NCBI GenBank assembly: GCA_052035095.1
Contig: JBPOHW010000007.1
Coordinates: 1,705-65,704 of the forward strand
Origin: Candidatus Moraniibacteriota bacterium
GTDB lineage: Bacteria > Patescibacteriota > Minisyncoccia > Moranbacterales > UBA1568
Length of the DNA: 64,000 nt
Direction of reading: 5' to 3'
Position numbers and translations under genes: made by a program
Shown: in pieces, positions 1 to 64,000 of the stretch
How the letters are laid out: each line of letters begins with the position of its first letter
Numbering within the stretch: the first letter of the stretch is position 1
The notes under the pieces: model-generated
Database searches by the model: none
The model's input: only the letters and a program-made list of their open reading frames with translations
Told to the model about the DNA's origin: nothing

Positions 1-592
1 GCGTCACATTGGTCGCACCCCCAGTTGTGAGCGTGAGGTCATTGGACGCCGTCGTCGTAAACGATCCGCCAAATGAAATCGTCTCACCGTTTGGCACGGT
101 GAGCGTCCCCGTCGTATTCGTCACCGAAAGACCCGAGACTTTCTCGGCATTGAACGCGTACGGCACCGCGGTAAACTGAATAAGCGGCGTCATCTGACCG
201 TTACTGTTGAAGTTGACCCCGAGATAAATGTTGTCCGTATTAAAATCCACCGACCCGGGAAGACTCGTCACGCTTCCCAAATCCGTCTGGAACACCCCGT
301 CCGTCGTCGTAATACTTTTTGACTCGCGCCAAATCGCATCATTATTCGCGCCCGCCGTACAAGCGCTCGATGGATTCGCGACGGTATAAATACAAAACAA
401 AAACGTATAGCTCGCGTTCGAAACATTGGTCCCGTCGGTATTCACCACCTTTCCCTGAAAGCTGATTTTTTTGTTGATGCCGGTCGCCGCCTCCGCCTCA
501 TCCAAGGAAACAAAAAATCCCCCCGAAATTGCCACAAGCAATGATCCAAGAAGGACGAGTTGGTGTCGAATTAAATTGTTCCGGGGTTTCAT
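1..592 (-). CDS. Partial (N-terminal part, runs off window edge) large secreted surface protein; signal peptide then Thr/Asn/Gly-rich repeats
   Basis: Manual translation of minus strand from ATG at 592 gives MKPRNNLIRHQLVLLGSLLVAISGGFFVSLDEAEAATGINKKISFQGKVVNTDGTNVSNASYTF... and stays open to base 1. Not in ORF track because no stop lies within the window. Composition matches neighbouring surface proteins 3574..4626 and 4684..5763. Confidence 0.5.
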   Translation of the reverse strand, partial: MKPRNNLIRHQLVLLGSLLVAISGGFFVSLDEAEAATGINKKISFQGKVVNTDGTNVSNASYTFLFCIYTVANPSSACTAGANNDAIWRESKSITTTDGVFQTDLGSVTSLPGSVDFNTDNIYLGVNFNSNGQMTPLIQFTAVPYAFNAEKVSGLSVTNTTGTLTVPNGETISFGGSFTTTASNDLTLTTGGATNVT

Positions 593-703
593 AAAAAGAA
601 AAGCGGGCGTCCGACCCGCTTTCGCAGTCAGACCACCCGCTTTCTCTATTTCTAAATAGAGTATACACCAAAAACACTCTCGCGTCAAATTTTTTGCTTG
701 ACA

Positions 704-1294
704 TTACTCGCTTGACGTGTCTTTTTTCAAAAACGAAAAATTTTTCACCTCTTCAAAAAAGAAATCTTTTATTTTTTCCGGTCGGAGAACGGCGGAAGTA
801 ACGCTCACCGATGCCGCAAGGTCTCCTTCCTCAAAAAATCCCGTCACTTCGTACACGACCTCGTCTTTGATAAAAAGAATGACTCGTCGACTCCCGATCG
901 ATACCGTCTCGCGCGCGTACAACTTGGGATACAATCCGCGAAAAGCGACCGCGGAGAGTTCGGGAATCCCACCCGTCGGTCGCCGCTCGACGACAACCGC
1001 GAGCTTGCGTCCATCCACGTTGCTTTCGGAGAAAAACACTTGTTCGAGAATATTCCCGTTTCCACCTGACACTTCGTTTCGTTTCTCCTCAAACGACTCC
1101 GGAAGAGAAAGTGAAAAATACGTCCCGCGAAACTCCTTGACTTTTTTCTCGACCGGAATTTCCTCCCGAGAAATGTCCGCCTCTTTTTTCGACACCGTCC
1201 CAGCCGCCGGTCCGCGAAATAGAAAAATAAATACCGCGACAGCTATCGCGATCATGATGAAAAAGATGGAAACAAAGATTTTTTTCTTGGTCAT
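704..1294 (-). CDS. Hypothetical N-terminally membrane-anchored protein
   Basis: ORF 704..1363 trimmed to internal ATG (1294) that begins MTKKKIFVSIFFIMIAIAVAVFIFLF (TM anchor). Overlaps stop of upstream gene by 4 nt (ATGA), implying translational coupling. Confidence 0.5.
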   Translation of the reverse strand: MTKKKIFVSIFFIMIAIAVAVFIFLFRGPAAGTVSKKEADISREEIPVEKKVKEFRGTYFSLSLPESFEEKRNEVSGGNGNILEQVFFSESNVDGRKLAVVVERRPTGGIPELSAVAFRGLYPKLYARETVSIGSRRVILFIKDEVVYEVTGFFEEGDLAASVSVTSAVLRPEKIKDFFFEEVKNFSFLKKDTSSE

Positions 1295-2223
1295 TTCTTT
1301 TTCAAAAATTTCTTCACGCGAAATACGCCAAAAAATATTCCGAGCGCCACGCCGGCAGTCCATATGAGGATGAGCAAAACAGGGGAAATTGTTCGTGTCG
1401 GCACGGCGACGAATTCTTCCGAGCCATCGTATCGATACTCCACCGAAATCGTGTACCGCCCCGGTAGAAAAGCACTCGCCACTTTCTTGAGAGAAACTCC
1501 GTAGGTTCGATAACTCTCGGGAAGTATTCGCCCCGACTCTTCATTGATGACACCCTTCCGCACCGCGCGCCCCCACGGATCGCGCACCGTGACAACTCCT
1601 CGCGGGACAAGGTGAATATTCCCGCTGTTTCGAAATCGAAGTGAAACTTTTTCCGGAATACCGAACGCGTCTTTCCCGATATTCTGAATATCCGCGTACT
1701 CAAGCTTCATCACTTCTCCGCCCGTTTTCTTCACAAAAAAGAGCGACGCGAAGGATGAGCGAACCGAGACAAGCGGCATATCCGATTTTTCATCAGAGGA
1801 GCTTTCCAATTGAAACGCCACCGCCCCGTAGTGTCCGCCCGGAGAGAGTGATTCCTTGTTTTCGATCGCGATCGAAACGGTTTCCGTTTCGCCGGCGGGA
1901 AGCACGATACGATCGGTTGGCAGACGAATCCACGACGCGAGCCCATAGCGGCGCTCAAAATCGCCCGTTCCGCCCAGAAACGCCACTCCGCCCGACTCAT
2001 CGAGCGTCCCAAAATCAACCGCCGAAAGAAAGAACTCCGCGTCCGTATCGGTTCGATTGGAGATTTCCACTTTTACCGCCTTCTCGGTATCGCCCGATTC
2101 AAATGTCACTTCATGAAAAAGCGGGGAAAGCGAAAAATCTTTCGTTTCCGCCGAAACAAAAAACGGCAAAAAAATGCCGATAAAAAAAGCAGAGAACGAA
2201 AAAAACTTAAAGAAACACCTCAT
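1291..2223 (-). CDS. Cell-surface protein with signal peptide and C-terminal TM anchor; DUF916/DUF3324-like architecture (tentative)
   Basis: 310 aa. N-terminal hydrophobic signal (FFSFSAFFIGIFLPFFVSAE). C-terminal TM (LLILIWTAGVALGIFFGVF) followed by a KKFLKKK tail. Confidence 0.6.
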   Translation of the reverse strand: MRCFFKFFSFSAFFIGIFLPFFVSAETKDFSLSPLFHEVTFESGDTEKAVKVEISNRTDTDAEFFLSAVDFGTLDESGGVAFLGGTGDFERRYGLASWIRLPTDRIVLPAGETETVSIAIENKESLSPGGHYGAVAFQLESSSDEKSDMPLVSVRSSFASLFFVKKTGGEVMKLEYADIQNIGKDAFGIPEKVSLRFRNSGNIHLVPRGVVTVRDPWGRAVRKGVINEESGRILPESYRTYGVSLKKVASAFLPGRYTISVEYRYDGSEEFVAVPTRTISPVLLILIWTAGVALGIFFGVFRVKKFLKKK

Positions 2224-2232
2224 AGCATGAAA

Positions 2233-2401
2233 GTAAAACTTTTGTATTCGGATAAGAGAAAGAAATTAACGGAGGGGCGAGCAAACTTACAGAAACCACA
2301 AACGAAAGATTCTTTGGGAGGTTATTTCCATCCAAAACCAACAAGCCTCACCTACCAAGCCCCGGAGCATTTCTTGAACGTTCCGAATACAAAAGTTTTA
2401 C
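2233..2401. repeat. Repeat family 1, copy 1: ~125-nt conserved core (2256..2380) closed by a copy-specific 20-bp perfect inverted repeat (2233..2252 / 2382..2401)
   Basis: Core GAGAAAGAAATTAACGGAGGGGCGAGCA...AAACCACAAACGAAAGNTTCTTTGGGAGGTTATTTC...CTCACCTACCAAGCCCCGGAGCATTTCTTGAACG is shared with copies at 11942, 13603 and 60722. The flanks gtaaaacttttgtattcgga / tccgaatacaaaagttttac are exact reverse complements. Confidence 0.85.
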
Positions 2402-2424
2402 GAAACTCAAAGAACATTTCCCCT

Positions 2425-3471
2425 TTACTTCTCGGAAGTTTTGTTGCGACGAAATATTCCCCTCCATATTTTGGAAACAAAAGACCAAAGACCGACACAC
2501 AGAAGAAGTGTCACGACACCGACCACGAGCAGAATCTTCCACGGAATAATCCAAAAGTCGACGATGCCCTCGATCGGCACATCGCGCTTTCCGTCATCGT
2601 AGACGAGAAGGAGCTTCGCCTGATATTTTCCAAAACGGAATTTCGACGCCTCCTTCCAATCCCATACGAGCTCTTTCACAATATTTCCCCGTTCATCTCT
2701 CACGCCCTTTCCATCCTCCATCTTCTCGCGATACGCCGGGAACCCTTCTGCCCAAGAAACGGAAAATTCTCGAAATGTATTGGGAAGAATATTTCCTTTT
2801 TCAACATTCACATCAAGAAGCGACAATTCTCTCTCACCCTCGCGTCCGACGAAAATATTGCCGCGCGGCGCGATATGCACCGTCCCGGAATTTTTCACCC
2901 GCACGGTAAACGATGCCGGCAGAAATTCATACCACTTCCTGTCCGCGCGAAACTCAATCACCGTCGCCTCGCGCTTCGCGTTCGGAACCTTTGCCTCAAG
3001 GAGCACCAAGACCGCCGTCCCACCGGTAAGACCCGTCTGCCCATCCTTGGGACGTATCGGATCGCCCGCGCGCGAAAATACCACCGCGTAGTAATAGCCA
3101 AACGACGCCGAACTCGGCACCGTAAACGTTGCCGTCACCGTTTTCCACTCGCCGGGCGCGATTGAAAATTCTTTCTCGGAAAAATTCACCCACGAAAGAA
3201 AATCGTCGCCCGATGCGGGCTCAAGAAGTTGCGGCGCGCCATTCTCGCCATAGGCGCCAAATTTCATAAGATCGATCTTGATACGCTCTTCCGCGCTCCC
3301 GTCATTCTTCACCTTGATCGGCGCCGATACGGTGGTTCCCGGTTCGGTCACAAGATTGATCGGCAAAGGCGATGTCACCAAACGAAACTCGCCCGTCTGC
3401 GCGGACGCAGTACGAGCGCCAAAAAATAAAATGTTCGCAAATATCCCGAAAAGAAAAAAGTATTGCCTCAT
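2425..3471 (-). CDS. Cell-surface protein (signal peptide, C-terminal TM anchor), paralogous architecture to 1291..2223
   Basis: ORF 2425..3567 trimmed to ATG at 3471 (MRQYFFLFGIFANILFFGARTASAQ signal peptide). C-terminal TM (ILLVVGVVTLLLCVGLWSFV) and basic tail. Confidence 0.6.
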   Translation of the reverse strand: MRQYFFLFGIFANILFFGARTASAQTGEFRLVTSPLPINLVTEPGTTVSAPIKVKNDGSAEERIKIDLMKFGAYGENGAPQLLEPASGDDFLSWVNFSEKEFSIAPGEWKTVTATFTVPSSASFGYYYAVVFSRAGDPIRPKDGQTGLTGGTAVLVLLEAKVPNAKREATVIEFRADRKWYEFLPASFTVRVKNSGTVHIAPRGNIFVGREGERELSLLDVNVEKGNILPNTFREFSVSWAEGFPAYREKMEDGKGVRDERGNIVKELVWDWKEASKFRFGKYQAKLLLVYDDGKRDVPIEGIVDFWIIPWKILLVVGVVTLLLCVGLWSFVSKIWRGIFRRNKTSEK

Positions 3472-3573
3472 AGAATTGACCCCAGTGTACACCTTTTTTA
3501 TTCTTTTCGAAAGAGAAAGCAAAAAAGGAGCCCTCAAGAGAGCTCCAAAAAAATCGAGTTCACACAAAAAAAC

Positions 3574-4626
3574 CTAGAACCTCCCCGCCGCAACCACGGT
3601 GAGCGTATCGGTATAATCCGTCGCCGCCGCCTGGGTCGCCACAATCTTGGCGCGCTCGATAAGCGTGAGCACATCGCCGTCCGTCGTGCCGTCCGACGCC
3701 GCAATGGGCTGAAACGTTGTCGAGAGCGTTCCACCGGACGTTGTGTTCGTTCCATTGTACTCGGCGCCCCAGTTTGATGCTTGGGTAATTGTTCCCGTCC
3801 CACCGCCATCCGTCGTCACATTCACATCAAGCACATAGCCAGTGGTCGAAGCGAGATCACTCGGTGTATTGTCAACGCTCCCCGCAGTCGCAATACTCGT
3901 CCCTGCCGAAGCCGACGCGAGTCCAGCATTTAAACTCTTCACCCATGCGACCCACCCACCGGCGGCATTGGTCGTCATCGTCGCCGTCACGCCAGTCGAA
4001 GAAGCCGTCGTCGTCGAGAGCGTCCCAATCGAATCGGCATTGGCGGAAAGCGCGAATGAGAACGTCGAAGGCACCGTCGCGGTCACCACAACCTGATCAT
4101 CACTGATCACTGAAAGCGCGTATCCGGACGAATCAATCGTCGCCGCGGCGCCCGTTCGCGTCGTCACGGTCCCGGTCTGATTGTTCCCCGCGGCGCCCGT
4201 CGTAAGCGTATTGGTCCCCGAAAAATTGAAACAATACGTCGTACCCACCACGAGATCCCCGGATGGGAAGGTTACGGTTTTCCCCGACACCCCCGTCGCC
4301 GTTGCAATACTCACCCACGCCGTCGTTCCGTTGGGAAGATTGGTCGTCGTCACCGTCCAATTGGAAGCCGTGGTATTTACGGTAAAATCCGTTCCCGCAA
4401 CCGTCGGAAAGGTAATTTGCACATCCGCTTCCGTTCCCACCGTCGCCGGACGCGCGCACACCATCCCACCCGTCGTCGTCGAATCGGAGAGTCGGTCGAG
4501 CCGAATATAGACTTCGGTAAAGTTCGCCGCCTCGGCACGATTTCCAAAAAACAAAATAGGAAGCGCCGCGACGCCAACAAGAGAAATAATTCCAATCAAA
4601 GAAAGCGTTCGAGAAAAAACACGCAT
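3574..4626 (-). CDS. Thr/Gly/Ala-rich secreted surface protein with WxL-like C-terminus (tentative)
   Basis: Signal peptide MRVFSRTLSLIGIISLVGVAALPILFFGNRAEA. Low-complexity T/G/A/S-rich body. C-terminus DYTDTLTVVAAGRF resembles the YTxTLTW-type terminus of WxL-domain proteins, with V in place of W. Confidence 0.6.
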   Translation of the reverse strand: MRVFSRTLSLIGIISLVGVAALPILFFGNRAEAANFTEVYIRLDRLSDSTTTGGMVCARPATVGTEADVQITFPTVAGTDFTVNTTASNWTVTTTNLPNGTTAWVSIATATGVSGKTVTFPSGDLVVGTTYCFNFSGTNTLTTGAAGNNQTGTVTTRTGAAATIDSSGYALSVISDDQVVVTATVPSTFSFALSANADSIGTLSTTTASSTGVTATMTTNAAGGWVAWVKSLNAGLASASAGTSIATAGSVDNTPSDLASTTGYVLDVNVTTDGGGTGTITQASNWGAEYNGTNTTSGGTLSTTFQPIAASDGTTDGDVLTLIERAKIVATQAAATDYTDTLTVVAAGRF

Positions 4627-4683
4627 AGAAATTTTATTTTCATTTCACAACACTTTCAGTATATCACAAAAAAGAAATCGCGT

Positions 4684-5763
4684 CTAAAAACTCGCCGAAA
4701 CGACAACTGTCAAGAGGTCGGTATAATCGCTCGCCGCGGGTGTAATGGACGAGGATTTCGCCTTGAGAAGAAACGAACCGCGCCCGCCAACGAGAGGCGC
4801 ACTCGATGAGAAAATTTCCCGAAGCGAGGTATCGATGACGCCGACATTCGCCGCTGCGCCATTATACGGCGACACAAAGGCGAGCGGACCACCCGAAAAC
4901 TGTGAAACCGATGACCCCTGCGCGCCATAGCCGCTCGTCGCAACCGCGAGATCCGCCGTCGCCGAAGGAATTGCCGATCCGGCAGACACGCTCGAAAGTC
5001 CCGCGTTCGCGCTCGATACATAGGCCTTGCCACCCGAAGTTCCATTGGTCGCAAAGTCCACCCACACTTTTTCAGGTCCATCCGTCACGGTATTCGCGAC
5101 GAGATTGCCAAACGCAACCGCAAACGGCGGATTGGTCTCCGTATCCGTTCCGGCAACATCGATATCAAAGGAAAGTGTCGGCGCGACCGTCGCCGCCGAC
5201 GCCTCCGGTCCATAGCCCGTCTCGGTAAACTTCCCCTGCATCGCCTTCACCTTCACTTTGTAGGTCGTACTCGAAAGAAGCCCGATCACAAGCTCACCAG
5301 ACGCCCCACCCCAGTTGGCAAAAGTCTGATAGTCCTCAATTCCCAAAGTCGCCCCCGCGGTATTGTCACTCTGCACGTAGAGTGTCGTCACCCAGTTGTC
5401 CGGAGAAATCGCAATCGCGAACGTCGCGTCCGACGGATTGTCGCCATCATCGAGTGTCAAAAGAAGCTTATTGTAATAGCTCGAAGGATTGGTGAAGGCT
5501 GGCGCCGGAGGGACATTCGCCTGTTGGGTAAAAATGAGTCCCGGTCCCATATCGTAATTCGTCCCGGACAACTGATCGCTATTCGGCTCTCCCGTGATCG
5601 CGTCCATCGCGTAATTCGCCGAGCTCATATTCTCCTCTCCTCCCGACCCGAAACCGTAACTCTTCAGTTGATAATTCGTACTCGCCGGGAACGCGAAGAG
5701 AAGCAGAAAACTCGTCGTCACAAAACTTTTTTGTATTTTTTTGAAAAAATTTCCAAACAACAT
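4684..5763 (-). CDS. Thr/Gly/Ala-rich secreted surface protein, paralog of 3574..4626
   Basis: ORF 4684..5943 trimmed to ATG at 5763 (MLFGNFFKKIQKSFVTTSFLLLFAFPAS signal peptide). C-terminus SDYTDLLTVVVSASF parallels the neighbouring paralog. Confidence 0.6.
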   Translation of the reverse strand: MLFGNFFKKIQKSFVTTSFLLLFAFPASTNYQLKSYGFGSGGEENMSSANYAMDAITGEPNSDQLSGTNYDMGPGLIFTQQANVPPAPAFTNPSSYYNKLLLTLDDGDNPSDATFAIAISPDNWVTTLYVQSDNTAGATLGIEDYQTFANWGGASGELVIGLLSSTTYKVKVKAMQGKFTETGYGPEASAATVAPTLSFDIDVAGTDTETNPPFAVAFGNLVANTVTDGPEKVWVDFATNGTSGGKAYVSSANAGLSSVSAGSAIPSATADLAVATSGYGAQGSSVSQFSGGPLAFVSPYNGAAANVGVIDTSLREIFSSSAPLVGGRGSFLLKAKSSSITPAASDYTDLLTVVVSASF

Positions 5764-5855
5764 ACATCGAGAAATCACAAAAAATTTCACCCCTGAAAAG
5801 ATTTCTGTGTTTGAATCATATCGCATTGCTTCGAGCACCTTTTCATGCACGCCGA

Positions 5856-5929
5856 GACCGCAGAAAATAATTTTTCGAAAGTTTGCTCCGATAGAGAGGA
5901 GCATGTGAGAAAAATTGTTTTCTGCGGTC
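5856..5929 (+). repeat. Repeat family 2, copy A: hairpin with a 21-bp AT-rich stem (one G.U on the plus strand) and a 32-nt conserved loop
   Basis: gaccgcagaaaataatttttc [gaaagtttgctccgatagagaggagcatgtga] gaaaaattgttttctgcggtc, followed by gaggcaac. Near-identical to 53575..53649 (shared loop boxes AGTTTGCTCCGA and GAGGAGCATGTGAG). Confidence 0.8.
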
Positions 5930-6202
5930 GAGGCAACTCTCATAGGACTTCCTCACTTTGATGCAGTTCGAGGAAAAACCGAGCACCGGAACGAGGTGTA
6001 TGAGACATACTCCGAGTGAGGAGCGCAGGTTTTGACGAAGAAATGCGCAAAGTGAGGAAAGCCTATCTCAATAAAACAAAGCCATGTATATCCACACAGA
6101 AAAAAGAAATCCTTTACGCGCAACACAAATAGTATACACCAAAAAAAGAACGACCGCTGAAAAAGCGATCGTTCCACTCCGCCTCCAACATCGCGCTCGC
6201 GT

Positions 6203-6631
6203 CTATTTTTCAAGGACGCCGATCTGCAATTTTTCGAGACCCATTTCCTGTCGCGGTTGTCCGCCGTGCTTCCCGACAAACGCCTCAGTCGCGTCCTTGC
6301 CGCACATAGCGAGAATTTTGTCCGGTCCGCCCGGATGCGTTTTGATAGCCGGCGTCACATCGTATACCTGCCCGCGCACGATTGTCCAACAGCTCGCCTC
6401 GTTCCCATGTTCCGAAACCTGCGCCACCGTATACCCGGGAAAATCTTTCGAGCCTGTCGTTTCCTTCATGACCGTCCCGGCTTTTTCCAAAGAATCATTC
6501 ACTTCGGTTTTTATACCCTGTTTCACATCATCCGCCACTTCCGTCGGCGTATCCCCCTTCATAAGTCGCGTCCCGACATAGATCACCGCGACAACCACCA
6601 GCACACTCGCAATAATTTTTCCCATACGCAT
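6203..6631 (-). CDS. Cytochrome b5-like heme-binding domain protein with N-terminal TM anchor
   Basis: 142 aa. N-terminal TM segment. HPGG motif and downstream CGKDATEAF...H pattern typical of the cyt-b5 heme-binding fold. Confidence 0.7.
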   Translation of the reverse strand: MRMGKIIASVLVVVAVIYVGTRLMKGDTPTEVADDVKQGIKTEVNDSLEKAGTVMKETTGSKDFPGYTVAQVSEHGNEASCWTIVRGQVYDVTPAIKTHPGGPDKILAMCGKDATEAFVGKHGGQPRQEMGLEKLQIGVLEK

Positions 6632-6848
6632 TTTCTTAAAAATTTATCGTTGGGTCAGTATATCCGAAATTTTCCCACAGAGCAAAAAGGGAGTTCATCT
6701 CAAAAATAATTTTGAAGCAATTTTGAGGATTTTTCGAGCGAGAACATTGAAAACCGAGGAGGAATAATGTCTTTATTTCGACGAGGTTTGAAATGTTCGG
6801 AGCCGAAAAATACCAAAATTGAGTCAGAAAGGATTTTTGAGATGAGCT

Positions 6849-8300
6849 CTAGACCGTCTCCAGATCGATCACCTCGTCGATCCTGATCTGCGAGACGAAA
6901 TTGAAGTCGTGGCTTACGAGAATGAGCGTACCCGTGTAGTGATCGAGCGCCTCGGCGATGACGGGAAGGTGTCGGAAGTTGATATGATTGGTCGGCTCGT
7001 CGAGAATGAGGAGATCTGGCTCTTCAAGGAAGAGCTTGGCAAACATAAGGAGCCCCTTCTGTCCCTCGGAGAGACTCTCGACGGTGTTTTGAAGATGAGA
7101 AACCGGCACGAGAAATCGCGCGGCGGTCTTGTAGACCAACTCCTTGTTCTTTTCTTTAAGCGATGCGAAGAGCGTGTCAAAAACGGTCTGCCCAAAGTCA
7201 AGCGTCGAGAAATCCTGCCGGTAGTAACCAACCGTCACCTCGGATGTGATCGTCGCAATCTCTTCATCTCCGCGCGCGAGCGCTTCGAGGAACGTGCTCT
7301 TCCCGATCCCATTGGGACCCGAGACCAGGAGATGCGTGTTTCGCTTCAGTATCATATTGATCGGTCGCACAACTGATGTTCCCTCGCGCACAACCTTCAC
7401 GGCGTGAATTTCCACGATCGGTCCCGTCCGCCCCGATGAGGCAATATCAAATGACGGAAGCGTCTTGTCCTCTCGGCGCACCTCCGCCTTGTTTTCCTCG
7501 AGCTCATCCGCCAAGGTCCGCATCCGTTTCGCGACCCCGCGCAACTTCCCGCCCTTGTGCGCGAACACATTCGCCTGCGCGCGCTTCTCCTCAATCGTCC
7601 GCTCGCGCCGCACATTCTCGCGCTCCGCTTTCTCAATCCGCCGCGCGATTTCCTCGACCACATCATAGTAGTCGCCCGCGTACTGCTCCACCGTGTGCGT
7701 GAAAATATCGAGATACAAAACACCATTCGTAAATGCATTCAAGAAATCCGCATCGTGGGAAATGACAAGACACGTCTTCTGATAGTTGATGAGAAATTGC
7801 GTGAGGTGCTCGATACCTGTCGGATCGAGATTGTTCGTCGGCTCATCAAGAAGCAAAATATCCGGATTCTGAATGAGCGCCGAGGCTAGGAGAAGCCGCG
7901 CCTGTTGTCCGCCGGAAAACTCGCGGATCTTTTTGTCAAAGGGCGGCACCGGCAAATGCACCACCTCAAGCACATTCTGAATGAGCGCCTTCACATTCCA
8001 TTTCTTTTCCGCAAAACACTTCGCGAAAAATTCCTCCACGCTAAGATCGAGCTCCTCGCGCGACACCACCTGCCGCGCGATCGCAACCCCCGCCCCCGGC
8101 TCAATCGATATGCGTCCTTCGGTTGGCGTGAGTTCCTTTGTGATGAGCTTGAAGAGCGAGCTTTTCCCCGCGCCATTCTGTCCCATAAGCGCCGCCTTGA
8201 ATCCCGCGCGCACCGAAAAACTCACCCCGTCCAAGACAGGCTTCTTATGACTATACTCAAACGACACCCCCTCAAACCGAAGCACGATATTGTCCGCCAT
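6849..8300 (-). CDS. ABC-F family ATPase (two tandem ABC domains, no TMD)
   Basis: ORF trimmed to ATG at 8300 (MADNIVLRFEGVSFEY). Two Walker A motifs (GQNGAGKSS, GPNGIGKST), two signature motifs (LSGGQQARLLLA, LSEGQKGLLMFA) and a linker between them. Confidence 0.85.
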   Translation of the reverse strand: MADNIVLRFEGVSFEYSHKKPVLDGVSFSVRAGFKAALMGQNGAGKSSLFKLITKELTPTEGRISIEPGAGVAIARQVVSREELDLSVEEFFAKCFAEKKWNVKALIQNVLEVVHLPVPPFDKKIREFSGGQQARLLLASALIQNPDILLLDEPTNNLDPTGIEHLTQFLINYQKTCLVISHDADFLNAFTNGVLYLDIFTHTVEQYAGDYYDVVEEIARRIEKAERENVRRERTIEEKRAQANVFAHKGGKLRGVAKRMRTLADELEENKAEVRREDKTLPSFDIASSGRTGPIVEIHAVKVVREGTSVVRPINMILKRNTHLLVSGPNGIGKSTFLEALARGDEEIATITSEVTVGYYRQDFSTLDFGQTVFDTLFASLKEKNKELVYKTAARFLVPVSHLQNTVESLSEGQKGLLMFAKLFLEEPDLLILDEPTNHINFRHLPVIAEALDHYTGTLILVSHDFNFVSQIRIDEVIDLETV

Positions 8301-8448
8301 ACTCAAAAAAATACCAGAAAAAAAGACGCCCCAAAGCGTCTTACACAATGACAGAAAAAAAGAAAAAGAGCAAACAAAAAGAGAGCTGGTCAGGCTCTCA
8401 TTTTTTATGACCACCTTTTATGATCACTTCGGAACGTGTAGAAAAATC

Positions 8449-8709
8449 TTAAGAAGACCCTCCGCCCGATCCGGTAGCAGCTCCGATCATTGCTTTAGCA
8501 ACTTCAACAATTACGTTGGTCACTACTCCGACGACGACATCCCTAGCAAGGCTCGTCCCCGACGAGCTTTCTGTTTTAGAAGATGAAGTGGGAGGAGTGT
8601 CATCTGCCACAAACACTGGGGTGCCTTGATCTCTAGCCCTTTGAGCTTCAAGACATCCCCGATTCGCATCATCTCTGTCCATCTTCCGCGTATATGCTTC
8701 ACCTAACAT
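8449..8709 (-). CDS. Hypothetical small protein
   Basis: 86-aa ORF with strong SD (GAGGAGAG) 6 nt upstream of its ATG. Lies in a lower-GC segment between the ABC-F gene and dnaG. Confidence 0.45.
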   Translation of the reverse strand: MLGEAYTRKMDRDDANRGCLEAQRARDQGTPVFVADDTPPTSSSKTESSSGTSLARDVVVGVVTNVIVEVAKAMIGAATGSGGGSS

Positions 8710-8752
8710 TATAGTACTCTCCTCACTTGATTGTTAAACAGCTAGAAAACTT

Positions 8753-9124
8753 TCAAAAAGAACAGTTCGGAACGACACCGCCAAGACGCTCGATTTCCGT
8801 CCGAAGCAAAGCTATCCTCTCCCGAATCCTCGATGATTCCTGCATAAGCTGAAAACTTATCTCACGGAGACACTGTCCCACTTGCTCGCTATCGCTGGAA
8901 GATTCTTTGAGAAACTCATTTGCAATAACGTCAGACAACGCCTCTGATACTATACTCGGTAAATGCCCGTGCTTTCGAGCCTTTTTCTCCGCCTTCATCG
9001 CGCGCTTCTCGGCTTTATAGATAAGCTTGAGCCGAGACCAAATCTCTAATTCCGCAAAAGAAACACCCTTTTCTTGCCCGCACAGGAACGCATATTCTTG
9101 CTGCAATTCTACAAGGATAGCCAC
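8753..9124 (-). CDS. Hypothetical protein (GTG start)
   Basis: 123-aa ORF. GTG start is preceded by AAGGAGAG at -8. Same lower-GC segment as 8449..8709. Confidence 0.45.
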   Translation of the reverse strand: MAILVELQQEYAFLCGQEKGVSFAELEIWSRLKLIYKAEKRAMKAEKKARKHGHLPSIVSEALSDVIANEFLKESSSDSEQVGQCLREISFQLMQESSRIRERIALLRTEIERLGGVVPNCSF

Positions 9125-9206
9125 GATACTCTCCTTTTCGGTTCACTTTGAACAACGCCTCGAAACCACATTCTTTATAGGGTAAATAGCAGGATTCTGT
9201 CAATAC

Positions 9207-11132
9207 TCATTTCTCTCCCCCGATCCGCACCAATTCTCCCGCCAATCGCTTTTCTTCGTCCGTGTCGCCACGCTCGTGCGCGGCGCGCATGGCGCGCTCG
9301 AGGGACTCCATTTCCTCTTTGCGAAGCGTCTCAACGAGATGTCTCCATGTCGTGTCAAAAAACACGCGCACTTTTTTGATATCCGCCTCTTCGATTTGCT
9401 CGGGAAGCTGGAGCATTTTCTCTCCGTGAAACGCAAGTTCCGCGGCGTCTTTCTTGATCTCCTCAGGAAGCTTCGCAAACGAAAACGTCTCCGATGTTTC
9501 ACCCGCGAGAAAGGCGAGAAACGGCATTCTCGAGACAAACGAAAACACCCGTTCTGAAACGCCCTCAAGCGGAAGTGGGAGAAGCGCCGGACACGCGAGA
9601 AGGAGCGCCGCGATATCCTTCCCCAATTTTTCCGACAGCGTTTCAAACGACGCGCGCGAAAGAGAAGTCTCATCTTTTGAAACATCGGGAGAAGACTCAT
9701 GAAAAGAAGTTGGAACCGGTTTCAAATTTTTGAGAAGCGAGAGAAGTGTTCGTTCCGCGACGCCGATCCGATCGGCGAGCGTGTGCACCCAATGCGCCTG
9801 CTCGATATGTTGCGGGATGAGCCGCACCAGTTCCAAGAAGTCTTCCGCGATATATCGCTTCCCTTCCGCCGTTTTCGCGTCATGTGTTTTGAGGGAAGCG
9901 TTCAAAAAATATTCCGGCGCCGGTACGGGATTCGAAACCGCAGTATGAAGAGCCTCCACGTTTTCGCGCGCCATTTCCGCCGCGTCTTTCCCGGAGGGAA
10001 GCGACACGATCGAAACCGAAAACCCGAGCGCGATCGCCATCTCCGCACTCTTTCTCGCCGCCTTTTGCCCCGCGGAGTCCATATCGAAGAAAAGCCGGAG
10101 CGTCTCCGTGGAGCGCTTCACGATGCGGAGTTGTTCTTCCGTGAGCGCCGTCCCCGACACCGCGATCGTATTCGCGAATCCCGCCTGATGCATCGCGATC
10201 ACGTCCATATTTCCCTCCACGAAAAGCGCGTAGCCCTTCTCGCGAATCGCCTGCCGCGCGAGGAATACCCCATAGAGCGCCCGCGACTTGTGATACACTA
10301 CCGTCTCCGGCGTATTGATATACTTTGCCGACGCTTCATCCGCCCCCGGCAGAACCCGCGCCGAAAACCCGATCACCCTTCCCACCGCATCCAAAACCGG
10401 AAACGTCACCCGATCCCGAAAACGGTCGTATGTGCCGGCTTTCAGCTTTCGGCTTTCAGCTTTCAGCTCTTGAGTATTCTCTCCTTGCTGACTGCTGACT
10501 GCTGACTGCTGACTGCCGGACTTTAGGACAACCATCCCCCCCGCTTCTATCTCCTCCAAGGAAAAACCTTTGCTCGTCAAAAAATCCGAGAGCGTCCGCC
10601 AACCCGGAAGCGCGTAGCCCAATCGAAACGCGCGAATACTCTCATCTGAAATCCCGCGACCGCGCAAATACGGAAGCGCTTTCTTTTTTCCCTCGCCGTC
10701 CCACAATTGCTTCTCAAAAAACTTCGATGAAAGATCCAGCATTTTGAACACTCTCTCCTTGGCAACACCAGTAGATTCGATTTCATCCACATTACTCATC
10801 GCGCCAGAGAAAACATCGCCCGCGCTCGAGCCACCAAATCGCCGTCCGCGTTTTTCAAGAACAACACCCGCGCGCTCCGCGAGGAGCGCGAGCGCCTCCG
10901 GAAACGAGAGTCCGTCCATCTCCATCACAAACGAAAAAATATCCCCGCCTTTGTTGCACCCGAAGCAATGCCAGCTCGCCCGTTCCTCATTCACGATGAA
11001 GGACGGTGACTTCTCGTGGTGAAATGGGCAAAGTCCCTTCCAACTCACCCCCACCTTGGTGAGCTGCATATACCCGCCAATCACTTCCCGGACAGAGAGC
11101 CTCGCTTTGATGTCTTCGACTTCGGTATTCAT
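9207..11132 (-). CDS. dnaG: DNA primase DnaG
   Basis: CHC2 zinc finger (CPFHHEKSPSF...HCFGC). TOPRIM region (EGNMDVIAMHQAGF). 641 aa. Contains an in-frame low-complexity insert (SGSQQSAVSSQQ) encoded by (GCTGACT)x4 at 10487..10514. Confidence 0.9.
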   Translation of the reverse strand: MNTEVEDIKARLSVREVIGGYMQLTKVGVSWKGLCPFHHEKSPSFIVNEERASWHCFGCNKGGDIFSFVMEMDGLSFPEALALLAERAGVVLEKRGRRFGGSSAGDVFSGAMSNVDEIESTGVAKERVFKMLDLSSKFFEKQLWDGEGKKKALPYLRGRGISDESIRAFRLGYALPGWRTLSDFLTSKGFSLEEIEAGGMVVLKSGSQQSAVSSQQGENTQELKAESRKLKAGTYDRFRDRVTFPVLDAVGRVIGFSARVLPGADEASAKYINTPETVVYHKSRALYGVFLARQAIREKGYALFVEGNMDVIAMHQAGFANTIAVSGTALTEEQLRIVKRSTETLRLFFDMDSAGQKAARKSAEMAIALGFSVSIVSLPSGKDAAEMARENVEALHTAVSNPVPAPEYFLNASLKTHDAKTAEGKRYIAEDFLELVRLIPQHIEQAHWVHTLADRIGVAERTLLSLLKNLKPVPTSFHESSPDVSKDETSLSRASFETLSEKLGKDIAALLLACPALLPLPLEGVSERVFSFVSRMPFLAFLAGETSETFSFAKLPEEIKKDAAELAFHGEKMLQLPEQIEEADIKKVRVFFDTTWRHLVETLRKEEMESLERAMRAAHERGDTDEEKRLAGELVRIGGEK

Positions 11133-11234
11133 AGGTTCAGCCTAGCGCGTTTAGGAAAGAAAAATCAAGAGAAACAAAAAACCCGAACGAAAAACGAACG
11201 GGAACCTCTTCGAGAGATTTTTGTCACAATTTCG

Positions 11235-11750
11235 CTACGCTCCCAACACCACGACTATGGGTGCGGTTTTGGCTTCGGGAATTTTGGTGTCTTCAACCGG
11301 CTTTGCCGTGACGCCTTTGTACTCTTTGAGGAGGAGGAGCTGAAGAGCTTTCACCTCATCCGCCATGGAAGCGGAATAATAGATCACAATGCCGGTATTC
11401 GAACCGTTCACATTGCCCGCTTCGGCCTTGATATAGCCGTTTTGTTTGAGGTAGGTCGCCATCTTCCCCGCGCTCCCGCCCGCGGCGCCGCCATTCAAAA
11501 CCTTGATTACCACGGTTGCCGGCGCGTCCGGCTTCACCGGTGCGGATTCCTCTTCCGTTTCTTTCTCAGAATCATCCTTCTTATTGTCCTCCTCCTTGAC
11601 GACACTTTCCGATAAATTTTCCGGCGTGAAATTCGCGATGGACGGTCGCGGATCCGAAGCTTCTTTTTGCCCCTCACGATAGCGAAGCCCAAGAGCGATA
11701 CCGCCCCCAACCACCGCAAACACGAGAAGCGCAATGAAAATTTCTTTCAT
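11235..11750 (-). CDS. LytR C-terminal (LytR_C) domain protein with N-terminal TM
   Basis: N-terminal TM, acidic linker, then VLNGGAAGGSAGKMATYLKQNGY...SMADEVKALQ, which is typical of the LytR_C domain. Confidence 0.55.
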   Translation of the reverse strand: MKEIFIALLVFAVVGGGIALGLRYREGQKEASDPRPSIANFTPENLSESVVKEEDNKKDDSEKETEEESAPVKPDAPATVVIKVLNGGAAGGSAGKMATYLKQNGYIKAEAGNVNGSNTGIVIYYSASMADEVKALQLLLLKEYKGVTAKPVEDTKIPEAKTAPIVVVLGA

Positions 11751-11941
11751 AAAAATGAGCGAGAGACGAGAATCGAACTCGCGTCCTAAGCTTGGGAAGC
11801 TTATGTACTACCATTGTACTACTCTCGCGTTTCTTCCTCCATCCTATCACCCTGCCCCTGGAATTTCAAGGGAAATGTTCTCCAAATCACGGCTTCGTGA
11901 TAGTATGGGAAAGTTAGAGTTCATTCATCACCCGAAAGTGC

Positions 11942-12113
11942 TTTCAAAACTTCCGCCTGCGACAAAGAGAAAGAAATTAACGGAGGGGCGGGCAGGCCTG
12001 CGAAAACCACAAATGAAAGCTTCTTTGGGAGGTTATTTCTCTCCAGGACACACAATCTCACCTACCAAGCCCCGGAGCATTTCTTGAACGTGTCACAGGC
12101 GAAAGCTTTGAAA
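11942..12113. repeat. Repeat family 1, copy 2: conserved core closed by a 23-bp inverted repeat with 3 mismatches
   Basis: Flanks tttcaaaacttccgcctgcgaca / tgtcacaggcgaaagctttgaaa. All three mismatches are C.A on the plus strand and would be G.U on the minus-strand transcript. Confidence 0.85.
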
Positions 12114-12139
12114 AACCGTAATAAAAACATTGTTCTCTC

Positions 12140-13594
12140 ATGAACATCTCAGAAAAAATCATTCCCGCGTGGCTCACCAAAAAACGCCTCATTTGGAGCG
12201 GCATCGTTCTCGCTGTTCTCGGAGGGGGGTTTTTCGTCTTCTTTTACGGAAAATCACATACCACCGAAATCGCCACCAGCACCCTCGCTGTCTTTGAAAA
12301 AGTTTCGAAGCTCCTCCCGCTCGAACCCGATACCAAAAAAGAAATCGAGGTAGTCAACACGCTCGTTCAAGAACTCACTGTGAAAGACGACAAGACCCGC
12401 GTCTTTTTTCTCCTCCTCCAAAACAACTTCGAGCTCCGTCCGGGCGGCGGATTCTTGGGACAGTACGCCGTCGTCAAAATCAAAAACGGCGAGCTCGTGT
12501 CGCACTTCGTTGAGGACGCCAACCTCCTCGATCAGCGCATCAAAAACGCGGGCATCAAAGTAACGCCCCCATGGCCGCTCACCCGCTATATGCAGCTCAA
12601 GCGCTGGATGCTTCGCGACTCCAACTTCTCCCCCGACTTCCCAACCAACGCCCAGAAGGCGGAATATTTCTATCGCCTGGGTGGCGGACGCGAGAAGTTT
12701 GACGCCGTGATCGCGGTCAACGCCGATGTGCTCGATCATGTCCTCGCGCTCACCGGTCCCATCACCGTCCCCGGCTACTCCGGCACCTACTCCTCCGAAG
12801 GTGGCGCGCTCAAACTCGAAGAGGCCGTCGAAAAAGCCTATCTCGGCGATGACGTTCCCGCGGAGGTAAAAGAGGGTCGCAAAAACATTATGAAGAAACT
12901 CGCCGCGGAAATCTTGAAACGTCTCGCCACCGTCAACAATATCCCCAAAATCGCCACCCTCGCCCAGGAAGAGCTACGCAACAAAAACATTCAGCTTTTC
13001 TTCCACGATAGTAAATTGCAAGCGCTCGTCGAGAGCGTCCACTGGGACGGATCCGTCGCCAAAAACTGGAACGGCGACTTCCTTATGGTAGTCGACGCCA
13101 ATATGGGTGCCCTCAAAAGCGATTATTTCGTAAAGCGCTCTCTCGATTATTTTGTCGACTTTACCGCCGGAGCGCGCCCCAAGGCAACCGTCACCTATAC
13201 CTATAATCATACCGCTCCGGGCGGTGACTGGCGAACGAGCGACTATCACACCTACACCCGCATTTATGCTCCCAAAGGCTCAACCTATGTCGACAACAGC
13301 CGCGTCAAAACCGGTGGCGTCGGCGCCCAAGACGACACCGCGTTCAACAAGACCGTCTTCGGTTACAAGGTGGACGTCCTTATGCGACAGACGCTTCCCA
13401 CGGGCATCTCCTACGAACTCCCCGAGACCGTCACGGAAGAAAATTATCGCCTCCTCATCCAAAAACAATCCGGCATCGGCACCCTCCCCGCAACCATCCG
13501 CCTCAAAACCTCAAAAGGCGAATTCACCGCCACCTACGATCTCAAAAAAGACCTCGCCCTCGAGATCAAAGAAATAGAAGAGCAGAAGAAATAA
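12140..13594 (+). CDS. Membrane-anchored protein, DUF4012-like (tentative)
   Basis: 484 aa. N-terminal TM (LIWSGIVLAVLGGGFFVFFY). Motif LLLQNNFELRPGGGFLGQY resembles the DUF4012 signature. Confidence 0.6.
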   Translation: MNISEKIIPAWLTKKRLIWSGIVLAVLGGGFFVFFYGKSHTTEIATSTLAVFEKVSKLLPLEPDTKKEIEVVNTLVQELTVKDDKTRVFFLLLQNNFELRPGGGFLGQYAVVKIKNGELVSHFVEDANLLDQRIKNAGIKVTPPWPLTRYMQLKRWMLRDSNFSPDFPTNAQKAEYFYRLGGGREKFDAVIAVNADVLDHVLALTGPITVPGYSGTYSSEGGALKLEEAVEKAYLGDDVPAEVKEGRKNIMKKLAAEILKRLATVNNIPKIATLAQEELRNKNIQLFFHDSKLQALVESVHWDGSVAKNWNGDFLMVVDANMGALKSDYFVKRSLDYFVDFTAGARPKATVTYTYNHTAPGGDWRTSDYHTYTRIYAPKGSTYVDNSRVKTGGVGAQDDTAFNKTVFGYKVDVLMRQTLPTGISYELPETVTEENYRLLIQKQSGIGTLPATIRLKTSKGEFTATYDLKKDLALEIKEIEEQKK

Positions 13595-13602
13595 AAGAAA
13601 TT

Positions 13603-13788
13603 CAGGACTTCCACATTTGTCAAACCTGCCTGCCGGTAGGCAGGGGGAGAGAAATCAACGGAGGGGCGGGCAGACTTACAAAAAACGCGAGAGAAAGCTT
13701 CTTTGGGAGGTTATTTACATCCATAACACAAAAACTCACCTACCAAGCCCCGGAGCATTTCTCGAACGTGACAAATGTGGAAGTCCTG
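13603..13788. repeat. Repeat family 1, copy 3: conserved core closed by a 20-bp perfect inverted repeat; carries an extra GC-rich palindrome (13625..13644)
   Basis: Flanks caggacttccacatttgtca / tgacaaatgtggaagtcctg. Internal cctgcctgccggtaggcagg hairpin sits immediately 5' of the core. Confidence 0.85.
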
Positions 13789-13872
13789 GAATCACTCAAA
13801 AATTTCGGGGCTTTTTTTTCGTACGAATGTATGCAAGAATACGGGGTATAATCCCTTTTTTGACAGACCCCT

Positions 13873-15621
13873 ATGGAAACGACACCGATCGAAACCATCC
13901 GCCACTCGCTCGCGCATCTCCTCGCGATGAGCATTCTCGAACTCGACCCCAAGGCAAAACTCGGCACCGGTCCATCAACCGACACCGGCTTCTTCTATGA
14001 CTTTGAGTTTTCAAAAGAAAAACCTGTCTCGGAAAACGATTTCAAGTCGATCGAAAAAATCATACGGAAACTCATCAATAAAAAGATTGATTTCACTCGC
14101 GAAGAAATATCCGAAACCGAAGCGAAAAAACGCTTCAAAGATCAACCCTACAAACTCGAACTCATCAAAGAAATCGCCAAGCGCGGCGAAACGATCTCCC
14201 TCTACAAAACAGGTGATTTCGTCGACCTCTGCGAAGGTCCGCACGTCAAAAATACCGGAGAGATTCCCGCCGACGCGTTCAAGCTCACCCGCATTGCCGG
14301 CGCGTATTGGAAGAGCGACGAATCAAAGACACAACTCACGCGCATCACCGGCATCGCCTTTGAAAGCAAAGCCACGCTCGAAAAGTACCAGTGGCAACAG
14401 GAAGAAGCGAAGAAACGGGATCACCGAAAGCTCGGTGCGGAACTTGAGCTCTTCACCTTTGATGATCAGGTTGGTCCCGGACTTCCCCTGTGGCTCCCCA
14501 AGGGAACCGTGATTGCGGATGAACTTGAAATGCTTGCCAAAGAAACCGAAACGAGAGCGGGGTACCTCCGCGTCCGCACGCCACACATCGCCAAAGACGC
14601 ACTCTACCAAACAAGTGGACATCTCCCTTACTACGAAGACAGTATGTTCCCGCCGATGGAATACGAGGGTGAGAAATACTATTTGAAAGCCATGAATTGC
14701 CCGCACCATCACAAGATTTTCGCCGCGAGTCCAAAAAGTTACCGTGATCTTCCACTTCGACTCGCCGAGTACGGCACCGTCTATCGCCATGAAAAGTCCG
14801 GCGAACTTTTCGGTCTTATGCGCGTCCGTATGATGCAGATGAACGACGCGCATATTTATTGCACCGAAGAACAATTCGCGGAAGAATTTCGCGCCGTGAA
14901 TGATCTCTATCTCCACTATTTCAAAATCTTTGGTATCGAAAAATACCTGATGCGATTCTCGACTCACTCGATCGAAAAACTCGGAAAGAAATATGTGAAC
15001 GAGCCGGAGCTTTGGAAAAAAACCGAAGATATGGTACGAACCGTCCTCAAAGAATCCAACATTCCCTTCGTGGAAATCCCGGATGAAGCTGCCTTTTACG
15101 GACCAAAAATCGATGTGCAGGTCTGGAGCGCCATCGGTCGAGAATTCACGCTCGCGACCAATCAAGTCGATTTCGCCGTCCCCGCCCGATTCGGTCTCAC
15201 CTATACCGATTCGGAAGGGCAGAGGCAAACACCGCTCTGCATTCATCGCGCGCCTCTCGGCACACATGAGCGATTTATCGGTTTTCTGATCGAGCACTAT
15301 GCTGGCGCTTTCCCTTTCTGGCTCTCTCCTGTCCAAATTGCGATTCTTCCGATCGGCGAAACGCATGAGAAATACGCCGAAGAACTTGCCAAAACATTCC
15401 GCAACGAAAGCTTCCGTGTCGAAATACACACCGACGAAAGCCTCGGCAAGCGCATCCGTGAAACTAAGATACACAAAATCCCCTACACCCTCGTCGTTGG
15501 CGACCAAGAAATCGAATCCAAAACCGCCTCTGTCGAGTCACGAGACACTGGAAAAATCGGCACACTTTCGATCGAAGAAATTTTAAACCGACTCCGAAAA
15601 GAACGAGATAATCGACAGTAG
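13873..15621 (+). CDS. thrS: Threonyl-tRNA synthetase (short form lacking the N-terminal TGS region)
   Basis: Class II aaRS motifs. Zn-binding CPHH region, anticodon-binding C-terminal domain and editing-domain remnant. 582 aa. Confidence 0.9.
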   Translation: METTPIETIRHSLAHLLAMSILELDPKAKLGTGPSTDTGFFYDFEFSKEKPVSENDFKSIEKIIRKLINKKIDFTREEISETEAKKRFKDQPYKLELIKEIAKRGETISLYKTGDFVDLCEGPHVKNTGEIPADAFKLTRIAGAYWKSDESKTQLTRITGIAFESKATLEKYQWQQEEAKKRDHRKLGAELELFTFDDQVGPGLPLWLPKGTVIADELEMLAKETETRAGYLRVRTPHIAKDALYQTSGHLPYYEDSMFPPMEYEGEKYYLKAMNCPHHHKIFAASPKSYRDLPLRLAEYGTVYRHEKSGELFGLMRVRMMQMNDAHIYCTEEQFAEEFRAVNDLYLHYFKIFGIEKYLMRFSTHSIEKLGKKYVNEPELWKKTEDMVRTVLKESNIPFVEIPDEAAFYGPKIDVQVWSAIGREFTLATNQVDFAVPARFGLTYTDSEGQRQTPLCIHRAPLGTHERFIGFLIEHYAGAFPFWLSPVQIAILPIGETHEKYAEELAKTFRNESFRVEIHTDESLGKRIRETKIHKIPYTLVVGDQEIESKTASVESRDTGKIGTLSIEEILNRLRKERDNRQ

Positions 15622-15673
15622 ACAAAGTATCACTTTCGCAGTACGATTACAGCGTAATTCGTAAAAAAACAGT

Positions 15674-15949
15674 ATGGAAAAGATGTTCGAAGTTCATCAG
15701 GAAACAGAAGGAATTTCTGAAGTGATACTGAAAAAAGTACTCGAACGAGTACAAAAAGAACAAGAAAAAAACGCTACATACTTAAATGTCTCAGATTTTC
15801 TCAATGCGAATGAAGAAGCAAGGAACATTTATCAGGAATACTCCACAAAAAAATTTCCCGATGAAAGTTCTCAAAAAGAGGCTTTGCAGAAACTTGTGAC
15901 GGATCTCGCCACCACCTACGAAAATATGGAGGGGAAGATGATGAACTGA
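15674..15949 (+). CDS. Hypothetical small acidic protein
   Basis: 91-aa ORF followed by a strong intrinsic terminator at 15984..16011. Confidence 0.4.
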   Translation: MEKMFEVHQETEGISEVILKKVLERVQKEQEKNATYLNVSDFLNANEEARNIYQEYSTKKFPDESSQKEALQKLVTDLATTYENMEGKMMN

Positions 15950-15983
15950 CCAAAGCATCACGGATATCTCGCTTACATGTTTC

Positions 15984-16011
15984 AAAAAAACTCCCCTCTC
16001 GGGGAGTTTTT
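15984..16011. terminator. Bidirectional rho-independent terminator (CTCCCC-tctc-GGGGAG flanked by A-run/T-run)
   Basis: aaaaaaaCTCCCCtctcGGGGAGttttt lies between convergent genes 15674..15949 (+) and 16049..17023 (-). Confidence 0.75.
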
Positions 16012-16048
16012 GCTTTTGCCTCATTCCTCATTCTTTATTCCTTATTCT

Positions 16049-17023
16049 TCATTCCTGTTTCCCCATCTCCACTCTCGACTTCCAAAAAAAGTACCCAACA
16101 ACGACAAAGGTAATGAACGGCGCCACGAAGGGCGGCACATGCGCGCCAAAAGCTTCGAGGAGCATAATCGTACCGAGCGACAAGACCGAATACATCGCGC
16201 CGTTTTTGAGATAGGCATATTGTTTGATGCGCTCGATATTTCCGATCGTAAATTGTCGCACCGCCAAAGCGCCCAAGCTGTTCCCGATCAAAATGAGCGG
16301 CACCGAAAAGGTGAACGCAAACGCGCCCAACACGCCATCGATCGAAAATGTCGTATCAATCGCTTCGAGATAGAGGAGTTTGCTGATATCGGAAAGCGGT
16401 CGCTTCGAATCGAGCAGTTTCCGCTCACTCTCTTCCGCTTGTTGTTTGAATCCGTGCGTAATGAAGAACGCCGTCGACCCCACCACCGCGCCAAACGCGG
16501 CAAAAGGATTTTCCCCAATCGAAAACCACACGACTCCCGAGAGAATAACCGACACTACCGCATAGAACCACACACCTTGTGAATGAAAGAATTTTTCTCC
16601 GATGAGCCCATACTGTTTCTCCTCCATAAAGAGCCAGTGGAAAAACAAAAAGATCAAGAAAATGCCGCCTCCCATAAGGAGAATCGGCGCCGCCTTTTCA
16701 ACCGCCGCAACCACCGACGGATCGCTCGAGAGGGTTGAGGTAAATGCCTCAACGGGACCAAGCCCCGGCACCGAAAGCCACACAATAAGCCACGGCAAAA
16801 GCCCCCTAACAACAAAGACCGCAAAGAAAAGTCCCCAGGTGAGAAACCATTTTCGGGCACGCTCCCCCATCGTCCCCAACACCTGCGCGTTGATAATCGC
16901 GTTGTCAACGCTCGACACCGTCTCAAAGAGAAAGAGCCCGAGCACCACCAACACAAGAGAAAAAATATCCATAGGATGGATAATAGCAAAAAATGCAAAA
17001 AAGAAAAACCCTATTCCGAACAT
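16049..17023 (-). CDS. Polytopic integral membrane protein, DUF475/TerC-like (tentative)
   Basis: 324 aa with about 8 TM helices. Motif SVDNAIINAQVL is characteristic of the DUF475/TerC-related family. Last gene of the TerY-P operon. Confidence 0.55.
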   Translation of the reverse strand: MFGIGFFFFAFFAIIHPMDIFSLVLVVLGLFLFETVSSVDNAIINAQVLGTMGERARKWFLTWGLFFAVFVVRGLLPWLIVWLSVPGLGPVEAFTSTLSSDPSVVAAVEKAAPILLMGGGIFLIFLFFHWLFMEEKQYGLIGEKFFHSQGVWFYAVVSVILSGVVWFSIGENPFAAFGAVVGSTAFFITHGFKQQAEESERKLLDSKRPLSDISKLLYLEAIDTTFSIDGVLGAFAFTFSVPLILIGNSLGALAVRQFTIGNIERIKQYAYLKNGAMYSVLSLGTIMLLEAFGAHVPPFVAPFITFVVVGYFFWKSRVEMGKQE

Positions 17024-17068
17024 TCTCGAAACAGGGTTTTTGAAAAATCACCTGTACTTTTCTTGCCG

Positions 17069-18814
17069 CTACTTCATACGCACATGCCAGACGGCGCCAT
17101 CCTTGATGTAGAGGACTTTGTCGCCCCATACACCAAGAATCATATCGGTCGTGATCATTCGATCCGTTACCGAACGCTGTTGCTTGTTTGTCGGAACATA
17201 AACATCCATTTTGCCATCTTCGACAATCGCCACCTGAACACACCCAGCCGCCTTTGGAACAAGGGCAATGTTCAAACTCTGCGCATCTGTCACGCCGCTC
17301 CAGTACTCGTATCCGCTATAATCCGGCTTCATCGTCAATTCAATTTTTCGATAGTCACCATTTTTATCGGCGGCGATAATTGAAATGAATCCATTTCCGG
17401 ATCGAGCGGCTATCGGTCGAAGCCCATCCAATTCCTTAACACGAACTGTTCTGCATAACCCCGCTCCAAATGGGGCTACGATAAACATCGCACCAATGGC
17501 ATCCGTCACTCCAATGCCATCAAACCACCTCGTGGAATTAACAAGGACATCTACTGCCTTACCAGCACTTATCAACGGTCCCCTTGCCACGAGAAAAAAA
17601 GAAATCTCAACCAAACTTTGACTCGCCACAACAAACAGTCGATTTTCATATCGAACAACTCGTTGTCCTGCCGTTTGAAATGGAATAGGAGTTTCTTTTT
17701 GATGTTGCGATTTTCCGATATAGGAAAATGCGACACTCCCTCCTTTCATCTCCCCGACGAGCCATCCCTTCTCTACCGAGACCACTTCGCAATCTGTCGA
17801 ATGATTTCCCCCAATACGTTGCTTCGTGGAAAGATCCACAAGGGATCCATCTGACAAGAGAACAACGCCACAGGAAAACATCCGAACAACCTTTACTTGT
17901 GAGTCGGCAAAGATTTTCTCGAAGATAAGCGCTCCTTGCCCGCTCGTTACAACACGGAGAACCCGACCTGCCGCCGTTACCGCCACACCCACTGCAAACG
18001 GCGAAGGCATTTCGCTTCTTTCCCCGTTTTGAAACGTGGCAATGTACCAATCCAGCAGCGAACTGGGAATCTTATACGGATCCCGCACCGCCGCATTGAG
18101 CCGCACACCCGTCGTAAAAACAGATTTATTGTCTTGCATCCGTTTTACGAGGTCCTTGCGCGCGTATCCATCAAGCGTCCCTTTGTACGGATGAATTCCG
18201 GTATACAACTGAAAGGTAACAATACCCACCGAGAACCAATCCGACGCAGACGTAAATCCATTTGCGTGGTAGTCTCGAATGGACGGCATAATCACTGATG
18301 CCCCCCACTGATCAATCGCCCACGCGTCAACATCAATAGCGGAAACTTCAGGCTTCCCTTTCCCACTCCAATAAAGCAACCAATTGAGTTCGTTTGGATC
18401 GACAAGCGTGGCACCGCCACCATGCGCCGCAAGGGCAATTTCCCTCATCTGATGAACGGCGTCATTTGTTTCCTTATCCCCAAACCCAACCTGTTGCCTA
18501 TGATCCGTTGTGAAAAACGGCGGCAACATCATTCCCTCAACATACGGCGCCCAGTAACCAATCGGCTGACCTCCGACAATCGCCAGGCCTTTCGGTCCGG
18601 CGATATGCGGATGATTGATGTTGGCAAGAAGCCTGAATTTCTCCGGCATTCTGTCGTGCCGCATTTTTTGGTCATCCGCATACACCTTGACGACCGTATC
18701 CACATCTGCGCGGTAGACAGATCCTTCACCGCCTGTGGCGATATGATTCTGATCTGTCAGTACAACATCCTTATGATGTTCGAGTGATACTTTCAACACC
18801 TTTCCTTTAGCCAT
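17069..18814 (-). CDS. Divergent Ser/Thr protein kinase-like protein with C-terminal beta-rich domain (TerY-P triad kinase)
   Basis: Trimmed to ATG at 18814 (SD GAGGAGGG at -9). Gly-loop-like GGEGSVY, Lys-motif VVKVY and a D-W-S-V-G...Y-G subdomain (DWFSVGIVTFQLYTGIHPYKG). Start overlaps the stop of the PP2C gene. Confidence 0.55.
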   Translation of the reverse strand: MAKGKVLKVSLEHHKDVVLTDQNHIATGGEGSVYRADVDTVVKVYADDQKMRHDRMPEKFRLLANINHPHIAGPKGLAIVGGQPIGYWAPYVEGMMLPPFFTTDHRQQVGFGDKETNDAVHQMREIALAAHGGGATLVDPNELNWLLYWSGKGKPEVSAIDVDAWAIDQWGASVIMPSIRDYHANGFTSASDWFSVGIVTFQLYTGIHPYKGTLDGYARKDLVKRMQDNKSVFTTGVRLNAAVRDPYKIPSSLLDWYIATFQNGERSEMPSPFAVGVAVTAAGRVLRVVTSGQGALIFEKIFADSQVKVVRMFSCGVVLLSDGSLVDLSTKQRIGGNHSTDCEVVSVEKGWLVGEMKGGSVAFSYIGKSQHQKETPIPFQTAGQRVVRYENRLFVVASQSLVEISFFLVARGPLISAGKAVDVLVNSTRWFDGIGVTDAIGAMFIVAPFGAGLCRTVRVKELDGLRPIAARSGNGFISIIAADKNGDYRKIELTMKPDYSGYEYWSGVTDAQSLNIALVPKAAGCVQVAIVEDGKMDVYVPTNKQQRSVTDRMITTDMILGVWGDKVLYIKDGAVWHVRMK

Positions 18815-19739
18815 GGGAAATGCCCTCCTCATTCACAAAAGAATTCACATAAATTGCCGCGCACGCGAGATCGTCGAGCGGCCCATTGCCTGTCTTTTGC
18901 CAGGTCTTGGCCTGCCGCATCACGCGACGCGTCACAAACTGACCAGCCATCTGCTTGAATGCCAAGAGGCACGAAACCGCATCCTTCCAGTCCACGCCAT
19001 CTACTTGCATCACGCCATCAGAGAAGACAGCAACACACCGAATGTCTCCGCGAATAAATTTTTCCCGATCGATCGGAATCACAACTCCATCCATCACGTC
19101 GCGAAAAACATGCACGATCGGCTCTTGCTGTTGAAACTCCCCACTCGCTGAAACATGCCATACTTGATGAATCGGACGTTCTACCAAGATATTCCCTCCA
19201 TGAAACTCTTGAAGAAACTGTGCAACTCCCTCTTGTCCATAGGACGGATAGAGCGGCGCACCAACCTCCATTCCATCAGCGCCTTTCCCTTTCCAATCGA
19301 ACCGATGCACCTCCATCGTCCCGTCCGTATATACAATAGCCGCAACGCCATCACCCTGTACACAAACAACTCCAGTATACGGCGTGAGAATAATCGTAAG
19401 GCACGTCGCCACCAAATCATTCGTTCGCAGACCGAGAGTCTCCCGAGCTGTTGCAAAATGAATCTGTTGACGCATGTGAAGATCAGTCGGAACGATCTGC
19501 CAATCCGGTTGTTCAATAACAAGACGGCTCTTCAAAATCACCGAGGTCGTCGAACGCGCGACAACTCGCGCGCCCACGTCAGTCTCTCCGCCCGTTGAAC
19601 ACCCATCAGCAACAACCGCTACCGCTACCGGATCCGATACTCCCGAAAAAGCATAATCCTGGCACGGCTTTCCGGCCGTGAGATGATCATGCCCGATACA
19701 GAAGTAATGGTCGGTTTCAAACTGAATAACTGTACTCAT
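18807..19739 (-). CDS. PP2C-family Ser/Thr phosphatase (TerY-P triad phosphatase)
   Basis: Trimmed to ATG at 19739 (SD GGAG at -7). Asp-rich metal-binding motifs (VADGCSTGG..., VQGDGVAAIV, VFSDGVMQVDG) are consistent with the PP2C fold. Confidence 0.55.
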   Translation of the reverse strand: MSTVIQFETDHYFCIGHDHLTAGKPCQDYAFSGVSDPVAVAVVADGCSTGGETDVGARVVARSTTSVILKSRLVIEQPDWQIVPTDLHMRQQIHFATARETLGLRTNDLVATCLTIILTPYTGVVCVQGDGVAAIVYTDGTMEVHRFDWKGKGADGMEVGAPLYPSYGQEGVAQFLQEFHGGNILVERPIHQVWHVSASGEFQQQEPIVHVFRDVMDGVVIPIDREKFIRGDIRCVAVFSDGVMQVDGVDWKDAVSCLLAFKQMAGQFVTRRVMRQAKTWQKTGNGPLDDLACAAIYVNSFVNEEGISHG

Positions 19740-19845
19740 TAGTTCACACTCCACATCACAAAATCACAAAGAGAGAAAACGGCGAACGGGTTGTGGCCCG
19801 CCCGCCGTGTTATTTAACCTACACCTTTTCGACAGTCGATGACTT

Positions 19846-20598
19846 TTAGAATGTCGCCTGCTGACTTGCTCCACCAGTACCCAATGCTTGAGACTGGGAC
19901 GAAATCGAGCGAGACACAAAGTCTGCCAATTTCGCCAATTTTTGTGGCGTTGCGTCGCCGGCATCCACATATTGCGCGATGCCAGTTTCTCTTTGCCACC
20001 CTTCCAGTTCTCGACGACAAGAAGAAGCGTTTATTCCAACCAGGATCGTCACCAACGACTCAAGAATTTCTTCCTTCGTCGCAGTCTCGATCTGATCTCT
20101 CACGGCCTGGGTACTCATCATTGAAGCATTTTCGCCACCATCCGTGATAAGCACTCCGATGCCATTGACGGAGAAATCCTGATCCGTAAGCGTCTTGCCA
20201 TAGTCCTTCATAGCGCCGAATGCGGAATACGCGGCATCATTGAGCGGCGTCATACCGGTTGGGGAGAAATCCGGATACGCCACAGGATCAATATCCTTGA
20301 GCGCCTTAAATCCGTGAATCTCCCTGACATTCCCCGGAATCGTCGAGTTGAATTCGACGACCCGCACCAGTAGGTTATTCGCCCGAGGAGACTTTTTACA
20401 AGCATTAACAACCGCAACCACTGCCTTCCGTAACTCAGCCGCAAAAGCAAATGTCGAGCCCGTCGTATCCGCCGCGATCGTCGCAAGCGTGTACTCGGTC
20501 GCGCCGAGCTTTTCCACGCGAGCCGCCGTGAAATTGAAATTTCCACCACCGGTAATCCGATGGGACTGCATGTCATCATTCTGTGCCAAACGTGGCAT
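19846..20598 (-). CDS. von Willebrand factor A domain protein (TerY-like)
   Basis: MIDAS-like DTTGST motif and a downstream LITDGGEN (TDG) motif. 250 aa. Confidence 0.6.
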   Translation of the reverse strand: MPRLAQNDDMQSHRITGGGNFNFTAARVEKLGATEYTLATIAADTTGSTFAFAAELRKAVVAVVNACKKSPRANNLLVRVVEFNSTIPGNVREIHGFKALKDIDPVAYPDFSPTGMTPLNDAAYSAFGAMKDYGKTLTDQDFSVNGIGVLITDGGENASMMSTQAVRDQIETATKEEILESLVTILVGINASSCRRELEGWQRETGIAQYVDAGDATPQKLAKLADFVSRSISSQSQALGTGGASQQATF

Positions 20599-20697
20599 GG
20601 TCTTTACCTCTCGTTACAACAGTTTTGGAATGGTAGCCACAGATTGCTCCATGGCTACCTGTTTTCACAACAACATCTTCAACAGAGGTGAACGCCC

Positions 20698-21507
20698 TTA
20701 AAAGTCCGTAGACTTCATAAGACGCACGCCTTGCTTTTGTACATCCCTGAGCCACTGCTTGGCCATAGCCGGAAAATCCGGTCCGCCAGGCACCGCGCCC
20801 ACAGGACTCGCGCAGTCAGTCAATATCACCAACTTCGATACATCGCCGATATTTGCCATGACCTGATTGACCGTGGCCATCACACAGTGTGATAGCGCTT
20901 CACCACACAGCAAGACAGTGTCCACTGTCTGCAGAACACGAATCAACCCTGTATTGAGACCCGTTGTCGGATCATTGGGATCCGGCACCTCAGCTTCAAG
21001 ACCGCCGTAGTGTTCCGTCCATGGGTTTGACCCCTTGGTCACGTAATCTACGTTAGCAAACTCTTTGTGCTCCCACTCCTGAAGTGCGATCATCAGTCTT
21101 TCTTGAACACACCATCCCGGAGTGCCGATGAGGCAATGGGTCGGCCACACCATAATCTGGTACTTGCCGCCCGCCTCCAGAGCATGAGCATAGTCAATCA
21201 TGTACTGGCGACGAGAAGAATCCCGCGGAACCCAAACGCCATTCTCGATATCCTGCGCGGATATGAGCGTGAATGGATTTGGGTTTTTCCCTTGAGCATC
21301 TTCCCACATCGCCGCATGGCCAACATCAATCATCCGATGACTATCCATGGTGACATGAATATCATCGAATCGATGACCGGAGCGCCGAATCAAATCGGCA
21401 ACACGATCCATATCCGCATTTGCTCCCGTGACCGGAAGCGTCGCCCCCGGAATATCCATGAAGTCATTCTGGGGATCAATAACGAACAAATGTATCTTTT
21501 TGGCCAT
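20698..21507 (-). CDS. Isochorismatase-family cysteine hydrolase
   Basis: Trimmed to ATG at 21507 (MAKKIHLFVIDPQNDF). Family DxQNDF motif and a candidate catalytic Cys in GEALSHCV. Confidence 0.6.
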   Translation of the reverse strand: MAKKIHLFVIDPQNDFMDIPGATLPVTGANADMDRVADLIRRSGHRFDDIHVTMDSHRMIDVGHAAMWEDAQGKNPNPFTLISAQDIENGVWVPRDSSRRQYMIDYAHALEAGGKYQIMVWPTHCLIGTPGWCVQERLMIALQEWEHKEFANVDYVTKGSNPWTEHYGGLEAEVPDPNDPTTGLNTGLIRVLQTVDTVLLCGEALSHCVMATVNQVMANIGDVSKLVILTDCASPVGAVPGGPDFPAMAKQWLRDVQKQGVRLMKSTDF

Positions 21508-21781
21508 TTCATCTACCTTCTTCAATTGTCAAGTTACTACATTTTCCTCGCCCCAACAAAAGGTTTTCCTTTCGTCGACAGAACCGAGGATACCACTCTC
21601 CTCAATCTTGAGCTTTCAGTCAAAAAACGAAAGCAGCCATTGAGAAGAGAAATTTACAACCGAATATTTCAGTTGCAAGCTTCTAAAACACTGAAAATGC
21701 TGCAAAACTTCGAGAACACTGCCGCCAACTGGGCATCAATATTATCACTAAGCGAGAAAGTCGCTTTCGCGATAACGAGAA

Positions 21782-21810
21782 AATTTATCATACTGACAAA
21801 AACTTGTCAA
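21782..21810 (-). promoter_or_regulatory. Candidate sigma70 promoter for the hydrolase-vWA-PP2C-kinase-membrane operon
   Basis: On the minus strand: TTGACA (comp. 21805..21810), 17-nt spacer, TAAATT (comp. 21782..21787). Confidence 0.35.
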
Positions 21811-21857
21811 GCTCCCCGTGTCAAAAAACTGGATGAGGGAATTTTTCTCGTTTTCTC

Positions 21858-23861
21858 TCACTTCTTTTTCTTCCCTTTCTTTTTTTCTTTTTTCTTCTCC
21901 TTTTTGTCCGGTTTCTCCTCATCCGGAATATTTTTTCCGAAACGACTCGCGAGCGCGTAAATATCGGTCGGCGACGAAGCATACGGAGTAAAGACCGTTT
22001 TCGGATATCGGTCGAGCACGCGATCAAGAAAATCTCGCCAGAGAGGCGCCGCGACATAGACGCCGTCCGCGCCGTATCGAAGCGGCGTATTATCATTGTT
22101 CCCCGCCCACACAGAAACGGCGAGATGGGGAGTATACCCCACCGTCCATGCGTCGTGGAAGTCTTGAGTCGTCCCCGTCTTCGCGGCGACTCGACCTCGA
22201 GGGAACGCGAGCGGACCGCCTCGTCCGAATATGGGCGCGCGAAAATCATCATCCGAAAGCATCGTATTAATGCGTCGCGCAACTTCCGGAGAGAGCACTC
22301 GCGTCTCCTCAACAGTCGGCGTTTCCCGAAACGATCCATCGGCATTTTCAACCGAGAGCACGAATCGAGGCGTGCGGCGCACACCCTCCGAGGCAAACAC
22401 GGAAAACGCGCTCGCCATATCAAGCGGCAACACTTCCGCCCCGCCCAAAACAAGCGCGAGTCCATAGGGTCGCCCATCATCCAAAGTCGAGATGCCGAGA
22501 CGCTTCGCCAATTCAATCACATCAGAAACACCGGAAACGGCAAGTGTCTGTACGGCGGGAATATTCAAGGACTGCGGAAGTGCCTCTTTCATCGGAAGCG
22601 CTCCGCGATACTTGCCGTCGTAATCCTTCGGAATATAGTCGCGCCCCGTCCCGTCAGGACCGAAGTTGGTCGGCACATCATAAACGAGCGTTTCCGGCTG
22701 ATACCCTTCTTCAAACGCGCGTGCGTACGCAAACGGTTTAAAGGCCGAGCCCGGCTGGCGCGGACGAAGTGTCACATTCACTTTTCCATCAATATCCGCA
22801 TCAAAATAATCGCGGCTCCCCACCATCGCAAGCACATCGCCCGTCGAGACATCGACCGCGACGAGCGCTGCGTTCTCGGCGCCATACGAAGCATTGCGCT
22901 GAACCCCGTTTCGAACCGCCACCTCCGCCGCCTCCTGAAAATCAAGATCCAGCGTCGTCCGAATGGAGAGTCCCCGCGTCTCGAGAAAATCCCGTCCATG
23001 ATACTTTTCCAAGGCATCGATCACTGCAAACACAAAATGCGGCGCGCGAATCGGCGCCTCAATCGGGCGAATTTTCGCGAGCGTATTTTCGCTCCGCGCG
23101 AGTTCGACCTCGTACGGCGTCGCCACTCCGTCCTCCACCATACGGGAGAGAATCATCAACTGCCGGGCGCGAAGTTCCTTCCGATGCGATCCATACGGCG
23201 AGTAATACGTCGTCGCTCGCGGAAGCGCGGAAAGAAGCGCTGCCTCATCGAGCGAGAGTTCGCGCGCGCGCTTTCCAAAAAAAACTTTCGCCGCGCGTTC
23301 GATACCGTACGCATTCGAACCGTACGGAACGATATTGAGATACAGATCGAGAATTTCATCTTTCGTGTAGGCGCGCTCGATTTTTATAGCGAGTATCGCC
23401 TCGCGAATTTTTCGCGTATAAGTTTTTTCATTCGAGAGAAACACGATACGGGCAAGCTGCTGCGTAATAGTTGAGGCGCCTTGTTCGATAGAACCGCTCT
23501 CAACATTGACCCGAGCCGCACGAAGAATTGAAAAGAAATCAACGCCGATATGCCGAAAAAACGACCGGTCCTCCGCGGCAACTGTCGCCCGACGAACACC
23601 ATCCGGAATATCCTCATGCCCGATCACCGTGCGATTTTCTTCTCCGTGAAGCTCATAGAGTAAGACCGTTCCCGTCCGATCATAGATACCCGATGTTTCC
23701 GAAAGCCTCCGATTGAGAAGTTGCGTAATATCCGTCGTATCGGAAAAATAGAGTGCGAAAAAACCAAGCATCACTCCGATACCGATACAAAAAATCCAAT
23801 ACGCGCTCTCCCACACGCATGAAAAAAGAATCGTCACACATCGTTTCCCCCACACATTCAT
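21858..23861 (-). CDS. Class A penicillin-binding protein (transglycosylase + transpeptidase, PBP1A-type) with Lys-rich C-terminal tail
   Basis: N-terminal TM. GT51 motifs (EDRSFFRHIGVD..., ITQQLAR). Transpeptidase SxxK/SxN/KTG(T) region. C-terminal PDEEKPDKKEKKKEKKKGKKKK tail. Confidence 0.85.
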   Translation of the reverse strand: MNVWGKRCVTILFSCVWESAYWIFCIGIGVMLGFFALYFSDTTDITQLLNRRLSETSGIYDRTGTVLLYELHGEENRTVIGHEDIPDGVRRATVAAEDRSFFRHIGVDFFSILRAARVNVESGSIEQGASTITQQLARIVFLSNEKTYTRKIREAILAIKIERAYTKDEILDLYLNIVPYGSNAYGIERAAKVFFGKRARELSLDEAALLSALPRATTYYSPYGSHRKELRARQLMILSRMVEDGVATPYEVELARSENTLAKIRPIEAPIRAPHFVFAVIDALEKYHGRDFLETRGLSIRTTLDLDFQEAAEVAVRNGVQRNASYGAENAALVAVDVSTGDVLAMVGSRDYFDADIDGKVNVTLRPRQPGSAFKPFAYARAFEEGYQPETLVYDVPTNFGPDGTGRDYIPKDYDGKYRGALPMKEALPQSLNIPAVQTLAVSGVSDVIELAKRLGISTLDDGRPYGLALVLGGAEVLPLDMASAFSVFASEGVRRTPRFVLSVENADGSFRETPTVEETRVLSPEVARRINTMLSDDDFRAPIFGRGGPLAFPRGRVAAKTGTTQDFHDAWTVGYTPHLAVSVWAGNNDNTPLRYGADGVYVAAPLWRDFLDRVLDRYPKTVFTPYASSPTDIYALASRFGKNIPDEEKPDKKEKKKEKKKGKKKK

Positions 23862-23954
23862 ACGGAATCACCTGGAATAAAGAATCATAACCGACTTCCA
23901 AACAGCCCTGCATCCAGAATTTCAGTATAGAAACTTTCGGCCTCGACGGAAAGA

Positions 23955-23983
23955 TTGACGCGAAGCGAGTTTTGATGTATACT
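23955..23983 (+). promoter_or_regulatory. Near-consensus sigma70 promoter (TTGACG-17-TATACT)
   Basis: ttgacg (23955..23960), 17-nt spacer, tatact (23978..23983). Drives the transcript containing the 24006..24036 hairpin and the 24070..24252 small ORF. Confidence 0.55.
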
Positions 23984-24005
23984 GGTCTTGTTGGAAGGTA
24001 CGGAA

Positions 24006-24036
24006 CGGGTGAGGCCGAAAGGTCGCGCCCGTTTTT
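24006..24036 (+). terminator. GC-rich GNRA-capped hairpin + U5 about 15-45 nt downstream of the predicted TSS (attenuator/terminator or tiny sRNA 3' end)
   Basis: cgggtgaGGCCgaaaGGTCgcgcccg followed by ttttt. Confidence 0.45.
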
Positions 24037-24069
24037 GTGTCTTCTTCTTAATTCGTAAGTTCACGCGTT

Positions 24070-24252
24070 ATGGACAATGAAATGCGTGAAGGTGATGGTA
24101 CTACCTGCACCCACGAAGGTGGCTGCCAGTGTACTGCCCCACAAGAGGCAGAGGGTCAAGAGGGACCGCACGAGGAAATTACACTCGCGTTTCTCCTTGC
24201 ACTGATGCCCTTGGTCGTCCTCACCTTCTTCGGACAAGTCGGCCTCATATAA
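24070..24252 (+). CDS. Hypothetical 60-aa Cys-containing small membrane protein
   Basis: MDNEMREGDGTTCTHEGGCQCTAPQEAEGQEGPHEEITLAFLLALMPLVVLTFFGQVGLI. Bracketed by the promoter/hairpin upstream and a terminator at 24287..24318. No obvious SD. Confidence 0.35.
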   Translation: MDNEMREGDGTTCTHEGGCQCTAPQEAEGQEGPHEEITLAFLLALMPLVVLTFFGQVGLI

Positions 24253-24286
24253 TACACGGTCGACTCGTCCCCCTTTTCCCCTTGCA

Positions 24287-24318
24287 AAAAATCTCCCCGA
24301 AAGAGGAGATTTTTTGTT
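24287..24318 (+). terminator. Rho-independent terminator (atctcccc-gaaa-gaggagat + T6)
   Basis: aaaaaatctccccgaaagaggagattttttgttt. Confidence 0.65.
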
Positions 24319-24468
24319 TGACACTCGTCATCCCCGAGAAATCGGGGATCCAGGTTCCACCAGCTTCCAGGAGGCGCGTTACAAATTTCATTCGTGGGGC
24401 GATTGTGTTTGATAAGTAGTGACTGGATTTCCGCCTTCGTGGGAATGACAGAAAAGAAAGTTTTATTT

Positions 24469-26205
24469 CTAAAGCGCCGGCTGTTCCGGTGACGAAGAAG
24501 TGGAGGGAGGCGCGCTCACAGAAACCGGTTCAGGAGAAGAGTTAACCTCAGGCGCCACCACCTCTATCGTCTTATTCTTTGTCTCCTCTCCAAACCACGC
24601 CTGCCCCTCGCGAAGCATACGCCACTGAAATTCGTACTTCCCCGGCTTCTCGGGGGCGGTCACCGTGAAGCTCAGGGTGATCTTTTTCTTTGGCTCGACG
24701 GTATTCCCGGGAAAAATAAAGACTCGCCCACCCCACGTGGCATTGTCCTGCGGATTTTGAGATCCCAATCGATATCCCTTCTCATCCGACCACACGGTTG
24801 TTCCGGTGTTCTTCATCGTGACGGATACGTCGTATTTTTGACCGGCAATCATTCGTTCCGGCACCTCTTGCTCGTCAAAGTTCGCATCGTCTCGTTCTTC
24901 TTTCTTCCCGCCTTCCGAAATAGAGTCATCAGAATCGAGTGGCACGCCCCGGAGCGAAACGATGTTTTCCGTCCCCTCTCCGGAAATCGCCGACTGTCGC
25001 AAGAGTCCATTCATCACATCTTCATCTTTGCACGAGTAGCGATTGTCCGGGGAATAGAAACTTTTCTTGGCGCCATAACACCCATCATTCTTATCGTAGA
25101 GCGTCGCCAAAAACGGAAAGAGGAATCCGGTTTTTCCCTCCGCCGTATTGAATTTTTCATGAAGTTTCCGGAGCGCTTTCGCGCGATCCTCCCGATCCAT
25201 CTTGGCAAAAACCGCCATATCATCGCCCTTGATACCGCTCCAATCAAGGTGAAGCAGCACCATATTCGCGTGTTCGGAATACTTTTCGTGCCAGAGAAGC
25301 GCCCAACACCATCCCTCGTATCGCGACGCGCACGGTTTTTCCTCAATATCGCCATCGCGCTTGATACCGACACCGCCCTCGATATAGTCAAAAAGTTGAA
25401 GATACTTCTTACTCGTAATCGTATTGGTCTGCGCGCCGATCGCGATTTTCATCCGCCGCTCCGACGCGTAGCGACGCATATCGGCGAGAATATCAGCCGC
25501 TTCCGTTCGATCGGCATCCTGAAACGCGATTTGTCCAAAGAGAAAACTTCGCACCCCCATATCCATCGCCTTTCGCGTCACATCTCGCACATACGCCCGG
25601 TAGTCGTCGCTTTCAAAAGACGCCTTGCAGGTGTTCTTCCCCCAGAAACCGGCGCTTTCCGGCCGGCACATATCGGAGAATTTCAAGACGCGATTTTCGA
25701 GCGACGAGTAATACTCTGCTTCCGTATTGAGCGCCTCGGAAATAAACATACCGTAGACGACATTCGGCTTGGTAACGAGTTGTTGTACGCGGCGAGCGAG
25801 CTCGAAATCCGGAGGATTGAGCCATGACTCGACCGCGCGATGAAGATACAGGCACTCGGAGCGATTGATAAGTTCAACTGACGCCTTTGTATCACCGCCA
25901 TAGCCGGAGAGGAGCCCATCGGCGACACAGCCGCGCCGACGCATCACCTCGAGAAGCCCGGTCGGACGCTCGACGCTCGCTCCGGACTCGGACTCGATAT
26001 CAAGAGACACCAGCCAGATGAGACCTATAATGATACCCGAAACAAAAGCGAGAAGCAGTGTCCCCTTCCATGTCTTCACCTTGATCCGCTTCATGGAAAT
26101 GTAAGTGCGCCCCCACCAACTATGCACCTCTCGGGCGACCATATCGATTTCCCGCACCCGCGGTTCTCGGTCTTCATCGGTAAATTTTGGCACTTGGTCC
26201 ATCAT
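24469..26205 (-). CDS. Membrane-anchored hypothetical protein with C-terminal NBR1-like Ig-fold domain and Ser/Pro-rich tail
   Basis: 578 aa. TM near the N-terminus (LLLAFVSGIIIGLIWLV). C-terminal segment YDVSVTMKNTGTTVWSDEKGYRLGSQNP...GKYEFQWRMLREGQAWFGE resembles the bacterial N_BRCA1_IG-type domain. Confidence 0.5.
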   Translation of the reverse strand: MMDQVPKFTDEDREPRVREIDMVAREVHSWWGRTYISMKRIKVKTWKGTLLLAFVSGIIIGLIWLVSLDIESESGASVERPTGLLEVMRRRGCVADGLLSGYGGDTKASVELINRSECLYLHRAVESWLNPPDFELARRVQQLVTKPNVVYGMFISEALNTEAEYYSSLENRVLKFSDMCRPESAGFWGKNTCKASFESDDYRAYVRDVTRKAMDMGVRSFLFGQIAFQDADRTEAADILADMRRYASERRMKIAIGAQTNTITSKKYLQLFDYIEGGVGIKRDGDIEEKPCASRYEGWCWALLWHEKYSEHANMVLLHLDWSGIKGDDMAVFAKMDREDRAKALRKLHEKFNTAEGKTGFLFPFLATLYDKNDGCYGAKKSFYSPDNRYSCKDEDVMNGLLRQSAISGEGTENIVSLRGVPLDSDDSISEGGKKEERDDANFDEQEVPERMIAGQKYDVSVTMKNTGTTVWSDEKGYRLGSQNPQDNATWGGRVFIFPGNTVEPKKKITLSFTVTAPEKPGKYEFQWRMLREGQAWFGEETKNKTIEVVAPEVNSSPEPVSVSAPPSTSSSPEQPAL

Positions 26206-26314
26206 ACTATCACTATAACAGAAAACGACATTCGATAAAATCGAAGTGGATTTTCAATGACCAATTTTCAATTTCCAATATAAATCGAATCAAACGGACT
26301 TCCTTGAAAATTGA

Positions 26315-26899
26315 TCATTGATCATTGGACATTTTGCTCACATAGTACCCGACATCCGCCACCCACTTCTCCTCCGACGAATCAAGTGGCGTCCCGAGAA
26401 AGCCGCGTTTCCACACCACCAGTTTTCGCGGCGTATCGAGCCCCTGATCGAGAAGTTCCCGAAGACGCGCAGAAACCGTCATAACCGCCTCTCCGGGCGA
26501 GGCGAAACAGCTGTATCCCGAATCGGTCGTATCTTCAGAGCCGCGATACCCCCAATAATTGAAACAATTTTTCCCGTTTTTCTGCGGCGAAAATTTCCCC
26601 CAATTGCTTTCTTTCTTCGCGATCGCAACCAGGTACGTCGCCACTCGTTGATCGCGCGTCGCGATATACGGCACCATCCGCTCAATCGGATGCCCCGCAA
26701 CCAAAGCCTGAATCCTCATCTCAAAAGCGCTTTTCGATGATAAGGGGGATTTCATTTCATCATTCGCCCGCTTGCCGAATGATACCAAAAAAAATGTCAC
26801 CGCAAGCGCCGTTGCGAATACGAGTGCGAGCAGCAAAAGGTTTCGATCGGAACGCCGAAACCATCGAGAGTAGAGAAAGTTCTGTTTTGTTTTTGTCAT
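26315..26899 (-). CDS. Membrane-anchored hypothetical protein, possible glucosaminidase/peptidoglycan-hydrolase-like (weak)
   Basis: 194 aa. N-terminal TM. IAKKESNWGKF motif resembles the E-S-G-W-G motif of glucosaminidase domains. Confidence 0.4.
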   Translation of the reverse strand: MTKTKQNFLYSRWFRRSDRNLLLLALVFATALAVTFFLVSFGKRANDEMKSPLSSKSAFEMRIQALVAGHPIERMVPYIATRDQRVATYLVAIAKKESNWGKFSPQKNGKNCFNYWGYRGSEDTTDSGYSCFASPGEAVMTVSARLRELLDQGLDTPRKLVVWKRGFLGTPLDSSEEKWVADVGYYVSKMSNDQ

Positions 26900-26957
26900 A
26901 CCCTCACAAAGAAAAGGCGGGCACGTGCCCGCTCATTTCCGCCATACTAAACGCTAG

Positions 26958-27029
26958 AGCGGGCGACCGGAGTCGAACCGGCGTCCTCAGCTTGGAAGGC
27001 TAATATAATGGCCGTTATACGACGCCCGC
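26958..27029 (-). tRNA. tRNA-Gly (anticodon TCC), no encoded CCA
   Basis: Minus-strand sequence gcgggcgtcgtataacggccattatattagccttccaagctgaggacgccggttcgactccggtcgcccgct. Anticodon loop cuUCCaa. T-arm GGTTCGACTCC. 7-bp acceptor stem. U73. Confidence 0.85.
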
Positions 27030-27627
27030 GCTCCCCGAGACGAAACAGCTCCAGTATACCGCCACAAAAACACTTCTGTAAAGCAGTGAAGCAAGTCATC
27101 CGAAAATCCGATTTTCCCTCTCATCGATTTAGCAGACGACCATATATGAAAAGTGGTAGCGCTCATATCAAACAAGAGAACTGGACATATAGAAGAAGAC
27201 TTGCAGAATAAAGTCGGTCGGATACAAAGGAAAAGCGGATCATGTTGAGTGAATAATTTGTACCGAAAAAAGCGGAGACTCTGCAAAAATTTCTTTCTTC
27301 CAAGCAAAAAAATCCTTAAGGAGAAGCGAAACGAAAAAATTGTAACAGCGATATATATGCTCCATCAGAGACTCAGGAATGTGAAGGTTTTTCCAGAAAG
27401 AAAAGAAGGGCTCTGGCGATCGTACAAATCGTTGAATCCAACATGGTTCAAGTGGTCTATTGAGAAAAAACTCAAGGCATTGTACTGCGACTACTCACGT
27501 AGAGTACGAATTTTTTCAAAAAATCGCGAGCAACAACCAAACCATTAGATTCTTAAATGATTTACTGAGAAAGCTTGACATGGGAACGTGAATCAGGAAT
27601 CGAGCAGAAAAATGTAGAGAAGTGTTT

Positions 27628-28347
27628 TCACAACCCCACAAACGGATCCTGCTTGATATTTTCCTTTTCAATACCGAATCCGGCAAGTATACTCTCCATC
27701 GCTTTGGTAAATCCGGGCGTGCCCACAAGGTAATACAGTGGCGTATGCACGTCAGGAAGGTACTTCACAAGCATATCCGCCGTGATAAATCCCCGTTCTC
27801 CGTCCCACGATTGGCGAGATGTTTCCATATTCGTCATCGTAAGTACGCTTTTCAGTCGAATATTCGGAAACCCGTCAGTCATTTCCGAAAGAAACGCAGT
27901 ATCCTCGGGACGGTAGTTGGAATAGAAGAGAAAAAACTCGCGCCTATCGCCTTCGTGACTCGCCTGCCGCAGAATACTCCGCGCCGGCGTTATCCCGATG
28001 CCGCCCGTCAAAAACACCACCGGACGCGCGTCATTCGGAAAAAGCGTAAAGTGCCCAATCGGCGCCCCGACAATCATCCCATCTCCCGTTTTCAATCCGA
28101 CAACCGTTTGTTTATAGCCGGTCTCCGAAATTCGCATTGCAAAAAGAAGATGGTCATCCGAGGGCGCCGACGCGATCGACATACACCGATTGGGGCCTTT
28201 CGCATCTTCCACAACGAGCTTTGGCACGGTAAGAACACAATATTCCCCGGCGGTAAAAACAAAATCGTTCGGCTTTTCCAATTTGAGGACAAGTGTTTGT
28301 TCCGCCACTTCGAACGTCTCCAACACTTTTACGGAAAATGTTTTCAT
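27628..28347 (-). CDS. Ferredoxin-NADP(+) reductase-like FAD/NAD(P)-binding oxidoreductase
   Basis: 239 aa. FAD-binding RxYS-like motif (RCMSIAS). NAD(P)-binding GGIGITP. Confidence 0.75.
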   Translation of the reverse strand: MKTFSVKVLETFEVAEQTLVLKLEKPNDFVFTAGEYCVLTVPKLVVEDAKGPNRCMSIASAPSDDHLLFAMRISETGYKQTVVGLKTGDGMIVGAPIGHFTLFPNDARPVVFLTGGIGITPARSILRQASHEGDRREFFLFYSNYRPEDTAFLSEMTDGFPNIRLKSVLTMTNMETSRQSWDGERGFITADMLVKYLPDVHTPLYYLVGTPGFTKAMESILAGFGIEKENIKQDPFVGL

Positions 28348-28384
28348 AGAGCATAATAAAAAAGACTCTCGGACAATGACACTG

Positions 28385-28455
28385 TCGGGATGCCGGGAAT
28401 TGAACCCGGTCTACCTGCTCCCAAAGCAGGCGTACTACCGGTATACGACATCCCG
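28385..28455 (-). tRNA. tRNA-Pro (anticodon TGG), no encoded CCA
   Basis: Minus strand cgggatgtcgtataccggtagtacgcctgctttgggagcaggtagaccgggttcaattcccggcatcccga. Anticodon loop uuUGGga. C1:G72 and A73 are typical of bacterial tRNA-Pro. T-arm GGTTCAATTCC. Confidence 0.85.
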
Positions 28456-28573
28456 ACAGCATCATCGTCTCCAAGGCGCGCGTACTTTCCGGCACTACCA
28501 CGACCCGAAACATCTCCAGAGTAGCACGGGAAAACTCCCATTGTCCAACCAATTTTTGACAAAAAATCCTCAC

Positions 28574-28954
28574 ATGCTACAAGTAAAAACACTCGTTCTC
28601 TTTCTGTTCTTTACCAACACGGAAAAAGGAGACATTCCTATGGGCGCTGGTCCAAAAATATTCCTTCTCCCGCTACAAAAACCGCGGAAAAAGAGCTCCC
28701 CTCTCAAGAAACTCCAAGAGTGGAGAAAAAAGAATATAGGATTCATTCGAGCCAAACACCCGATAACCCAAAAAGTGGGATTCTGGGAAATAGACAACCG
28801 GGGGTGGTCATTGGAATACACACTCTTCGTCGGAGAAATCGACACGCAAGAAAAATCCGTGCAACTCCTCAACTTTCGCAGAGAAATAGTGGGGAAAATT
28901 TCCTACACGGATATAGAGATCATATCCGGAACACTCTTTCTTCGAGAAACCTAA
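28574..28954 (+). CDS. Hypothetical protein
   Basis: ORF 28190..28954 trimmed to the ATG downstream of tRNA-Pro (MLQVKTLVLFLFFTNTEKG...). Followed by terminator 29002..29027. Confidence 0.35.
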   Translation: MLQVKTLVLFLFFTNTEKGDIPMGAGPKIFLLPLQKPRKKSSPLKKLQEWRKKNIGFIRAKHPITQKVGFWEIDNRGWSLEYTLFVGEIDTQEKSVQLLNFRREIVGKISYTDIEIISGTLFLRET

Positions 28955-29001
28955 TACTCTCGCCAAAACAGGTGGGAGTATTTTTCTTTTTCCCCCAAAA
29001 C

Positions 29002-29027
29002 AAAATCCCCCCAATCGGGGGGATTTT
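29002..29027. terminator. Bidirectional rho-independent terminator (CCCCCC-aatc-GGGGGG with flanking A/T runs)
   Basis: caaaatCCCCCCaatcGGGGGGattttg lies between 28574..28954 (+) and hup (-). Confidence 0.7.
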
Positions 29028-29047
29028 GTTTCTATCTTTTGTTTTCT

Positions 29048-29332
29048 CTACTTCACTGAATCCTTGAGGGTCTTTCCGGCCGTAAATTTCGGAACCGTCA
29101 TCGCCGGAATATTGATCTTTGCCTTCGTCTGCGGGTTAATACCCACGCGAGCGGCGCGCTTCGAAATTCGGAAGGTACCGAATCCCGTTACCGTTACTTT
29201 GTTTCCCGCGCGCAATTCCGCCGTCACCACATCCACAAATGCCTCGATGACCGCACTCACATCTCGCTTCGAGAGATCCGTCTTCTCAACGATCGCGTGC
29301 GTCAGCATATCCTTGTTGATATTCTTCGCCAT
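29048..29332 (-). CDS. hup: HU/IHF-family nucleoid-associated DNA-binding protein
   Basis: ATG at 29332 with SD GGTGGAG. MAKNINKDMLTHAIVEKTDLSKRDVSAVIEAFVDVVTAELRAGNKVTVTGFGTF... contains the HU signature arm. Confidence 0.9.
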   Translation of the reverse strand: MAKNINKDMLTHAIVEKTDLSKRDVSAVIEAFVDVVTAELRAGNKVTVTGFGTFRISKRAARVGINPQTKAKINIPAMTVPKFTAGKTLKDSVK

Positions 29333-29586
29333 AGTCTCCACCTGCCTTTCTAGATTGTCCCGGCGCAAAAATTTCCTTCTTCGCCCGAGATTTCATTTTA
29401 TGCCTCATCATTCTAGCCTCTCCATAAAAAGAAAGCAAATGCACAAAAGTTTTTTCATACTACCGAAACGTGCATATTTGAGCACAGTTCGAGGCGCAAA
29501 CGAGGAACAGAGTAAGCTGTATGTAAACATACAGTGTCGAGTACCGGAATTTGCAGCGAAGAAATGTGCCAAATATGCGCGTTTCT

Positions 29587-31119
29587 TTATCGCGCATACT
29601 CTACCGCGCGCATCTCTCGGAAAACGATTACCCGTATCTCGCCCGGATATTTCAACTCCTCCTCAATGCGTTTCGAAATATCCTTGGCAAGCTTCATCGC
29701 GCCCAAATCGTCGGTTTTTTCAGGACTGACAAACACGCGCACTTCCCGACCGGCGGAGAGCGCGTAGGATCGTTCAACTGCCTCGAAAGAATTGATGAGC
29801 GCCTCCAAGTCCTCCAATCGCTTGATGTATTTCTCCGCAGTTTCCTTGCGCGCTCCCGGGCGCGCCGCCGAAATCGCATCGGCCGCCGTCACAATGTAGG
29901 ATTCGAGCGAAGAATGCGGATATTCGTCATGATGACAGCGCATCGCTTCGATCACTTCTTGCGCCACACCGAATTTTTCGAGAATACGAATGCCGATTTT
30001 GACATGGGTCCCCTCAATCTCATGATCCACTGCCTTGCCGATATCGTGAAGGAGTCCTGCTTTCTTTGCAACCGCGACATTGCCGCCCAATTCTGCAGCG
30101 AGCGCTCCCGCGACTGCAGATACTTCGAGCGAATGTGTCAAAACGTTTTGCTTGTAGCTATATCGAAAGTGAAGCCGACCCAAAATATAGAGGAGCTTCG
30201 GATGAAGACCGGGCACGCCAGCATCATACGCCGCCGCTTCTCCCGCCTCGCGGATTTTCTCATCCACTTCTTTCTTTGCCTCTTCGACCACCTCCTCAAT
30301 ACGCGCCGGGTGAATACGTCCGTCCGAAATAAGTTTTTCCAGAGCAATCTTCGCCGTTTCGCGCCGCACCGGATCAAATCCGGAAATCAAAACCGTCTCC
30401 GGGGTATCATCCACCACCAGCTCAACACCCGAAAGTCGCTCAAGCGCTCGGATATTGCGCCCTTCCTTCCCGATAATTTTCCCCTTCACATCGTCCGAGG
30501 GAAGCTGCACCGTCGTCGTCGTAAACTCGGAGACATGCGAACGAGAATAGCGCTGAATAACCTGCGCCATAATATTCATCGATTTCCGCTCCAATTCCTC
30601 TTCATTCTCTTTTTGGAGCTTCGTCATTCGCTTGAGGAGTGCCTCTTGATTTTCTTCTTCAGTCAATTGAAAAAGAATATTTTTCGCTTCTTCCTTATTG
30701 AGGCCGGCTATTTTCTGAAGCCGCGTGAGCTCCTCCTCCCGAGCTTTTTCTGCTTCCTTTCGGATTGAAAGAATCTCTTCCGCCTTCTTTTCAAGTGTTT
30801 TCCGGGTACGATCCAATTCATCCGACTTTTTGTCGAGCGACTCTTCGCGATTCTCGATACGACGCTCCAGGTGAAGAATTTTGTCTTCACGCTCTTTTTC
30901 CTTCTTCTTCGTCTCTTCGAGAATCTGCATCGATTTTTTCTTGGCTTCCAAGAGCACCTCTTCCGCTTTCTTGGCGGCCTCCAGCGTCATTTGTTCCGCC
31001 TTTCCTTCAGCGGTCGACAACTGACGCTTCGCGATACTCTGCCGCGCGAAATACCCCAAAACCGAGCCCGCGGACAACGTGAGCACGGTCGTCAATAACA
31101 AAACCAAATCGGAGGACAT
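29587..31119 (-). CDS. rny: Ribonuclease Y
   Basis: N-terminal TM, coiled-coil, KH domain and HD domain (HDIGKAVDHE). 510 aa. Confidence 0.9.
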   Translation of the reverse strand: MSSDLVLLLTTVLTLSAGSVLGYFARQSIAKRQLSTAEGKAEQMTLEAAKKAEEVLLEAKKKSMQILEETKKKEKEREDKILHLERRIENREESLDKKSDELDRTRKTLEKKAEEILSIRKEAEKAREEELTRLQKIAGLNKEEAKNILFQLTEEENQEALLKRMTKLQKENEEELERKSMNIMAQVIQRYSRSHVSEFTTTTVQLPSDDVKGKIIGKEGRNIRALERLSGVELVVDDTPETVLISGFDPVRRETAKIALEKLISDGRIHPARIEEVVEEAKKEVDEKIREAGEAAAYDAGVPGLHPKLLYILGRLHFRYSYKQNVLTHSLEVSAVAGALAAELGGNVAVAKKAGLLHDIGKAVDHEIEGTHVKIGIRILEKFGVAQEVIEAMRCHHDEYPHSSLESYIVTAADAISAARPGARKETAEKYIKRLEDLEALINSFEAVERSYALSAGREVRVFVSPEKTDDLGAMKLAKDISKRIEEELKYPGEIRVIVFREMRAVEYAR

Positions 31120-31412
31120 ACACGTATGCCCGCCCGCAACAAGAGGAAACCGCTATGAAGCAAGCGCAAACGCGAACCGCGCGCGCGAAAAACTTTCTGA
31201 AATACCCCAAACAATGAGAGCAAGAAGACCAAAAAGTATCATAGGAGGAAAATTCTTGTTGAAAACGGGAGAAAAATATATTAACGCTCCGTCCCATCAT
31301 AGAATGTCCCCATCTTTTTGTCAAAGACCCCCCGAAATGATAGGATGGGAGAAAGAAATGCAAAGTTCAAAATGAAAAATGGAAATGAAGTTTTTCTGGA
31401 TTTCATAATTTT

Positions 31413-31454
31413 GAACTTTGAATTTTGAATTTTGAATTTTGAATTTTGAATTTA
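31413..31454. repeat. Heptanucleotide microsatellite (GAATTTT)x4-5 immediately upstream of the gpmI start
   Basis: gaactttgaattttgaattttgaattttgaattttgaattta. Ends about 7 nt before the ATG at 31461. Confidence 0.8.
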
Positions 31455-31460
31455 TACCAT

Positions 31461-33029
31461 ATGTATCGACCCCTCGTTTTAGTGGTCTTGGATGGCTGGG
31501 GCATCAGTTCCAGCACGCAGGGAAACCCGATTCGCGAAGCGAACCTCCCCACCATCGACAAGCTCAATAAGTATTATCCTATGACCGCGCTCCAGGCGTC
31601 CGGCATTGCCGTGGGACTCCCTTGGAACACGCCGGGGAACAGCGAAGTCGGTCACATGACGCTCGGCTCCGGACGCGTCATCTACCAAAACCTCCCGAGA
31701 ATCTCACTCGCCGTCCAAGATGGATCTTTTTTCAAAAATACCGCGTTTCTCGACGCTATGGAGCGCGTGAAAGCAAACGGCGGAGCACTCCACATTATAG
31801 GGCTCGTCGGCGAAGGATCCGTCCACTCCAACAAAGATCACCTCTATATGCTCCTTCAGATGGCGGCTCAAAACAACGTCTCGAAAGTTTTCGTGCACGC
31901 CTTTACCGACGGTCGTGACTCTCCGCCCACATCCGGCGTCCACACCATAAAGGAAGTTATGGCGCGCACTGCTATGCTCGGTATCGGGACCGTGGCGAGC
32001 ATTGGCGGACGAAACTGGGCGATGGATCGCAACAATAACTGGGATCGTGTCGAAAAAGCCTACCGGGTATTCACCGAGGGGGCGCCATCAACCGACAACC
32101 TCATCGCCTATATGGAAGCATCCTACCGAAAGAACGTCACCGACGAATATATCGAACCCGTTATGCTTGCGCAAAACGGAAAACCGGTCGGCGTGGTGCA
32201 AAACGGCGATGCGGTTATTTTTTTCAACTATCGCGAAGATCGCGCCCGCGAAATCACCAAGGCATTCACAATACCCGACTTTGACGGATTCCCTCGTCCC
32301 GAAAAGCTCGATATCACTTTCGTCACTATGACCGAATACGAGCGAAATCTCCCCGTCCAAGTCGCCTTCGGACCCGAAGAAGTCACCAATTCTCTCGGTG
32401 AGCTCTTAAGCAAAGCCGGAAAAATCCAACTCCGCATCGCGGAAACCGAAAAATACGCTCACGTCACCTACTTTTTCAACGGCGGAAAAGAAAAGGCGTG
32501 GCCCGGCGAAGAACGACTCCTCGTCCCCTCCCCGCTCGTGGCCCGTTTCGACGAAATTCCGGAAATGAGCTCGGCGGAAACCACCAACAAAACCATCGAA
32601 GCCGTTCAGTCCGGAAAATATGATTTCATCCTTTTGAACTACGCAAGTCCCGATATGGTGGGTCATACCGGAAACGAAAAAGCGTCCATCGAAGCGGTCG
32701 AGTCCACTGACAAATGCCTCTCTCTCCTCATCCCCGTCGTGCTCCAGGCAGGCGGCGCGCTCCTCATCACCGCCGATCACGGCAATGTCGAGGAAGTGAG
32801 AAATCTCAAAACCGGCGAAGCGGACACCGAACATTCCAAAAACCCCGTCCCCATCTGGTTCGTAGCGCCAGATAACCACCGCGAAAAGACCGCCGAGGAA
32901 ATCGTACGGGAAGAAACCCAGGTAGAAGGACTCCTCTCCGACGTCGCCCCCACCATTCTCGAGATTATGAACCTCGAAAAACCCGAAGAAATGCACAGCA
33001 ACAGCCTCCTGCGACTGTTTAAGAAGTAA
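31461..33029 (+). CDS. gpmI: 2,3-bisphosphoglycerate-independent phosphoglycerate mutase
   Basis: Trimmed from TTG-initiated ORF 31446 to ATG 31461 (MYRPLVLVVLDGWGI). Metal-dependent iPGM family motifs throughout. Confidence 0.9.
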   Translation: MYRPLVLVVLDGWGISSSTQGNPIREANLPTIDKLNKYYPMTALQASGIAVGLPWNTPGNSEVGHMTLGSGRVIYQNLPRISLAVQDGSFFKNTAFLDAMERVKANGGALHIIGLVGEGSVHSNKDHLYMLLQMAAQNNVSKVFVHAFTDGRDSPPTSGVHTIKEVMARTAMLGIGTVASIGGRNWAMDRNNNWDRVEKAYRVFTEGAPSTDNLIAYMEASYRKNVTDEYIEPVMLAQNGKPVGVVQNGDAVIFFNYREDRAREITKAFTIPDFDGFPRPEKLDITFVTMTEYERNLPVQVAFGPEEVTNSLGELLSKAGKIQLRIAETEKYAHVTYFFNGGKEKAWPGEERLLVPSPLVARFDEIPEMSSAETTNKTIEAVQSGKYDFILLNYASPDMVGHTGNEKASIEAVESTDKCLSLLIPVVLQAGGALLITADHGNVEEVRNLKTGEADTEHSKNPVPIWFVAPDNHREKTAEEIVREETQVEGLLSDVAPTILEIMNLEKPEEMHSNSLLRLFKK

Positions 33030-33103
33030 TGAGCAAACAATAGAGATTCCCGACAACAAAAAACTCTTCTGCTTACAGAAGAGTTTTTCTTCATTCTTCA
33101 TTC

Positions 33104-33691
33104 CTATTTCTCCAGTATCTTGTCCACAATACCATACGCCACCGCCTCGTCGGCGCTCATAAAGCGATCGCGCTCGGTATCGAGTTCTATTTTGGAAATT
33201 TTTTGCCCCGTGTGCTCGGCGAGAATTTTGTTGAGCCGATCCCGCGTCGCGAGAATATGTCGCGCGTGGATATCAATATCCGTTGCCTGCCCCTCCGCGC
33301 CGCCGATCACCTGATGAATCATCACCTCGCCGTTGGGGAGAATCATTCGCTTCCCCTTTTCCCCCGCGGAAAGGAGTATCGCCGCGGCGGAAGCGGCGAT
33401 ACCGACGCAAATCGTCGAAACATCCGGCTTCACATACCGCAAGGTGTCATAAATCGCGAGAGCCGCCGTCACCGCCCCGCCCGGCGAATTGATATACATC
33501 TTGATATCTTCTTTCGAGTTCTGCGATTCGAGAAAGAGAAGCTGGGCAATCACCGCGTTCGCCACCCCGTCGTCGATCGGTGTCCCGATAAAAATGATGC
33601 GATCTTTCAAAAGGCGCGAATAAATATCATACGCCCGCTCGCCATAATGCGTCTTCTCAATCACCGTTGGAATGAGATATTGTGAGTTCAT
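33104..33691 (-). CDS. clpP: ATP-dependent Clp protease proteolytic subunit
   Basis: 195 aa. Ser-His-Asp triad context ([12 protein letters not shown]..., MIHQ). Confidence 0.9.
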
Positions 33692-33713
33692 AGGAAGAAA
33701 AACAAAACTCTTC

Positions 33714-35009
33714 TCATTTCAAACCTTCCAAAAATTCCAGCACTTTTTCATTGCGTAAACGCCCCTTCGAAAACTGATGGAGTCGCGCGAGATCGACGTC
33801 CTTCTCCACCTGTTTCAAGCTCCGATAATACTGGAGCGCGCGATTCATTTCCGCCTCCACCTCTTCGGTTGATGGCTCGATTTCACGGTCTTTGGCTATT
33901 TTTTCCAAAACGAGCGCCGAGAGCACTCGTCGCCTTGCCTGTGGCGCCCAGTCCTTCTCGAGATCTTCGCGCGTCTTTTTCGATTGCGCGAGGAAATTGT
34001 CGAAACTCATATTCACCTGCGAAAGTTGCAGTTCAAACTCGGCAAGCATTTTCCCGGTTTCTTCCGCGAGAAGTATCTCCGGAATATCCGCCTCCGACGC
34101 GGCAACCAGCGCCTCGATAATCGCCCCGTGATGTTCGCTATGAAGCGCTTCCTTTTTTTCTTCCAGCAAACCGTCGCGAATATTCTTTTTCAGCGCATCG
34201 AGATGCTCAAAATTCCCAAGCGATACGGCAAACGCGTCATCAATCACTGGAACATCGCGCGCCTCAACCGCTTTCAAGGTCACCTCGAAGCGTGCCGGTT
34301 TCCCGGCGACACTCGCGATATGGTATTTCTCGGGAAACGTAAGCTCGAAAGCTCGCTCCTCACCCGCTTGCATCCCGATGATCGCCTCTTCAAATCCGGG
34401 AAGAAACATTCCCTTCCCGAGAACCATATGATGCCCGCGCGACACGCCATTCTCAATCGGCACGCCGTTTTGAAGCACGCGGAAATCTATTTCGACACCG
34501 TCGCCCGTTCTCGCTTCGCGAGAAACCGTGACAAATTTCGCTCGACTTTCAGCAAGCTTCCGCAGTTCCGCGTCGATATCCGCATCCTCAACACCCGCGG
34601 TCTTTTTTGCAAATTCACCATTGACCGCTTTGACATGCTTCTCCCAATCCTTCAGAACGAGTTCCGGCAGAACAGCCGTTCGGATGACATACTCGAAGTT
34701 TCCGCCCTCTTCTCGCTTTTTGATCTCCGCTTCCGGTCGCCCGATCGCGTCAATCTCCGGATGCTCGCGAAGCGCCCGTTCATACGACTCATGAAGCGCG
34801 TGGTGCGCCGCCTCGGCAAGTATCGCCTCCTTCCCCGCCTTCCGTTCCACCAACTCCCGCGGCGCCTTCCCCGCGCGAAAGCCTTCGATCTTCACGCTCT
34901 TTGCCACTTCTTCGATCGCCCGCGCGAAATCCTTCTTCCATTCCTCCCACCCGAGCGAAACGGCAATCTCCACCCGCGACTTCGGCAATTTTTTGATATC
35001 AACATTCAT
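33714..35009 (-). CDS. tig: Trigger factor
   Basis: 431 aa. N-terminal ribosome-binding domain ([12 protein letters not shown]), FKBP-type PPIase middle and C-terminal arm. Lies upstream of clpP, as is common. Confidence 0.85.
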
Positions 35010-35012
35010 AGA

Positions 35013-35549
35013 TTATTTTTTCCCAAACTTTTCTTCATACATTCGAATCCCCTTTTTCACCGCCGCTATTCCTTCTTTTTTTCCTTCAAATCCCTTCACA
35101 ACAACCTTCTTGCCATCCTCGATGGACTTATAGGTTTCGAAGAAGTGCTGAATTTCCTTGAGCGTATGCGGATTCACGTCTTTCAAGCTCTTCACTGTGT
35201 CCCATCGAGGGTCATTGGCGGGAACAGCAAGCACCTTGTCGTCACCCTCGCCGCAATCCACCATATGCATCACGCCGATGACGCGCGCGTCCACCAAAAT
35301 ACCCGGCGCCAAGGGCGATGTCGTAAAGAGTACCACGTCGAGCGCATCATCATCGTCCCAGAGCGTTTGCGGCACAAAGCCGTAGTCAAACGGATAATCC
35401 TGTGATGTCTTCATCGCGCGATCAAGCTTGATGAGCCCTGTTTTCTTGTCGATTTCATACTTGTTCTTCGACCCCTTCGGACACTCGACGATCATATTCA
35501 CGACCTCCGGAGCCTTCTCGCCATACGAAAGATCTTGCCACAAGTTCAT
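35013..35549 (-). CDS. ppa: Inorganic pyrophosphatase (family I)
   Basis: 178 aa. DYPFDYGFVPQT and DDDALDVVL motifs. Confidence 0.9.
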   Translation of the reverse strand: MNLWQDLSYGEKAPEVVNMIVECPKGSKNKYEIDKKTGLIKLDRAMKTSQDYPFDYGFVPQTLWDDDDALDVVLFTTSPLAPGILVDARVIGVMHMVDCGEGDDKVLAVPANDPRWDTVKSLKDVNPHTLKEIQHFFETYKSIEDGKKVVVKGFEGKKEGIAAVKKGIRMYEEKFGKK

Positions 35550-35559
35550 AAAATTTTCT

Positions 35560-37080
35560 TTACTGGTTAATTTCGTTTTCTTTTACTTCATTCTCTGTTC
35601 CCATTTTCTCATTCTTCGCTTCTTCTCCGCCTGTTTCGTTCTCAATTCCCGATTCCTGATTCTCCTCTATCTCTCCTCCATTCTCCATCCCCAATTCTTG
35701 ATCGCCCGTTGTTTGTTGTTCGTTGTCAGTTGTCAGTGGTTCATTGTTCCCCGTTTCCTGCTCATTGTTCATTGTTTCCTGCTCCTTGCTTTTCCTCGTT
35801 CCACTTCCGGCGATATCGATGCGAAGTCCCGTCAACTTGGACGCGAGTCGCACGTTTTGCCCCTTTCGCCCGATCGCCAAGGAAAGCTGGTCTTCCGGCA
35901 CGTGAACGAGCGCGCTCCTGGTTTCTTCGTGGAGTTCCACCTTGCTCACTTTGGCGGGGGAAAGCGCCGCCTTGATAAATTTGTACGCGTCGTCGCTCCA
36001 TTCGATAATGTCGATTTTTTCCCCGCCCAATTCGTCAATGATCGCCTGCACGCGCGTCCCCTTCTGCCCCACGCACGAGCCAATAGGATCAACACCTTCT
36101 TCGGCGGTAAAGACGGCAATCTTGGTGCGCGAGCCCGCTTCACGTGCAATCGCCTTGATCTCCACGACGCCCGAGAAAATTTCCGGCACCTCAAGCGTAA
36201 ACAAATGTCGCACCATCTCGGCATGCGCGCGCGACAACGTGATACCGGGACCCTTGGCGTCCGCCTCGACCCGAAGTATATACACCTTGATCCGCTGTCC
36301 GATACGGTAATTCTCGCCTTCCATTTGTTCCGACGGAAAGAGCGCGCCCACGGATTTGCCGAGGTCGACAAAGACGATCCGCCCGTCGATACGCTGGATG
36401 ATACCGTTCACGATCGTGCCTTCTTTACTCTTGTATTCGGCAAACATACTCTCGCGCTCCGCCTCGCGAATGCGCTGGATAATCACTTGTTTCGCCGTTT
36501 GCGCGGCGACGCGCCCGAATTCCTGCTCCATGGGAAGCGAAAGCTCGATCGTCTCACCAATCTCCGCATCCACCTTCACTAAGCGAGCCTCCTCGAGCGT
36601 CATATCGCGCTCGGCATTAAATCGCGGCAATCGCTCCTCATCACCCTCATCCTCAGTAGAAAGCTCCGCCAATGTTTCAGTCTTCAGATTTTTTTTCTCA
36701 TCATGCGCGTCCTCACGCTTCGCGGGAGTCGTTTCGACTTCTTCCGGCGCTTCCTCGACAAATTCGCGCGTCGTCTCGTCCACCACCTCTTTGAGGAGGA
36801 AGTATTTCGCTGACTTCGTCACCTTGTCAAACTCAGCGCGAATCACCTGCCCGCGCTTCCCATAGTCCTTCTTGTACGCCGCGGCAAGCGCCGCCTCGAC
36901 GACTTCCATCACTTTTTCCTCGGAAATACCCTTTTCCTCAGCAAGCTGCAGCACAGCACTCCCAAACTCGCCCAGCCGAATCGACCCTGATTGCCCGGGT
37001 TCTTTTTTGCCGCCTTCATCCTCATCTTCACCCTCCTCGCGCTCGATATCCTCATCAAGCAGTTTCTTCTTTCGTGCCAT
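35560..37080 (-). CDS. nusA: Transcription termination/antitermination factor NusA with acidic/Gln-Asn-rich C-terminal tail
   Basis: Trimmed to ATG at 37080 ([13 protein letters not shown]). S1 and KH1/KH2 domains ([19 protein letters not shown]; [26 protein letters not shown]). Low-complexity E/Q/N/T tail. Confidence 0.85.
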
Positions 37081-37304
37081 AATAAAAATAGAATTTAAGA
37101 ATTTAGAATATGGAATAAAGAATGTGGAATAAGGGGAGTCAGACAAGGAAAATGCCCCAGATATGCCTTTGATTCACCATTCTTCATTCGCTTTTCGTCC
37201 TTCCATTCATTAAAAAAGGCTCGCTCGCGCGAACCGGACCGCTCCCACCCAAAAACTACCCAGAATATAGCACCAAAGAAGAAGCGTGTCAAATGACGAC
37301 CGTG

Positions 37305-38426
37305 TTACAAAAAGAGATCTCCGAGATACTTTTCCGCCGAAACAACATTGATAGTGCGAAAGGAAGCTTCACGTTTTAACTCTTTGACCACTTGCGTTCC
37401 TTTGATGTCATACTTACTCGAAAAATAGGTGAGGTTTTGGCTTGGCTCACTTTCCGAGAGTTTCGCCTCGATAAGTTCAGTGACAGTTCCATTTTCAACC
37501 AGAGCAAAATCCGTTTCTTTTCCTTCTTTTGTCCGGAAATACTTAAGTTCGTATTGCTTTCCGGTTGCATCCGAGAGCGCAGAAACATGTTTGAAAAGAC
37601 TTATGGCGACAAAATTTTCAAACCTCGCTCCCCCATCCCCTTCGACAAGTCCGGTATCAAAGAAATATACTTTTGGTTCTTTGAGAATTGAGCGGGCGAT
37701 ATTGCGCGAATACGGCGTGACGCGAAATACAATGAAAAGCGATTCAAAAATTTCCAGATAGCGCTTCACGGTAATCGGAGACACCTGAACATCTTCGGCA
37801 ATCGAATTGAGAGAGAGTGGCGACCCGACACGACGCCGAAGAAGTTCCAGCGTCATTTGCACCGCTTTCAGGTTATGCACCATCTCGAAATCCAAAATAT
37901 CAGTTCGAATGAGGCCATCGAAATACTGGTTTCTCCACCGGGTAGCATCTTCTTCCGTTTCAGCCAAAAACGGTTCCGGAAAACCGCCTCGAGTAATAAG
38001 CCTCTCTATATCGGCAGGCTCTCCGATATGTTTCAGCTCCGCCAAAGAGAACGGAAGGAGGCGATGAACAAAAAACCTCCCCGCAAGCGAATCGCCAGCT
38101 TGCCGAAACGTATTCATTCGCGCGCTTCCGGTTACCAATATTTTAAGAGAAGGCGCTTTCGTGTCAAAAACGCCCTTCAGATAATTTTTCCATCCTCGCA
38201 TTTTATGAAGTTCATCAAGGATAAGAAGCGTTGTGCCAAGAGGCCACGCCTCTTTTTTAATAATCTGACGATCTTCTTCTCGATCAAAATTCAAATAGAC
38301 GGGAGAAGCGTCTGTTTTTCCTATTTCTCTCGAAAGCCACGTCTTTCCAACCTGGCGAGGACCCACCAGAAAGACCATCTTTTTATCGAGGTCTTTGAGA
38401 ATACGTTCTGTTTGTGCGCGTTTCAT
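37305..38426 (-). CDS. AAA+ ATPase (AAA_14/DUF4143-type)
   Basis: Walker A GPRQVGKT and Walker B LILDELH. C-terminal DUF4143-like region. Confidence 0.75.
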   Translation of the reverse strand: MKRAQTERILKDLDKKMVFLVGPRQVGKTWLSREIGKTDASPVYLNFDREEDRQIIKKEAWPLGTTLLILDELHKMRGWKNYLKGVFDTKAPSLKILVTGSARMNTFRQAGDSLAGRFFVHRLLPFSLAELKHIGEPADIERLITRGGFPEPFLAETEEDATRWRNQYFDGLIRTDILDFEMVHNLKAVQMTLELLRRRVGSPLSLNSIAEDVQVSPITVKRYLEIFESLFIVFRVTPYSRNIARSILKEPKVYFFDTGLVEGDGGARFENFVAISLFKHVSALSDATGKQYELKYFRTKEGKETDFALVENGTVTELIEAKLSESEPSQNLTYFSSKYDIKGTQVVKELKREASFRTINVVSAEKYLGDLFL

Positions 38427-38830
38427 ATATGGCTATTATACAGCGTTCTATCAAAAAGTCAAGACTTTTCGATATTTGACTAAAAAATAGTCATTTTTCA
38501 TATTTTGCACCTCCATAGAGCCATTTTCTATATGACCGCCTGCGGGAATTTTCTCACTTTCCTGGGGTTCCTGATAGTCCTGTGCAGAAAAGCATACTTT
38601 GCGTATCACTGTGATACGAGAATAATGCTACAATGATACGAAAACACACAAACACCTTCTCGTATTCCCCCTGTTTCTTTCAATCGCCATTGACACTTCC
38701 TCCAAAAAATGCTACCGTCAAAGACCACCCCAAACCCGTTCTTCCCCCGCCACACGGCGCGGAAATGAGGGGAACAGGAGGTGGTAAACCAGCAGTTGCC
38801 TTAACAATTTATAACATTAAGGAGTCAAAA

Positions 38831-39553
38831 ATGAAGATTTTTGATCTTGCTGAATCCGTTCTCAATATGCCTGGCTTAATGGCATGGTGGAGAACTCGAA
38901 ACATGGGAATGGGAGGAGCACCGCAGAATGCCGGGCAAGGAAAGCCGGATTCCGGCGCAAAATCAAGCATCCTCGGCCTTGGACAAGCAGATGAGGCTAT
39001 TGCCCTTCATGCAGTTGTAAAAGCGCTCACTGATAAAGGCTTAGTCACCGCCAAACAGCGAGCCGCTTTCATTCGAATGGTAACGACACGGTTGTCGCTT
39101 GCCGAATGTACCATCCTGGAGAGAACGCTCGGTTTAGATGAGCAAAAACGGACGTTCATCGAAACCGAGCACGGAACCGACGCCAAAGGAAGGCCCAAGA
39201 AAACCGAAAGAAGTCACGATATCGTTATGAATCATCGCGGACTGGAAACGGTAGTTGGCATCTGTAAACTGGCAGAATCAGACGAGGAAAGCGCCCTGCT
39301 TCTCCTGAAAAAGCTTGGAGCAACCCGAACAACTGGCGATGTCTGGAAAGATCAACTAACGGAAGGGCTCGCGTTTCTAAAGAAACATGGAATTACCCCG
39401 GAAGTTGCCTTGAGCTTCATGAATGGAAGTCAAGAAACCAAAACGGTTCTCGAAGCAGAAAAGGAGAAAACGCGAACATTTCTTTACACGGCACTTGGCG
39501 TAATAGGTCTCCTGTTCGCGCTCATTGCTATTGCCATTGTTGTCCAAAACTAA
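38831..39553 (+). CDS. Hypothetical protein with C-terminal TM anchor
   Basis: ATG at 38831 preceded by AAGGAG at -8. 240 aa. C-terminal TM (LYTALGVIGLLFALIAIAIVV). Confidence 0.55.
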   Translation: MKIFDLAESVLNMPGLMAWWRTRNMGMGGAPQNAGQGKPDSGAKSSILGLGQADEAIALHAVVKALTDKGLVTAKQRAAFIRMVTTRLSLAECTILERTLGLDEQKRTFIETEHGTDAKGRPKKTERSHDIVMNHRGLETVVGICKLAESDEESALLLLKKLGATRTTGDVWKDQLTEGLAFLKKHGITPEVALSFMNGSQETKTVLEAEKEKTRTFLYTALGVIGLLFALIAIAIVVQN

Positions 39554-39572
39554 CCCAAGAGGAATCCATACC

Positions 39573-40709
39573 ATGTGGGACCAACTGAATACTGAATCAG
39601 AGAAGATAAAGCGCTTCTTCTGGCTTTTTCTTCTCGGTCTCCTTGCTATACATGCGGGAGCAATTTTGCTTGTCCTGGCGAGATTGCAAAATCTCATCTT
39701 CATTCTCGCCATTCTTTCCGCTTTCTTTATTGTGGCGCAAGTTGGTCGCATAAAGATATGGCTTACCACCGTCAGCGCCGGAGTACTCTTTGGACTCCTT
39801 CCAATCGCTCAAACAGCCGTAAGTGCGGAAAAATTCTCGCTTCTCGCATGGAAAGCCATCATGCATACCGCGCTTGGCACCAGCCTCACGCTTCTCTTGA
39901 TGGCTGAAATTCCCTTCAGGGGAGATGCTTCTCTCGCACTCGCCTTCGATACCGTACTCATGGTGCTTGCCCTTGTTTCCATGACATATATAGAAGTGGA
40001 CACAAAGTGGTATCCGACCATAGTTCGGTCACTTGCCGTACTCATTATCGCCATCATCCTGATGGAGGTGACGCTCGGCATAGCCTACCCGGAATTGAAC
40101 AAGCCCGACCGGTGGTGGAAATTCCTCGAGTTCGCAAAAGATCATTGGATTATCTTTGCGATTCTCATTGGAATTCCGCTCTTCCTCTGGAAAAAGGTGT
40201 CAATTCCAACGATTCCCATCAAGGCGATCATAGGTCTCGCTATCCTCTTCTTTGGCATTTCGATGATGTTCCAGGGTCCTCGTGATTGGCTCCTCGACAA
40301 AGTAAACCGGTCCGAAATTCCCACCGCCATCACCGGCACGGAGACGGTTCGGTCCGTTCTCGTCGAGAAGTTCGACGGATTCGACATCTGTGACTTGAAG
40401 CCTGAAACTTCATACACATTTGTTGAGGTTCGAACAGAATACAGCGACAAGACAACCTACCGAATAAGGAACAAGACCAATGGAGAAATCGTATCCACGA
40501 AGGTTACAGGGACAATAACGCAAGACGCAAGCAAGCATCCCTACCGGAAAGCCGACTACGACTTCGGGATTCTCGTAAATGGCGTCCCCCCAGGGAGACG
40601 GGTGGAAACAAATTCCACCGGATGCTTGCGAGGGAGTTTCAATACGCCCCTCACACAATATTTCGAGATGGAGCACTCTACAGGAATGGGGATCCATCTT
40701 AGAAATTAA
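39573..40709 (+). CDS. Polytopic membrane protein with C-terminal soluble domain
   Basis: ATG at 39573 preceded by AGAGGA. About 8 TM helices, then a roughly 130-aa C-terminal domain. Confidence 0.55.
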   Translation: MWDQLNTESEKIKRFFWLFLLGLLAIHAGAILLVLARLQNLIFILAILSAFFIVAQVGRIKIWLTTVSAGVLFGLLPIAQTAVSAEKFSLLAWKAIMHTALGTSLTLLLMAEIPFRGDASLALAFDTVLMVLALVSMTYIEVDTKWYPTIVRSLAVLIIAIILMEVTLGIAYPELNKPDRWWKFLEFAKDHWIIFAILIGIPLFLWKKVSIPTIPIKAIIGLAILFFGISMMFQGPRDWLLDKVNRSEIPTAITGTETVRSVLVEKFDGFDICDLKPETSYTFVEVRTEYSDKTTYRIRNKTNGEIVSTKVTGTITQDASKHPYRKADYDFGILVNGVPPGRRVETNSTGCLRGSFNTPLTQYFEMEHSTGMGIHLRN

Positions 40710-40777
40710 CGAAAACGAAACAAGCAGATCAGAAGATACTGATCTGCTTTTCATTTACTCAAAAAACAAGGCAAGGA

Positions 40778-41707
40778 TCACGTCGTCGCTGGCGCGAAAA
40801 ACTCCGCAATTTGTCGAACGATGACGAGCGACGCGAGCGCGACCACGATACCGAGGAGTGCAAAAGTGACAATCTTCTTCGCCACCCCGATCCGATTCAT
40901 ATCCCCTGCCGCGCCGAGGAACATAATGCCCCCGATAACGAGGAAAATAATCGCGAGAATCCCTACGATTCCAAGAAGGAAATTGAGGACCGAGAGAAGG
41001 ATATCCGCGGCGCTCTTTGCACCCGAGACCTCCGGCGGAACCGTGCCGCCCCAGCCCAAGACCGTCGCGATTTCCTTGAGGAAGGTCGGCGCCAAAATCC
41101 CGATCGCGAGCCCGATGAGGGCCGCCGTGATCGCGAGCTTCGCCGCCGTCACCTGCGACTGTCGCCCGCCGGACGTAATGTACAAGACCGCTCCAATCAC
41201 GATAAAGACGAGCGAAAGCACGACAATGACACCCTGCAAAGCATACAACAACGCTGTCAAAACTTCTTGTACCGTATCATATTTCAAGGGATTGGGAAGC
41301 GTTATGCTCACCGACGAGCCGGATCCGGTTGTTGTCCCTCCACCACCCGTACCCCTTGGGGGACAATAATTTGGTTTCGTTGGATCCGTACATATAGATT
41401 TGCATCCTGTCTGTGTCGTATCATCATCCGCAGTACAAGTTGTCTTACAATAACTCGCATTGCACGTGGAGGAAGAACTGCTTGTTTCGCAGCAAATATA
41501 CCCTTCCGAACTACTGCAATTATCAAACGTTCCCGATTTAATAACTCCAGGAGAGGGGCAGGTTTCTTGGCATACGCATGTTTTTCCGCTACTGCATGAT
41601 GCCTGACATGTCGCCGCTTTTGCCCCTTCCGGTGCCACTGCAAACGCCCCCAACACCAGCACCCCCAACACGGCCGCTACCCTCCCAAATTGTGCCATTG
41701 TTTCCAT
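40778..41707 (-). CDS. Cys-rich secreted protein fused to two tandem TrbC/VirB2-like pilin modules
   Basis: Signal peptide (METMAQFGRVAAVLGVLVLGAFAVAPEGAKA). Roughly 110-aa Cys/Ser/Thr-rich region (CQASCSSGKTCVCQETC...), Gly-rich linker, then two pilin-like hydrophobic hairpin modules (…LYITSGG… and …MFLGAAGDMNRIGVAKK…). Confidence 0.65.
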   Translation of the reverse strand: METMAQFGRVAAVLGVLVLGAFAVAPEGAKAATCQASCSSGKTCVCQETCPSPGVIKSGTFDNCSSSEGYICCETSSSSSTCNASYCKTTCTADDDTTQTGCKSICTDPTKPNYCPPRGTGGGGTTTGSGSSVSITLPNPLKYDTVQEVLTALLYALQGVIVVLSLVFIVIGAVLYITSGGRQSQVTAAKLAITAALIGLAIGILAPTFLKEIATVLGWGGTVPPEVSGAKSAADILLSVLNFLLGIVGILAIIFLVIGGIMFLGAAGDMNRIGVAKKIVTFALLGIVVALASLVIVRQIAEFFAPATT

Positions 41708-41723
41708 AATGAGTAGTGAGTAG

Positions 41724-41741
41724 ATAGTAGCGAGTAGATAG
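41724..41741. repeat. Left 18-bp terminal inverted repeat (ATAGTAGCGAGTAGATAG) of the four-helix-bundle cassette; embedded in AGTAGNN heptamer tandem repeats
   Basis: Exact reverse complement at 42229..42246. Region 41711..41741 reads gagtagtgagtagatagtagcgagtagatag. A second arm at 41774..41793 forms a long hairpin with 41719..41738. Confidence 0.8.
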
Positions 41742-41802
41742 AAAATAAAATGTTTTCTACCTACCAAATACTGTCTACTCGTTGCTATCTACTGATAAAT
41801 AC

Positions 41803-42180
41803 CTAAATATTATTCCTGACAGACTTCATTAGGCCGGAGAGAATTTTACTTACCTGTATCGTTTCCTCAGCAAGGGCGTCAAAAATATTTCTTTCAAGAA
41901 ATCCGATATCTCGTGCAATAAGCAGTTGGTTTTGAAGTTCAAAAATAGATCCTCTGGAAATAGCGTAAAATTGAAGTTTTTCTTTGGAAGAGCTCCTGCC
42001 AAATCCCTCTGCAATGTTGGAAGTAATGGAAATAGCACACCGACGTATCTGATTCGTAAGAGAAAAAATTTCCGCCCTCGGAAAAGACTCAGTTGCCCGA
42101 TAGACTGCAAGCACCAATTTGTGCCCTTTCTGCCACACTACCAAATCCGTAAAAGACTGTATTTTTGATATATCGCCCAT
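41803..42180 (-). CDS. Four-helix-bundle protein of the 'S23 ribosomal / rRNA intervening-sequence protein' family (PF05635-like)
   Basis: 125 aa. MGDISKIQSFTDLVVWQKGHKLVLAVYRATESFPRAEIFSLTNQIRRCAISITSNIAEGFGR... Local base composition is more AT-rich than the flanking pilin genes (by eye). Confidence 0.65.
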   Translation of the reverse strand: MGDISKIQSFTDLVVWQKGHKLVLAVYRATESFPRAEIFSLTNQIRRCAISITSNIAEGFGRSSSKEKLQFYAISRGSIFELQNQLLIARDIGFLERNIFDALAEETIQVSKILSGLMKSVRNNI

Positions 42181-42228
42181 ACAACCAAATACTGAAACAC
42201 CGAATGTTCTCTTGCTAGATACTCCCTA

Positions 42229-42246
42229 CTATCTACTCGCTACTAT
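42229..42246. repeat. Right 18-bp terminal inverted repeat (CTATCTACTCGCTACTAT) of the four-helix-bundle cassette
   Basis: Reverse complement of 41724..41741. A 10-bp direct repeat CCAAATACTG (41764..41773 and 42185..42194) flanks the ORF just inside the IRs. Confidence 0.8.
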
Positions 42247-42248
42247 TC

Positions 42249-43091
42249 TCACCCTCCCCACGCCGTCCCGCGCAACAAAGCATCGATCGCGATAATAATC
42301 ACGAGCCCGGCGAGCGCAACAATCACGCCCACGATGGAAAATTTCATATTCCGCTTCGCGGTCTCGATCATATTCATATTCCCCGCCGCCGCCAAGTACT
42401 GAATGCCCGAAATCACAAACGCGATAATCGCGAGGAATCCGAAGAGATAGAGCATCCACTTCATAAGATTGGTGACGATAAGCGCCACCGACGTTTCGGA
42501 GAGCCCCGTATTGAGCGGGAAACACACCCCCGCGTATTCCTTGAACTTCGCCGGATCGCACTTCACCGCCGTCGTCCCCGACCCGGTAGTACCACCCGTC
42601 TTGCAAAACTTCTTATTTGTCGCTTGTGAAGCGCATTGCGACGCACTGCACGTCGTATCCTCAGTCTCCCCCGTCACGCAAGCCGCCTTACAACCCCCAC
42701 CGGTACAGGATGAGGAAGAAAGGGTTTTACAACACACCAATTTATTATCTAAAGCTCTGCAATAACCATTGTCAGTAGAAACGGTAGTTTTTGGAGATAC
42801 ACAACCGGACATACTCTCACACGAACACGTCCCACCCGAACCGCAATTGCTGGTACAAGTGTTTCCGGAAGCAGTGACACAACACACTTGACCCAAACTG
42901 GATTCACAGTGATCTGAATCTGGACCAGATATTCCGGAAGAACACGTAGCACTCGCGGGAATACAGGTTCCGCTGCTCCCATTGTACGTACATGTCTGAG
43001 CAAAGACATCTCTGCCAAAAAACAAAGCCCCTGCTACAATGAAGCAAGAAAAAACAAAACTCAAAAACGAAATTCTCTTCATAAGAAACAT
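42249..43091 (-). CDS. Cys-rich secreted protein fused to one C-terminal TrbC/VirB2-like pilin module
   Basis: Trimmed to ATG at 43091 (MFLMKRISFLSFVFSCFIVAGALFFGRDVFA signal peptide); TGATG overlap with the upstream pilin gene. Roughly 150-aa Cys-rich region, then …GIQYLAAAGNMNMIETAKRNMKFSIVGVIVALAGLVII…. Confidence 0.65.
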   Translation of the reverse strand: MFLMKRISFLSFVFSCFIVAGALFFGRDVFAQTCTYNGSSGTCIPASATCSSGISGPDSDHCESSLGQVCCVTASGNTCTSNCGSGGTCSCESMSGCVSPKTTVSTDNGYCRALDNKLVCCKTLSSSSCTGGGCKAACVTGETEDTTCSASQCASQATNKKFCKTGGTTGSGTTAVKCDPAKFKEYAGVCFPLNTGLSETSVALIVTNLMKWMLYLFGFLAIIAFVISGIQYLAAAGNMNMIETAKRNMKFSIVGVIVALAGLVIIIAIDALLRGTAWGG

Positions 43092-43465
43092 CAAAAATAC
43101 GAATCGGCGCTCAACCACACATCGACTGCCTGAACGATCACGTACCCCATCAGCGCGACAATCACCCCGACGATAGACCACTTCATCGCTTCTTTGGCCG
43201 TTTTGATCTGACCGTCATTTCCGGCGGCCGTAAGATAGAGGATGCCCGAAATCACAAAGCCGATAATCGCGATGAAGCCGAGAAGTCCAAGGATCCAATC
43301 CATCGTACTGCCCGCGATATCAATAATAGGCGCAACTGGCAATCCCGACTGCATCGGCCCCGTAAGCGCCGGGTTCTCCCCCGTCTGCGCAAGCGCGCCA
43401 AGTGGCAGAAGCGCCATTCCCCCAGCTATTCCCCTCCGAACCCGCGAAACTATTGTGTGTTTCAT
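43091..43465 (-). CDS. TrbC/VirB2-like small pilin-family membrane protein
   Basis: 124 aa. Signal peptide, then two hydrophobic helices separated by LYLTAAGNDGQIKTAKEAMKWS. Paralogous to 43555..43926 and 44105..44485. Confidence 0.7.
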   Translation of the reverse strand: MKHTIVSRVRRGIAGGMALLPLGALAQTGENPALTGPMQSGLPVAPIIDIAGSTMDWILGLLGFIAIIGFVISGILYLTAAGNDGQIKTAKEAMKWSIVGVIVALMGYVIVQAVDVWLSADSYF

Positions 43466-43554
43466 ACAATATATTTAAAATAAGCTTTTTTCACTTTAAC
43501 GAAGACCAGCCTACCGGCAGGCAGGAATGCGCGAAGTGAGAAAATCTTAAAAGA

Positions 43555-43926
43555 TCAAAATGTTATTTCTCCCCCAAGCCACAAATCAACTGCTTGTATA
43601 ACCACGTACCCAACAAGCGCGACGATCACCCCGACGATAGACCATGTCATGGCGGTTTTCGCCGTTTTGATCTGACTGTCATTGCCTGCCGCCGTGAGAT
43701 AGAGGATGCCGGATATGATAAAACCGATAACGGCAAGAAACCCGACCAAGCTCAACATCCAGAGCATAAGATTGGAAACGATGCTATCGACACCACTCGA
43801 AGGAAGTCCGGATTCGGTCTGGAGCGTGCCGGACTTCGGATCGGACCACTGCGCAAGCGCCGGATGCGCAAGAAAACTCCCCGCCCCCAAAAAGAACCCC
43901 CTTGAAAAAATCTTCACGAATTTCAT
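43555..43926 (-). CDS. TrbC/VirB2-like small pilin-family membrane protein
   Basis: 123 aa. …GFIISGILYLTAAGNDSQIKTAKTAMTWSIVGVIVALVGYVVIQAVDLWL…. Confidence 0.7.
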   Translation of the reverse strand: MKFVKIFSRGFFLGAGSFLAHPALAQWSDPKSGTLQTESGLPSSGVDSIVSNLMLWMLSLVGFLAVIGFIISGILYLTAAGNDSQIKTAKTAMTWSIVGVIVALVGYVVIQAVDLWLGGEITF

Positions 43927-44104
43927 ATATCAAATTGTACCACAAAAAAAGAAAATTCGAAAAAAAATTATTCCACACGAACCATAAAGAGAAAATATTT
44001 CCTGTCAAGCCCTCATTCTTCATTCACCATTCTCCATTCCTCCTCCAAAACCAAAACGCCCCCGAAAATCGGGAGCGCCTCGGCAAGAAATCTTCGAAGA
44101 ATTC

Positions 44105-44485
44105 CTATATATTCGTATTCGAACTCGCGTTGAGCCACGCATCCACCGCTTGTACGATGACATAGCCGACGAGCGCCACAATGACACCCATAATGGAATA
44201 CATCATCGCGGACTTCGCCGATTTGATCTGGTCTTCACGTCCCGCCGCCGTGAGATAGAGAATACCCGCGATCACAAAGCCGATAATCGCGATAAAGCCG
44301 AGAATGGCGAGGAGATAATTCATGGTCGTCCGAATGATCTCATAGATAGACGAGTCCGGCGTCCCGCCGCTTGCCGCGTTGTTGTCACCCACCGACCACT
44401 GCCCAAACGCCACCATCGGCACTGCCATAAAAGCAACCACCAACGCGAACGCGCCGATATTTTTGAAAATAAGCGATTGTTTCAT
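44105..44485 (-). CDS. TrbC/VirB2-like small pilin-family membrane protein
   Basis: Trimmed to ATG at 44485 with strong SD AGGAGGT. …GFVIAGILYLTAAGREDQIKSAKSAMMYSIMGVIVALVGYVIVQAVDAWL…. Confidence 0.7.
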   Translation of the reverse strand: MKQSLIFKNIGAFALVVAFMAVPMVAFGQWSVGDNNAASGGTPDSSIYEIIRTTMNYLLAILGFIAIIGFVIAGILYLTAAGREDQIKSAKSAMMYSIMGVIVALVGYVIVQAVDAWLNASSNTNI

Positions 44486-44546
44486 ATGTTCTCTCACCTC
44501 CTTTCTGAAAAGAATAACTGCCAACTCACAACCTCCAACAGGAAAA

Positions 44547-44903
44547 TTATTCAAAAAACTTTGCAATCGCCAGTACCAAGATGAAAGCTCCCAATCCCAC
44601 CGCGACGCCGATCACTCCCCACGTAAACGCCTTCTTGGCAAGCTCCAATCGCGCCGTGTTGCCACCCGCCGTAAAATAGAGTATCCCCGCAATTACGAAC
44701 GTAAGTATAACAAGAAATCCGAATATCTCCAACAAAAAGTCAAGCATCCGCAAAAACGCCTGTGCCAAAGTCGGCGCATCATCAATCACCCCGGCGGCGG
44801 AAACCTCAAACGTTCCCGCTCCACAAAGCAGAAATAACAAGAGTACGCACACCCCGAGAACCCGCGTAAAATTTTTTCTCGAAAAGATCATAGAAAATTC
44901 CAC
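44547..44903 (-). CDS. TrbC/VirB2-like small pilin-family membrane protein (divergent paralog)
   Basis: 118 aa. …LTFVIAGILYFTAGGNTARLELAKKAFTWGVIGVAVGLGAFILV…. Confidence 0.65.
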   Translation of the reverse strand: MEFSMIFSRKNFTRVLGVCVLLLFLLCGAGTFEVSAAGVIDDAPTLAQAFLRMLDFLLEIFGFLVILTFVIAGILYFTAGGNTARLELAKKAFTWGVIGVAVGLGAFILVLAIAKFFE

Positions 44904-44915
44904 AAAGTTCTTCTT

Positions 44916-45539
44916 TCACGAAATCCGTTCTTTGGTTTCAAGTGTAATTGCCGCCGTGCCAATATATTGGCTCACTTCTTGCGTAAGCGACTCCAAATAC
45001 CGTGGAAATTTTTTGGCGTACTCGGCGAACTTTTTCCGACCTATGGAGCGAAGATCCAATTCTTGTAAGCCCATATTCCCTTTCCCTCGCGCTACCATAT
45101 AGAGCATATCCAGAAGCGCCTTCTCCGGTTCGGCAATGTACATGCCATTTTCCAGCCGATACCCGAAAAAAAGATTTTCCTTCACCTGCCGAAATTCAAT
45201 CGCCGTACCGAAAATACTCATCCTCTTGGTTTGTTTGAGCGTTGCAAACGTCTCCGTCGCCGGCATTTGACTCAAAATTCCATACCGAGAAAGCGCGCTC
45301 TCAAAAGAGAGATAGGACGGGTAGTAGAGTTGATTGGCGATTTTCGGTACATCGATAAGTGCCGCGCTCGAGGCATACACGCCGCGTTTCAAACGAGTGA
45401 GCGCGCCCTTTTCCGTCAAGCGAGAAACCGCCACTTTCAAACTCGGTCGCGAAAGCGCGGTTATCTTCTCCAAATCGGCCACCGTAAAGTAGTCTCGATT
45501 CAATGTCTGCAATCTCTGCATGAAGTCAAAGGTGGTCAT
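44916..45539 (-). CDS. abiEi: AbiEi-family type IV antitoxin / transcriptional regulator (wHTH N-terminal domain)
   Basis: Trimmed to ATG at 45539 (ATGA overlap with the abiEii stop). MTTFDFMQRLQTLNRDYFTVADLEKITALSRPSLKVAVSRLTEKGALTRLKRGVYA is the typical AbiEi N-terminal fold. Confidence 0.6.
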   Translation of the reverse strand: MTTFDFMQRLQTLNRDYFTVADLEKITALSRPSLKVAVSRLTEKGALTRLKRGVYASSAALIDVPKIANQLYYPSYLSFESALSRYGILSQMPATETFATLKQTKRMSIFGTAIEFRQVKENLFFGYRLENGMYIAEPEKALLDMLYMVARGKGNMGLQELDLRSIGRKKFAEYAKKFPRYLESLTQEVSQYIGTAAITLETKERIS

Positions 45540-46216
45540 AGACTTTCTTTCTTCAGCCAACGGTCGAGGAGTTGCCACTTCCCTTGCGGCAAGAGCCGGT
45601 GCAAATCGCCGCGCACCTCATGTACCGAATACTTCCCAAAATTCATCTCGGGTGACTCGCCGCGCTGACTCCTGATAAACCACAAATCGAAAATATCACG
45701 AACACGAAGCGGATCGATACTCTCTTTTTCCCGTTCAATTTGCGCGATGGTCGCCACTTGCGCCAAAACCGTTACCGGAGTCACCTCGCTCGAAAGCTGT
45801 TTGAGAATATAATCCTCATTCTGTCGCCATTCTTTTTTTCGACGTGATATTTCCACCTTGATGCCAAGCGGACGCTCTAGCGTCGGATCGGTAATCACAA
45901 AACGAGCATAGAGCGTATAGTATTTCTGCAAAGCTTCATCAAGAGCAACATACGGTACGGACTTCGCCGTGTCATGGCACCACTCTTGAAACTTCGGAGC
46001 GGAAATATCGACGAGTTGCGTAAAATCCAAATCATCGGAGTATCGGTACGACCCATACGCAAGTCGAAGCGCCGTCCCTCCGCGAAAAACAAGATCCTTC
46101 CCGAAGTTGCTCTCAAAAATACGGCTCAAAAGAAGCATTTCATACTCTTCCCACACGATACGATCCACCGAGATTCCCAGCTGTTTCTGCTTTTCCAGTG
46201 CCAATTGTTTGTTCAT
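45536..46216 (-). CDS. abiEii: AbiEii/AbiGii-family nucleotidyltransferase toxin (DUF1814)
   Basis: FRGGTALRLAYGSYRYSDDLDF NTase motif. 226 aa. Lies upstream of abiEi, which reverses the canonical order. Confidence 0.65.
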   Translation of the reverse strand: MNKQLALEKQKQLGISVDRIVWEEYEMLLLSRIFESNFGKDLVFRGGTALRLAYGSYRYSDDLDFTQLVDISAPKFQEWCHDTAKSVPYVALDEALQKYYTLYARFVITDPTLERPLGIKVEISRRKKEWRQNEDYILKQLSSEVTPVTVLAQVATIAQIEREKESIDPLRVRDIFDLWFIRSQRGESPEMNFGKYSVHEVRGDLHRLLPQGKWQLLDRWLKKESL

Positions 46217-46414
46217 ATAGTTATAAGATAGTTAACAAATTCGTTAACTTACCTATAAGTATACGCAACTCCCTCTTTCCTGTCAATCCCATAATTTTCG
46301 CGGCATCAAATTCAGTTTTGTATGCAAAACCAGACAAAACTGAATTTGAATTTCTGTCATTCCTTTCCAAATACCTGCAATTTTCTCAATCAGGAAGAGA
46401 GCACTTCACAACAC

Positions 46415-46942
46415 TTACTGCGGTATCACCCTCCCATTCGGACACGAGCTAAACCCGAAATTCACACCCGCGTATTCATCTCCCTCGATAGCGGAAACGG
46501 TTTCGTGAATATCAAGCGCGCAAGCATCTTGAGCCGAAACGCCCAACATTTCCAAGAGCTCCTTTTCGGCATTCACGCGAACATCAACGCTCGGAATCGA
46601 ATTAAAGGCGATAAAAAATTGACGGAAGGGATTGATATAGCTGATTGAATATTCGGGTTTTTCCGAGAGAATTCTATCTCCTTGAGGATTAATCGGCTCT
46701 TTTTTTACCAAGAAGTCCTTCGTAAGAACCTCTCCCGTTTTTCCTATTCCTTCAATAACGAAATATCCATTCGGATTTTTTTCCGGAAGTGGACGGGAAA
46801 AATCATTCGAGATATCCGGCGGCGCATTCAAGAGCTTCCAAACCTGAACAACAACAAAAAGAATAATAGCAATCAAAACAAGCGCCCCAACAGAGAGAAT
46901 GAGTTTCCTATTTTGAATAAGAAAATATTGTGATACAGGCAT
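46415..46942 (-). CDS. Hypothetical membrane-anchored protein
   Basis: Trimmed to ATG at 46942 (MPVSQYFLIQNRKLILSVGALVLIAIILFVVV). 175 aa. Confidence 0.5.
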   Translation of the reverse strand: MPVSQYFLIQNRKLILSVGALVLIAIILFVVVQVWKLLNAPPDISNDFSRPLPEKNPNGYFVIEGIGKTGEVLTKDFLVKKEPINPQGDRILSEKPEYSISYINPFRQFFIAFNSIPSVDVRVNAEKELLEMLGVSAQDACALDIHETVSAIEGDEYAGVNFGFSSCPNGRVIPQ

Positions 46943-46977
46943 AAGAATTTTTCTTAAAACAAAAATCAAATCCCTCA

Positions 46978-48516
46978 TCAGAGACCGCAGCGCTTCTTTG
47001 TAACCGGCCACGGTCCCCACCCGCTTTGTTTATATAAAGTGCACGCCGCTGAAATATTTTTTGCCGCGTCCATAGCCCGTTGCGAACACTCGGTATATTT
47101 GGCGCGATTTATTACTGAACATCCCCACCCACATACATAGGTAACTCCTTTGCTATTTGTACAACGCTTTTTTGCGCCACCATTATTCCCTGCACTTCCA
47201 TTTTCCAATGAAAATACATTCTGCCAACAACAATCACTCCCCAACATACACCCGTTGGCAATAATATTGAGCTGAAAAAGCCCGAATGAAAACCGGTCGC
47301 CACTCTCATTTTGACATCGATCCGTATTGCTCGCCGCCGCCGTATTTCCACCTGACTCGACATTACACACCTTCGAAGCTGCTTCCGCGTTCCATGAGCA
47401 CGCTTTCCCAAGGTTTTCTGTCGTACAATACCCCGAAGTGATCACCGAACACGATCCATTTCCTGGTCCTCCGCCACTTCCGCCGTCCCCTCCACCCCCA
47501 CCGCTCCCACCTGTACCACCTGTTCCGCCAGTTCCCGTATATTTCGTCTGCGTATCGCAACTATACGTAAACCACGATCCGTTCGTCTTGATAGAAAAAC
47601 TCGCCGTATCGCTCCCCAGCGTCCCGTCCGCCAAGACCATCAGAATCACATTGATCGCGACCCATCCGAGAAGAACAATCGCAAGCCCAACCAACGCCGC
47701 CCAAATACCCGATTTCGCAAGACCCGTCAATTGCGGCTTCCCGGTCGAAACAATATAGAGTATCCCCATCGCGACCAACACCGCAAAGGCGATATACGTC
47801 ATCACCATCAGGATCCAATTGGTAATATTTTGAATAAGGATCAACAGGTGACACAGCGTGCAAATTTTCGTCTCGTCATCCGAAGTGGCAGGGTTATCGC
47901 ACGATCGCCCGCACGGCACGATCCCGGGATTTTCAGATCCGGAACACGTGGTTGCCGTTCCGCCATCACCTCCTCCGCCGCCGGAAGGCGTATAACAACA
48001 CGCGACTCCGTTCGCGGCACACCCCGACGCCCCCGTAAGCGCCGTCCCCGACGAACACGTCGCGCTCGTCGAGCACGACCCCGTCTGCATCGTCCCACTT
48101 GCATCTTTGCCGGTACAGGGAGTACTGTTTGGAGCAGACTTACAGCACTTTCCCTTTGTTATAGTCAAAGAAGCACACTGCCCATCACTGCCGGAAACAG
48201 GAGTATCGCCACTTTCACACGCGCTTTTACATATTCCTTCCCCACCGGTACTACAGAAAAACGCCGTCGTATTTGGAACACAGCAGTCCCACAACCCAAC
48301 ACCACCCGCAGTACATGCTCCGGTCGAATCATCCCTCGAAAGCTCATTCGCGTTACATCCGGGAGTACTCGGGCGACATTCTCCAGAATAAGACTTCCCT
48401 GTAGAGGTATCGTTAAACGTGCAGCTTGCCGCAGAAACAGAAAAAGTGAACACAAAAAACATCAGAAGCATGTATACTCCCAGCAAAAAAGAAAAATATT
48501 TCTTCAAAAATATCAT
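46978..48516 (-). CDS. Large Cys-rich secreted protein with an internal TrbC/VirB2-like pilin module and a C-terminal Rpf/transglycosylase-like (lysozyme-fold) domain
   Basis: 512 aa. Signal peptide. Cys-rich and Gly-rich regions. Pilin module (ILMVMTYIAFAVLVAMGILYIVSTGKPQLTGLAKSGIWAALVGLAIVLL). C-terminal CNVESGGNTAAASNTDRCQNESGDRFSFGLFQLN resembles the Rpf / transglycosylase-like motif C-E-S-G-G-N...G-L-F/Q-Q. Confidence 0.65.
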   Translation of the reverse strand: MIFLKKYFSFLLGVYMLLMFFVFTFSVSAASCTFNDTSTGKSYSGECRPSTPGCNANELSRDDSTGACTAGGVGLWDCCVPNTTAFFCSTGGEGICKSACESGDTPVSGSDGQCASLTITKGKCCKSAPNSTPCTGKDASGTMQTGSCSTSATCSSGTALTGASGCAANGVACCYTPSGGGGGDGGTATTCSGSENPGIVPCGRSCDNPATSDDETKICTLCHLLILIQNITNWILMVMTYIAFAVLVAMGILYIVSTGKPQLTGLAKSGIWAALVGLAIVLLGWVAINVILMVLADGTLGSDTASFSIKTNGSWFTYSCDTQTKYTGTGGTGGTGGSGGGGGDGGSGGGPGNGSCSVITSGYCTTENLGKACSWNAEAASKVCNVESGGNTAAASNTDRCQNESGDRFSFGLFQLNIIANGCMLGSDCCWQNVFSLENGSAGNNGGAKKRCTNSKGVTYVCGWGCSVINRAKYTECSQRAMDAAKNISAACTLYKQSGWGPWPVTKKRCGL

Positions 48517-48572
48517 ACAAGAAGAATCAGAAGCCTCCTGCTCATTGAAAATTGATCATTGCAAATTTTGAT

Positions 48573-49949
48573 TCACTTCCTCCCCACTTGCTGTATGCGA
48601 CTCTCGGCGGTGGCAAGCGCTTGCGGAATATTCGCTTCACCCAGATTGACCGAGCGGATCATATCGCCCAAAATTTTCTCGATACTCTCCGGATCCGCCT
48701 GTTTCCAACTCCGCGCGATGAGATTGCCATCGGCAAAGGGACCGAGGATTGGATCGGTTTTTTGTTTTTCGATGAGATCGCGGCGCGCCGCGGGGCGCTT
48801 CGTCTTCGCGAGATAGCTTTCCGCCGGATCAAAGGTTGTCGGGAAGTCCCGCGTATTCCCCGTAAGCGCGTTTTGCAGCGTTACCGTGCCACCATTTGGG
48901 AACGCGATATACTTCAAAAATTGCCATGCTTCGAAAATACGCGCCTTGGAATAGAGCGCAACGTCCTGTGTCCCCGCGGGCGCCGTCTTGTTCTTCGCAA
49001 CCGAAAATCCCCAGTAATTGGGGAAATTGAACGGCTGGGCGCCCAAGGGCTGTGGAAGAGGCGCGACCCCGAAATTCAATTTGGAATTCTTCCGCTTGAT
49101 AGTGTCGTAGTGCCAGGAATAGTTGATCATCATCGCCGCTGTCCCCTCATAGAAGGCATCGATCGAGTAGTGCATCACCGGATTCCACGTATAGAGCGAC
49201 GAGGTGGGGTTGGCGAACCCCGTATAAAACGAAAGCGCGTTCACGCCCGGAGCGCCGGTCAACCGGAGATCATTGCTCCCGCCGCGCGGCACCAAGACGC
49301 CGTTTTGGAGAAAGAGCGCCGAGAGGACATCGGTCGAGCGATTGATATTCGCGGAGGTGCCGAGCGCAACCCCCGACTGCGTTATTTCCCCGAAGGAGTT
49401 GATGCGCGTCAAGAGTCGCACATCGTCTTGAAATTCATCCCACGTCACCGGCGGTCGCGCGATGCCGACCGAGGAGAGGATGTCTTCGTTATAATAGAGC
49501 GCGAGCGAATCCGCCGAGAGCGCGACCCCGAGTATTTTCCCGTCGGTCGCGACGAAATCATCCCCGACCGTATCCACAAACACGTTCCGATAGGTACGCT
49601 CGTCGATCATCCCCTCGGGCGCCGTCACGATTTTGTCGGCAAAAGCCGGCGTCCAAGAATTGCGCACCAAGAAAATATCTGGTCCATTCCCCGCCGCGAG
49701 TGCGTCCAGGAGATCCTGGCGATACGTGTCCACATTGAATTTCCGATAGACAATCTCCCCGACATTCGTATTCATTTCTTTATACTTCCCGATCACCTGC
49801 TGAAACGCGTCCGAATCGTCAAAGACGCCCCATACTTCGAGGTTCATCCGATACTTGGTCTCCGAAGTCCGCAAACCGCACCCCGAAAGCGAAAGCGTCA
49901 CCACCCCAAGCACCACCCCGACCACAATTCTCCCAAAGACCTTCTTCAT
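48573..49949 (-). CDS. Extracellular solute-binding lipoprotein (ABC transporter SBP family 1-like), orphan
   Basis: Lipobox LSLSGC after the signal peptide. 458 aa. SBP_bac_1-like composition. No permease or ATPase genes adjacent. Confidence 0.7.
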   Translation of the reverse strand: MKKVFGRIVVGVVLGVVTLSLSGCGLRTSETKYRMNLEVWGVFDDSDAFQQVIGKYKEMNTNVGEIVYRKFNVDTYRQDLLDALAAGNGPDIFLVRNSWTPAFADKIVTAPEGMIDERTYRNVFVDTVGDDFVATDGKILGVALSADSLALYYNEDILSSVGIARPPVTWDEFQDDVRLLTRINSFGEITQSGVALGTSANINRSTDVLSALFLQNGVLVPRGGSNDLRLTGAPGVNALSFYTGFANPTSSLYTWNPVMHYSIDAFYEGTAAMMINYSWHYDTIKRKNSKLNFGVAPLPQPLGAQPFNFPNYWGFSVAKNKTAPAGTQDVALYSKARIFEAWQFLKYIAFPNGGTVTLQNALTGNTRDFPTTFDPAESYLAKTKRPAARRDLIEKQKTDPILGPFADGNLIARSWKQADPESIEKILGDMIRSVNLGEANIPQALATAESRIQQVGRK

Positions 49950-50001
49950 ATCGCTTTTTTATTTTTTGGTACATTGACACCTTCCATTCGAGAAACCACC
50001 C

Positions 50002-50184
50002 GAAAACGTCTGATTTTGAGTGCAGTTCGACCCGCTTCGCCAGAGCTACAGCGAGGCGAGGGAAGATGTGCGGAGTGGAATGAATTGTTTGGGAAACAAT
50101 TCATTGTATGTAAACATACAGCGTCCCCGCCGAGGCGGGGGAGCATCTGATCCCGCCAAGGCGGGACCAAAATCAGACGTTTTC
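50002..50184. repeat. Intergenic hairpin cluster bounded by a 17-bp perfect inverted repeat (GAAAACGTCTGATTTTG / CAAAATCAGACGTTTTC)
   Basis: Contains a 12-bp perfect hairpin aatgaattgtttGGGaaacaattcatt (50079..50105), the dyad tgtatgtaaacataca (50104..50120), and GC hairpins ccccgccGAGgcggggg and tcccgccAAggcggga. Confidence 0.8.
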
Positions 50185-50185
50185 G

Positions 50186-50729
50186 TCATTTCTCGCACAC
50201 CAAGGCGTAGTGATAATCCCCCGCCGCAATATCCTTAACCGGAGAAAACCCGCATTCGGAGAGCATTTCAGTCAGTTTCGCGCGCGGAATCCGAAGCGAC
50301 TTCTCCGGTCCAAACGACGCTTCCGATTCATTCCATTCCATAATAAACAAAAATCCGCCGGGCTTGAGCACTCGATACGCCTCCCAGAGCATAATCGGCT
50401 TGTTCCTATTCTGAAAGAGCACATCTTTGAGAATGACCCAATCGAGACTCCCATCCGGCAATCCCGAGCCTCCTTCGCGTTCCAAATTGGCGCGCTTCGC
50501 GACAACATTCTTGAGTCCGAGCGCCTTCGCGCGGCTCGAAACCGCCTCGAGTGACGACGGTAAAATATCGAGCGCGTAAACGACTCCCTTCTCCCCGACC
50601 GCCCGCGCAAACGCAAGTGAAAAAAATCCCGATCCGCACCCGAAGTCCGCGACCGACGCATTGGCAAGCATATCCAACTGATCAAGAACCTCTTCCGGCT
50701 TGACAAAACTATTCGTCAACATCGTTCCC
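50186..50729 (-). CDS. Class I SAM-dependent methyltransferase
   Basis: Trimmed to ATG at 50729 (MGTMLTNSF...). Motif I VADFGCGSGFFSLAFA and post-I acidic residue (YALDIL). Confidence 0.75.
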
Positions 50730-50844
50730 ATAAAAAAGAAGGTTGAAATATTTTCTTGCAAAAAGAACAACCGCATTGTACAACAGAAAGCGTAGGGGCG
50801 CAAAATTTTTCGCCCTTCCCAAAACACATATTGTCAATGGTCTA

Positions 50845-50929
50845 ACGGAGAGGTCGCATAGTGGCCGAGTGCGCTCGCTTGGAAAGCGAGTATACCGCAA
50901 GGTATCGGGAGTTCGAATCTCCCCCTCTC
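50845..50929 (+). tRNA. tRNA-Ser (anticodon GGA), long variable arm, no encoded CCA
   Basis: ggagaggtcgcatagtggccgagtgcgctcgcttggaaagcgagtataccgcaaggtatcgggagttcgaatctccccctctccg. Anticodon loop uuGGAaa. T-arm GGGAGTTCGAATCTCCC. G73. Confidence 0.85.
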
Positions 50930-51007
50930 CGCAGAAAAAGTCCCTTTACAAAGCCGCGAAAAGGGTGCTACAGTGAGGGAAGAACGAAGAGAAATAAGGC
51001 TTTTCCT

Positions 51008-51592
51008 ATGCAAGGCGCGGGTTTTTTGTTGACACCGACGGCATTTTTGGGAATTTCCGCGACACTTCTCGTTCTGTTTCTCTTCATGGCGTTTTTCATC
51101 TGGAGACTGTTTCGCGCAACGCGAACGCTCGAGGAACGGCAAAAGATGTTCCTGAAAGGCAAAGACGGCGCCGATCTCGAGGCGGTAATCTCGCGCCATG
51201 ACAAGGAGATCGGAAATCTCGATACGGAAATTCAAGAGCTCTTCGAAATTTCCGAAAAAATCCGCGGACTCGCGATGATCGGCATTCACAAGGTCGGCAT
51301 CGTGCGCTTCAATCCCTTCCAGGATACCGGAGGCAATCAAAGCTGGAGCATCGCGCTCCTCAACGGAAGCGATACCGGTCTCGTCATTTCCTCCCTCCTC
51401 TCCCGCGAATCGGCACGAGTCTACGCCAAACCCGTCATTCAGGGTCACCACGGAGACTTCCCCCTCACCGCCGAGGAAAAGCGCGCCATCGAACTCGCCC
51501 GAAAGCCGAAAGAACTCACAAAAAAAGCACCAAATTCCAATCCGCCAGTTGGCGGACAAGTTCCAAATAATTTCCAAAGTTCAAAAACGTAA
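51008..51592 (+). CDS. DUF4446-family membrane-anchored protein
   Basis: ORF 50861.. overlaps tRNA-Ser, so trimmed to ATG at 51008 (MQGAGFLLTPTAFLGISATLLVLFLFMAFF). IVRFNPFQDTGGNQSWSIALLNGSDTGLVISSL...RVYAKP matches the DUF4446 signature. Confidence 0.65.
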   Translation: MQGAGFLLTPTAFLGISATLLVLFLFMAFFIWRLFRATRTLEERQKMFLKGKDGADLEAVISRHDKEIGNLDTEIQELFEISEKIRGLAMIGIHKVGIVRFNPFQDTGGNQSWSIALLNGSDTGLVISSLLSRESARVYAKPVIQGHHGDFPLTAEEKRAIELARKPKELTKKAPNSNPPVGGQVPNNFQSSKT

Positions 51593-51698
51593 ACGAAAAC
51601 GCCGCAAAAAAAATATGTTTTCGCTTTGTTTTTCATTGCTGGTTAGTTATTGAGTATTATTTGTATCTTGTAATTTGGAATTTGTTATTTCTCTCCCT

Positions 51699-53456
51699 AT
51701 GGATGAACCCAAAAAAACCGTCAAAATTCCTTCATCCGTCTCCGTGAAACGTCTCGCGGAAATTTTCGGTATGCCGGTCTCCTCGGTCATTATGGAGCTC
51801 ATGAAAAACAAGATCCTGGCAACCATCAATGAAGAAATAGACTTCGAAACCGCGAGCATCATCGCTCAGGACTTGGGGTTTGAAACCGAGGAAGACCTCG
51901 AAACCGGCGAGAGCGACACCTTTACCCTCGAGCGACTCCTCGAAATCTGTGCCCAAGAAAAAGCCTCCGGCAAAACGCTCGACAAACGCCCGGCGGTCGT
52001 CACCATACTCGGGCACGTCGATCATGGCAAAACCACCCTCCTCGATACGATTCGCAAAACCAATGTCGCCGGCAAAGAAGCGGGCGGCATCACGCAAGCG
52101 ATGAGCGCCTATCAGGTCAAAAAGCGCGGGAGCATCATTACATTCATCGACACACCCGGTCACGAAGCCTTCTCCTCAATGCGCGAACGCGGGGTCGCCC
52201 TCGCCGATATCGCCATCCTCGTCGTTGCCGCCGACGACGGCGTCCGCCCTCAGACCAAAGAAGTCATTTCCTACATCCTTGAACACCATATTCCCGCCAT
52301 TGTCGCCGTCAACAAAATCGACAAACCCGAAGCGAATATCCCGCGCGTCAAACAAGAACTCGCCGACAACGGCATCCTCATCGAGGAATGGGGCGGGACC
52401 TACCCCTTGGTCGAGATAAGCGCCAAACACGGCAAGAATATCGACAAACTCCTCGAGCATATTCTCTTGGTCGCCGACATACACGACTTCCGAAGCGATA
52501 CCAAACGCGACGGACTCGGCATCGTCCTCGAATCGCACCTCGATCCGCAAAAGGGTCCCGTCGCTGTCGCCCTTGTCAAAACCGGCACGCTCAAAGTAGG
52601 GCAAGACATCACCGTCGGAAGCGCGCACGGGCGCATCCGTCGACTCGAAGACTTTGCCGGCAAAAACATCGCCGTCGCACTCCCTTCAACCCCCGTCCAG
52701 CTCTATGGCTTGAGCGCGGCGCCCAATACCAATGACGTGGTCCAAGTCGTGGGAAGCAAAATCGCCGCGCGCCTCAAGTCTCGCGAACGTATGACAGGGA
52801 GCCTCGGCAAGAAAGAGCTCCAAACCGTCCAAGAAGACGGCGTCAAGAAATTCCCCCTCGTCGTCAAGGCGGATGTTCACGGCTCACTGGAAGCCTTGGA
52901 GCAAATATTCGGCACGATTCCCGCCGATGAAATCACGCTCGATATCGTCTCTCAAGGCGTGGGCGCCATCACCGAGTCCGACGTCAAAATGGCGGAAAGC
53001 GCCGGCGCGCTTATCGTGGGCTTTAACGTTGTGCCGACTCCCGTCGCGAGCCGTATGGCGGAAAGCGCGAAAATTGAAATACAGAGCTTCAGCATCATCT
53101 ACAAACTCGTCGAATTCGTCAAAGAAAAACTCTCCGCTCTCCTCCCGCCCGAAATAATCCGCACCGACCTGGGCGCGCTCGCCGTCCTTGCTGTCTTCAA
53201 AACCGGCAAACACGATATGATCGTCGGCGGCCGCGTGAATAACGGCAAAATCGTGAAGGGTTCGCAGATCGAAATACGGCGCGATGACGAAATCATCGGC
53301 ACGGGACGCCTCGCCAATCTCCAGCAGAACAAAAAGAACACCGATGAAGTAGGGAGTGGCAACGAATGCGGCCTCACCGTCGAAACCACAACCAAAATCC
53401 ACATCGGCGACACCCTTCTCTCCTTCACCATCGAGGAAAAACGGAGAACACTGTAA
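51699..53456 (+). CDS. infB: Translation initiation factor IF-2 (short form)
   Basis: ATG at 51699 (ORF track extends to a TTG at 51675). G-domain motifs GHVDHGKTTLLD, DTPGH, NKID. C-terminal beta-barrel domains. Confidence 0.9.
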   Translation: MDEPKKTVKIPSSVSVKRLAEIFGMPVSSVIMELMKNKILATINEEIDFETASIIAQDLGFETEEDLETGESDTFTLERLLEICAQEKASGKTLDKRPAVVTILGHVDHGKTTLLDTIRKTNVAGKEAGGITQAMSAYQVKKRGSIITFIDTPGHEAFSSMRERGVALADIAILVVAADDGVRPQTKEVISYILEHHIPAIVAVNKIDKPEANIPRVKQELADNGILIEEWGGTYPLVEISAKHGKNIDKLLEHILLVADIHDFRSDTKRDGLGIVLESHLDPQKGPVAVALVKTGTLKVGQDITVGSAHGRIRRLEDFAGKNIAVALPSTPVQLYGLSAAPNTNDVVQVVGSKIAARLKSRERMTGSLGKKELQTVQEDGVKKFPLVVKADVHGSLEALEQIFGTIPADEITLDIVSQGVGAITESDVKMAESAGALIVGFNVVPTPVASRMAESAKIEIQSFSIIYKLVEFVKEKLSALLPPEIIRTDLGALAVLAVFKTGKHDMIVGGRVNNGKIVKGSQIEIRRDDEIIGTGRLANLQQNKKNTDEVGSGNECGLTVETTTKIHIGDTLLSFTIEEKRRTL

Positions 53457-53574
53457 CATCCGACTTGAAACACACGAAACAAATACAAAACTCCGATACA
53501 TTCCGGAGTTTTGTTGGTATAATGTCACTATAGCTAACCTATATACTCTGAAAATTTCTACCATGCGCGCTGAA

Positions 53575-53649
53575 ACCGCGAAAAATAATTTTTCTCTAGT
53601 TTGCTCCGAGCCCAATGAGGAGCATGTGAGAAAAATTATTTTTCGCGGT
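53575..53649 (+). repeat. Repeat family 2, copy B: perfect 20-bp AT-rich stem hairpin with 35-nt conserved loop
   Basis: accgcgaaaaataatttttc [tctagtttgctccgagcccaatgaggagcatgtga] gaaaaattatttttcgcggt, then gaggcaac. Located between infB and cca. Confidence 0.8.
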
Positions 53650-53692
53650 CGAGGCAACGTTCAAAAGAGCAGAAATTGAACAAATTGAGAGT

Positions 53693-55396
53693 ATGATCGA
53701 TATGAAAGAATCACAAAAAATCCCCCTTCCCGTCCTTGAAACCCTTTTCGCACTTGAAAGGGCTGGGTTTGAGGCGTTTATCGTGGGCGGATGCGTGCGC
53801 GATCTCATCTTGGAAAGAGAGCCCAAAGACTGGGACATCACCACCAATGCCCTCCCCGAAGAAATTCAAGCCATATTCCCCGACAGCTTCTATGAAAACG
53901 TTTTCGGCACCGTCGGCGTAAAGGTCAGACCCTTCATGCCCAAAGGAAAAGAAGATCGCGAAGAAGACGTGATCGAAATCACCACCTACCGCGCCGAATC
54001 CGGCTACGACGACAAGCGCCACCCTTCAAACATTTCCTTCGTCAAAACCGTCGAAGAAGACCTTGCCCGCCGCGACTTCACGATGAACGCGATCGCGCTG
54101 CGAACTGACAACTCACAACTTACAACTGACAACGCTTCACAACTTCCAACTTCCAACTTCCAACCGACAACTCGCAACAAAAACACGACATTGAAATCCG
54201 AAATTGAAAATTGTGAATTGAACATTGAAAATTCCCTCCCGAACTACCCACTACCCACTACCAACTACCAACTTATTGATCCTTTCAACGGTCAACGAGA
54301 TATCAAAGACAAAACCATCCGCGCGGTTGGCGATCCAGACGCTCGCCTCGGCGAGGACGCGCTCCGAATGCTCCGCGCTGTCCGATTCTACGCCGAACTC
54401 CGCACGCCGACGCCGCTTCCCAAAGAGGCCTTTATGGAAAAGGGAAATGAAAGCGATTTGCTCCACCATTCATCCGACTGGACTATCGAATCGGAAACCT
54501 GTGCGGCGATCAAGCGGCGAGTCGGCGACATTCGCGCCATATCAATGGAGCGCATCGGAGACGAACTCGGGAAAATCCTCCTCTCACCAAGCCCCGCCCA
54601 CGGCATCGATATGTTGCGGAAAACCGGACTCTTGTCGCGCATCCTGCCGGAACTCGAAGCGGGCGTCGGCGTCGGACAAAATCTCCACCATATCTATACC
54701 GTCTACGAACACAATCTCCGCGCCCTCGCAACCTGCCCTTCAAAAAAGCTCGAAGTACGCCTCGCCGCCCTTCTCCACGACGTCGGGAAGCCCCAAACCA
54801 AGCGCGGCGAGGGCTACCGATCCACCTTCTACAATCACGACCATGTGGGCGCCCGCATCACCCGAAGACTCCTCGAGCGACTGCGCTTCCCCGCGAAACT
54901 CATCGCAAAAACCGTGCTCCTCGTTGACAACCATCTCTTTTACTATAATGTAGGGGAAGTGACCGCCGCCTCCGTCCGCCGCCTCATCCGACGCGTGGGA
55001 CTCGAGAATATGCGCGACCTGATGGACATCCGCATCGGCGACCGCCTCGGATCCGGCACACCCAAGGCAAAGCCCTACAAATTGCGCCACCTAGAATATA
55101 TGATCGAGAAGGTCTCAAATGATCCCGTCTCGGTCAAAATGCTCGCCATAAACGGCAGTGACGTGATGAAAGAACTCGCGATCACTCCGGGACCCAAAAT
55201 CGGCGCTATACTGGACGTCCTCCTTGCGGAAGTTATCGAAGATCCGACAAAAAACACCAAAGAATCCCTCTTCGAACGCGCCAAAGAACTCGAGAAAGAA
55301 GACTTGAACCGCCTCCGCGAACTCGCCAAAGACAAAATAGAAGAAAAACGCGCGTCAGACGATCAAAAAGTCAAACACAAACACTGGGTGCAGTAA
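53693..55396 (+). CDS. cca: tRNA nucleotidyltransferase (CCA-adding enzyme; poly(A) polymerase head + HD domain) with low-complexity insertion
   Basis: Head domain GGCVRDLIL...DWD and HD domain (HDVGKP). In-frame insert TDNSQLTTDNASQLPTSNFQPTTRNKNTTLKSEIENCELNIENSLPNYPLPTTNYQL is encoded by simple DNA repeats (54100..54260). Confidence 0.8.
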   Translation: MIDMKESQKIPLPVLETLFALERAGFEAFIVGGCVRDLILEREPKDWDITTNALPEEIQAIFPDSFYENVFGTVGVKVRPFMPKGKEDREEDVIEITTYRAESGYDDKRHPSNISFVKTVEEDLARRDFTMNAIALRTDNSQLTTDNASQLPTSNFQPTTRNKNTTLKSEIENCELNIENSLPNYPLPTTNYQLIDPFNGQRDIKDKTIRAVGDPDARLGEDALRMLRAVRFYAELRTPTPLPKEAFMEKGNESDLLHHSSDWTIESETCAAIKRRVGDIRAISMERIGDELGKILLSPSPAHGIDMLRKTGLLSRILPELEAGVGVGQNLHHIYTVYEHNLRALATCPSKKLEVRLAALLHDVGKPQTKRGEGYRSTFYNHDHVGARITRRLLERLRFPAKLIAKTVLLVDNHLFYYNVGEVTAASVRRLIRRVGLENMRDLMDIRIGDRLGSGTPKAKPYKLRHLEYMIEKVSNDPVSVKMLAINGSDVMKELAITPGPKIGAILDVLLAEVIEDPTKNTKESLFERAKELEKEDLNRLRELAKDKIEEKRASDDQKVKHKHWVQ

Positions 55397-55431
55397 GCTG
55401 ATAGCTGAAAGCCGACAACCAAAAGCTGGAA

Positions 55432-55502
55432 CGGGGCATCGTATACCGGTAGTACGCATGATTCGGGTTCATGTAGACTGGGTTCGATTCCCAGTGCCCC
55501 GA
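55432..55502 (+). tRNA. tRNA-Pro (anticodon CGG), no encoded CCA
   Basis: cggggcatcgtataccggtagtacgcatgattcgggttcatgtagactgggttcgattcccagtgccccga. Anticodon loop uuCGGgu. C1:G72 and A73. T-arm CTGGGTTCGATTCCCAG. Confidence 0.85.
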
Positions 55503-55647
55503 CTGAAGTGAAACGCAAGGAGTGGGCAAGCACGCCAACCTACCTACCGGCAGGCAGGCTGCTTGGCGTGCGCCTGGGAATCGAAGGGATTTTCCTTAAA
55601 TGGAAAATCCCAGGCTCGAAGAGGATTCCCAGTGCCCCAAAAAAGAT

Positions 55648-55974
55648 ATGAAATTCACCATCAAGGACATCACCGACAATCCCGTCAATCTCCTCCGGCG
55701 CGCCGGATATGCTTTTCAGTTCAAGAATGGCGAAGAATCGAGTTTCATTCGTCCCCTTGCCGCGGCAGGCTACCCGCGCTTCCATATGTACGTGAGGCTT
55801 CGCGGCGAAGACCTGGAAATAAGTTTTCATCTCGATCAAAAAAAGGAGACTTACGGCGACGATACCCGTCACCACGGCGAATACGAAGAATCCGGCGCCC
55901 TCAAACAAGAAGCCGACCGGATTAAGTCTTTTTTGACACCTGTCGACGAAAACTCAAGTTTCAGTCCCATATAA
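55648..55974 (+). CDS. Hypothetical protein
   Basis: ORF 55600.. trimmed to ATG at 55648 (MKFTIKDITDNPVNLLRRAGYAFQFKNGEESSFIRPLAAAGYPRFHMYV...). 108 aa. Confidence 0.45.
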   Translation: MKFTIKDITDNPVNLLRRAGYAFQFKNGEESSFIRPLAAAGYPRFHMYVRLRGEDLEISFHLDQKKETYGDDTRHHGEYEESGALKQEADRIKSFLTPVDENSSFSPI

Positions 55975-56050
55975 GAAACGTTGTGGGGTATCAAATCAAA
56001 CACTTCTCATTCATTGCTCCCTGCTCATTGTTCATTGAAAATTGACCTCT

Positions 56051-56133
56051 GCCGGGGTGGCGAAATGGCAGACGCACCGGCTTTAGGAGCCGGCGATGGC
56101 AACATCGTGGAGGTTCAAGTCCTCTCCCCGGCA
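56051..56133 (+). tRNA. tRNA-Leu (anticodon TAG), long variable arm, no encoded CCA
   Basis: gccggggtggcgaaatggcagacgcaccggctttaggagccggcgatggcaacatcgtggaggttcaagtcctctccccggca. Anticodon loop uuUAGga. Variable stem cgatg/catcg. T-arm GGAGGTTCAAGTCCTCT. A73. Confidence 0.85.
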
Positions 56134-56234
56134 CAAAAAAACCGTCTCTCGATCAAAAAAACGTTCCGTGATACATTTTGAGCAGTGAAATAGCAGTACT
56201 CTTACCAACTTCTTTCTTCTCCCGGAGATATCCC

Positions 56235-56756
56235 ATGAAACCGATACGCGTTTTCACCCGTCTCTTGTATCTCCTCTTCATATCCATTCTGCTTTCAATA
56301 AGTACCTTCCCTCACATAAGTGAGGCGAAGGACTGGAAACCGATACGGGAAGACCCGTCTCCGTATTTTTTTCTTGATCGACAAAGAAACGAATGGATTC
56401 TCATAGAAGGAGTGTGCGCCAAAGACCGGTCGTTTCAAAAGGGGATATCGATATATCGAAGCGTCGATGGGAAAAGCTTCTCTCCGCTCGTAATCGAGGG
56501 ATACCGCACCGAAGAAATCTCCATCAACGGCAACCTCGTGCGTCGAAATTGGATCCTCCTCAAAGATCCGAAAGATGAAATCAAATACGAGCTCTCCCAC
56601 TCAAAAATTGAGTGGGAAAAAGAGCCTCGACAGAATTATGAGGCACTCCTCCTTACGAGTGATTCCTTTGGCGATAATGGTCAGAAACCTCATGAATACA
56701 CGCGAACACACCTCTCAGGTGAAGAGATCCGGTCACTCACCATCCAAAAACAATGA
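56235..56756 (+). CDS. Secreted hypothetical protein (signal peptide)
   Basis: Trimmed to ATG at 56235 (GGAG at -8). MKPIRVFTRLLYLLFISILLSISTFPHISEA signal peptide. 173 aa. Followed by terminator 56785..56813. Confidence 0.55.
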   Translation: MKPIRVFTRLLYLLFISILLSISTFPHISEAKDWKPIREDPSPYFFLDRQRNEWILIEGVCAKDRSFQKGISIYRSVDGKSFSPLVIEGYRTEEISINGNLVRRNWILLKDPKDEIKYELSHSKIEWEKEPRQNYEALLLTSDSFGDNGQKPHEYTRTHLSGEEIRSLTIQKQ

Positions 56757-56784
56757 GGAGACCAATGTCTCCCCACCCTTCCCG

Positions 56785-56813
56785 CCGAATCATTCAACAG
56801 ATTCGGCTTTTTT
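56785..56813 (+). terminator. Rho-independent terminator (CCGAATC-attcaaca-GATTCGG + T6)
   Basis: ccgaatcattcaacagattcggcttttttg. Confidence 0.7.
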
Positions 56814-56989
56814 GTTTCTTTTCACTGTTTCAAGCGTCCAAAAAAGCCTTTTAAGAGAGGTGGTCAGTGAAAATTCTTTTGTCAAAAGTGAAAATTCCTT
56901 CCGCTCACCCTATTACCCATACTGTACAAAATGAGTACCGTACAAGAAACCCTCGTCTTCCTTCGTGACGAACTCGCACGACTGGAAGG

Positions 56990-58030
56990 CTAAAAATCCC
57001 AGCTTCCATTCAAACTGCTTGACTGGGTGTAGTTCACCACGGTCGTTTCGAAGAAGTTTCCTTTGTCATTGTTCACATTTTGGAGGCGATCGAGGTGCTT
57101 GTAGGGATTCGAGACCGCCTCGGGGTAGAGCGGCGCCATGCCAAGCATCGCGAGGCGGTTATTGGCGAGCCAGCGGGTGTATTCTTCCGTCTGCGCGCCG
57201 TTAATCCCCGGGATACGATCGCCCAGGATATGCTTTCCCCACGCGATTTCCTGCTCAACCGCCATTTCAAACATCTCACGAATGAGCTTCTCGTCGTAGA
57301 GTTTTGGAAATTCCTTGCGGATCTCTCGAAGAATATTGGCGAAGATCGTCACATGCGTGAGCTCATCGCGGCGAATATAGGCGATCATACGCCCCGTCGC
57401 GAGCATCTTCATATGATCGACGAGTGTATCGAAGAACGCGAAGCCATTGTAGAAATAGAGCGATTCCAAGAGGAAATTGGCGACCACCCCGCGAAAAAAG
57501 TTCGCGTCGGTCGGATCGTCGATGAAATCCTGATAAACTTGCCCGATCGCGGTATTCCTCGCGAGAAGTGTTTCGTCGGTACGCCAAAAATAGTATATCT
57601 CCTCGCGATCCCGACTCTCCACCACCGACTCGAGAATCGTCGCGTAGGACTGCGAGTGAATCGCCTCCTGATACGACTGAATGGAGAGAATGAGCTTCAC
57701 CTCGGGCGAGGTGATATAGTCTGCAAAGTGTGGGAGATTCACCGTCTGAATGGAGTCGAGAAAGGTGAGAAAGGAAATGATGCCCTTATACGCGCGCCGC
57801 TCCTCGCTCGAGAGGTCGGTTGAAAACATTCGCGCGTCATCCTTGAGCCCCGAAACCTTTTCCGGCACCCAGAAATTCCCCACCATCACCTGATAGAGCA
57901 CCTTCGCCCACGGATACTTCGTCGCGTTGAGATTGAACAATCCCGTCGTCTCCCCCTTGATAATCGTCCGCACCGACACCTCATCATTTCCCGCCGGGTT
58001 AAATATCGGCGACTTTTTCATTTCATTCAT
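56990..58030 (-). CDS. nrdB: Class I ribonucleotide reductase small (beta) subunit
   Basis: 346 aa ferritin-like di-iron protein. Typical R2 motifs (…ESLYFYNGFAFF…, EExH-type ligand spacing). Confidence 0.85.
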   Translation of the reverse strand: MNEMKKSPIFNPAGNDEVSVRTIIKGETTGLFNLNATKYPWAKVLYQVMVGNFWVPEKVSGLKDDARMFSTDLSSEERRAYKGIISFLTFLDSIQTVNLPHFADYITSPEVKLILSIQSYQEAIHSQSYATILESVVESRDREEIYYFWRTDETLLARNTAIGQVYQDFIDDPTDANFFRGVVANFLLESLYFYNGFAFFDTLVDHMKMLATGRMIAYIRRDELTHVTIFANILREIRKEFPKLYDEKLIREMFEMAVEQEIAWGKHILGDRIPGINGAQTEEYTRWLANNRLAMLGMAPLYPEAVSNPYKHLDRLQNVNNDKGNFFETTVVNYTQSSSLNGSWDF

Positions 58031-58034
58031 AAGT

Positions 58035-60647
58035 TTACCCAGAACAACTCACGCAATCGTCCTTCACTTCACCTGAAAGGCTCCGGACATAATAGACCGT
58101 TTTAATGCCGCTCTTCCATGATTTGAGATAGTAGCCGTAGAGATCCGCCGGCGAGACGCGCGCGGGATCAATCATCCACTCGAAACTAATGGACTGATCC
58201 ACCCATGGATAGATCGTGGCGATCATCTCGATCACGTCGTTCATATCAAGGTGAATATACTCCTTGTAGTACCAGAAATTTTCTTTGGAGAGCTTGGGCG
58301 CGACGCGAATCGTGGGCGCCGAGAGATTCGTCTCGACGAAATAGCGCTTGTAGATCGGGAGAAGCGCCGCCGTCGTGCCCACGACCCCCGCCGTCGACGT
58401 GTTCGGCGCGGGTGCCGTGTGATAGGCGAAACGCACGCCGTGCTTTTTCATATCGACAAAAAGCGTCTCCCACGCCTTCGGCTCATCGGTATGCTTCGCG
58501 AACCATTCTTTCTTTCGTCCCAAGAGGACGCCCTTTTCATACTCGCTTCCCTTGTAGAGCGCGTATGTTCCCCGCTCTTTGGCGAGATCGACCGACGCGC
58601 GATAGGTGGAGAAAGCGTACTGTTCGAAGAGCTTCTCGACCGCCACCCGAGCCTCTTGGCTATCATAGGAAAGCTTCCGCGTCGCGAGATACTCGGCAAG
58701 CCCCAAATAGCCAAGCCCCACGCTCCGATACCGCAAGGCCGTTCGCTCCGCCTCCTTGATGGGATAAAAATTGAGCGTGATCACATTATCAAGGACACGC
58801 ATTGCGATCGGAAATGTCTCGGTGATATCTTCTTTGGTATGTACTTTCGCCACATTGATCGATGCCAAGTTGCACACGACGAGGTCGCCCGGCTCATAGC
58901 GAATGACGATTTTCCCATCCTCGATCGCCTCACTCACGAACTTTGACGCCGAGGTATTCTGACAAATCTCGGTACAGAGCTGAGTCGAATAGATATTGCC
59001 CGCGTGTTTATTGGGATTCAATTGATTCACCGTATCGCGGAAAAACACATAGGGCATCCCCGTTTCGACGACCGCCTTCAAAAATTGCTTGAAGAGTTCC
59101 TTCGCCTTTACGGTTTTCTTCATCGTGAGCCGATCGTCGCCCTCAAGTCTTTCATACAGCGCGTCAAACTCCGTCCCGAAATGATCCTGAAGCGCCGTCT
59201 GGTGAAGCGTTTCCACCTCGTGCGGGTCAAACAGCGTCCAGTCGCCGTCTGCTTCGAGCCGCCGCATAAAGAGATCGGGCACCGAGACGGCCGGGAAAAC
59301 ATCAAACGCCTTCGATCGAATATCGCCCGTCTCGGTCTGCAAATCGAGAAAATCATGAATATCGAGGTGCCAGATATCGAGCGTCACGGAGATGGCGCCG
59401 AGTCGCGCGCCGAGCTGATTGACCGCGACCGCCGTATCATTGATAACCTTGGTCCAGGGATTCACACCCCCCGACATACCGCCGATCCCGCGAATCGCGC
59501 TCCCGCGCGAGCGAATATTTCCGAGATAGACCCCTACGCCGCCGCCAAACTTGGAAATCTGCGCCATATTCTCGACCGCATGGTAAATTCCGCGGAGATC
59601 ATCATCCACGTTGATCTTGAAGCAACTCGACAACTGATGATAATTCGTCCGCGCGTTGATAAGGGTCGGCGTCGGAAGCGAAATCTTCTGCGTCGAGCAC
59701 GCGTCATATATCTTCTTGGCAAAGGCGAGACGATCCTCCTTTTTCTCGGGAATCGCGAGGAAGAGCGCGATCGCAAGATACATTTCCTGCGGCAATTCCC
59801 ACACTACTTTGTTTGGATTCAAAAGGTACCGCTTCGCGAGCGAGAGAATCGTCGTATATTCATACTCCTCATCCCGCGCGCGCACGAGAAACTTCCCCGC
59901 TTCGAGAATCTCCTTTTTCGTATAAAACTTGTAAAAATCCTTGTAATAAAAGCCTCGCTCCACATAGTGAGCCATGAGCGCCGCAAAACTTTCGGGCGAA
60001 TAGAGCTCCGCCATCGATATTTTTCGATTCTTGGTCGCCTGCTTGTACAAGCTCCCCAAGAGAAACCGCGCCGCCACATGTTGCCAGGCGATATTCTCGA
60101 CACTCACCAAATCAATACAGGCTTTGATGAGAAGTTTATTGATATCGGACGTCTTGATATCCTCGACCAGATTCTTCTTGAACGCCTCCATCAAATCCTC
60201 AAATCGGCACTCCGATTCAAAACCGACCGCGCACTTATCAAAAATTTTCCGGAGTTTCCCGGCATCAAAGCGCTCCTTGTCGCCATGCGCCTTGGTTACC
60301 ATGAGCGAATGTTTCTCGAACTGCTGCGCCAATTTCTCGTGCTTTTCCTCGCGTTCTTCTCGGCGCTTTTCACGATAGAGAATATACGCCTTGGCCATTT
60401 CGAAGCGATTCGACCGCACCAAGTTGCGCTCCACAATATCCTGCACATCCTCAACCGAGGGCACGCGATGCACGAGAAGCTCGGTAAACACATGCTCCAT
60501 ATCGCGGATCACATTGTCGGTAAACGTCGGGATGAAGCTCTTATCCACCTCCCCGACCGCGTCCGCCGCAAGAAGCACCGCACTTTCAATTCGACTTCGA
60601 TCAAAGTCTTCGAGATCCCCGTTTCGTTTGGCTATTTTTTGTATCAT
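58035..60647 (-). CDS. nrdA: Class I ribonucleotide reductase large (alpha) subunit with N-terminal ATP-cone
   Basis: Trimmed from TTG (60668) to ATG 60647 (MIQKIAKRNGDLEDFD = ATP-cone). Catalytic region with conserved Cys/Asn/Glu context (…SSCFKINVDD…, …NLASINVAK…). C-terminal CxxC-type tail DDCVSCSG. Confidence 0.85.
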   Translation of the reverse strand: MIQKIAKRNGDLEDFDRSRIESAVLLAADAVGEVDKSFIPTFTDNVIRDMEHVFTELLVHRVPSVEDVQDIVERNLVRSNRFEMAKAYILYREKRREEREEKHEKLAQQFEKHSLMVTKAHGDKERFDAGKLRKIFDKCAVGFESECRFEDLMEAFKKNLVEDIKTSDINKLLIKACIDLVSVENIAWQHVAARFLLGSLYKQATKNRKISMAELYSPESFAALMAHYVERGFYYKDFYKFYTKKEILEAGKFLVRARDEEYEYTTILSLAKRYLLNPNKVVWELPQEMYLAIALFLAIPEKKEDRLAFAKKIYDACSTQKISLPTPTLINARTNYHQLSSCFKINVDDDLRGIYHAVENMAQISKFGGGVGVYLGNIRSRGSAIRGIGGMSGGVNPWTKVINDTAVAVNQLGARLGAISVTLDIWHLDIHDFLDLQTETGDIRSKAFDVFPAVSVPDLFMRRLEADGDWTLFDPHEVETLHQTALQDHFGTEFDALYERLEGDDRLTMKKTVKAKELFKQFLKAVVETGMPYVFFRDTVNQLNPNKHAGNIYSTQLCTEICQNTSASKFVSEAIEDGKIVIRYEPGDLVVCNLASINVAKVHTKEDITETFPIAMRVLDNVITLNFYPIKEAERTALRYRSVGLGYLGLAEYLATRKLSYDSQEARVAVEKLFEQYAFSTYRASVDLAKERGTYALYKGSEYEKGVLLGRKKEWFAKHTDEPKAWETLFVDMKKHGVRFAYHTAPAPNTSTAGVVGTTAALLPIYKRYFVETNLSAPTIRVAPKLSKENFWYYKEYIHLDMNDVIEMIATIYPWVDQSISFEWMIDPARVSPADLYGYYLKSWKSGIKTVYYVRSLSGEVKDDCVSCSG

Positions 60648-60721
60648 ACTGTTTCTTTTTGAGGTCAAAAAAACTCACCGCCCCCATGCGGAACTACAAT
60701 AAAGAAAAGCTATAGCAGAAA

Positions 60722-60906
60722 GAAATTCGCGTATTCGGCTAACCTGCCTGCCGGCAAGGCAGGGAGAAAGAAATTAACGAAGGGGCGAGCAAACGTACAA
60801 AAACCACAAACGAAAGCTTCTTTGGGAGGTTATTTCTATCCATAACATACAAACTCACCTACCAAGCCCCGGAGCATTTCTTGAACGTGCCGAATACGCG
60901 AATTTC
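60722..60906. repeat. Repeat family 1, copy 4: conserved core closed by an 18-bp perfect inverted repeat; carries GC-rich palindrome 60743..60763
   Basis: Flanks gaaattcgcgtattcggc / gccgaatacgcgaatttc. Internal cctgcctgccggcaaggcagg. Lies 75 nt upstream (minus-strand sense) of nrdA and just downstream of sodA. Confidence 0.85.
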
Positions 60907-60921
60907 GGACGCCACAGGACA

Positions 60922-61548
60922 TTATGCCTTTTTTTCAACAACACTCCAATCAATCGCCTTGAAAAAGGCTTCAATATAGTCCGCGCGCTTCAATCCGTAG
61001 TCGAGCATAAAGGCATGCTCAAACACATCCATCACGAGAATTGGCATCGCTCCGGAAAGATGTCCGCCATCATGCTCATTGATCCACGTATTGAAAAGCA
61101 TTCCCGTCTGCGGATCTTTGGCAAGAATCACCCACCCGATCCCTCGCATCGTCCCCGTCCCAACAAAATCCTTCCTCCACTTCTCAAAACTCCCGAAAGA
61201 ATTTTCAAGAACCTCCAACATCCGACTCCCAACTCCCGACCCCGCTTTTTCCCCTTTCTCTCCACCTAATTCTTCATTTTTCATTTTTAATTTTTCATTT
61301 CCCTTCATATTCCCAAAGTACAGCTCATGCAACCGCATTCCATTCCATTCCCACCCAAATCGCCGCTTGAGCTCCGCGTATTCCGGCGTCCCCGGCTCTT
61401 TCGTCGCGAGAAGCTCGAGAAGTGTATTCACATTTTTCACATATCCTTCATAGAGCGCAAAATGATTTGTGAGAAGCACATCGCTCATTCCCGGCATTCC
61501 CAAAAGATGCTTAAAATCTTGTATTTCATATTTCATACCGGTTGACAT
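60922..61548 (-). CDS. sodA: Fe/Mn superoxide dismutase with internal low-complexity insert
   Basis: N-terminal HFALYEGYVKNVN (SOD helical domain). C-terminal DVFEHAFMLDYGLKRADYIEAFFKAIDW (D-x-W-E-H signature). Insert KGNEKLKMKNEELGGEKGEKAGSG. Confidence 0.8.
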   Translation of the reverse strand: MSTGMKYEIQDFKHLLGMPGMSDVLLTNHFALYEGYVKNVNTLLELLATKEPGTPEYAELKRRFGWEWNGMRLHELYFGNMKGNEKLKMKNEELGGEKGEKAGSGVGSRMLEVLENSFGSFEKWRKDFVGTGTMRGIGWVILAKDPQTGMLFNTWINEHDGGHLSGAMPILVMDVFEHAFMLDYGLKRADYIEAFFKAIDWSVVEKKA

Positions 61549-61628
61549 AATTTTTATTTACCCTATTATTCGTACTTGCAGTTCCTAAAGAGAGAAAGTA
61601 GCTTGATACAGAGCGAGAGAGGTGATCC

Positions 61629-61982
61629 ATGATCCGAATGACGGCTAGTGAACGAGCTCGGTTAATTAGGGAAAAGACGGCAAGGAGTAAGAAAGCTCTC
61701 TATGCCATGGTTGATACTGTGACTGGCGCTGGTGTGGTCGAATTTAGCAATCCCACCACCGACTGGCGAATTGTTAGGGTAGTAAGCGTTTCCATAGAAG
61801 ATGGTATGAATGCAGTTCCTTGTTACGAAGTGATTCCAGCCGGTCCTTGCGGGAGAAACCCGAAGCGGCGATTCATTCCAATATCAGCAACAGCTTTATT
61901 GGCTTTTCATGCCACAACAGAAGAAACTACACCGCGATGTTTTATTGACACCCTAGACAAGCGAGAAAAAGTCCTAAAATAA
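61629..61982 (+). CDS. Hypothetical protein
   Basis: ATG at 61629 preceded by AGAGGTGA. 117 aa. Confidence 0.45.
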   Translation: MIRMTASERARLIREKTARSKKALYAMVDTVTGAGVVEFSNPTTDWRIVRVVSVSIEDGMNAVPCYEVIPAGPCGRNPKRRFIPISATALLAFHATTEETTPRCFIDTLDKREKVLK

Positions 61983-62044
61983 TACCCGACCTCAGTGCAA
62001 ATGCCTCATGAACTTATGGGGCATTTTTTACAAATCACCGATAC

Positions 62045-62710
62045 CTATATTTTCCCTACTAAATCGAGTCCCGGCGTCAAAGTCTTCGCGCCCGGCTTCC
62101 AATTGGCGGGACACACTTCGCCGCCGTGCTCGCGAACAAACTGCGCCGCCTGAAGTTTGCGAAGAAGCTCCGTCGCGCTCCGACCGATATTGTTCGAGTT
62201 CACCTCGTATGCCTGCAACACCCCGTCCGGATCAATAATGAACGTGCCGCGCCGCGCGTTCCCTTCTTCCTCAATGTAGACCCCAAACTCTTGCGAGAGT
62301 TCCGCCGTCCGGTCGGCAACGAGCGGATATTTCACTTTTTCAATCGCCTTCGAGTGATCGTGCCACGCTTTGTGCGTATACACCGTATCCGTGCTCACGC
62401 CGAGAATCTCGGTATTGAGCTTCTGAAATTCCGCGTAGTGATCCGCCAAATCCTCAAGCTCCGTCGGACACACAAACGTGAAATCCGCCGGATAAAAGAA
62501 CAATACCGCCCACTTTCCTCGAAAGTCCGAGAGGCGACTTTCCACAATCTTCTCTTTGTGATACATTTGGAGCTTGAAATCAGGAACCTTTTCACCGATT
62601 TCAACCCCATACCCTTCACCGAACTCGCACTCACCGTCACATTCGCCCTCACACCCTCCGCCACAGCACCCGCCTTTCTCTTCTTCGCACTCGCCGTATT
62701 CTTTATTCAT
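62045..62710 (-). CDS. Typical 2-Cys peroxiredoxin (AhpC/Tsa family) with unusual Cys/Glu/Gly-rich N-terminal extension
   Basis: FTFVCPTE peroxidatic Cys motif and C-terminal resolving Cys (EVCPANW). N-terminal 30 aa ECEEEKGGCCGGGCEGECDGECEFGEGYG. Confidence 0.8.
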   Translation of the reverse strand: MNKEYGECEEEKGGCCGGGCEGECDGECEFGEGYGVEIGEKVPDFKLQMYHKEKIVESRLSDFRGKWAVLFFYPADFTFVCPTELEDLADHYAEFQKLNTEILGVSTDTVYTHKAWHDHSKAIEKVKYPLVADRTAELSQEFGVYIEEEGNARRGTFIIDPDGVLQAYEVNSNNIGRSATELLRKLQAAQFVREHGGEVCPANWKPGAKTLTPGLDLVGKI

Positions 62711-62738
62711 AGAGTTGTTAAAAAGTTTATCTTACAAA

Positions 62739-62934
62739 TTTATCTTACGCGAAATAATTTACTCTTCTGTCATCCCGACCGGAGCGACCTAAGGAGCGAA
62801 GTGGAGGGATCTGCGTCTTAACAGAAAGGCAGTGCTTCCAGAAAGATTGAGATTCCTCGGCTTCGCTCGGAATGACAGAGTTCTTTTGTTTTGTGGCTTA
62901 AAAAAAAGACTTCTATTATTTCGCGTAAGATAAA
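62739..62934. repeat. Long imperfect palindromic element in the prx/rluD divergent intergenic region; 20-bp perfect outer IR plus ~23-bp imperfect inner IR
   Basis: Outer tttatcttacgcgaaataat (62739..62758) / attatttcgcgtaagataaa (62915..62934). Inner tctgtcatcccgaccggagcgac / tcggcttcgctcggaatgacaga. Adjacent direct repeat tttatcttac x2 (62726, 62739). Confidence 0.75.
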
Positions 62935-63012
62935 TCAAAAATACAAAAGCCGTTTGTATATGATACGTGCCGCATTTCGCGCTGTCAACTTTCCGCTTCC
63001 TTTGCCAAAATA

Positions 63013-64000
63013 TATGACTTTTGCACCAAAAAATTCACACCAACTCCTTATTGCTTCCGAACACACCGGGGAGCGACTTGATGTTTTTTTGGCTCATTCA
63101 AAGGAATTTGAGACAATTTTGAAGAGACCTTTGAGCCGCTCGCAGATAACCCTCGGCATAAAAAACGGCGGCGTCTCGATATCGAATCCCTCGAAAAAAG
63201 CGCTTTCCAAGCCGAGTCTCATACTTTCGGAAGGCGCCGTGCTCGAAATATTCCCCGAGAAATTCGAAATGGGACACAAGAAACTTCTCCCGGAGCCACA
63301 CATCCCTCTCCCCGTCATCGAAGAAAACGAGCACTTCCTCATCATCAACAAACCCGCCGGCATCCAAGTTCACCCATCGACGTCGCAAGAAAGCGGCACC
63401 GTCGCGAATTGGATCATCGCGCGCTATCCGGAAATTCACAATGTCGGTGATGCCACTCGTCCCGGTATCGTTCATCGCCTCGATCGCGATACGAGCGGTC
63501 TCCTCATTATCGCGCGAACCAAGCGGTCATTTACAGCGCTGAAAAAACTCTTCAAAGATCGAAACATAAAGAAGCGATACCTCGCGCTCGTTTTTGGCAT
63601 TCCCAAAGAGAAAGAAGGCACCGTCACGACTCCGATCGCCCGCTCCACCCGCAGCGATCGCCAAACGGTCGCGCCACAAGGAAAGCGCGTCAAAGGCGTT
63701 ATTCGTCCCGCCGAAACGCACTATCGCATCATTGAAACCTTCGAAAATTCCGCCCTCATCGAGGTCGAACCCGCAACCGGTCGCACCCACCAAATCCGCG
63801 TCCATATGGCCTCAATCGGCCATCCCATCTTCGGCGACCGGCTCTACGCCTCCAAAGCTTCCCGAGAGCTTTCCGCCAATCTCCCGCGCCACCTCCTCCA
63901 CGCCACGTCCCTCGACTTTACCCTCTTCGGGAAAGAGTACTCCTTCAAATCACCCCTCCCAAACGACTTTGAGAAATTCGCGACACTTTACAAATCAGCA
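63013..64000 (+). CDS. RluA-family 23S rRNA pseudouridine synthase with N-terminal S4 domain (RluD/RluC-like), 3'-truncated by window edge
   Basis: Manual translation from ATG 63013: MTFAPKNSHQLLIASEHTGERLDVFLAH...; catalytic HRLDRDTSGLLIIART motif; GRTHQIRVHMASIGHPIFGD. Open to base 64000. Absent from the ORF track (no stop in window). Supersedes the antisense ORFs 63098..63475 and 63527..63805. Confidence 0.85.

Follow-up and report, generated by a model that had tools for sequence, protein, structure and literature searches.

Two long AT-rich hairpins in the window, the 64,000-nt stretch of Candidatus Moraniibacteriota DNA analysed here, are very probably the central cores of two old copies of a non-autonomous transposon (MITE) of a Moraniibacteriota subclade. 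The original prediction had taken the hairpin itself for the unit; we found it instead to be the central part of an element of about 152 bp that has inverted repeats at its ends and a 3-bp target duplication around it.

Two near-identical hairpins in the window

Copy A (5856-5929) and copy B (53575-53649) both form an AT-rich stem of 21-23 bp with GC closing pairs of the GACCGC/GCGGTC type. The stem strands are GACCGCAGAAAATAATTTTTC and GAAAAATTGTTTTCTGCGGTC in copy A, with a single T.G at 5868/5917, and ACCGCGAAAAATAATTTTTCTC and GAGAAAAATTATTTTTCGCGGT in copy B, and at two neighbouring stem pairs both bases are changed in a compensatory way (AG/CT in copy A vs GA/TC in copy B). Copies A and B agree exactly in the boxes AGTTTGCTCCGA and GAGGAGCATGTGAG and in the trailing GAGGCAAC. 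At the apex, AGTTTGCTCCGA pairs with GAGGAGCATGTGAG in an inner hairpin, UGCUCC/GGAGCA, whose core is GCUCC/GGAGC. The similarity between the copies is broader than first noted, extending over 5843-5941 and 53561-53662, and includes an outer GCC/GGC helix, with a GA/GA 2x2 internal loop between it and the main stem.

The minimum free energy of the plus strand is −49.4 kcal/mol for copy A and −46.3 kcal/mol for copy B (z = −8.0 and −7.5), a value that none of 200 shuffles equalled, and copy A folds more stably on the plus strand than on the minus strand (−49.4 vs −41.9). The two near-identical hairpins with shared boxes described in the original prediction are thereby confirmed as real and far above chance (z ~−8, 0 of 200 shuffles). 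Within the 64 kb, exact matches to the three boxes (12-, 14- and 14-mers) are confined to copies A and B, and a covariance model finds the same two copies (113.6 and 101.5 bits), the next match scoring 17 bits. Two weak model matches in the window, at 41707-41804 and 26242-26334, turned out to be unrelated AT-rich inverted repeats.

The hairpin lies within a dispersed element with inverted repeats

When one genome per species was scanned with the pattern TTTGCTCC-N6-20-GGAGCATGTGAG, 20 contigs of the MAG Candidatus Moraniibacteriota XM1_ASGE3bin.7 matched, and a metagenome scan, with a pattern limited to the flanks plus a section of the stem, returned 15 further copies in sample Ga0268298. Matches in L016, L019, L022, L028 and L029 from the genome scan and in L032, L038 and L039 from the metagenome scan lacked the hairpin and were discarded as chance pattern matches. 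A covariance model added variant copies in the same loci, and the supposed two-copy family thus has no fewer than 24 members in a single MAG and no fewer than 15 in a single JGI metagenome. The search for further copies in relatives was therefore positive, and so was that for conservation of the stem.

When the copies were aligned with 250-nt flanks, the similarity ended sharply ~30 nt beyond the core on each side, and the flanks were unalignable. The full element measures about 152 bp (150-155 bp between the inverted-repeat ends). Its terminal inverted repeats of 15-18 bp read TACCAAATTACCCTGAAG ... AGGGTAAGTTGGTA, the right one being the complement of TACCAACTTACCCT; the end pair of the family is also written TACCAAATTACCCTGAAG ... 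CTTCAGGGTAAKTTGGTA, and ends of the form TACCAAATTACCCT... and ...AGGGTAAGTTGGTA were found in most copies of the MAG and the metagenome. An intact element runs, between two TNA triplets, as TACCAAATTACCCTGAAGTCTTCTATCATGCAC - GCC GA GACC[AT-rich arm] - apical module - [AT-rich arm]GGTC GA GGC - AACTCACAAGGGAGCAGAGATTAGGGTAAGTTGGTA.

The flanking triplets are a 3-bp direct duplication of the target, T[A/C/T]A. They are identical in 9 of 18 cases (TTA, TCA, TAA) and differ by one base in 6 of 18; none of the 18 fits an extension of the inverted repeats, and a permutation in which the partners were shuffled gave p = 0.0007. At position 7 the two inverted repeats consistently differ, A against C (ACCAAATTAC vs ACCAACTTAC), which indicates that they behave as protein sites and not as a helix. 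Presence and absence of the element could be followed at several sites. The copy in L012 is flanked by TCA/TCA, and the syntenic region of the window, ~23832-23916, is empty; divergence of the spacer there, as at the empty sites in general, is too great for a clean single TNA to be recognised. Within orthologous neighbourhoods, the element stands at different sites in L013 and L047, and likewise in L025 and L041. Contig L051 has both of its ends inside copies, as expected of a multi-copy repeat.

The genes next to the copies are housekeeping genes (seven ORFs sampled from paired groups). By naive longest-ORF calls, the orientation of the element relative to its flanking genes is mixed, with 15-16 antisense, 6 sense, 6 divergent and 4 convergent arrangements. 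According to the same calls, the duplicated triplet, TAA or TGA on the gene strand, forms the exact end of a flanking ORF in at least seven copies, and many copies occupy the whole spacer from a stop codon to the next start codon. The element has no coding capacity, as stem indels and variable apical loops preclude a conserved ORF. The family therefore combines the features of a MITE: it is small, under ~600 bp, and non-coding, and has inverted repeats, a direct duplication, dispersed copies and presence/absence differences.

Two other readings of the hairpin were rejected. A start-stop minigene (ATG-TGA) had been judged unlikely from the two window copies, and rightly so: the ATG in CATGCACGCC is absent from several copies, and the frame is shifted by 1-nt stem indels and by differences of 2-3 nt in the variable apical loops, which also removes a 36-codon ORF from the same ATG. 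An integron attC site, which has RYYYAAC ... GTTRRRY boxes and belongs to cassette arrays, is suggested by the ending ...GGCAAC, but the GTT-box partner is absent and the copies are dispersed among housekeeping genes.

The window copies as relics

Both window copies are, to judge from their sequences, old and immobilised relics (Table 1). Relative to the family consensus, copy A is 61% identical in its left arm, 92% in its core and 39% in its right arm, and copy B 63%, 88% and 55%, respectively; we base the reading as relics on this difference between the arms (39-63%) and the cores (88-92%), whose better conservation is partly a matter of ascertainment as most copies were retrieved by exact matches in or beside the core, and on the other repeat nested in copy A. 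The inverted repeats of the window copies are reduced to remnants and the target duplication is not recognisable; their membership in the MITE family follows from homology to the intact copies elsewhere.

Table 1 Positions of copy A, copy B and neighbouring features in the window
Feature	Position	Strand	Basis or remark
ORF with signal-peptide-like N-terminus	4684..5763	-	56 nt from the left end of copy A; start about 5763
Possible left target-site duplication remnant TCA, copy A	5816..5818	+	Aligned to the family left end (TNA, then TACC...); weak since the right end is lost
Degenerate left arm, copy A (TATCGCATTGCTTCGAG... vs consensus TACCAAATTACCCTGAAG...)	5819..5850	+	Alignment; 61% identity
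Core hairpin, copy A	5851..5934	+	Outer GCC/GGC, GA/GA loop, 21-bp stem 5856-5876 / 5909-5929, apical module; fold, covariance model
Inner hairpin, copy A (UGCUCC / GGAGCA around GAUAGAGA)	5884..5903	+	Fold, family alignment
Right-arm stub, copy A (TCTCATAGGA vs consensus TCACAAGGGA)	5938..5947	+	Alignment; remaining arm and right inverted repeat missing
hp2 member, other repeat family, ~125-nt hairpin	5942..6066	+	Occupies the place of the copy A right arm; MFE −56.3, z −6.95
infB	51675-53456	same as cca	Upstream of copy B
Terminator-like hairpin of infB (AAAACTCCG...CGGAGTTTTGTT)	53485..53514	+	Read from sequence, flagged by terminator scan; kept in L049 and L027
Extended -10-like motif TGGTATAAT	53515..53523	+	Read from sequence; kept in L049
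Left arm, copy B, terminal bases partly deleted	53540..53568	+	BLAST to MAG copies from 53544; 63% identity
Core hairpin, copy B	53569..53655	+	Stem 53575-53596 / 53628-53649; inner hairpin 53602-53607 / 53619-53624
Degenerate right arm, copy B	53656..53690	+	Ends 2 nt short of the cca ATG (53693); junction alignment, leader fold
cca, CCA-adding enzyme	53693..55396	+	Pfam PolyA_pol, PolyA_pol_RNAbd, HD, tRNA_NucTran2_2

Copy A lies inside a 380-nt spacer between two minus-strand genes and is antisense to both, in agreement with the placement upstream of an opposite-strand ORF given in the original prediction; this ORF resembles that of a secreted protein but had no Pfam match, so that the surface protein named there is a putative one. 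The core is directly followed by AAC at 5935-5937, and the right arm breaks off after ~10 nt, where the hp2 hairpin begins. The hp2 member is 86% identical to L041:1872-1971 and has weaker matches in L001, L035 and L049. Promoter- and terminator-type scans at copy A found none.

Copy B lies between infB and cca on the same strand, again as originally described. The motif TGGTATAAT is likely the cca promoter, and its position upstream of copy B places the copy, most likely, in the 5' leader of cca in the sense orientation. In the predicted fold of the cca leader (z −6.6), the end of the right arm pairs with the left arm (UAUACUCU / GAGAGUAU), forming a basal helix that overlaps both the first AUG of cca and an SD-like GAGAG. 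An orthologous copy B is present in L049 (cca 80% identical), with the same start-codon junction, TTGA[G/T]AGTATGA, and the same upstream TTGTTGGTATAAT, and the MAG locus L027 (cca 74% identical) carries a copy in the same infB-cca spacer. No element was found at the cca site of L050-L052, and in relatives with 68-73% cca identity the spacer contains other genes and no element. As the window, L049 and L027 carry the insertion and the more distant relatives do not, it is old and confined to a subclade. The host of the window is Candidatus Moraniibacteriota: the best cca homologues all belong to that phylum, and JGI metagenome contigs with 96-99% identity to the window encode the Cca protein as well.

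The apical modules differ between subfamilies

The loop boxes, which the original prediction regarded as conserved, are not universal. Depending on the subfamily, the apical module is CGCUCC...GGAGUG, GCUCU...AGAGC, GGAACTTCAGCGTACTCGGTGCGTTCC or GAACGTCGGATCAGCATTCGTGAAACGTGTGAA. The GGAACTTCAGCGTACTCGGTGCGTTCC module is unrelated to the boxes of the window copies, and it is also found at the orthologous cca site in L049. Furthermore, three copies have lost the apical part and collapsed into a plain palindrome, and four have one AT arm swapped for a short GC hairpin. As the apical modules are swappable, a sequence-specific role for the loop boxes is unlikely, and it is the long stem that stays constant.

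Covariation and strand bias of the core hairpin

The core hairpin is unusually well preserved for such an element and is under structural constraint. In 35 aligned cores, 96.9% of the cells are standard-paired and double changes occur at 13 of 32 pairs, the stem variants being subfamily markers common across organisms (the L049 stem equals those of L042 and L045). None of 500 column shuffles reached any of five measures, and when the partner was slid by 1-3 columns only 44-60% of the cells were paired. The inner helix (helix 2) is 100% paired with double changes at 2 of its 6 pairs; the changes are UA to CG and GC to AU, with CG to UA in L043. The AT tract T29-T33 / A71-A75 is invariant. The compensatory stem changes first seen between copies A and B thus extend across 35 copies. 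Correction between the palindrome arms at replication could mimic compensation, although not a bias in wobbles.

Such a bias is present. There are 27 G.T/T.G cells on the plus strand, at 13 columns, versus 3 A.C cells, which are the wobbles of the minus strand (p ~0.02 when counted as column events, the cells not being independent since the copies are related). The bias is the same whether the flanking genes run along or against the element. The suggestion of a plus-strand molecule, made earlier from the single T.G of copy A, therefore generalises to the family. The bias hints at the plus strand in single-stranded form, whether RNA or DNA, which would matter to the element itself and not to host transcripts. 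Together with the covariation of the core, it is left unexplained by a cut-and-paste mechanism on double-stranded DNA. Other explanations of the hairpin were also weighed.

First, the core might be a functional plus-strand RNA, either an sRNA from a promoter within the element or a cis leader for processing, stability or translation control (of cca, for example), carried by the element or domesticated from it; the transposon features would then serve only to spread it. Both helices show strong covariation, and the wobbles favour the plus strand in either gene context. In addition, the identity falls to 33-63% in the arms and is 86-92% in the cores, the L027 orthologue, retrieved by synteny rather than by pattern, included; the copy in the cca leader was kept in three lineages, and its predicted basal helix would overlap the cca start region. 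Nevertheless, we consider this explanation unlikely. The left arm has no convincing sigma-70-like promoter (no well-spaced -35/-10 by eye), and the hairpin is not followed by a terminator. Of the copies between co-directional genes, about 70% are antisense, so that read-through RNA would for the most part contain the strand that folds less well. In subfamilies, the L049 cca site included, unrelated modules take the place of the apical boxes, which three copies have lost by deletion, and the cca site is without the element in the relatives at 68-73% cca identity. Finally, the core has no Rfam relative: on the whole window tRNAs alone pass the gathering threshold, and at permissive thresholds copy A and a full MAG copy retrieved sub-threshold miRNA-like long-hairpin models only. 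We are similarly doubtful that the internal hairpin is a plus-strand structured module, spread by the MITE through a reduced CPR genome, and not passive filler; it could then be an sRNA, a leader or processing signal co-opted by the cell (in the cca leader, for example), or a single-stranded intermediate in a transposition mechanism that joins hairpin recognition to inverted repeats and target duplication. The sRNA, the processing site and the protein-binding site that were originally proposed are possible as secondary roles of the hairpin.

Second, the hairpin could be a protein-binding site in double-stranded DNA, or a cruciform, in which the near-palindrome GAAAAATAATTTTTC of the arm would be bound by a dimeric factor such as a transposase, a nucleoid protein or a regulator. 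Each arm does contain a 15-bp near-palindrome, the AT tract is invariant, and MITEs of the Correia type carry IHF sites (PMC10969869). However, changes at the centre of the palindrome (TAA to CAA, TGA or GAA) break the symmetry within an arm and are compensated in the other arm, indicating that it is the arm-to-arm pairing that is kept. A double-stranded site also predicts no strand bias in the wobbles, contrary to what we observed. This explanation is improbable.

Third, mobility as single-stranded DNA, with the plus-strand hairpin recognised by a Y1/HUH transposase as in IS200/IS605 derivatives and REP/REPIN, would fit the wobble tolerance on one strand and the covariation of a DNA hairpin, both of which are typical of such systems, and the hairpin is also stable under DNA parameters. 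REPIN and the IS200-IS605 PATE resemble the present element as short dispersed hairpin repeats with compensatory changes and strand-specific recognition, but they depend on a Y1 transposase, use a fixed target tetranucleotide and are without target duplication and inverted repeats. The present element, tested here, has both, namely a clear 3-bp direct duplication and inverted repeats of 15-18 bp. Moreover, it has one central hairpin and not subterminal hairpins at the left and right ends, and the surroundings of the copies showed no TnpA or RAYT gene. We hold this kind of mobility to be very improbable.

Bidirectional intrinsic terminators common to the two loci would likewise be strong hairpins in intergenic regions, but they are hardly credible here, as neither strand has a U-tract, the terminator scan flagged neither hairpin, copy B follows a true infB terminator and a promoter-like box and stands 35 nt before the cca ATG, and many members lie between the stop codon and the next start of co-directional genes.

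Relation to known elements and the parent transposase

The MITE is a previously undescribed one, and full-text literature searches found no description of MITEs in CPR/Patescibacteria. In function it comes closest to the bacterial MITEs Correia, ERIC and RUP, but it belongs to none of them, as duplication, sequence and host are all different. Correia elements are ~100-200 bp long, non-coding and bounded by terminal inverted repeats, and number in the tens to hundreds; they occupy A/T-rich targets beside genes, their transcripts are long hairpins cut by RNase III, and their ends may have promoter-like boxes (PMC10969869). The right end of the present element resembles those of Correia (CREE/NEMIS, Neisseria) in that, with the duplication, it approaches an extended -10 box (TTGGTA followed by TAA). 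The Correia hairpin is formed by the inverted repeats and has an IHF site in its centre, whereas in the present element the inverted repeats retain a mismatch and the pairing lies in an internal hairpin of its own, topped by the structured apical module. The two occur in different phyla and are not similar in sequence, and cutting by RNase III and promoter activity are, by analogy, candidate properties of the present element. The target duplication of Correia is TA. Here it is the 3-bp TNA, and neither the TA duplication nor the inverted-repeat sequence of Correia is found.

ERIC affects mRNA stability and is an imperfect palindrome in transcribed intergenic regions (PMC10969869). The enterobacterial and streptococcal repeats of the ERIC/IRU and RUP/BOX types are similar to the present element as imperfect palindromes of 100-130 bp in such regions; they are unrelated in sequence, and the present element differs in its clear inverted repeats and target duplication and in its restriction to a Moranbacteria subclade.

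Insertion sequences of the IS5 family (IS1031 and ISL2 groups) and the eukaryotic PIF/Harbinger-Tourist MITEs produce 3-bp duplications with a preference for T-N-A / T-W-A, and the ends of the IS5 group are of the GAG/GGC type. The 3-bp TNA/TWA target duplication expected of an IS5-family or PIF/Harbinger element is present in the family. By the length and sequence of this duplication, the mobilising enzyme would be of the IS5-family (IS1031/ISL2-like) or PIF/Harbinger type, two groups that are related (PMC12730594). The ends of the element begin with TACC..., unlike the IS5 group, and the link is drawn from the duplication only.

A search of ~380 kb of collected loci for an autonomous element or a transposase with matching inverted repeats yielded neither. 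An inverted-repeat search of all collected loci with mismatches allowed returned short elements only, and the 146 non-core ORFs contained no multi-copy family. Plasmid and phage collections gave no match, and three scans of viral contigs gave zero or chance matches, on which ground we rejected a viral origin of the element.

Proposed mechanism and significance

We propose that the element was moved in trans by a DDE transposase making 3-bp staggered cuts at TNA. Because TNA covers TAA and TGA, many copies would have landed on stop codons and duplicated them, and others would fill the spacers before start codons. Insertion would thus occur where it does little harm, and the copies would be transcribed as part of operons. 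The internal hairpin of 23-26 bp may be kept by selection on a single-stranded plus-strand form. When transcribed, as copy B presumably is in the cca leader, the element would adopt a long rod according to the fold of the whole element. Its perfect stem of 21-23 bp would, by analogy, be a natural substrate of RNase III, and the modelled basal helix of copy B may cover the ribosome-binding region of cca. The window copies would persist through their inclusion in transcription units and not through mobility.

Recognising the family avoids the mis-annotation of its members as sRNAs, terminators or regulatory motifs. The repeats explain fragmented MAGs, in which assembly breaks at repeats (as at L051), and they are markers for strain tracking. 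The conservation of a strand-biased internal hairpin bears on how MITEs are maintained or co-opted.

The genomes of CPR/Patescibacteria, of ~1 Mb, are commonly regarded as streamlined, and the density and turnover of repeats in such a genome are of interest beside the strand-biased hairpin. The repeats of the window and its relatives lie on stop codons, in 5' leaders and in the spacers between genes. The density of elements with the hairpin core is roughly one per 30 kb, and strains that are ~96-99% identical differ from one another at two or more intergenic repeat sites. At least four small repeat families are present in the window and its relatives.

Other dispersed repeat families

The spacer between the AhpC and pseudouridine-synthase genes was occupied by different repeats in the window and in L001, a strain 96-99% identical to it. 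In the window, the spacer carries a GTCATCCCGACC...GGAATGAC-type inverted repeat between CTTACGCGAAATAAT and ATTATTTCGCGTAAG, whereas in L001 it carries a copy of a third repeat family of ~150 nt. The difference at this shared spacer provides evidence that repeats have turned over very recently. The third family is bounded by the inverted ends CAAAACTTCCGCATTCGGCA and TGCCGAATGCGGAAGTTTTG, and its highly conserved interior (...GGAGGGGCGAGCAAAC...CTTTGGGAGGTTATTTC...CCTACCAAGCCCCGGAGCATTTCTTGAACG) does not fold into a hairpin. All four window copies have the same orientation, and the family had no match in Rfam.

The second dispersed hairpin family, hp2 (~125 nt, fold z -6.95), includes a copy nested in the right arm of MITE copy A. 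The hp2 copy at ~50 kb differs from L001, as a strain ~99% identical to the window, in that several perfect, short GC-rich hairpins, among them CCCCGCCGAGGCGGGG and TCCCGCCAAGGCGGGA, have been inserted or substituted. Another dispersed element, bounded by GTCATCCCCGAGAAATCGGGGATCC and GGATTTCCGCCTTCGTGGGAATGAC in a hairpin style of the ATTCCC-N-GGGAAT kind, is also carried by the more distant complete genome CP064989.

Coordinates of the repeats and related features (L numbers, comparison loci; L027, a MAG contig; L049, a relative with 80% identical cca)
Feature	Window	Comparison loci
Third family	2235-2400; 11945-12110; 13639-13783; 60758-60904	L001:17049-17194; L001:18628-18787; L023; L040; L042
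AhpC/pseudouridine-synthase spacer	62739-62932	L001:18617-18783
hp2	5942-6066 (nested in copy A); ~50030-50170	L041:1872-1971; L001:6383-6478
GTCATCCCCGAGAAATCGGGGATCC...GGATTTCCGCCTTCGTGGGAATGAC element	24324-24463	L027:5099-5237; L006:2780-2892; L050:2829-3289
MITE sister family		L013:747-842; L015:7840-7935; L023:4766-4861; L033:10307-10423; L048:892-986; L020:4393-4509
MITE copies with small GC hairpins		L012:3480-3500; L026:~225-245; L020:~1565-1585; L036:~13660-13680; L027:~75-120
Box GTTGGTATAAT	53510-53523	L049:~2852-2865
Weak model matches	41707-41804 (17.3 bits); 26242-26334 (16.5 bits)

Relatives and variants of the MITE

A sister family shares the architecture of the MITE, with a long AT-rich stem (TTTTTCTGGAGAAAATTGTTTTTTTGC / GCAAAAAAATAATTTTCTCCAGAAAAA) and an apical GGCTTTCGAACGCAGTGGAAGACAA, and scores 34-46 bits with the covariance model of the MITE core; its ends and sequence are distinct. 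The two weak matches of this model in the window were rejected as MITE copies, being unrelated long AT-rich imperfect inverted repeats, one of which is made up of GTAGATAG-like short repeats.

The box GTTGGTATAAT, likely the cca promoter box, equals the MITE right end plus target duplication over 10 nt (GTTGGTA, then TAA). The MITE ends may be mimics of an extended -10 box; alternatively, the box may be a solo end left by an older copy.

In some MITE copies a small GC hairpin stands in place of one AT-rich arm. Such an arm-replacing hairpin occurs three times independently as CCCCGATTTTTTCGGGG and once as TCCCGCCTTGGCGGGA, and in one further copy a GC hairpin is inserted into the loop.

Follow-up and report, generated by a model that had tools for sequence, protein, structure and literature searches.

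The repeats that we designate family 1 are closed by a long inverted repeat (P1) that is a maintained helix and not a chance inverted repeat, and their orientation tracks replication, not transcription; the types of mismatch in P1 across 21 copies do not show which strand is transcribed. Two traits of the family are unusual, namely that its arms drift while its core is conserved and that its orientation follows the replication strand. Family 1 behaves as a dispersed repeat that is gained and lost.

The window, by which we mean the whole stretch of 64,000 nucleotides analysed (1-64000), lies on one replichore and carries about two thirds of its coding bases on the minus strand. Four copies of family 1 are found in it, all in one common orientation:

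2233-2401, minus strand: copy 1, with arms 2233-2252 and 2382-2401 forming a perfect 20 bp, between the minus-strand genes 1291-2223 and 2425-3567.
11942-12113, minus strand: copy 2, in a divergent region, ending 27 nt before the start (12140) of the plus-strand DUF4012 gene.
11942-11964: left P1 arm of copy 2, 23 nt, TTTCAAAACTTCCGCCTGCGACA, with mismatched bases A11949, C11953 and C11960.
11965-12090, minus strand: core of copy 2, with P2, P3, a 28-nt block and a copy-specific GCAGGCCTGC hairpin.
12091-12113: right P1 arm of copy 2, 23 nt, TGTCACAGGCGAAAGCTTTGAAA, with mismatched bases A12095, A12102 and C12106.
13603-13788, minus strand: copy 3, with arms 13603-13622 and 13769-13788 forming a perfect 20 bp and an optional 20-nt hairpin at 13625-13644, between the two plus-strand genes DUF4012 (12140-13594) and ThrRS (13873-15621) and hence antisense to local transcription.
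60722-60906, minus strand: copy 4, with arms 60722-60739 and 60889-60906 forming a perfect 18 bp and an optional 21-nt hairpin at 60743-60763, between sod (60922-61548) and nrdA (58035-60647).

Family 1 copies are about 165-190 nt long, intergenic and non-coding. Read on the minus strand, they are closed by P1, an inverted repeat of 17-23 bp in which the inner 9 bp are semi-conserved (GCCRAAYRC/GYRTTYGGC) and the outer 11 bp or so are variable. P1 is followed by a short asymmetric internal loop, and two further helices were recognized on the same strand: P2 (AAGAAAU/AUUUCUU, 7 bp), in which one A-U pair is replaced by G-C in two unrelated copies, and P3 (GGGGC/GCCCC, 5 bp), which is invariant. 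The centre of about 80 nt is conserved and non-palindromic, and consists of long invariant blocks with two variable U/G-rich stretches; the 28-nt block of the copy 2 core (12057-12084) is invariant across the four window copies. An extra hairpin of 16-21 nt lies between P1 and P2 in five copies. One hairpin of 20-21 nt, CCTGCCTGCCGG(T/CA)AGGCAGG, was met inside family 1 copies only (13625-13644 and 60743-60763 in the window, and loci L012 and L013), and it is present in copy 3 and missing from its ortholog in L015, just as it is present in L012 and missing from the ortholog L011; this presence and absence between orthologs implies recent insertion, loss or exchange between copies. A small open reading frame of 15-24 codons after an AGGUGA motif on the minus strand was considered and rejected, as its frame is shifted by indels and every codon position in the conserved blocks is invariant. 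Because indels break every frame and the blocks show no codon-position pattern, the element is taken to be non-coding.

Copy 2 had drawn attention in the first-pass annotation as the only one of the four window copies with an imperfect stem, with three mismatches in 23 bp that are all C.A on the plus strand, and both observations were confirmed, coordinates and pairing included. Gapless pairing of the two arms leaves three mismatches (A11949.C12106, C11953.A12102 and C11960.A12095) beside 20 Watson-Crick pairs. Read on the plus strand, each of the three is A.C or C.A, and read on the minus strand each is G.U; the stems of copies 1, 3 and 4 are perfect over 20, 20 and 18 bp. Folded as RNA, the minus strand of copy 2 reaches -73.7 kcal/mol (z -5.5) and the plus strand -55.2 kcal/mol (z -2.5). 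Three transition-type mismatches that all fall on one strand are no more than chance would give (two-sided p=0.25). In the sister strain (locus L015, with a ThrRS 95% identical to that of the window), position 12106 is T and forms a normal A-T pair with 11949, and for this reason the A11949.C12106 mismatch is a strain-level difference; the remaining two mismatches are common to the window and the sister strain. On these comparisons, the copy 2 mismatches look like young point mutations without strand preference.

The annotation had further placed three of the four copies at the 5′ side of minus-strand genes. The distances given for copy 1 (10 nt from the start at 2223) and copy 4 (about 75 nt from the nrdA ATG at 60647) hold, and the distance of copy 2 from the gene 11235-11750 was about right, but a tRNA gene and a promoter-like site lying between the two had been overlooked. 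The gene 11235-11750 encodes a LytR_C protein, and tRNA-Gly(CCC) occupies 11757-11828 on the minus strand between it and copy 2. Directly upstream of the tRNA gene, and so between it and copy 2, stands a minus-strand promoter-like site (11869-11841; TTGAAA, 17 nt, TAGGAT with a TG). Minus-sense co-transcription of copy 2 is unlikely.

The proposal that mismatches in the closing helix betray the transcribed strand was examined in the window and in related genomes, over 21 complete copies in all. Their P1 helices hold 406 Watson-Crick pairs, 9 A.C(+), 7 G.T(+) and 1 other mismatch, where (+) denotes the plus strand, and the 9 versus 7 (p=0.80) amount to the outcome that the first-pass annotation itself had named as refuting its proposal. 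Five of the seven G.T(+) mismatches share a single column (GTGTTTGG/CCAAATAC) among non-orthologous copies of two genome sets, and when these five are counted as one event the tally becomes 9 versus 3, which is not significant either. Transition-type mismatches make up 16 of the 17, an excess that is not significant against the transition fraction of 0.78 between the window and the sister strain (p=0.085) and agrees with the local spectrum of mutation. The orthologous pairs L003/L004 and L002b/L014 each carry different single mismatches. G.U and A.C are similarly rare in P1, at about 2% each. RNA helices usually hold G.U pairs far more often than this, and the low share in P1 suggests that full Watson-Crick complementarity is what is kept. 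As the mismatch types are symmetric across the 21 copies, they are uninformative on the transcribed strand. What does set the minus strand apart is the orientation of all 22 copies and the G.U pairs needed by a candidate inner helix, both described below. A strand call from the three mismatches of copy 2 therefore fails and gives no basis for annotating a minus-strand RNA; the part of the claim that stands is that the helix is maintained.

Maintenance of P1 is evident from covariation. In a cleaned alignment of the 21 copies, both sides change in 18 of the 21 P1 pairs, and 95.7% of P1 cells are paired, compared with 43-53% when the partners are slid; none of 500 shuffles reached the observed values. 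From the covariation together with these controls it follows that P1 is a maintained helix. Compensatory changes of the kind expected of a structured RNA read from one strand were thus found in P1, whereas only 1 of 9 pairs changes on both sides in P2 and P3 does not vary. An all-against-all covariation scan of the core was too noisy for use. Within the core, signs of structure are few. Folding of the core by itself is unremarkable on either strand (z -1.07 on the plus and -0.89 on the minus), and consensus folding of the core gives -18.1 kcal/mol on the plus strand versus -15.4 on the minus. A possible inner helix (P4), GGUAG/CUGCU, can form only through G.U pairs of the minus strand and has one-sided changes only; sliding its partners lowers the paired fraction from 93% to 31-60%. 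Another pair, G39.U140, also requires G.U on the minus strand.

Orientation was considered against both replication and transcription. The plus-strand GC skew of the window is -0.09 to -0.22 in every 4-kb bin, islands of plus-strand genes included, and therefore the minus strand is the G-rich leading strand. In 22 of 22 copies the G/T-rich strand of the element, which is the minus strand in the window, lies on the G-rich strand of the genome, with a local skew of -0.08 to -0.18 on the C-rich side; over at least 17 independent loci, this rule has p=1.5e-5. Copy 3 and L003/L004 obey it too, with both of their neighbours encoded on the plus-form strand of the element. Relative to genes, the copies are distributed much as the window's spacers are: at about 11 of the 17 independent loci (~65%) both neighbours are minus-sense, at 2 (~12%) both are plus-sense and the rest are mixed, and the 47 window spacers comprise 30 minus-minus, 5 plus-plus and 12 mixed ones. 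No consistent orientation relative to transcription was found, and at two or more independent loci both neighbours are antisense to the element; copy 3 and L003/L004 cannot be co-transcribed in the minus sense, and for copy 2 this is improbable. Since the contexts match the background while the strand rule holds everywhere, the orientation of family 1 tracks replication, not transcription. A search for a conserved promoter, U-tract or terminator at the family 1 copies found none. The flank past P1 on the minus strand is T-richer (5.4 of 12 versus 2.1); a terminator role was considered and discarded, the minus strand being T-rich anyway and a real U-run occurring in few copies only. If the orientation rule holds genome-wide, copies could mark the direction of replication in fragmented CPR assemblies, and the rule would point to an undescribed single-strand DNA or RNA process in the CPR.

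The distribution of family 1 is narrow and patchy. A 20-mer from the invariant block was found at nine loci in species-representative genomes, of which JAYRSG01, a Candidatus Moraniibacteriota MAG, holds eight and a MAG labelled Bdellovibrionales the ninth, and a two-block pattern was found in five metagenome contigs; viral contigs scanned with the two-block pattern and a search of a phage DNA collection gave no match. A profile search of all DNA retrieved returned 22 copies, 21 of them complete, all with E<=1e-38, and the sister-strain locus L015 added two orthologous copies. Family 1 was thus met in a narrow group of Candidatus Moraniibacteriota (CPR) genomes. Rfam 15 at the gathering threshold recovered only six tRNAs in the whole window, and at E<=10 the region 11850-12200 gave chance-level snoRNA and lncRNA matches only, on both strands. 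A literature search returned no description of such elements in CPR bacteria. The genes that flank the copies are of unrelated function, including those for a WxL-like protein, LytR_C, DUF4012, ThrRS, NrdA, SOD and a peroxiredoxin; a riboswitch-type regulator was set aside on account of these unrelated neighbours.

Sites are occupied and vacated between close relatives. At the site of copy 3, family 1 is present in the window and in L015 and absent in L018 and L019: a relative with 92% ThrRS identity carries a different hairpin there (TAGAGACGCCCC...GGGGCGTCTCTA), and in L019 (82% ThrRS identity) DUF4012 and ThrRS are adjacent, with a plain terminator and no element between them. In the window, the DUF4012 gene (12140-13594) lies on the lagging strand with copies 2 and 3 in direct orientation on either side. 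The orthologs of the copy 4 site in L007 and L025 are without family 1, and in L005/L007, loci of a related MAG, family 1 takes the place of a different element that the window carries at 62738-62935. Relatives with ThrRS or NrdA 82-92% identical yielded no copy in 33 kb of sequence, and relatives whose ThrRS is 68-70% identical yielded none in 45 kb. The short-read contigs L005, L016, L023 and L024 break inside copies. In the leader of nrdA (~60648-60700), one block (minus strand TTCCGCATGGGGGCGGT) is conserved with the related MAG, and the rest of the spacer is not alignable.

Other repeats and features were noted in the window and in relatives. The element at 62738-62935 is distinct: its arms are perfect over 21 bp (ATTTATCTTACGCGAAATAAT), its core, with GTCATCCCGA...TCGGAATGAC, is unrelated, and it has no Rfam match. 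Another arm-bounded element, at 50001-50185, has perfect 18-bp arms (CGAAAACGTCTGATTTTG) around a 149-nt core with a small hairpin (TCCCGCCAAGGCGGGA), and a TT-loop form of this hairpin module (TCCCGCCTTGGCGGGA) is inserted in the family 1 copy of L002 (5478-5493). A repeat of about 100 nt occurs at 5844-5947 and 53562-53668 in two copies that are 83-87% identical, each with a hairpin of 22-26 bp (ACCGCGAAAAATAATTTTTCTC / GAGAAAAATTATTTTTCGCGGT). A 12-bp hairpin module, (G)TAGAGACGC...GCGTCTCTA(C), is found in L018 (~1230-1290) and L007 (~1700-1760) at the sites of window copies 3 and 4, and is absent from the window. Four repeats of about 236 nt, 62-71% identical, lie at 42258-44352 within a run of minus-strand genes; the open reading frames 40778-41767 and 42249-43181 match a type IV secretion pilin-like domain (PF18895). 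An AbiEi/AbiEii toxin-antitoxin pair occupies 44916-46216, with a 19-bp hairpin just downstream (46306-46349).

Conservation within family 1 is uneven. The mean pairwise identity between copies is 87% in the core and 49% in the outer arms. In orthologs whose flanks are 78-82% identical, the cores are 85-86% identical, no better than in random pairs, and the arms are 95-100% identical in two of the three pairs. Together with the turnover of the optional hairpin, these identities suggest that copies may exchange sequence within the core, or that the few free positions may be saturated. About 80% of core columns are conserved everywhere, including loci with flanks only 78-82% identical, and such conservation at diverged loci suggests that the core is under selection in place. 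The largest deviations at conserved core columns are those of copy 3 (8) and L003 (7), both antisense to local genes, and antisense copies deviate more than the others (Mann-Whitney p=0.012, in a small sample of n=4 versus 10 with an orthologous pair among them). That antisense copies are less well conserved hints at a role at the RNA level.

A role of this kind is what the first-pass annotation had in mind, namely that family 1 acts as an RNA read from the minus strand. In the fuller form considered here, P1 would serve as a double-stranded stem for processing or stabilization, or free the core, with most copies lying in leading-strand operons; RNase III, for example, would cut the outer, variable part of P1 and leave the conserved inner 9 bp, G.U pairs being tolerated. 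We regard this as a serious rival to the explanation preferred below, though a less probable one. The covariation of P1 and its division into a semi-conserved inner and a free outer part agree with it, as do the contexts in which about two thirds of copies have both neighbours minus-sense, but that share equals the share of minus-minus spacers in the background. Both the candidate P4 and G39.U140 rely on minus-strand G.U pairing, and P4 loses much of its pairing when slid; in P1 itself, however, mismatches show no strand bias and G.U is as rare as A.C. Copy 2 folds better as a minus-strand RNA, whereas the core by itself folds unremarkably and its consensus folding does not favour the minus strand. 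Antisense copies deviate more at conserved columns, and yet copies 2 and 3 and L003/L004 keep P1 in places where they cannot be co-transcribed in that sense. The lack of a conserved promoter or terminator in the copies searched and the patchiness of the family among close relatives also count against a minus-strand RNA. The opposite assignment, to a plus-strand RNA element such as a 5′ or 3′ UTR structure of plus-strand genes like DUF4012, we consider very improbable. It would account for the placement of copy 2 just before the start at 12140 and of copy 3 after the stop at 13594, for the recurrent G.T(+) column of five copies and for the slightly better consensus folding of the core on the plus strand, but most copies lie between genes of the opposite strand, the flanking functions are unrelated and A.C(+) is as common as G.T(+).

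Transposition at the level of double-stranded DNA is improbable as well. Family 1 would then be a cut-and-paste MITE, its arms the terminal inverted repeats recognized by a DDE transposase encoded elsewhere and its core a passenger, and a multicopy, intergenic element with terminal inverted repeats that are semi-conserved on their inner side, gained and lost between relatives, has the right general appearance. The pattern of conservation is, however, the reverse of that in a typical MITE, with a core more conserved than the outer arms, and the strict single orientation against GC skew is unexpected for double-strand cut-and-paste; no target-site duplication was seen, and no transposase was found among the 40 window open reading frames scanned. 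Insertion into the loop of a pre-existing target palindrome was also considered and rejected, since the arms share a family-wide consensus (roughly RACTTCCGYATTTGGCA) that is absent from sites without the element.

The explanation that we tentatively prefer, at somewhat less than even confidence, is that family 1 is a multicopy stem-closed repeat with a single-stranded DNA stage at the replication fork, which would serve its spread or the correction of its arms. The grounds for it are an orientation that follows replication, gene contexts no different from the background and symmetric types of mismatch. We infer that the hairpin matters in single-stranded DNA exposed at the fork, where the G/T-rich strand, always located on the G-rich strand, is part of the lagging-strand template. 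Spread or arm correction could be coupled to replication, for example through single-strand transposition; alternatively, intrastrand template switching might copy one arm from the other. Most copies would then be transcribed passively within leading-strand operons. The sequence of P1 drifts mostly by paired transitions, with its Watson-Crick complementarity kept near-perfect, and the A.C pairs of copy 2 look like recent single transitions that have been neither compensated nor removed yet. Against a single-stranded DNA stage stand ends unlike those of IS200/IS605, the apparent selection of the core in place, the deviation of antisense copies and a GGUAG/CUGCU pairing that is possible only with G.U. 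The 40 window open reading frames scanned, which cover a small part of the genome, include no HUH/Y1 transposase, TnpB, reverse transcriptase or integrase, and the arm boundaries of the 21 copies, where the exact helix ends are ambiguous, show neither a conserved flanking target nor a consistent target-site duplication.

The genomes of CPR bacteria are small and poor in repeats; this lineage nonetheless carries several stem-closed intergenic families that swap places between close relatives. More speculatively, and in our estimate unlikely, family 1 and the arm-bounded elements that replace it would together form an undescribed, replication-oriented kind of CPR element, either a non-autonomous element moved or corrected by some enzyme as a folded single strand at the fork, or a functional RNA excised from operon transcripts by way of its 20-bp stem, and with a conserved core of 120 nt selected at each locus.

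Several known systems share features with family 1. In Enterobacteria, the ERIC/IRU sequences are imperfect palindromes of about 127 bp in transcribed intergenic regions, which keep their stem by compensatory changes and are gained and lost. Family 1 resembles them as a multicopy, non-coding, intergenic element with a long stem retained through compensatory changes and with gain and loss between relatives. However, ERIC sequences are palindromes for most of their length and are met in either orientation, whereas family 1 has a non-palindromic centre of about 80 nt, keeps one orientation relative to GC skew and has arms more variable than its core. The Correia/NEMIS elements of Neisseria and the Rickettsia palindromic elements (RPE) are MITE-like, with transcripts that form hairpins, and RNase III cleaves Correia RNA. 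Both are similar to family 1 in size, in terminal inverted repeats of about 20 bp, in their location between genes of operons and in the long stem that they place in transcripts. Correia elements differ in having conserved 26-bp terminal repeats and a TA duplication, where family 1, whose sequence was compared with Rfam and a phage collection only, has drifting arms and no visible duplication.

A link to replication is also known from IS200/IS605-derived palindrome-associated elements and REP/RAYT repeats, in which transposition of single-stranded DNA is tied to the lagging-strand template and leaves no target duplication. A strict orientation relative to the direction of replication (22/22 here), the absence of target duplication and hairpin-forming DNA are all shared with family 1. 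In those systems, however, a separate hairpin lies near each end, the flank holds a conserved tetra- or pentanucleotide and a Y1 transposase is involved, none of which was seen in family 1; its ends pair with each other (P1-P3) and not as separate hairpins, and its flanks are not conserved. The attC sites of integrons are likewise imperfect inverted repeats that act as a folded single strand with strand-specific activity. They have conserved outer R and L boxes and a variable centre, which is the reverse of family 1, and family 1 does not lie beside cassettes or an integrase as judged from the 40 window open reading frames scanned. Overall, the data fit a dispersed stem-closed repeat of the general ERIC/Correia/RPE/REP kind.

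Follow-up and report, generated by a model that had tools for sequence, protein, structure and literature searches.

A nicotinamidase-like gene joined to a TerY-P-like kinase-phosphatase module suggests phosphorylation control of NAD salvage in CPR bacteria and huge phages

A stretch of 64,000 nt from a Candidatus Moraniibacteriota bacterium (hereafter, the window) contains a unit of four genes, A-B-C-D, and not of five, as the sequence-only reading had it. We consider it slightly more probable than not (roughly 0.55) that this cassette joins a nicotinamidase to a TerY-P-like phospho-switch controlling the step at which deamidating NAD salvage starts. The location of the cassette beside NAD-synthesis genes in other genomes suggests a phosphorylation control of NAD salvage that was previously undescribed; in the literature we found no description of a TerY-P-like switch tied to nicotinamide deamidation or NAD salvage.

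The open reading frame listing of the window confirmed five co-directional ORFs, A to E, on the minus strand from 21507 down to 16049. Gene A (20698..21507, 269 aa) starts at an ATG, with a TTG further upstream at 21525, and is followed by gene B (19846..20598, 250 aa), coding for a vWA protein. Gene C (18807..19739, 310 aa), for a PP2C phosphatase, probably starts at ATG 19739, which matches the gene call of the source contig, rather than at GTG 19754, reached by the GTG-started version of the ORF. Gene D (17069..18814; 581 aa, product identical to P0001) codes for a kinase with a C-terminal all-beta domain; its true start is ATG 18814, the ORF tool having extended it to 18832. The PP2C stop codon (TAA 18809-18807) overlaps the kinase start by 8 nt, exactly as first described, whereas the short gaps attributed to the other genes of the cassette amount to 99 nt (A-B) and 106 nt (B-C), and the 25 nt given before the 975-nt ORF are actually 45 nt (17024-17068). 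Two hairpins followed by T-runs were found on the minus strand: a GC-rich one (12 bp, 9 GC; 19779..19808) in the B-C gap, a possible internal attenuator judging from its sequence, and a terminator-like one (17 bp; 17004..17041) directly 3′ of the D stop codon, which would mark the 3′ end of the A-D unit. A consensus scan also retrieved a promoter-like site with a TG (TTGACA-17-TAAATT; 21782..21810, minus strand) around 275 nt upstream of A, although promoter-like sites in the region are not more numerous than in shuffles, making it weak evidence. All four cassette proteins are annotated as hypothetical in every source checked.

The cysteine hydrolase proposed for the operon is real, and its PDB matches and invariant residues define it more specifically: gene A reads as a divergent nicotinamidase (PncA-like) of the isochorismatase-like superfamily. 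Both a PDB search with the single sequence (2h0r, 8e-4) and one with the family profile (29iv, 1.3e-7; 2h0r, 2.8e-7; also 3pl1 and 1ilw) retrieved only nicotinamidases/pyrazinamidases, whereas the score against Pfam Isochorismatase (24.4 bits) was below the gathering cut-off of 27; at E ≤ 0.01, 18 of 29 members of the A family matched this model. Residues D11, D55, H57, H124, K158, and C208 are invariant in the CPR and phage copies; among them, D11, K158, and C208 form the catalytic Asp-Lys-Cys triad and align with the catalytic residues of 2h0r and 29iv, while D55/H57 (TMDSH) and H124 (WPTHC), which we take to be the Asp/His/His metal ligands from what is known of Pnc1/PncA structures, align with TRDWH and WPVHC of yeast Pnc1. 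Nicotinamidases convert nicotinamide to nicotinate, with which the deamidating Preiss-Handler route to NAD begins, and this is the reaction predicted for A. Compared to canonical PncA, A has extra insertions and a C-terminal extension, and in some lineages it is fused to an uncharacterised 238-aa domain. Additionally, a canonical PncA adjoins the cassette in four CPR loci, so A may not be simply a housekeeping nicotinamidase.

Gene B codes for a TerY/YegL-type vWA protein with a MIDAS. Its predicted structure (AF2 pLDDT 86.7) is a vWA fold, with Foldseek matches in the PDB to integrin I domains, the vWA of ITIH1, and Rpn10, and the MIDAS residues D44, G47, S48, T117, and D153 (pattern D-x-x-G-S, T, D) are invariant. 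Also invariant, phage copies included, are five serines (S229, S231, S233, S236, and S245) in a Ser-rich C-terminal tail. Homologs of B are labelled YegL / COG4245 by JGI; the hhalign comparison with E. coli YegL was weak (prob 26%) but collinear, including the Ser-rich C-terminal helix, and the Pfam VWA model matched only one of 45 B homologs and not the protein from the window. Gene C, in turn, has the features of a PP2C-family Ser/Thr phosphatase similar to PphC/YegK: it matches Pfam PP2C_2 (1.5e-15) and E. coli PphC (hhalign prob 91.7%, E 7.7e-7), and its metal-site residues D28, D45-G46, G129-D130-G131, D241-G242, and D289-D290 show no variation across 109 sequences from CPR bacteria and phages.

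Gene D codes for a YegI-type Ser/Thr kinase (residues 1-270; hhalign prob 97% with E. coli YegI) fused to an all-beta domain of ca. 300 aa (residues 285-581). The motifs GGEGSVY, VVKVY, and DWFSVG...LYTG, as well as the lack of a canonical HRD, had been noticed before and were confirmed, and the DFG is also missing: LVD-P-N-E-L-N occupies the place of HRDLKxxN, and IDVD that of DFG. Nevertheless, the catalytic Lys and Asp, whose retention had been proposed as a check, are both kept, together with the Asn and the DxD motif, as in YegI. The C-terminal domain contains about 28 beta strands and looks propeller-like, the best full-length Foldseek match of D being the kinase-WD40 of LRRK2. The proposed triad of vWA protein, PP2C phosphatase, and Ser/Thr kinase is confirmed, and is of the TerY-P/YegL-PphC-YegI type.

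E. coli YegL-PphC (YegK)-YegI comprises the same three protein types, encoded by adjacent genes with an overlap between those for the phosphatase and the kinase. YegI and D share GGEGxVY, VxKxY, D-x-N-x-N instead of HRDLKxxN, and DxD (DSD in YegI) instead of DFG. Biochemical activity has been documented for both YegI and PphC (bioRxiv 10.1101/819920, 10.1101/303594), and YegI, the nearest characterised kinase, prefers Mn and phosphorylates Ser (bioRxiv 10.1101/819920). However, YegI possesses two transmembrane helices and an HhH-like C-terminus, whereas D has a soluble all-beta domain, and the E. coli genes have neither a nicotinamidase partner nor an NAD-gene context. TerY-P kinases were defined by a C-terminal fusion to a zinc ribbon, or to an OB fold in the defence version (PMC10542128), neither of which was found at the C-terminus of D. 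Likewise, in defence TerY-P systems (stand-alone, Gao et al. 2020; CoCoNuT types II and III-A) such zinc-ribbon or OB-fold kinases are located near nucleases or restriction genes, whereas the cassette combines its propeller-like kinase domain with an invariant nicotinamidase as the fourth gene and with NAD-biosynthesis neighbours.

Of 80 independent genome loci, 66, mostly from CPR/Parcubacteria, have A-B-C-D as an uninterrupted block with unchanged order, an arrangement far beyond chance; in the other loci the cassette was cut by contig ends or by the ORF calling used. A Bradyrhizobium prophage and huge phages keep this gene order as well. Sequence identity is 45-60% across CPR orders and 25-31% to the huge-phage copies. 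A motif-limited scan for the cassette pattern retrieved it from around 100 of 185,579 species representatives, a distribution more like that of an accessory or mobile element than of a core one. Neighbouring genes were typed by Pfam (NrtR, NAPRTase, NadE, NAD kinase, NMNAT, Prs, ADP-ribosylglycohydrolase, Nudix, PnuC, and NadR), and at least one NAD-related neighbour was found in 55 of the 80 loci; pncB, nadE, or an NMN adenylyltransferase gene is beside or interleaved with the cassette in 50 loci, and nrtR is nearby in 37. The tellurite-resistance-type stress or defence island that had been assumed from the triad did not appear in the CPR loci, where NAD salvage genes and the NrtR regulon recur instead.

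The palindrome TAGTGTA-N5-TACACTA occurs at 142 sites, versus 4-7 in shuffles, upstream of A, nrtR, pncB, nadE, NMNAT, and nadK; of 69 loci, 39 have it no more than 400 bp upstream of A. It includes the GT-N7-AC core that has been described in NrtR sites (PMC2330246) and, as a motif, fits an NrtR-type operator. Known NrtR-regulated salvage operons (nrtR-pncA-pncB-nadD-nadE; Rodionov et al. 2008, PMC2330246) and the CPR cassette loci share regulator family, operator core, and pathway genes, with A sitting in the pncA slot; nonetheless, the PncA of the former is short and canonical and signalling genes are missing, whereas in the latter the genes for the vWA protein, the phosphatase, and the kinase always come after a long, divergent PncA-like gene. 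In the window, no NrtR-type operator was found upstream of A (the sole match, at 43453, has three mismatches and is at chance level), and there are no NAD genes within its 64 kb; the closest relative also lacks the operator motif.

Gene E (nominal ORF 16049..17023, minus strand) belongs to the DUF475 family (Pfam, 4e-42) and had been taken as a TerC-like partner of the triad in a five-gene, membrane-linked signalling or defence operon. The five genes are indeed co-directional and adjacent in the window, and TerC-family proteins occur in the Ter stress systems where TerY-P triads were first described (PMC10542128, PMC7824862). The proposed check of co-conservation in relatives, however, was passed by A, B, C, and D and failed by E, and already contradicts this arrangement, which we regard as very improbable. 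Apart from the window genome, the closest relative lineage (L127/L128) is the sole one where a DUF475 gene accompanies the cassette, and even in the closest relative, with the gene order A-B-C-D-NMNAT-pncB-nadE-DUF475-x-thrS, 4.4 kb separate D from DUF475. The NMNAT-pncB-nadE block, a 4.4-kb indel, is absent from the window, where the cassette stands alone and the unrelated DUF475/TerC-like gene comes to adjoin D solely through this absence. The terminator-like hairpin after D also argues against a five-gene operon; the nominal start codon of E (ATG 17023) sits in the loop of this hairpin (17041-17004) and homology to DUF475 begins only at residue 18, suggesting that E is a separate transcription unit, probably starting at 16972. 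Since E is not co-conserved with A-D, the idea of a membrane-linked system is left without basis, and no membrane segments are apparent by inspection in the sequences of A-D.

The cassette is also present in huge phages LR756511.1 (595 kb) and LR745208.1 (485 kb), and in 24 IMG/VR loci, 21 of which have pncB, nadE, NMNAT, or prs within 10 kb; some of these viral contigs could be misclassified CPR DNA, as is probably the case of L093 (45% identity). These phage NAD genes often lie between B, C, and D, and a canonical PncA was not found in the phage loci. Over all the cassette loci, the recurrent neighbours include pncB, NMN/NaMN adenylyltransferase, nadE, prs, a Nudix hydrolase gene, and nrtR. 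The mobility of the cassette between CPR bacteria and phages, and its patchy distribution, could alternatively reflect a TerY-P-class system that acts on its own against phages or excludes superinfection, in which the triad would sense infection and the nicotinamidase would be the effector (e.g., destroying nicotinamide to block NAD rebuilding by the phage), the NAD neighbours being secondary. TerY-P modules do form stand-alone defence systems and also accompany CoCoNuT restriction (PMC10542128), D weakly matches the defence kinases mad6 and PD-T4-6, and the copies in a Bradyrhizobium prophage adjoin genes for a HerA-like ATPase, Dam, and exonucleases. Conversely, the CPR cassette shares its operator with pncB, nadE, and NMNAT and occupies the position of pncA, the phage copies are interleaved with NAD synthesis genes, its fixed order and its conservation across CPR orders are unlike those of fast-evolving defence genes, and the kinase lacks the fusions of the described TerY-P kinases. 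We therefore find a defence system improbable. PADLOC did not match any system, but it also left E. coli YegL, PphC, and YegI unmatched, so that its result carries no information.

For a switch acting on NAD salvage, we propose that kinase D would sense a signal related to NAD status through its beta domain and would phosphorylate the ladder of invariant serines near the C-terminus of B, our guess for the acceptor, with C reversing this phosphorylation. The phosphorylation state of B might then set the activity or the assembly of the nicotinamidase, through the MIDAS or through docking (again a guess, as to the output), which in turn would determine how much nicotinamide is channelled into the resynthesis of NAD. 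Several observations count against such a switch: the window has neither NAD genes nor an NrtR-type operator upstream of A, NAD genes are missing near the Bradyrhizobium prophage copies and some CPR cassettes, a canonical PncA coexists with A in four CPR loci, A falls below the Pfam cut-off and B escapes the VWA model, the distribution looks accessory, and some of the viral contigs may not be viral. A real link to NAD salvage is also compatible with a triad that is not a regulatory switch: B would serve A as a vWA chaperone dependent on Mg or would load it with metal, or A would act on another substrate (nicotinamide nucleotide, riboside, or a protein-bound amide), and the kinase and phosphatase would only tune maturation. 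The insertions, extension, and fusions of A, itself a metal enzyme, and its coexistence with canonical PncA could be explained in this way, and a role as peptide-binding chaperones dependent on Mg has been described for vWA proteins of conflict systems involving NAD/ADP-ribose (PMC9503650). Nevertheless, all the nicotinamidase-specific residues are invariant, including the Asp/His/His site binding the pyridine nitrogen. Chaperones of the vWA type usually have an AAA+ MoxR partner, which is missing here, and the strict conservation of the kinase and phosphatase active sites favours real phospho-cycling, so we deem this explanation unlikely, if less so than a defence system.

The phage copies allow a wider, tentative proposal, which we hold with considerably less confidence than the control of nicotinamide deamidation itself. 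The cassette could sense the need for, and gate, a fourth route of NAD+ reconstitution, a deamidating one (nicotinamidase, PncB, NMNAT, and NadE, in this order), common to huge phages and CPR bacteria: the beta domain of the kinase would detect NAD cleavage, as a burst of nicotinamide or ADP-ribose or a fall in NAD, and would switch on recycling by phosphorylation of the vWA protein, which phages would use to counter NADase immunity (Sir2, TIR, SEFIR) in a regulated manner. In that case it would be the first Ser/Thr phospho-control of NAD salvage in prokaryotes. The known phage pathways, NARP1 (Adps and Namat), NARP2 (Nampt and Nmnat), NARP3 (PnuC and NadR), and the KVP40-type NadV/NadM salvage, also rebuild NAD from breakdown products in large phages, but none of the NARP routes includes the deamidating combination of nicotinamidase, PncB, and NadE, or a kinase, phosphatase, or vWA protein.

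NAD salvage is a lifeline for genome-reduced CPR symbionts, and NAD depletion and reconstitution are a central front in the conflict between phages and bacteria. The analysis corrects the annotation of the cassette proteins. If our interpretation is true, the switch would add post-translational control to a pathway whose regulation has so far been attributed to transcription alone (NrtR, NiaR, NadR), in a layer conserved from CPR bacteria to 600-kb phages. Likewise, TerY-P-type triads, whose outputs are so far undescribed, would gain a concrete and assayable target enzyme, and the repertoire of phage NAD reconstitution would extend to the deamidating route.

All five co-directional genes that the sequence-only reading had placed between 21507 and 16049 are present as ORFs on the minus strand: gene A, nicotinamidase-like (20698–21507, 269 aa); B, with a vWA domain (19846–20598, 250 aa); C, a PP2C phosphatase (18807–19739, 310 aa from the ATG; the ORF tool gave a GTG at 19754); D, a YegI-type kinase (17069–18814, 581 aa); and E, DUF475/TerC-like (16049–17023, 324 aa). 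D begins at 18814, six codons downstream of the start of a 587-aa ORF, as established by an identical database protein of 581 aa (P0001) and by homolog alignment; with the TAA of C at 18809–18807, the overlap of C and D is exactly the 8 nt proposed. Conversely, the gap between D and E measures 45 nt, not 25 nt, and together with the first codons of E it holds a terminator-like hairpin of 17 bp followed by a T-run (17041–17004), whose loop contains the nominal ATG of E (17023). Since DUF475 homology in E sets in only at residue 18, translation of E probably starts from the ATG at 16972, and E is probably transcribed separately. A second, GC-rich hairpin of 12 bp, also followed by a T-run (19808–19779, minus strand), lies in the 106-nt gap between the vWA and PP2C genes and could act as an internal attenuator that makes the A-B transcript more abundant than the C-D transcript.

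The 350-nt region upstream of A contains a non-coding element of around 60 nt, TTYAGAARCTTGCAWCTGAAATATTCGGYTGYAAATTTCTCTTCTCAAT (21639–21688, minus strand), with a 7-bp hairpin and a T-rich tail; it is 90% identical in the closest relative, where the flanking DNA is unalignable, and its core sequence was found in this lineage only, among 130 loci. An Rfam search of positions 15900–22000 at a permissive threshold returned nothing relevant: this element has no match, and the 350-nt leader preceding A shows no NAD riboswitch. Further upstream is a penicillin-binding-protein-like ORF (21858–23861, minus strand, 667 aa) with a long Lys/Glu-rich C-terminal tail (…PDEEKPDKKEKKKEKKKGKKKK). GC skew is negative in all 2-kb bins of the window (1–64000), whatever the strand of the genes, which is consistent with a location on a single replichore.

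Full-length homologs of kinase D number in the hundreds, with 45–50% identity, are annotated as hypothetical and come mostly from Parcubacteria/Paceibacterota MAGs; an exhaustive search (E ≤ 1e-30) yielded 583 kinase clusters at 50% identity. Scanning one genome per species, followed by ORF calling and clustering, gave 80 loci; at species level the scan points to a distribution that is patchy and mobile. Genes A-B-C-D are contiguous, with constant order and strand, in 66 of the 80, the remainder being contig ends or calling artefacts; a distant variant (L087:316–5405; kinase identity 27%) has the order A, a DUF7487 protein, B, D, C. The DUF475 gene, which had been counted as an operon member, adjoins the cassette in no other locus of the 80. 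The closest relative (kinase identity 87%; nucleotide identity over A-D 82.7%) has the order A-B-C-D-NMNAT-pncB-nadE-DUF475-small ORF-thrS, and the window shows the same gene order on both sides minus a 4.4-kb block containing NMNAT, PncB and NadE (L127:5683–10054, corresponding to window positions 17024–17068), while its cassette proteins are intact and 87–90% identical to those of the relative. The adjacency of D and DUF475 is thus an indel scar with no functional link, and a five-gene membrane system, for which that adjacency had spoken, is very improbable.

The claimed combination of vWA, PP2C and kinase is borne out, although for B the vWA domain could be identified by fold comparison only, because sequence profiles fail: Pfam did not match B from the window, just one of 45 homologs touched VWA, and a B profile found no match among PDB sequences. 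The AlphaFold model of B (pLDDT 86.7) matches integrin I domains, the ITIH1 vWA domain and Rpn10; its MIDAS residues (D44, G47, S48, T117 and D153) are invariant, and JGI labels its homologs "YegL". The C-terminal tail of B, FVSxSxSSQSQALGTGGPS, is strikingly conserved, and its serines S229, S231, S233, S236 and S245 do not vary, not even when CPR copies are compared with phage copies. C is a PP2C_2 protein (Pfam, 1.5e-15) that resembles PphC of E. coli (hhalign 92%), with the metal-site aspartates retained in all of 109 sequences. The model of D (pLDDT 88) comprises a kinase domain (residues 1–270) and an all-beta domain of about 28 strands (285–581), the latter being the least conserved part, as expected of a sensor or adaptor. 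The kinase profile matches YegI of E. coli (hhalign 97%, E 6e-11), with which it shares GGEGxVY, VxKxY, a D-x-N-x-N that replaces HRD, in agreement with the reported absence of a canonical HRD, and a DxD that replaces DFG; YegI has been shown to work as a Ser kinase, with a preference for Mn and a dependence on the equivalent Lys and Asp (bioRxiv 10.1101/819920).

Among characterised systems, the closest is the E. coli YegL-PphC-YegI triad, together with the TerY-P modules found in defence and CoCoNuT systems (PMC10542128). The cassette has the three proteins that define TerY-P, but D lacks the C-terminal Zn-ribbon/OB feature of those kinases (PMC10542128), Ter and defence context is absent from the CPR loci, and an invariant nicotinamidase is added. 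PADLOC matched A-E to no system, giving weak kinase matches only; it is silent on TerY-P membership, because YegL, PphC and YegI of E. coli are also unmatched. Likewise, NCBIfam returned only a weak MAD6 kinase match and DUF475 equivalogs for A-E. Instead of the proposed Ter/defence-island setting, the recurrent neighbours are NAD salvage genes, and a defence system with the nicotinamidase as effector, in keeping as it is with the place of TerY-P modules elsewhere, appears unlikely. Searches of a paper library turned up no account of a nicotinamidase-vWA-PP2C-kinase cassette; the ARG-centric NrtR/WYL systems that include vWA chaperones (PMC9503650) were considered but consist of other genes.

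The hydrolase predicted in the operon proved to be specifically nicotinamidase-like. Pfam Isochorismatase is sub-threshold for A (24.4 bits against a cut-off of 27), and PHROGs placed A and B in families of unknown function only; the solved structures that match A by sequence are exclusively nicotinamidases and pyrazinamidases, with 2h0r hit by the single sequence (8e-4) and 29iv (1.3e-7), 2h0r (2.8e-7), 3pl1 and 1ilw by a 29-member profile. The Asp-Lys-Cys triad (D11, K158, C208) and the Asp/His/His metal site (D55, H57, H124) are invariant in 73 CPR and 23 phage copies. In seven lineages (L127:517–1231, the closest relative; L014:6617–7330; L017, L023, L056, L061 and L081) the nicotinamidase carries a conserved N-terminal domain of around 238 aa, without a Pfam match, that is missing from A in the window; L017 has an extra, free-standing copy downstream of the kinase gene. 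Four loci (L022, L038, L052 and L072) have, alongside the divergent A in their NAD cluster, a canonical 210-aa isochorismatase/PncA gene (cluster c57), so two nicotinamidase-like genes coexist in some CPR genomes. A variant with a maturation or chaperone role, or with an alternative substrate, is to be weighed against the catalytic conservation of A, and we regard it as rather unlikely.

At least one NAD-related gene neighbours the cassette in 55 of the 80 loci, and a biosynthetic enzyme does so in 50; the neighbours include NrtR, a transcriptional regulator of NAD salvage (37), NAPRTase/PncB (38), NadE (25 plus 6) and NAD kinase (14), and recurrently NMNAT-like proteins, Prs, ADP-ribosylglycohydrolase, a Nudix hydrolase, PnuC and NadR. 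In a complete Niyogibacteria genome the cassette is flanked by nrtR on one side and by NMNAT/NAD-kinase, pncB, prs and nadE on the other. When palindromes upstream of A were counted de novo, the motif TAGTGTA-N5-TACACTA emerged, with 142 sites in 1.36 Mb versus 4–7 in shuffles (≤2 mismatches); it includes GT-N7-AC, the reported core of NrtR operators. The sites are nearly all intergenic, upstream of A, nrtR, pncB, nadE, NMNAT, nadK, the Nudix gene and ARH, and lie within 400 bp of A in 39 of 69 loci. In nrtR-pncA-pncB-nadD-nadE operons (PMC2330246), the slot of pncA is the place that A occupies in cassette loci, which differ by the insertion of signalling genes. The window itself has no convincing operator site and no NAD biosynthesis gene anywhere in its 64 kb, and the motif was not found in the closest relative or in phage loci.

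The cassette also occurs in huge phages (kinase identity 25–31%). In two GenBank "uncultured phage" genomes (595 and 485 kb) the four genes follow one another in order within 7–12 kb. The cassette is also present on one metagenomic contig with phage-type replication genes and at 24 IMG/VR loci, whose contigs reach 480 kb and may in some cases be CPR DNA. In 21 of these 24, pncB, nadE, NMNAT or prs lies within 10 kb, often between cassette genes (A-B-C-pncB-nadE-D, A-B-pncB-nadE-C-D, A-B-nadE-C-NMNAT-D). Compared with phage NAD reconstitution (NARP1-3, NadV/NadM), the cassette would combine a deamidating route with a phospho-switch. Three Bradyrhizobium isolates (L063, L067 and L074) hold the cassette inside a prophage with genes for a RecE-like exonuclease, Dam, a polymerase exonuclease and an integrase, and with no NAD genes adjacent to the cassette. 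At these loci and at L095–L098 the cassette lies in a prophage-like region of around 110–130 kb (RecE-like exonuclease, Dam methylase, radical SAM protein, HerA-like ATPase, integrase) and has an extra ORF of 128–152 aa between the PP2C and kinase genes.

We thus have a fixed cassette of four intact enzymes or domains with conserved catalytic residues, coupled to the Preiss-Handler pathway by regulon and neighbourhood in two kinds of genome that differ greatly. We favour, with a probability of roughly 55%, a regulatory reading in which nicotinamidase A is under a phospho-switch formed by B, C and D. A would deamidate nicotinamide and feed PncB; D would phosphorylate the serine ladder of B and C would strip the phosphates, and the phosphorylation state of B would control A, via the MIDAS of B or its docking on the beta domain of the kinase.

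Follow-up and report, generated by a model that had tools for sequence, protein, structure and literature searches.

A T4SS_pilin-family gene array in a Moranbacteria genome with strain-variable Cys-rich domains and a lysozyme-like domain

Arrays of 2-11 genes for VirB2-like pilins are widespread in the Patescibacteria; they co-occur with VirB4 within genomes, and 1135 of 1948 assemblies have them close to virB4; their paralogs share a mean identity of 25% with a maximum of 54%, and their abundance is reported to peak in the Microgenomatia and Saccharimonadia (Quinonero-Coronel et al. 2025, PMC12102498). Such an array in the T4SS cluster of Ca. Southlakia epibionticum (SEML1_0006-0019 region) is essential (Wang et al. 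2023, PMC10633639), and its paralogs were annotated as VirB2-like pilins from structure (PMC10633639); PMC12857230 is a further source on these arrays. An analogy to the VirB2 paralog arrays of Bartonella and Anaplasma, for which expression of one or few members at a time is proposed, has also been drawn (PMC12102498). No patescibacterial T4SS pilus is reported as visualised in this pilin-array literature.

The locus considered here lies in what we call the window, a 64-kb stretch of a 157-kb contig, and with seven module genes in 7.7 kb it is a pilin array in the sense of PMC12102498. Like the arrays of PMC12102498 and PMC10633639 it is chromosomal and lacks a relaxase context, and its paralog identities (~22-59%) are similar to the published values (mean 25%, maximum 54%; PMC12102498). 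It differs from them in coming from the Moranbacteria, in not lying beside virB4 within the window, and in having three members with six-Cys ectodomains, one with a lysozyme-like domain and one with a tandem double module. Since pilin arrays have already been published for the Patescibacteria (PMC12102498), the core finding is of a known kind; the strain-variable Cys-rich domains and the lysozyme-like domain go beyond it, and neither fusions nor strain-level hypervariability are described in the published accounts of patescibacterial pilin arrays. The features of the locus are:

40722..40749, no strand: perfect 11-bp hairpin, between the convergent G1 and 39525-40709
40778..41707, minus strand: G1, 309 aa; signal peptide, Cys-rich ectodomain, two tandem modules
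41803..42180, minus strand: 23S_rRNA_IVP gene (four-helix bundle, bAvd-like; PF05635, E 9e-37)
42249..43091, minus strand: G2, 280 aa; signal peptide, Cys-rich ectodomain, one module
43091..43465, minus strand: G3, 124 aa; small pilin
43555..43926, minus strand: G4, 123 aa; small pilin
44105..44485, minus strand: G5, 126 aa; small pilin
44547..44903, minus strand: G6, 118 aa; small pilin consisting of a signal peptide and one module
44916..46216, minus strand: AbiEi/AbiEii toxin-antitoxin pair (Pfam PF13338 and PF08843)
46415..47020, minus strand: X8, 201 aa; partner gene of G7
46978..48516, minus strand: G7, 512 aa; six-Cys units, module, lysozyme-like C-terminal domain
46981..47463, minus strand: lysozyme-like domain at the C-terminus of G7 (aa 352-512), putatively of the SLT_3 family

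A first-pass annotation of this DNA had proposed seven co-directional genes for TrbC/VirB2-like pilins, of a sort known from CPR bacteria, and the published arrays (PMC12102498, PMC10633639) bear out the precedent. All seven ORFs are present on the minus strand. The starts at 41707, 43091, 44485 and 48516 match those of the orthologs, G5 has a strong AGGAGG ribosome-binding site, and the stop codon of G3 shares one base with the start of G2. The hairpin below G1 is possibly a bidirectional terminator that ends the array; terminator-like sites overall show no excess over the shuffled expectation. The AbiEi/AbiEii pair sits between X8 and G6, so that X8 and this inserted pair set G7 apart from G6; it is present at this position in L001 and missing from L002-L004. 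The 23S_rRNA_IVP gene between G2 and G1 is missing from L003, where a gap of 215 nt separates the G2 and G1 orthologs. Both are private insertions within the array and stand outside the pilin system. These insertions, X8, the lysozyme-like domain of G7 and the strain hypervariability of the ectodomains were absent from the first-pass annotation.

The shared module belongs to the Pfam family PF18895 (T4SS_pilin; gathering score 26.6 bits), which matches all seven proteins, three of them below threshold: G1 (52.2 bits, in two stretches), G5 (39.2), G3 (37.8) and G4 (33.6) exceed the cutoff, G2 (26.4) and G6 (25.4) fall just under it and G7 (16.4) well under it. The latter three are paralogous to other genes of the array in blastp searches (E 1e-8 to 1e-27), the weakest pair being G6 and G7 (E 2e-4); G6 is also the most divergent of the small pilins. 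A module HMM built locally (G6 1e-28; G7 6e-26; the two G1 modules 5e-27 and 8e-28) was run on every ORF of at least 50 aa in the window and matches these seven genes and no others; the array is therefore not a chance assemblage. Hydropathy analysis bears out the proposed signal peptide and two-helix 'LYLTAAG...K' module: every protein starts with a hydrophobic signal sequence that closes with an AxA-like site. Two strongly hydrophobic helices come next, connected by a short loop of the form GILYLTAAGN..QIK.AK and variants, in which G..AK is invariant. The AF2 model of G5 comprises a signal helix and a hairpin (47-79 / 84-123). The two modules ascribed to G1 are likewise seen, as four TM helices (aa ~138-222 and ~226-308) that correspond to its two PF18895 stretches, and the hairpin topology is consistent for the double module too. 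Type IV pilus pilins were considered and rejected, as the array proteins have Sec-type signal peptides and two post-cleavage helices rather than a class III G/(F,M)TLxE site and one N-terminal helix; T4P pilin families of Pfam were not matched by any of them.

A signal peptide, two helices and a short basic loop are what VirB2/TrbC pilins show, and the small plain paralogs share with VirB2/TrbC/TraA a Sec-type signal peptide, two hydrophobic helices, the short basic loop and termini predicted to lie outside; they differ in the greater length of the mature proteins (~90-100 aa) and in that the organism is a monoderm. The label 'TrbC/VirB2-like' gains no direct support: the HMM searches recovered PF18895, which Pfam names T4SS pilin, but at E<=1 neither the seven nor any other window protein matched PF04956, the TrbC/VirB2 family, which matched only in a relative, P0053 (E 0.002, 18.7 bits against a cutoff of 27.9). 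The module profile found no solved conjugative pilin among PDB sequences. A Foldseek search of the PDB with the G5 model gave no match at E<1, only generic helical hairpins, and no pilin among the top 50 results, such a hairpin being too simple to discriminate. A related family is the Mbov_0395 family (NCBIfam NF045849), a pilin-like conjugal transfer protein of Mycoplasma ICEs, which G3 (E 1e-8), G4 (4e-7) and G5 (4e-6) match across nearly the whole 80-position profile; the best score, 34.6 bits, is below the curated cutoff of 40, as are all the others, which makes the array genes a related family rather than members. It likewise is part of a monoderm conjugation system, which agrees with published work that derives the patescibacterial T4SS from MPF-FATA. 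The link of the array to T4SSs comes from the gene neighbourhood in relatives and from this sub-threshold match to the Mycoplasma ICE family.

The nearest relatives of the array come from Ca. Moranbacteria/Moraniibacteriota. Three related genomes share its synteny, in the order SBP, a G7-like gene, an X8-like gene (L003/L004), five to six pilins, a G1-like gene and the NusA region; G1 orthologs of 304-311 aa end the array in L002 and L003. X8 is a bitopic protein with one TM helix (aa 40-58) and a conserved C-terminal domain ending in NYGLSFCPNG.., with no relative found in Pfam or PDB. In L001 and L003/L004 the G7 homolog is followed by a homolog of X8, and the gene found after pilin-SLT_3 fusions within virB4 clusters is homologous to X8 as well (E 1e-11 to 1e-15). 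In L006 and L007, homologs of the G7 module plus SLT_3, followed by an X8 homolog, lie immediately downstream of genes for PrgI, a TraC-like/VirB4 protein and a large VirB6-sized protein. The same linkage to virB4, X8 homolog included, recurs in L014, L022, L023, L027 and L088; the fusions are 4-6 kb downstream of virB4 in L006, L007, L014, L022, L023 and L027; in L088 the fusion lies upstream. G7 and X8 form a gene pair, which belongs to the virB4 cluster in related genomes. At least one module gene occurs within 10 kb in 33 of 80 Moranbacteria-type virB4 loci, and double-module proteins are found near virB4 in L018 and L024. Within the window itself, as the first-pass annotation had said, no ORF of at least 480 aa matches the VirB4, VirB6 or VirD4 families; VirB4 is ubiquitous in the Moranbacteria, and none of the 120 best VirB4 matches or of the 80 loci falls on this contig or on orthologous contigs. 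This absence from the 64-kb window and the failure to locate virB4 in this genome, like the lack of direct similarity in sequence or fold to the solved VirB2/TraA pilins, speak against the satellite T4SS role favoured below.

The PF18895 module could instead be a mere two-helix membrane anchor, the seven surface proteins staying in the membrane and never polymerising; the large ones would be adhesins or hydrolases on an anchor, the small ones scaffolds or organisers of the membrane. We judge this somewhat unlikely. It would account for the domains at both termini of G7 and the tandem double module of G1, for the many VirB4-linked relatives that are module-plus-domain proteins of 280-370 aa rather than bare pilins, and for an array that shows no detectable likeness to solved pilins and lies away from any T4SS ATPase within the window. 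Yet four small paralogs carry no ectodomain to anchor and are nonetheless the most conserved (G3-G5 95-100%), the linkage of the family to virB4 clusters is tight and recurrent, and structure-based annotation called the S. epibionticum paralogs VirB2-like pilins (PMC10633639). Against polymerisation, a tightly packed helical filament of the VirB2 type would be awkward to build from subunits that bear domains of ~100-190 aa at one end or at both, or that fuse two modules.

The three Cys-rich secreted domains noted earlier are borne out by composition (14 Cys in G1, 23 in G2 and 38 in G7, against 0-2 in the four small genes). They cover aa 32-135 of G1 (nt 41303-41614), aa 32-176 of G2 (nt 42564-42998) and, as a hypervariable N-terminal ectodomain of three six-Cys units, aa 30-178 of G7 (47980..48429, minus strand). 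For G7 the assignment holds for the N-terminal ~190 aa but not for the C-terminal ~160 aa, which form the separate lysozyme-like domain. The domains are made of a six-Cys unit of ~40 residues, with its cysteines spaced C-x(2-12)-C-x(2-9)-C-x(3-16)-C-x(2-9)-CC. This spacing, with its terminal CC, may resemble that of the beta-defensin class. Weak profile matches to Defensin-BvL (E 0.25) and to 2k2z, a chain of a carboxypeptidase inhibitor (E 0.17), are all below significance, and with such beta-defensin-like mini-domains (helianthamide, tick carboxypeptidase inhibitor domains) the resemblance is of the disulfide scaffold only, in an only moderately confident region of the model, with no functional parallel implied. 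A search of 1.84 billion representative proteins with the G7 ectodomain gave only 4 matches at E<=1e-3.

Comparison with L003, a near-identical relative with flanks of 98% nucleotide identity, revealed a division within these proteins. The helix modules of G1, G2 and G7 are 96-100% identical (dS ~0.43) and the ectodomains 37-42% identical with dS saturated, against a dS of 0-0.08 in the flanks and 0.19 in NusA: 1) G1 has modules of 100% and an ectodomain of 42% identity; 2) G2 has a module of 97% and an ectodomain of 37%, its L003 ortholog being a full ORF of 304 aa; and 3) units R1-R2 of G7 are 37% identical to the ortholog in this 98%-identical genome. Among the small pilins G5 is 100%, G3 97.6% and G4 95% identical to the L003 ortholog; G6 is 83% identical by blastp, and 82% with a dS of 0.45 by global alignment.

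These hypervariable ectodomains on conserved modules, with dS raised across the locus, would be expected of an antigenic or host-range variation system in which swapped ectodomains vary the exposed surface of one structure, with one or few expressed at once; the cassette-like shuffling of end domains among 37 G7 homologs and the Bartonella/Anaplasma analogy (PMC12102498) point the same way. The paralogs are, however, one-to-one orthologs of conserved order and length across genomes, and distinct fixed roles therefore fit better than interchangeable copies. Moreover, searches found neither silent cassettes or gene-conversion repeats beyond the module DNA itself (62-71% identity) nor a DGR-type template/variable repeat pair. 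We regard such a system as quite improbable, though compatible with, rather than exclusive of, the satellite T4SS role favoured below.

G7 comprises a signal peptide (aa 1-29), the six-Cys units, a conserved pre-membrane Cys motif PCGRSCD..ICTLCH (aa 201-223), the module (aa ~217-300; helices 216-256 and 261-298 in the AF2 model), a short beta hairpin, a Gly-rich linker and the C-terminal domain. The latter shows the arrangement of a lysozyme-like fold, in which a helix ends in the putative catalytic Glu and leads into a beta hairpin. Its residues Glu387-Ser388 are invariant, and it carries a GLFQ(L/I)N motif. G7 on its own has no match to the PF18896 (SLT_3) HMM; six of eight aligned members of the G7-type family match it below the cutoff (best E 8.8e-6), and with the G7-type domain as profile, P0049, P0050 and P0052 are recovered (E 1e-26 to 1e-29), which exceed the PF18896 cutoff (30.6, 36.8 and 28.0 bits against 27). 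The invariant Glu-Ser and GLxQ motif are shared with secretion-system lytic transglycosylases (VirB1, EtgA, Tn916 Orf14/CTn1-Orf17-type), and, as with these, short homologs of the domain occur in virB4 clusters. It differs from them in being fused to a pilin-type membrane hairpin rather than soluble or lipid-anchored, in being Cys-rich, in its putative membership of SLT_3 (PF18896) rather than SLT (PF01464), and in occurring among orthologs as two or more versions that do not align with each other. The T4SS-cluster location that characterizes VirB1-type enzymes is found for homologs of G7, not for G7 itself, which sits in a satellite locus. Across the 37 homologs the core is conserved and the end domains are swapped, the N-terminal domain being replaced in some by InlB-type B-repeats (PF18998) and the C-terminal one by other SLT-like types.

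Small two-helix membrane proteins next to a muralytic domain, a toxin-antitoxin pair inserted close by and one very weak PHROG holin match (G5, E 0.063) might recall a phage-derived lysis cassette of holin-like two-TM proteins and a lysozyme-like enzyme. This is effectively refuted by the cleavable Sec signal peptides of all seven proteins, surroundings that hold housekeeping and no phage genes, the synteny of the locus in several genomes, PHROG matches that are not significant, and a search of viral contigs that found no relatives of G5.

On balance we consider it somewhat probable that the locus serves the patescibacterial (Moranbacteria) T4SS as a chromosomal satellite, which combines plain structural pilins with decorated, host-facing variants. 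The seven PF18895 paralogs would be exported by Sec and inserted as two-helix hairpins with both termini outside and the short basic loop inside; G3-G6 would be the plain subunits, and G1, G2 and G7 would bear extra extracellular domains on the same anchor. A VirB4-type machine encoded elsewhere in the genome might then pull the subunits out of the membrane and build them into a filament or cap at the surface. We infer the roles in filament assembly and adhesion from this arrangement: the small paralogs may form the shaft, and the decorated ones may display strain-variable disulfide-rich domains for contact with the host. The tip adhesins and the major/minor pilin system proposed in the first-pass annotation are likewise conjectural. 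The VirB1-like muralytic domain might cut peptidoglycan, either of the cell's own wall for assembly or of the host's wall, and G7 probably acts together with X8.

A bolder and, in our view, improbable extension is that the PF18895 hairpin is a polymerising scaffold on which a monoderm episymbiont mounts interchangeable warheads along a T4SS filament, with strain-specific six-Cys domains of a beta-defensin-like type to recognise the host and a lytic transglycosylase, anchored by the pilin, to breach its cell wall. Were this true, the locus would be the host-range determinant of the Moranbacteria, the diversity of which would be kept by recombination of old alleles (module dS of ~0.43 against 0-0.08 in the flanks).

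Seven co-directional pilin-module genes were recovered on the minus strand of the window, at the coordinates that the first-pass annotation had assigned to them; these genes and those lying among them are as follows.

Genes of the pilin array and genes lying among them (window coordinates)
40778-41707, minus strand: G1, pilin with two modules, 309 aa, 14 cysteines
41803-42180: 23S_rRNA_IVP four-helix-bundle gene with a weak bAvd-like match, inserted between G2 and G1
42249-43091, minus strand: G2, pilin, 280 aa, 23 cysteines
43091-43465, minus strand: G3, pilin, 124 aa, no cysteines
43555-43926, minus strand: G4, pilin, 123 aa, no cysteines
44105-44485, minus strand: G5, pilin, 126 aa, no cysteines
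44547-44903, minus strand: G6, pilin, 118 aa, 2 cysteines
44916-46216: AbiEi antitoxin/AbiEii nucleotidyltransferase toxin pair, inserted between X8 and G6, inside the array
46415-47020, minus strand: X8, bitopic protein of 201 aa, partner of G7
46978-48516, minus strand: G7, pilin, 512 aa, 38 cysteines

All seven proteins open with a hydrophobic signal sequence that terminates in an AxA-like site, after which come two strongly hydrophobic helices (four in G1), and the loop between the helices bears the motif LYLTAAG...K quoted in the first-pass annotation, with Gly, Ala-Lys and Gly invariant in all eight modules. The CPR T4SS pilin model, PF18895 (T4SS_pilin), is the best Pfam family of every one of the seven, with four (G1, G3, G4 and G5) reaching the gathering score, G2 and G6 falling at most about 1 bit short of it and G7 matching weakly (16.4 bits). 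The seven proteins are related to each other in blastp comparisons, and a locally built HMM of the module retrieved them as its sole matches among all ORFs of the window. The array is therefore a genuine feature, far above chance. The earlier observation was correct and its interpretation right in outline, with the exception of the TrbC/VirB2-type label: when sequence-level membership in VirB2/TrbC was tested, it did not hold. The module profile matched no solved pilin among the PDB sequences, Foldseek searches of the PDB with a G5 model returned only generic coiled-coil and hairpin matches, and the nearest independent sequence relative is the Mycoplasma ICE pilin-like conjugal transfer family, a sub-threshold match. 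We also considered a holin or lysis cassette of phage origin and rejected it on the presence of Sec signal peptides, non-significant PHROG matches and a scan of viral contigs with G5, which found no relative.

The array is embedded in an ordinary chromosome, with genes for NusA, IF2, trigger factor, pyrophosphatase, RNase Y, PBP1, DnaG, ThrRS, ribonucleotide reductase, the CCA-adding enzyme, a solute-binding protein and six tRNAs in the same window. The closest named relatives are Candidatus Moranbacteria/Moraniibacteriota, including a complete 1.11-Mb genome (CP064974.1) with its array at 882-904 kb. This genome and two JGI contigs (L003 and L004) repeat the gene order of the window: a solute-binding protein, a G7-like protein, a small bitopic protein, a run of five or six PF18895 genes whose final member is a double-module gene of about 305 aa, and the NusA region. 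The paralogs have one-to-one orthologs of conserved length in these relatives; the G2 ortholog of L003 was called too short by JGI, and the real ORF encodes 304 aa with its own, different Cys-rich domain. Both insertions, the AbiEi/AbiEii pair and the 23S_rRNA_IVP gene, are private to the window strain and the locus L001, and are missing from L003, which is otherwise 98% identical. Scans for promoters and terminators gave nothing above shuffled expectation. Downstream of G1, two convergent membrane-protein genes (38633-40709, plus strand) are variable too: the homolog of 38633-39553 in CP064974.1 is 40% identical, and L003 has unrelated genes at this position, encoding a Band_7 protein and a 238-aa protein.

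Elsewhere in the window, four copies of an element of about 139 nt, all oriented alike, lie within or close to intergenic DNA (2249-2387, 11960-12098, 13638-13776 and 60757-60895), with 84% mean column identity and long invariant blocks, such as CTCACCTACCAAGCCCCGGAGCATTTCT. No Rfam family reached its gathering score on this element, which may be a small RNA, a leader or a miniature repeat specific to the lineage. Another repeat, about 100 nt long, is present as a pair with 83-87% identity: one copy spans 5844-5947, around the start of the gene at 4684-5943, and the other 53562-53668, directly upstream of the gene for the CCA enzyme. Several large ORFs have no or weak Pfam matches (1291-5943, 17069-19754 and 24469-26205) and are likely to encode more surface or signaling proteins: 1) 1291-3567 shows weak WxLIP_PGBD and Fn3-like matches; 2) 24469-26205 shows an N_BRCA1_IG Ig-like match above its cutoff; and 3) in 17069-19754 a kinase-like ORF adjoins a PP2C phosphatase.

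Arrays of this type are known from CPR bacteria, as the first-pass annotation stated. A search of 3,035 patescibacterial genomes with PF04956 and PF18895 reported a mean within-array identity of 25% and a pilin gene near virB4 in 1135 of 1948 assemblies (Quinonero-Coronel et al. 2025, PMC12102498), Ca. Southlakia epibionticum has an essential series of pilin genes in its T4SS cluster (Wang et al. 2023, PMC10633639), and a 2025 review terms the patescibacterial systems unique among monoderms in potentially making conjugative pili (PMC12857230). Given these published arrays, the array as such is of a known kind and adds nothing new to the 2023-2025 publications. What goes beyond them, without constituting a new class, is the set of domain fusions, the link of G7-X8 to virB4 clusters and the strain-level turnover of the ectodomains; the searchable text of these three papers makes no mention of Cys-rich or lysozyme-like domains as fusion partners of pilins.

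The three proposed Cys-rich fusions are borne out by cysteine counts of 14, 23 and 38 in G1, G2 and G7, versus 0-2 in G3-G6. Their unit comprises six invariant cysteines in the pattern C-x(2-12)-C-x(2-9)-C-x(3-16)-C-x(2-9)-CC, with a second six-Cys unit lacking the CC in G1 and G2, and the non-cysteine positions are barely conserved. A profile of this unit hints at a beta-defensin-like scaffold, through weak matches in the PDB to a carboxypeptidase inhibitor chain (2k2z) and a defensin, all below significance. The N-terminal domain of G7 recovered four matches at E<=1e-3 from 1.84 billion representatives, all of them G7-family proteins or fragments, too few to map its wider distribution by sequence. 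Across 37 G7 homologs there is a highly conserved core, comprising the pre-membrane motif PCGRSCD..ICTLCH, two helices and a short hairpin (FSIKTNGSWFTYSCD), and both ends of the protein are swapped. The N-terminus contains either six-Cys units in varying number or InlB-type B-repeats (PF18998), and the C-terminal domain is of at least two mutually non-alignable types, between which hhalign detected no relationship. In the type found in the window G7, Glu-Ser and GLFQxN are invariant, six of eight members match PF18896 (SLT_3, "Lysozyme like domain") below threshold, and the profile retrieves at E 1e-26 to 1e-29 proteins that pass the PF18896 cutoff, several of which are short PF18895 plus SLT_3-type fusions. 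This evidence marks the domain as lysozyme-like. The other type shows weak SLT (PF01464) matches. Searches of PDB sequences with the G7 C-terminal domain (a single sequence and two profiles) gave nothing significant, the output being chance Cys-rich matches to RNase A, and Foldseek of a full-length G7 model against the PDB gave nothing. The main rival explanation of the module, that it is a membrane anchor and nothing more, is kept viable by such large fusions and by the fact that no pilus has been demonstrated.

As noted earlier for this region, VirB4, VirB6 and VirD4 are missing near the array, no window ORF of at least 480 aa matching any of these families. Searches for the virB4 of this genome (a homolog search, 120 best matches; a genome scan, 80 loci) did not include the window's contig, the L003 and L004 contigs or CP064974.1 among their hits. 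Two virB4 clusters of related genomes (L006 and L007, the former about 10 kb from dnaA) share the order PrgI, TraC-like, VirB4, two small membrane proteins, an 870-1030-aa protein, a short version of the pilin-SLT_3 fusion and a 169-179-aa protein, and X8 is homologous to the last of these (E 1e-11 to 1e-15). Among 80 virB4 loci from species-representative genomes, at least one module gene occurs within 10 kb of virB4 in 33 and none in 47; the usual form is one or two module-plus-domain proteins of 280-370 aa, 4-6 kb downstream of virB4. Five of the 33 have a module-SLT_3 gene followed by X8, and two have double-module proteins. Since homologous pairs sit in virB4 clusters, G7-X8 is, as judged from homology, a T4SS-cluster gene pair, which in this lineage is at a second site together with an enlarged pilin set. 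The X8 family profile retrieved nothing from the PDB. In the pilin reading of the module, the small paralogs would polymerize under a VirB4 machine, the decorated paralogs would present host-contact domains and the SLT_3 domain would take the role of VirB1.

The virB4 clusters of the relatives contain further decorated pilins (L006 8984-9973 and L007 8604-9947): one is a module protein of 329 aa whose C-terminal domain is of a different kind and bears an "AHES" motif, the other a 447-aa G7-like protein with six-Cys units, the CTLCH motif and another C-terminal domain. Three Moranbacteria GW2011 genomes (L009-L011) encode a stand-alone 168-aa SLT_3 protein at 10001-10507, preceded by a 1053-aa protein and a small ORF (132-143 aa depending on the gene call, which in L009 puts it on the opposite strand). 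The SLT_3 gene is some 10 kb away from rnpA/yidC, and virB4 is absent from the 10 kb upstream; these loci suggest that there is more than one way in which Moranbacteria have divided up their T4SS genes.

Divergence was assessed by region between the window and L003 only, the flanks of which are about 98% identical in nucleotides.

Amino acid identity and dS, window versus L003
Most flanking genes (IF2 and CCA enzyme identical): 98.7-100%, dS 0-0.08
NusA (flank; 35560-37146): 93%, dS 0.19
Modules of G1, G2 and G7: 96-100%, dS about 0.43, dN/dS below 0.06
Ectodomains of G1, G2 and G7, and SLT_3 domain: 37-42%, dS saturated
X8: 32%, dS saturated
G5: 100%, dS 0.03
G3: 97.6%, dS 0.16
G4: 95%, dS 0.17
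G6: 82%, dS 0.45

The segments coding for the ectodomains gave no blastn matches whatever between the two strains. These patterns imply a mosaic locus, with alleles much older than the young background around it; its membrane modules are strongly constrained and its exposed domains replaced. NusA is more diverged from L003 than IF2, the CCA enzyme and the AAA_14 gene (99.5-100% in amino acids), which indicates that the genome background is itself mosaic near the array. A diversity-generating retroelement, prompted by the bAvd-like match of the 23S_rRNA_IVP gene, was rejected as the source of ectodomain variability: no repeats of this type, and no template/variable repeat pair, were found, and there was no reverse transcriptase among the ORFs scanned.

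No T4SS other than the patescibacterial one with its pilin array has been reported as essential to the bacterium that bears it, and the lysozyme-like domain of G7, anchored by a pilin module and accompanied by a conserved partner gene, is a candidate for the "missing" VirB1 function of this system. The paralogs divide into strongly conserved plain subunits and decorated ones with exposed domains that vary from one nearly identical strain to another, a pattern that would be expected of determinants of host contact or host range.
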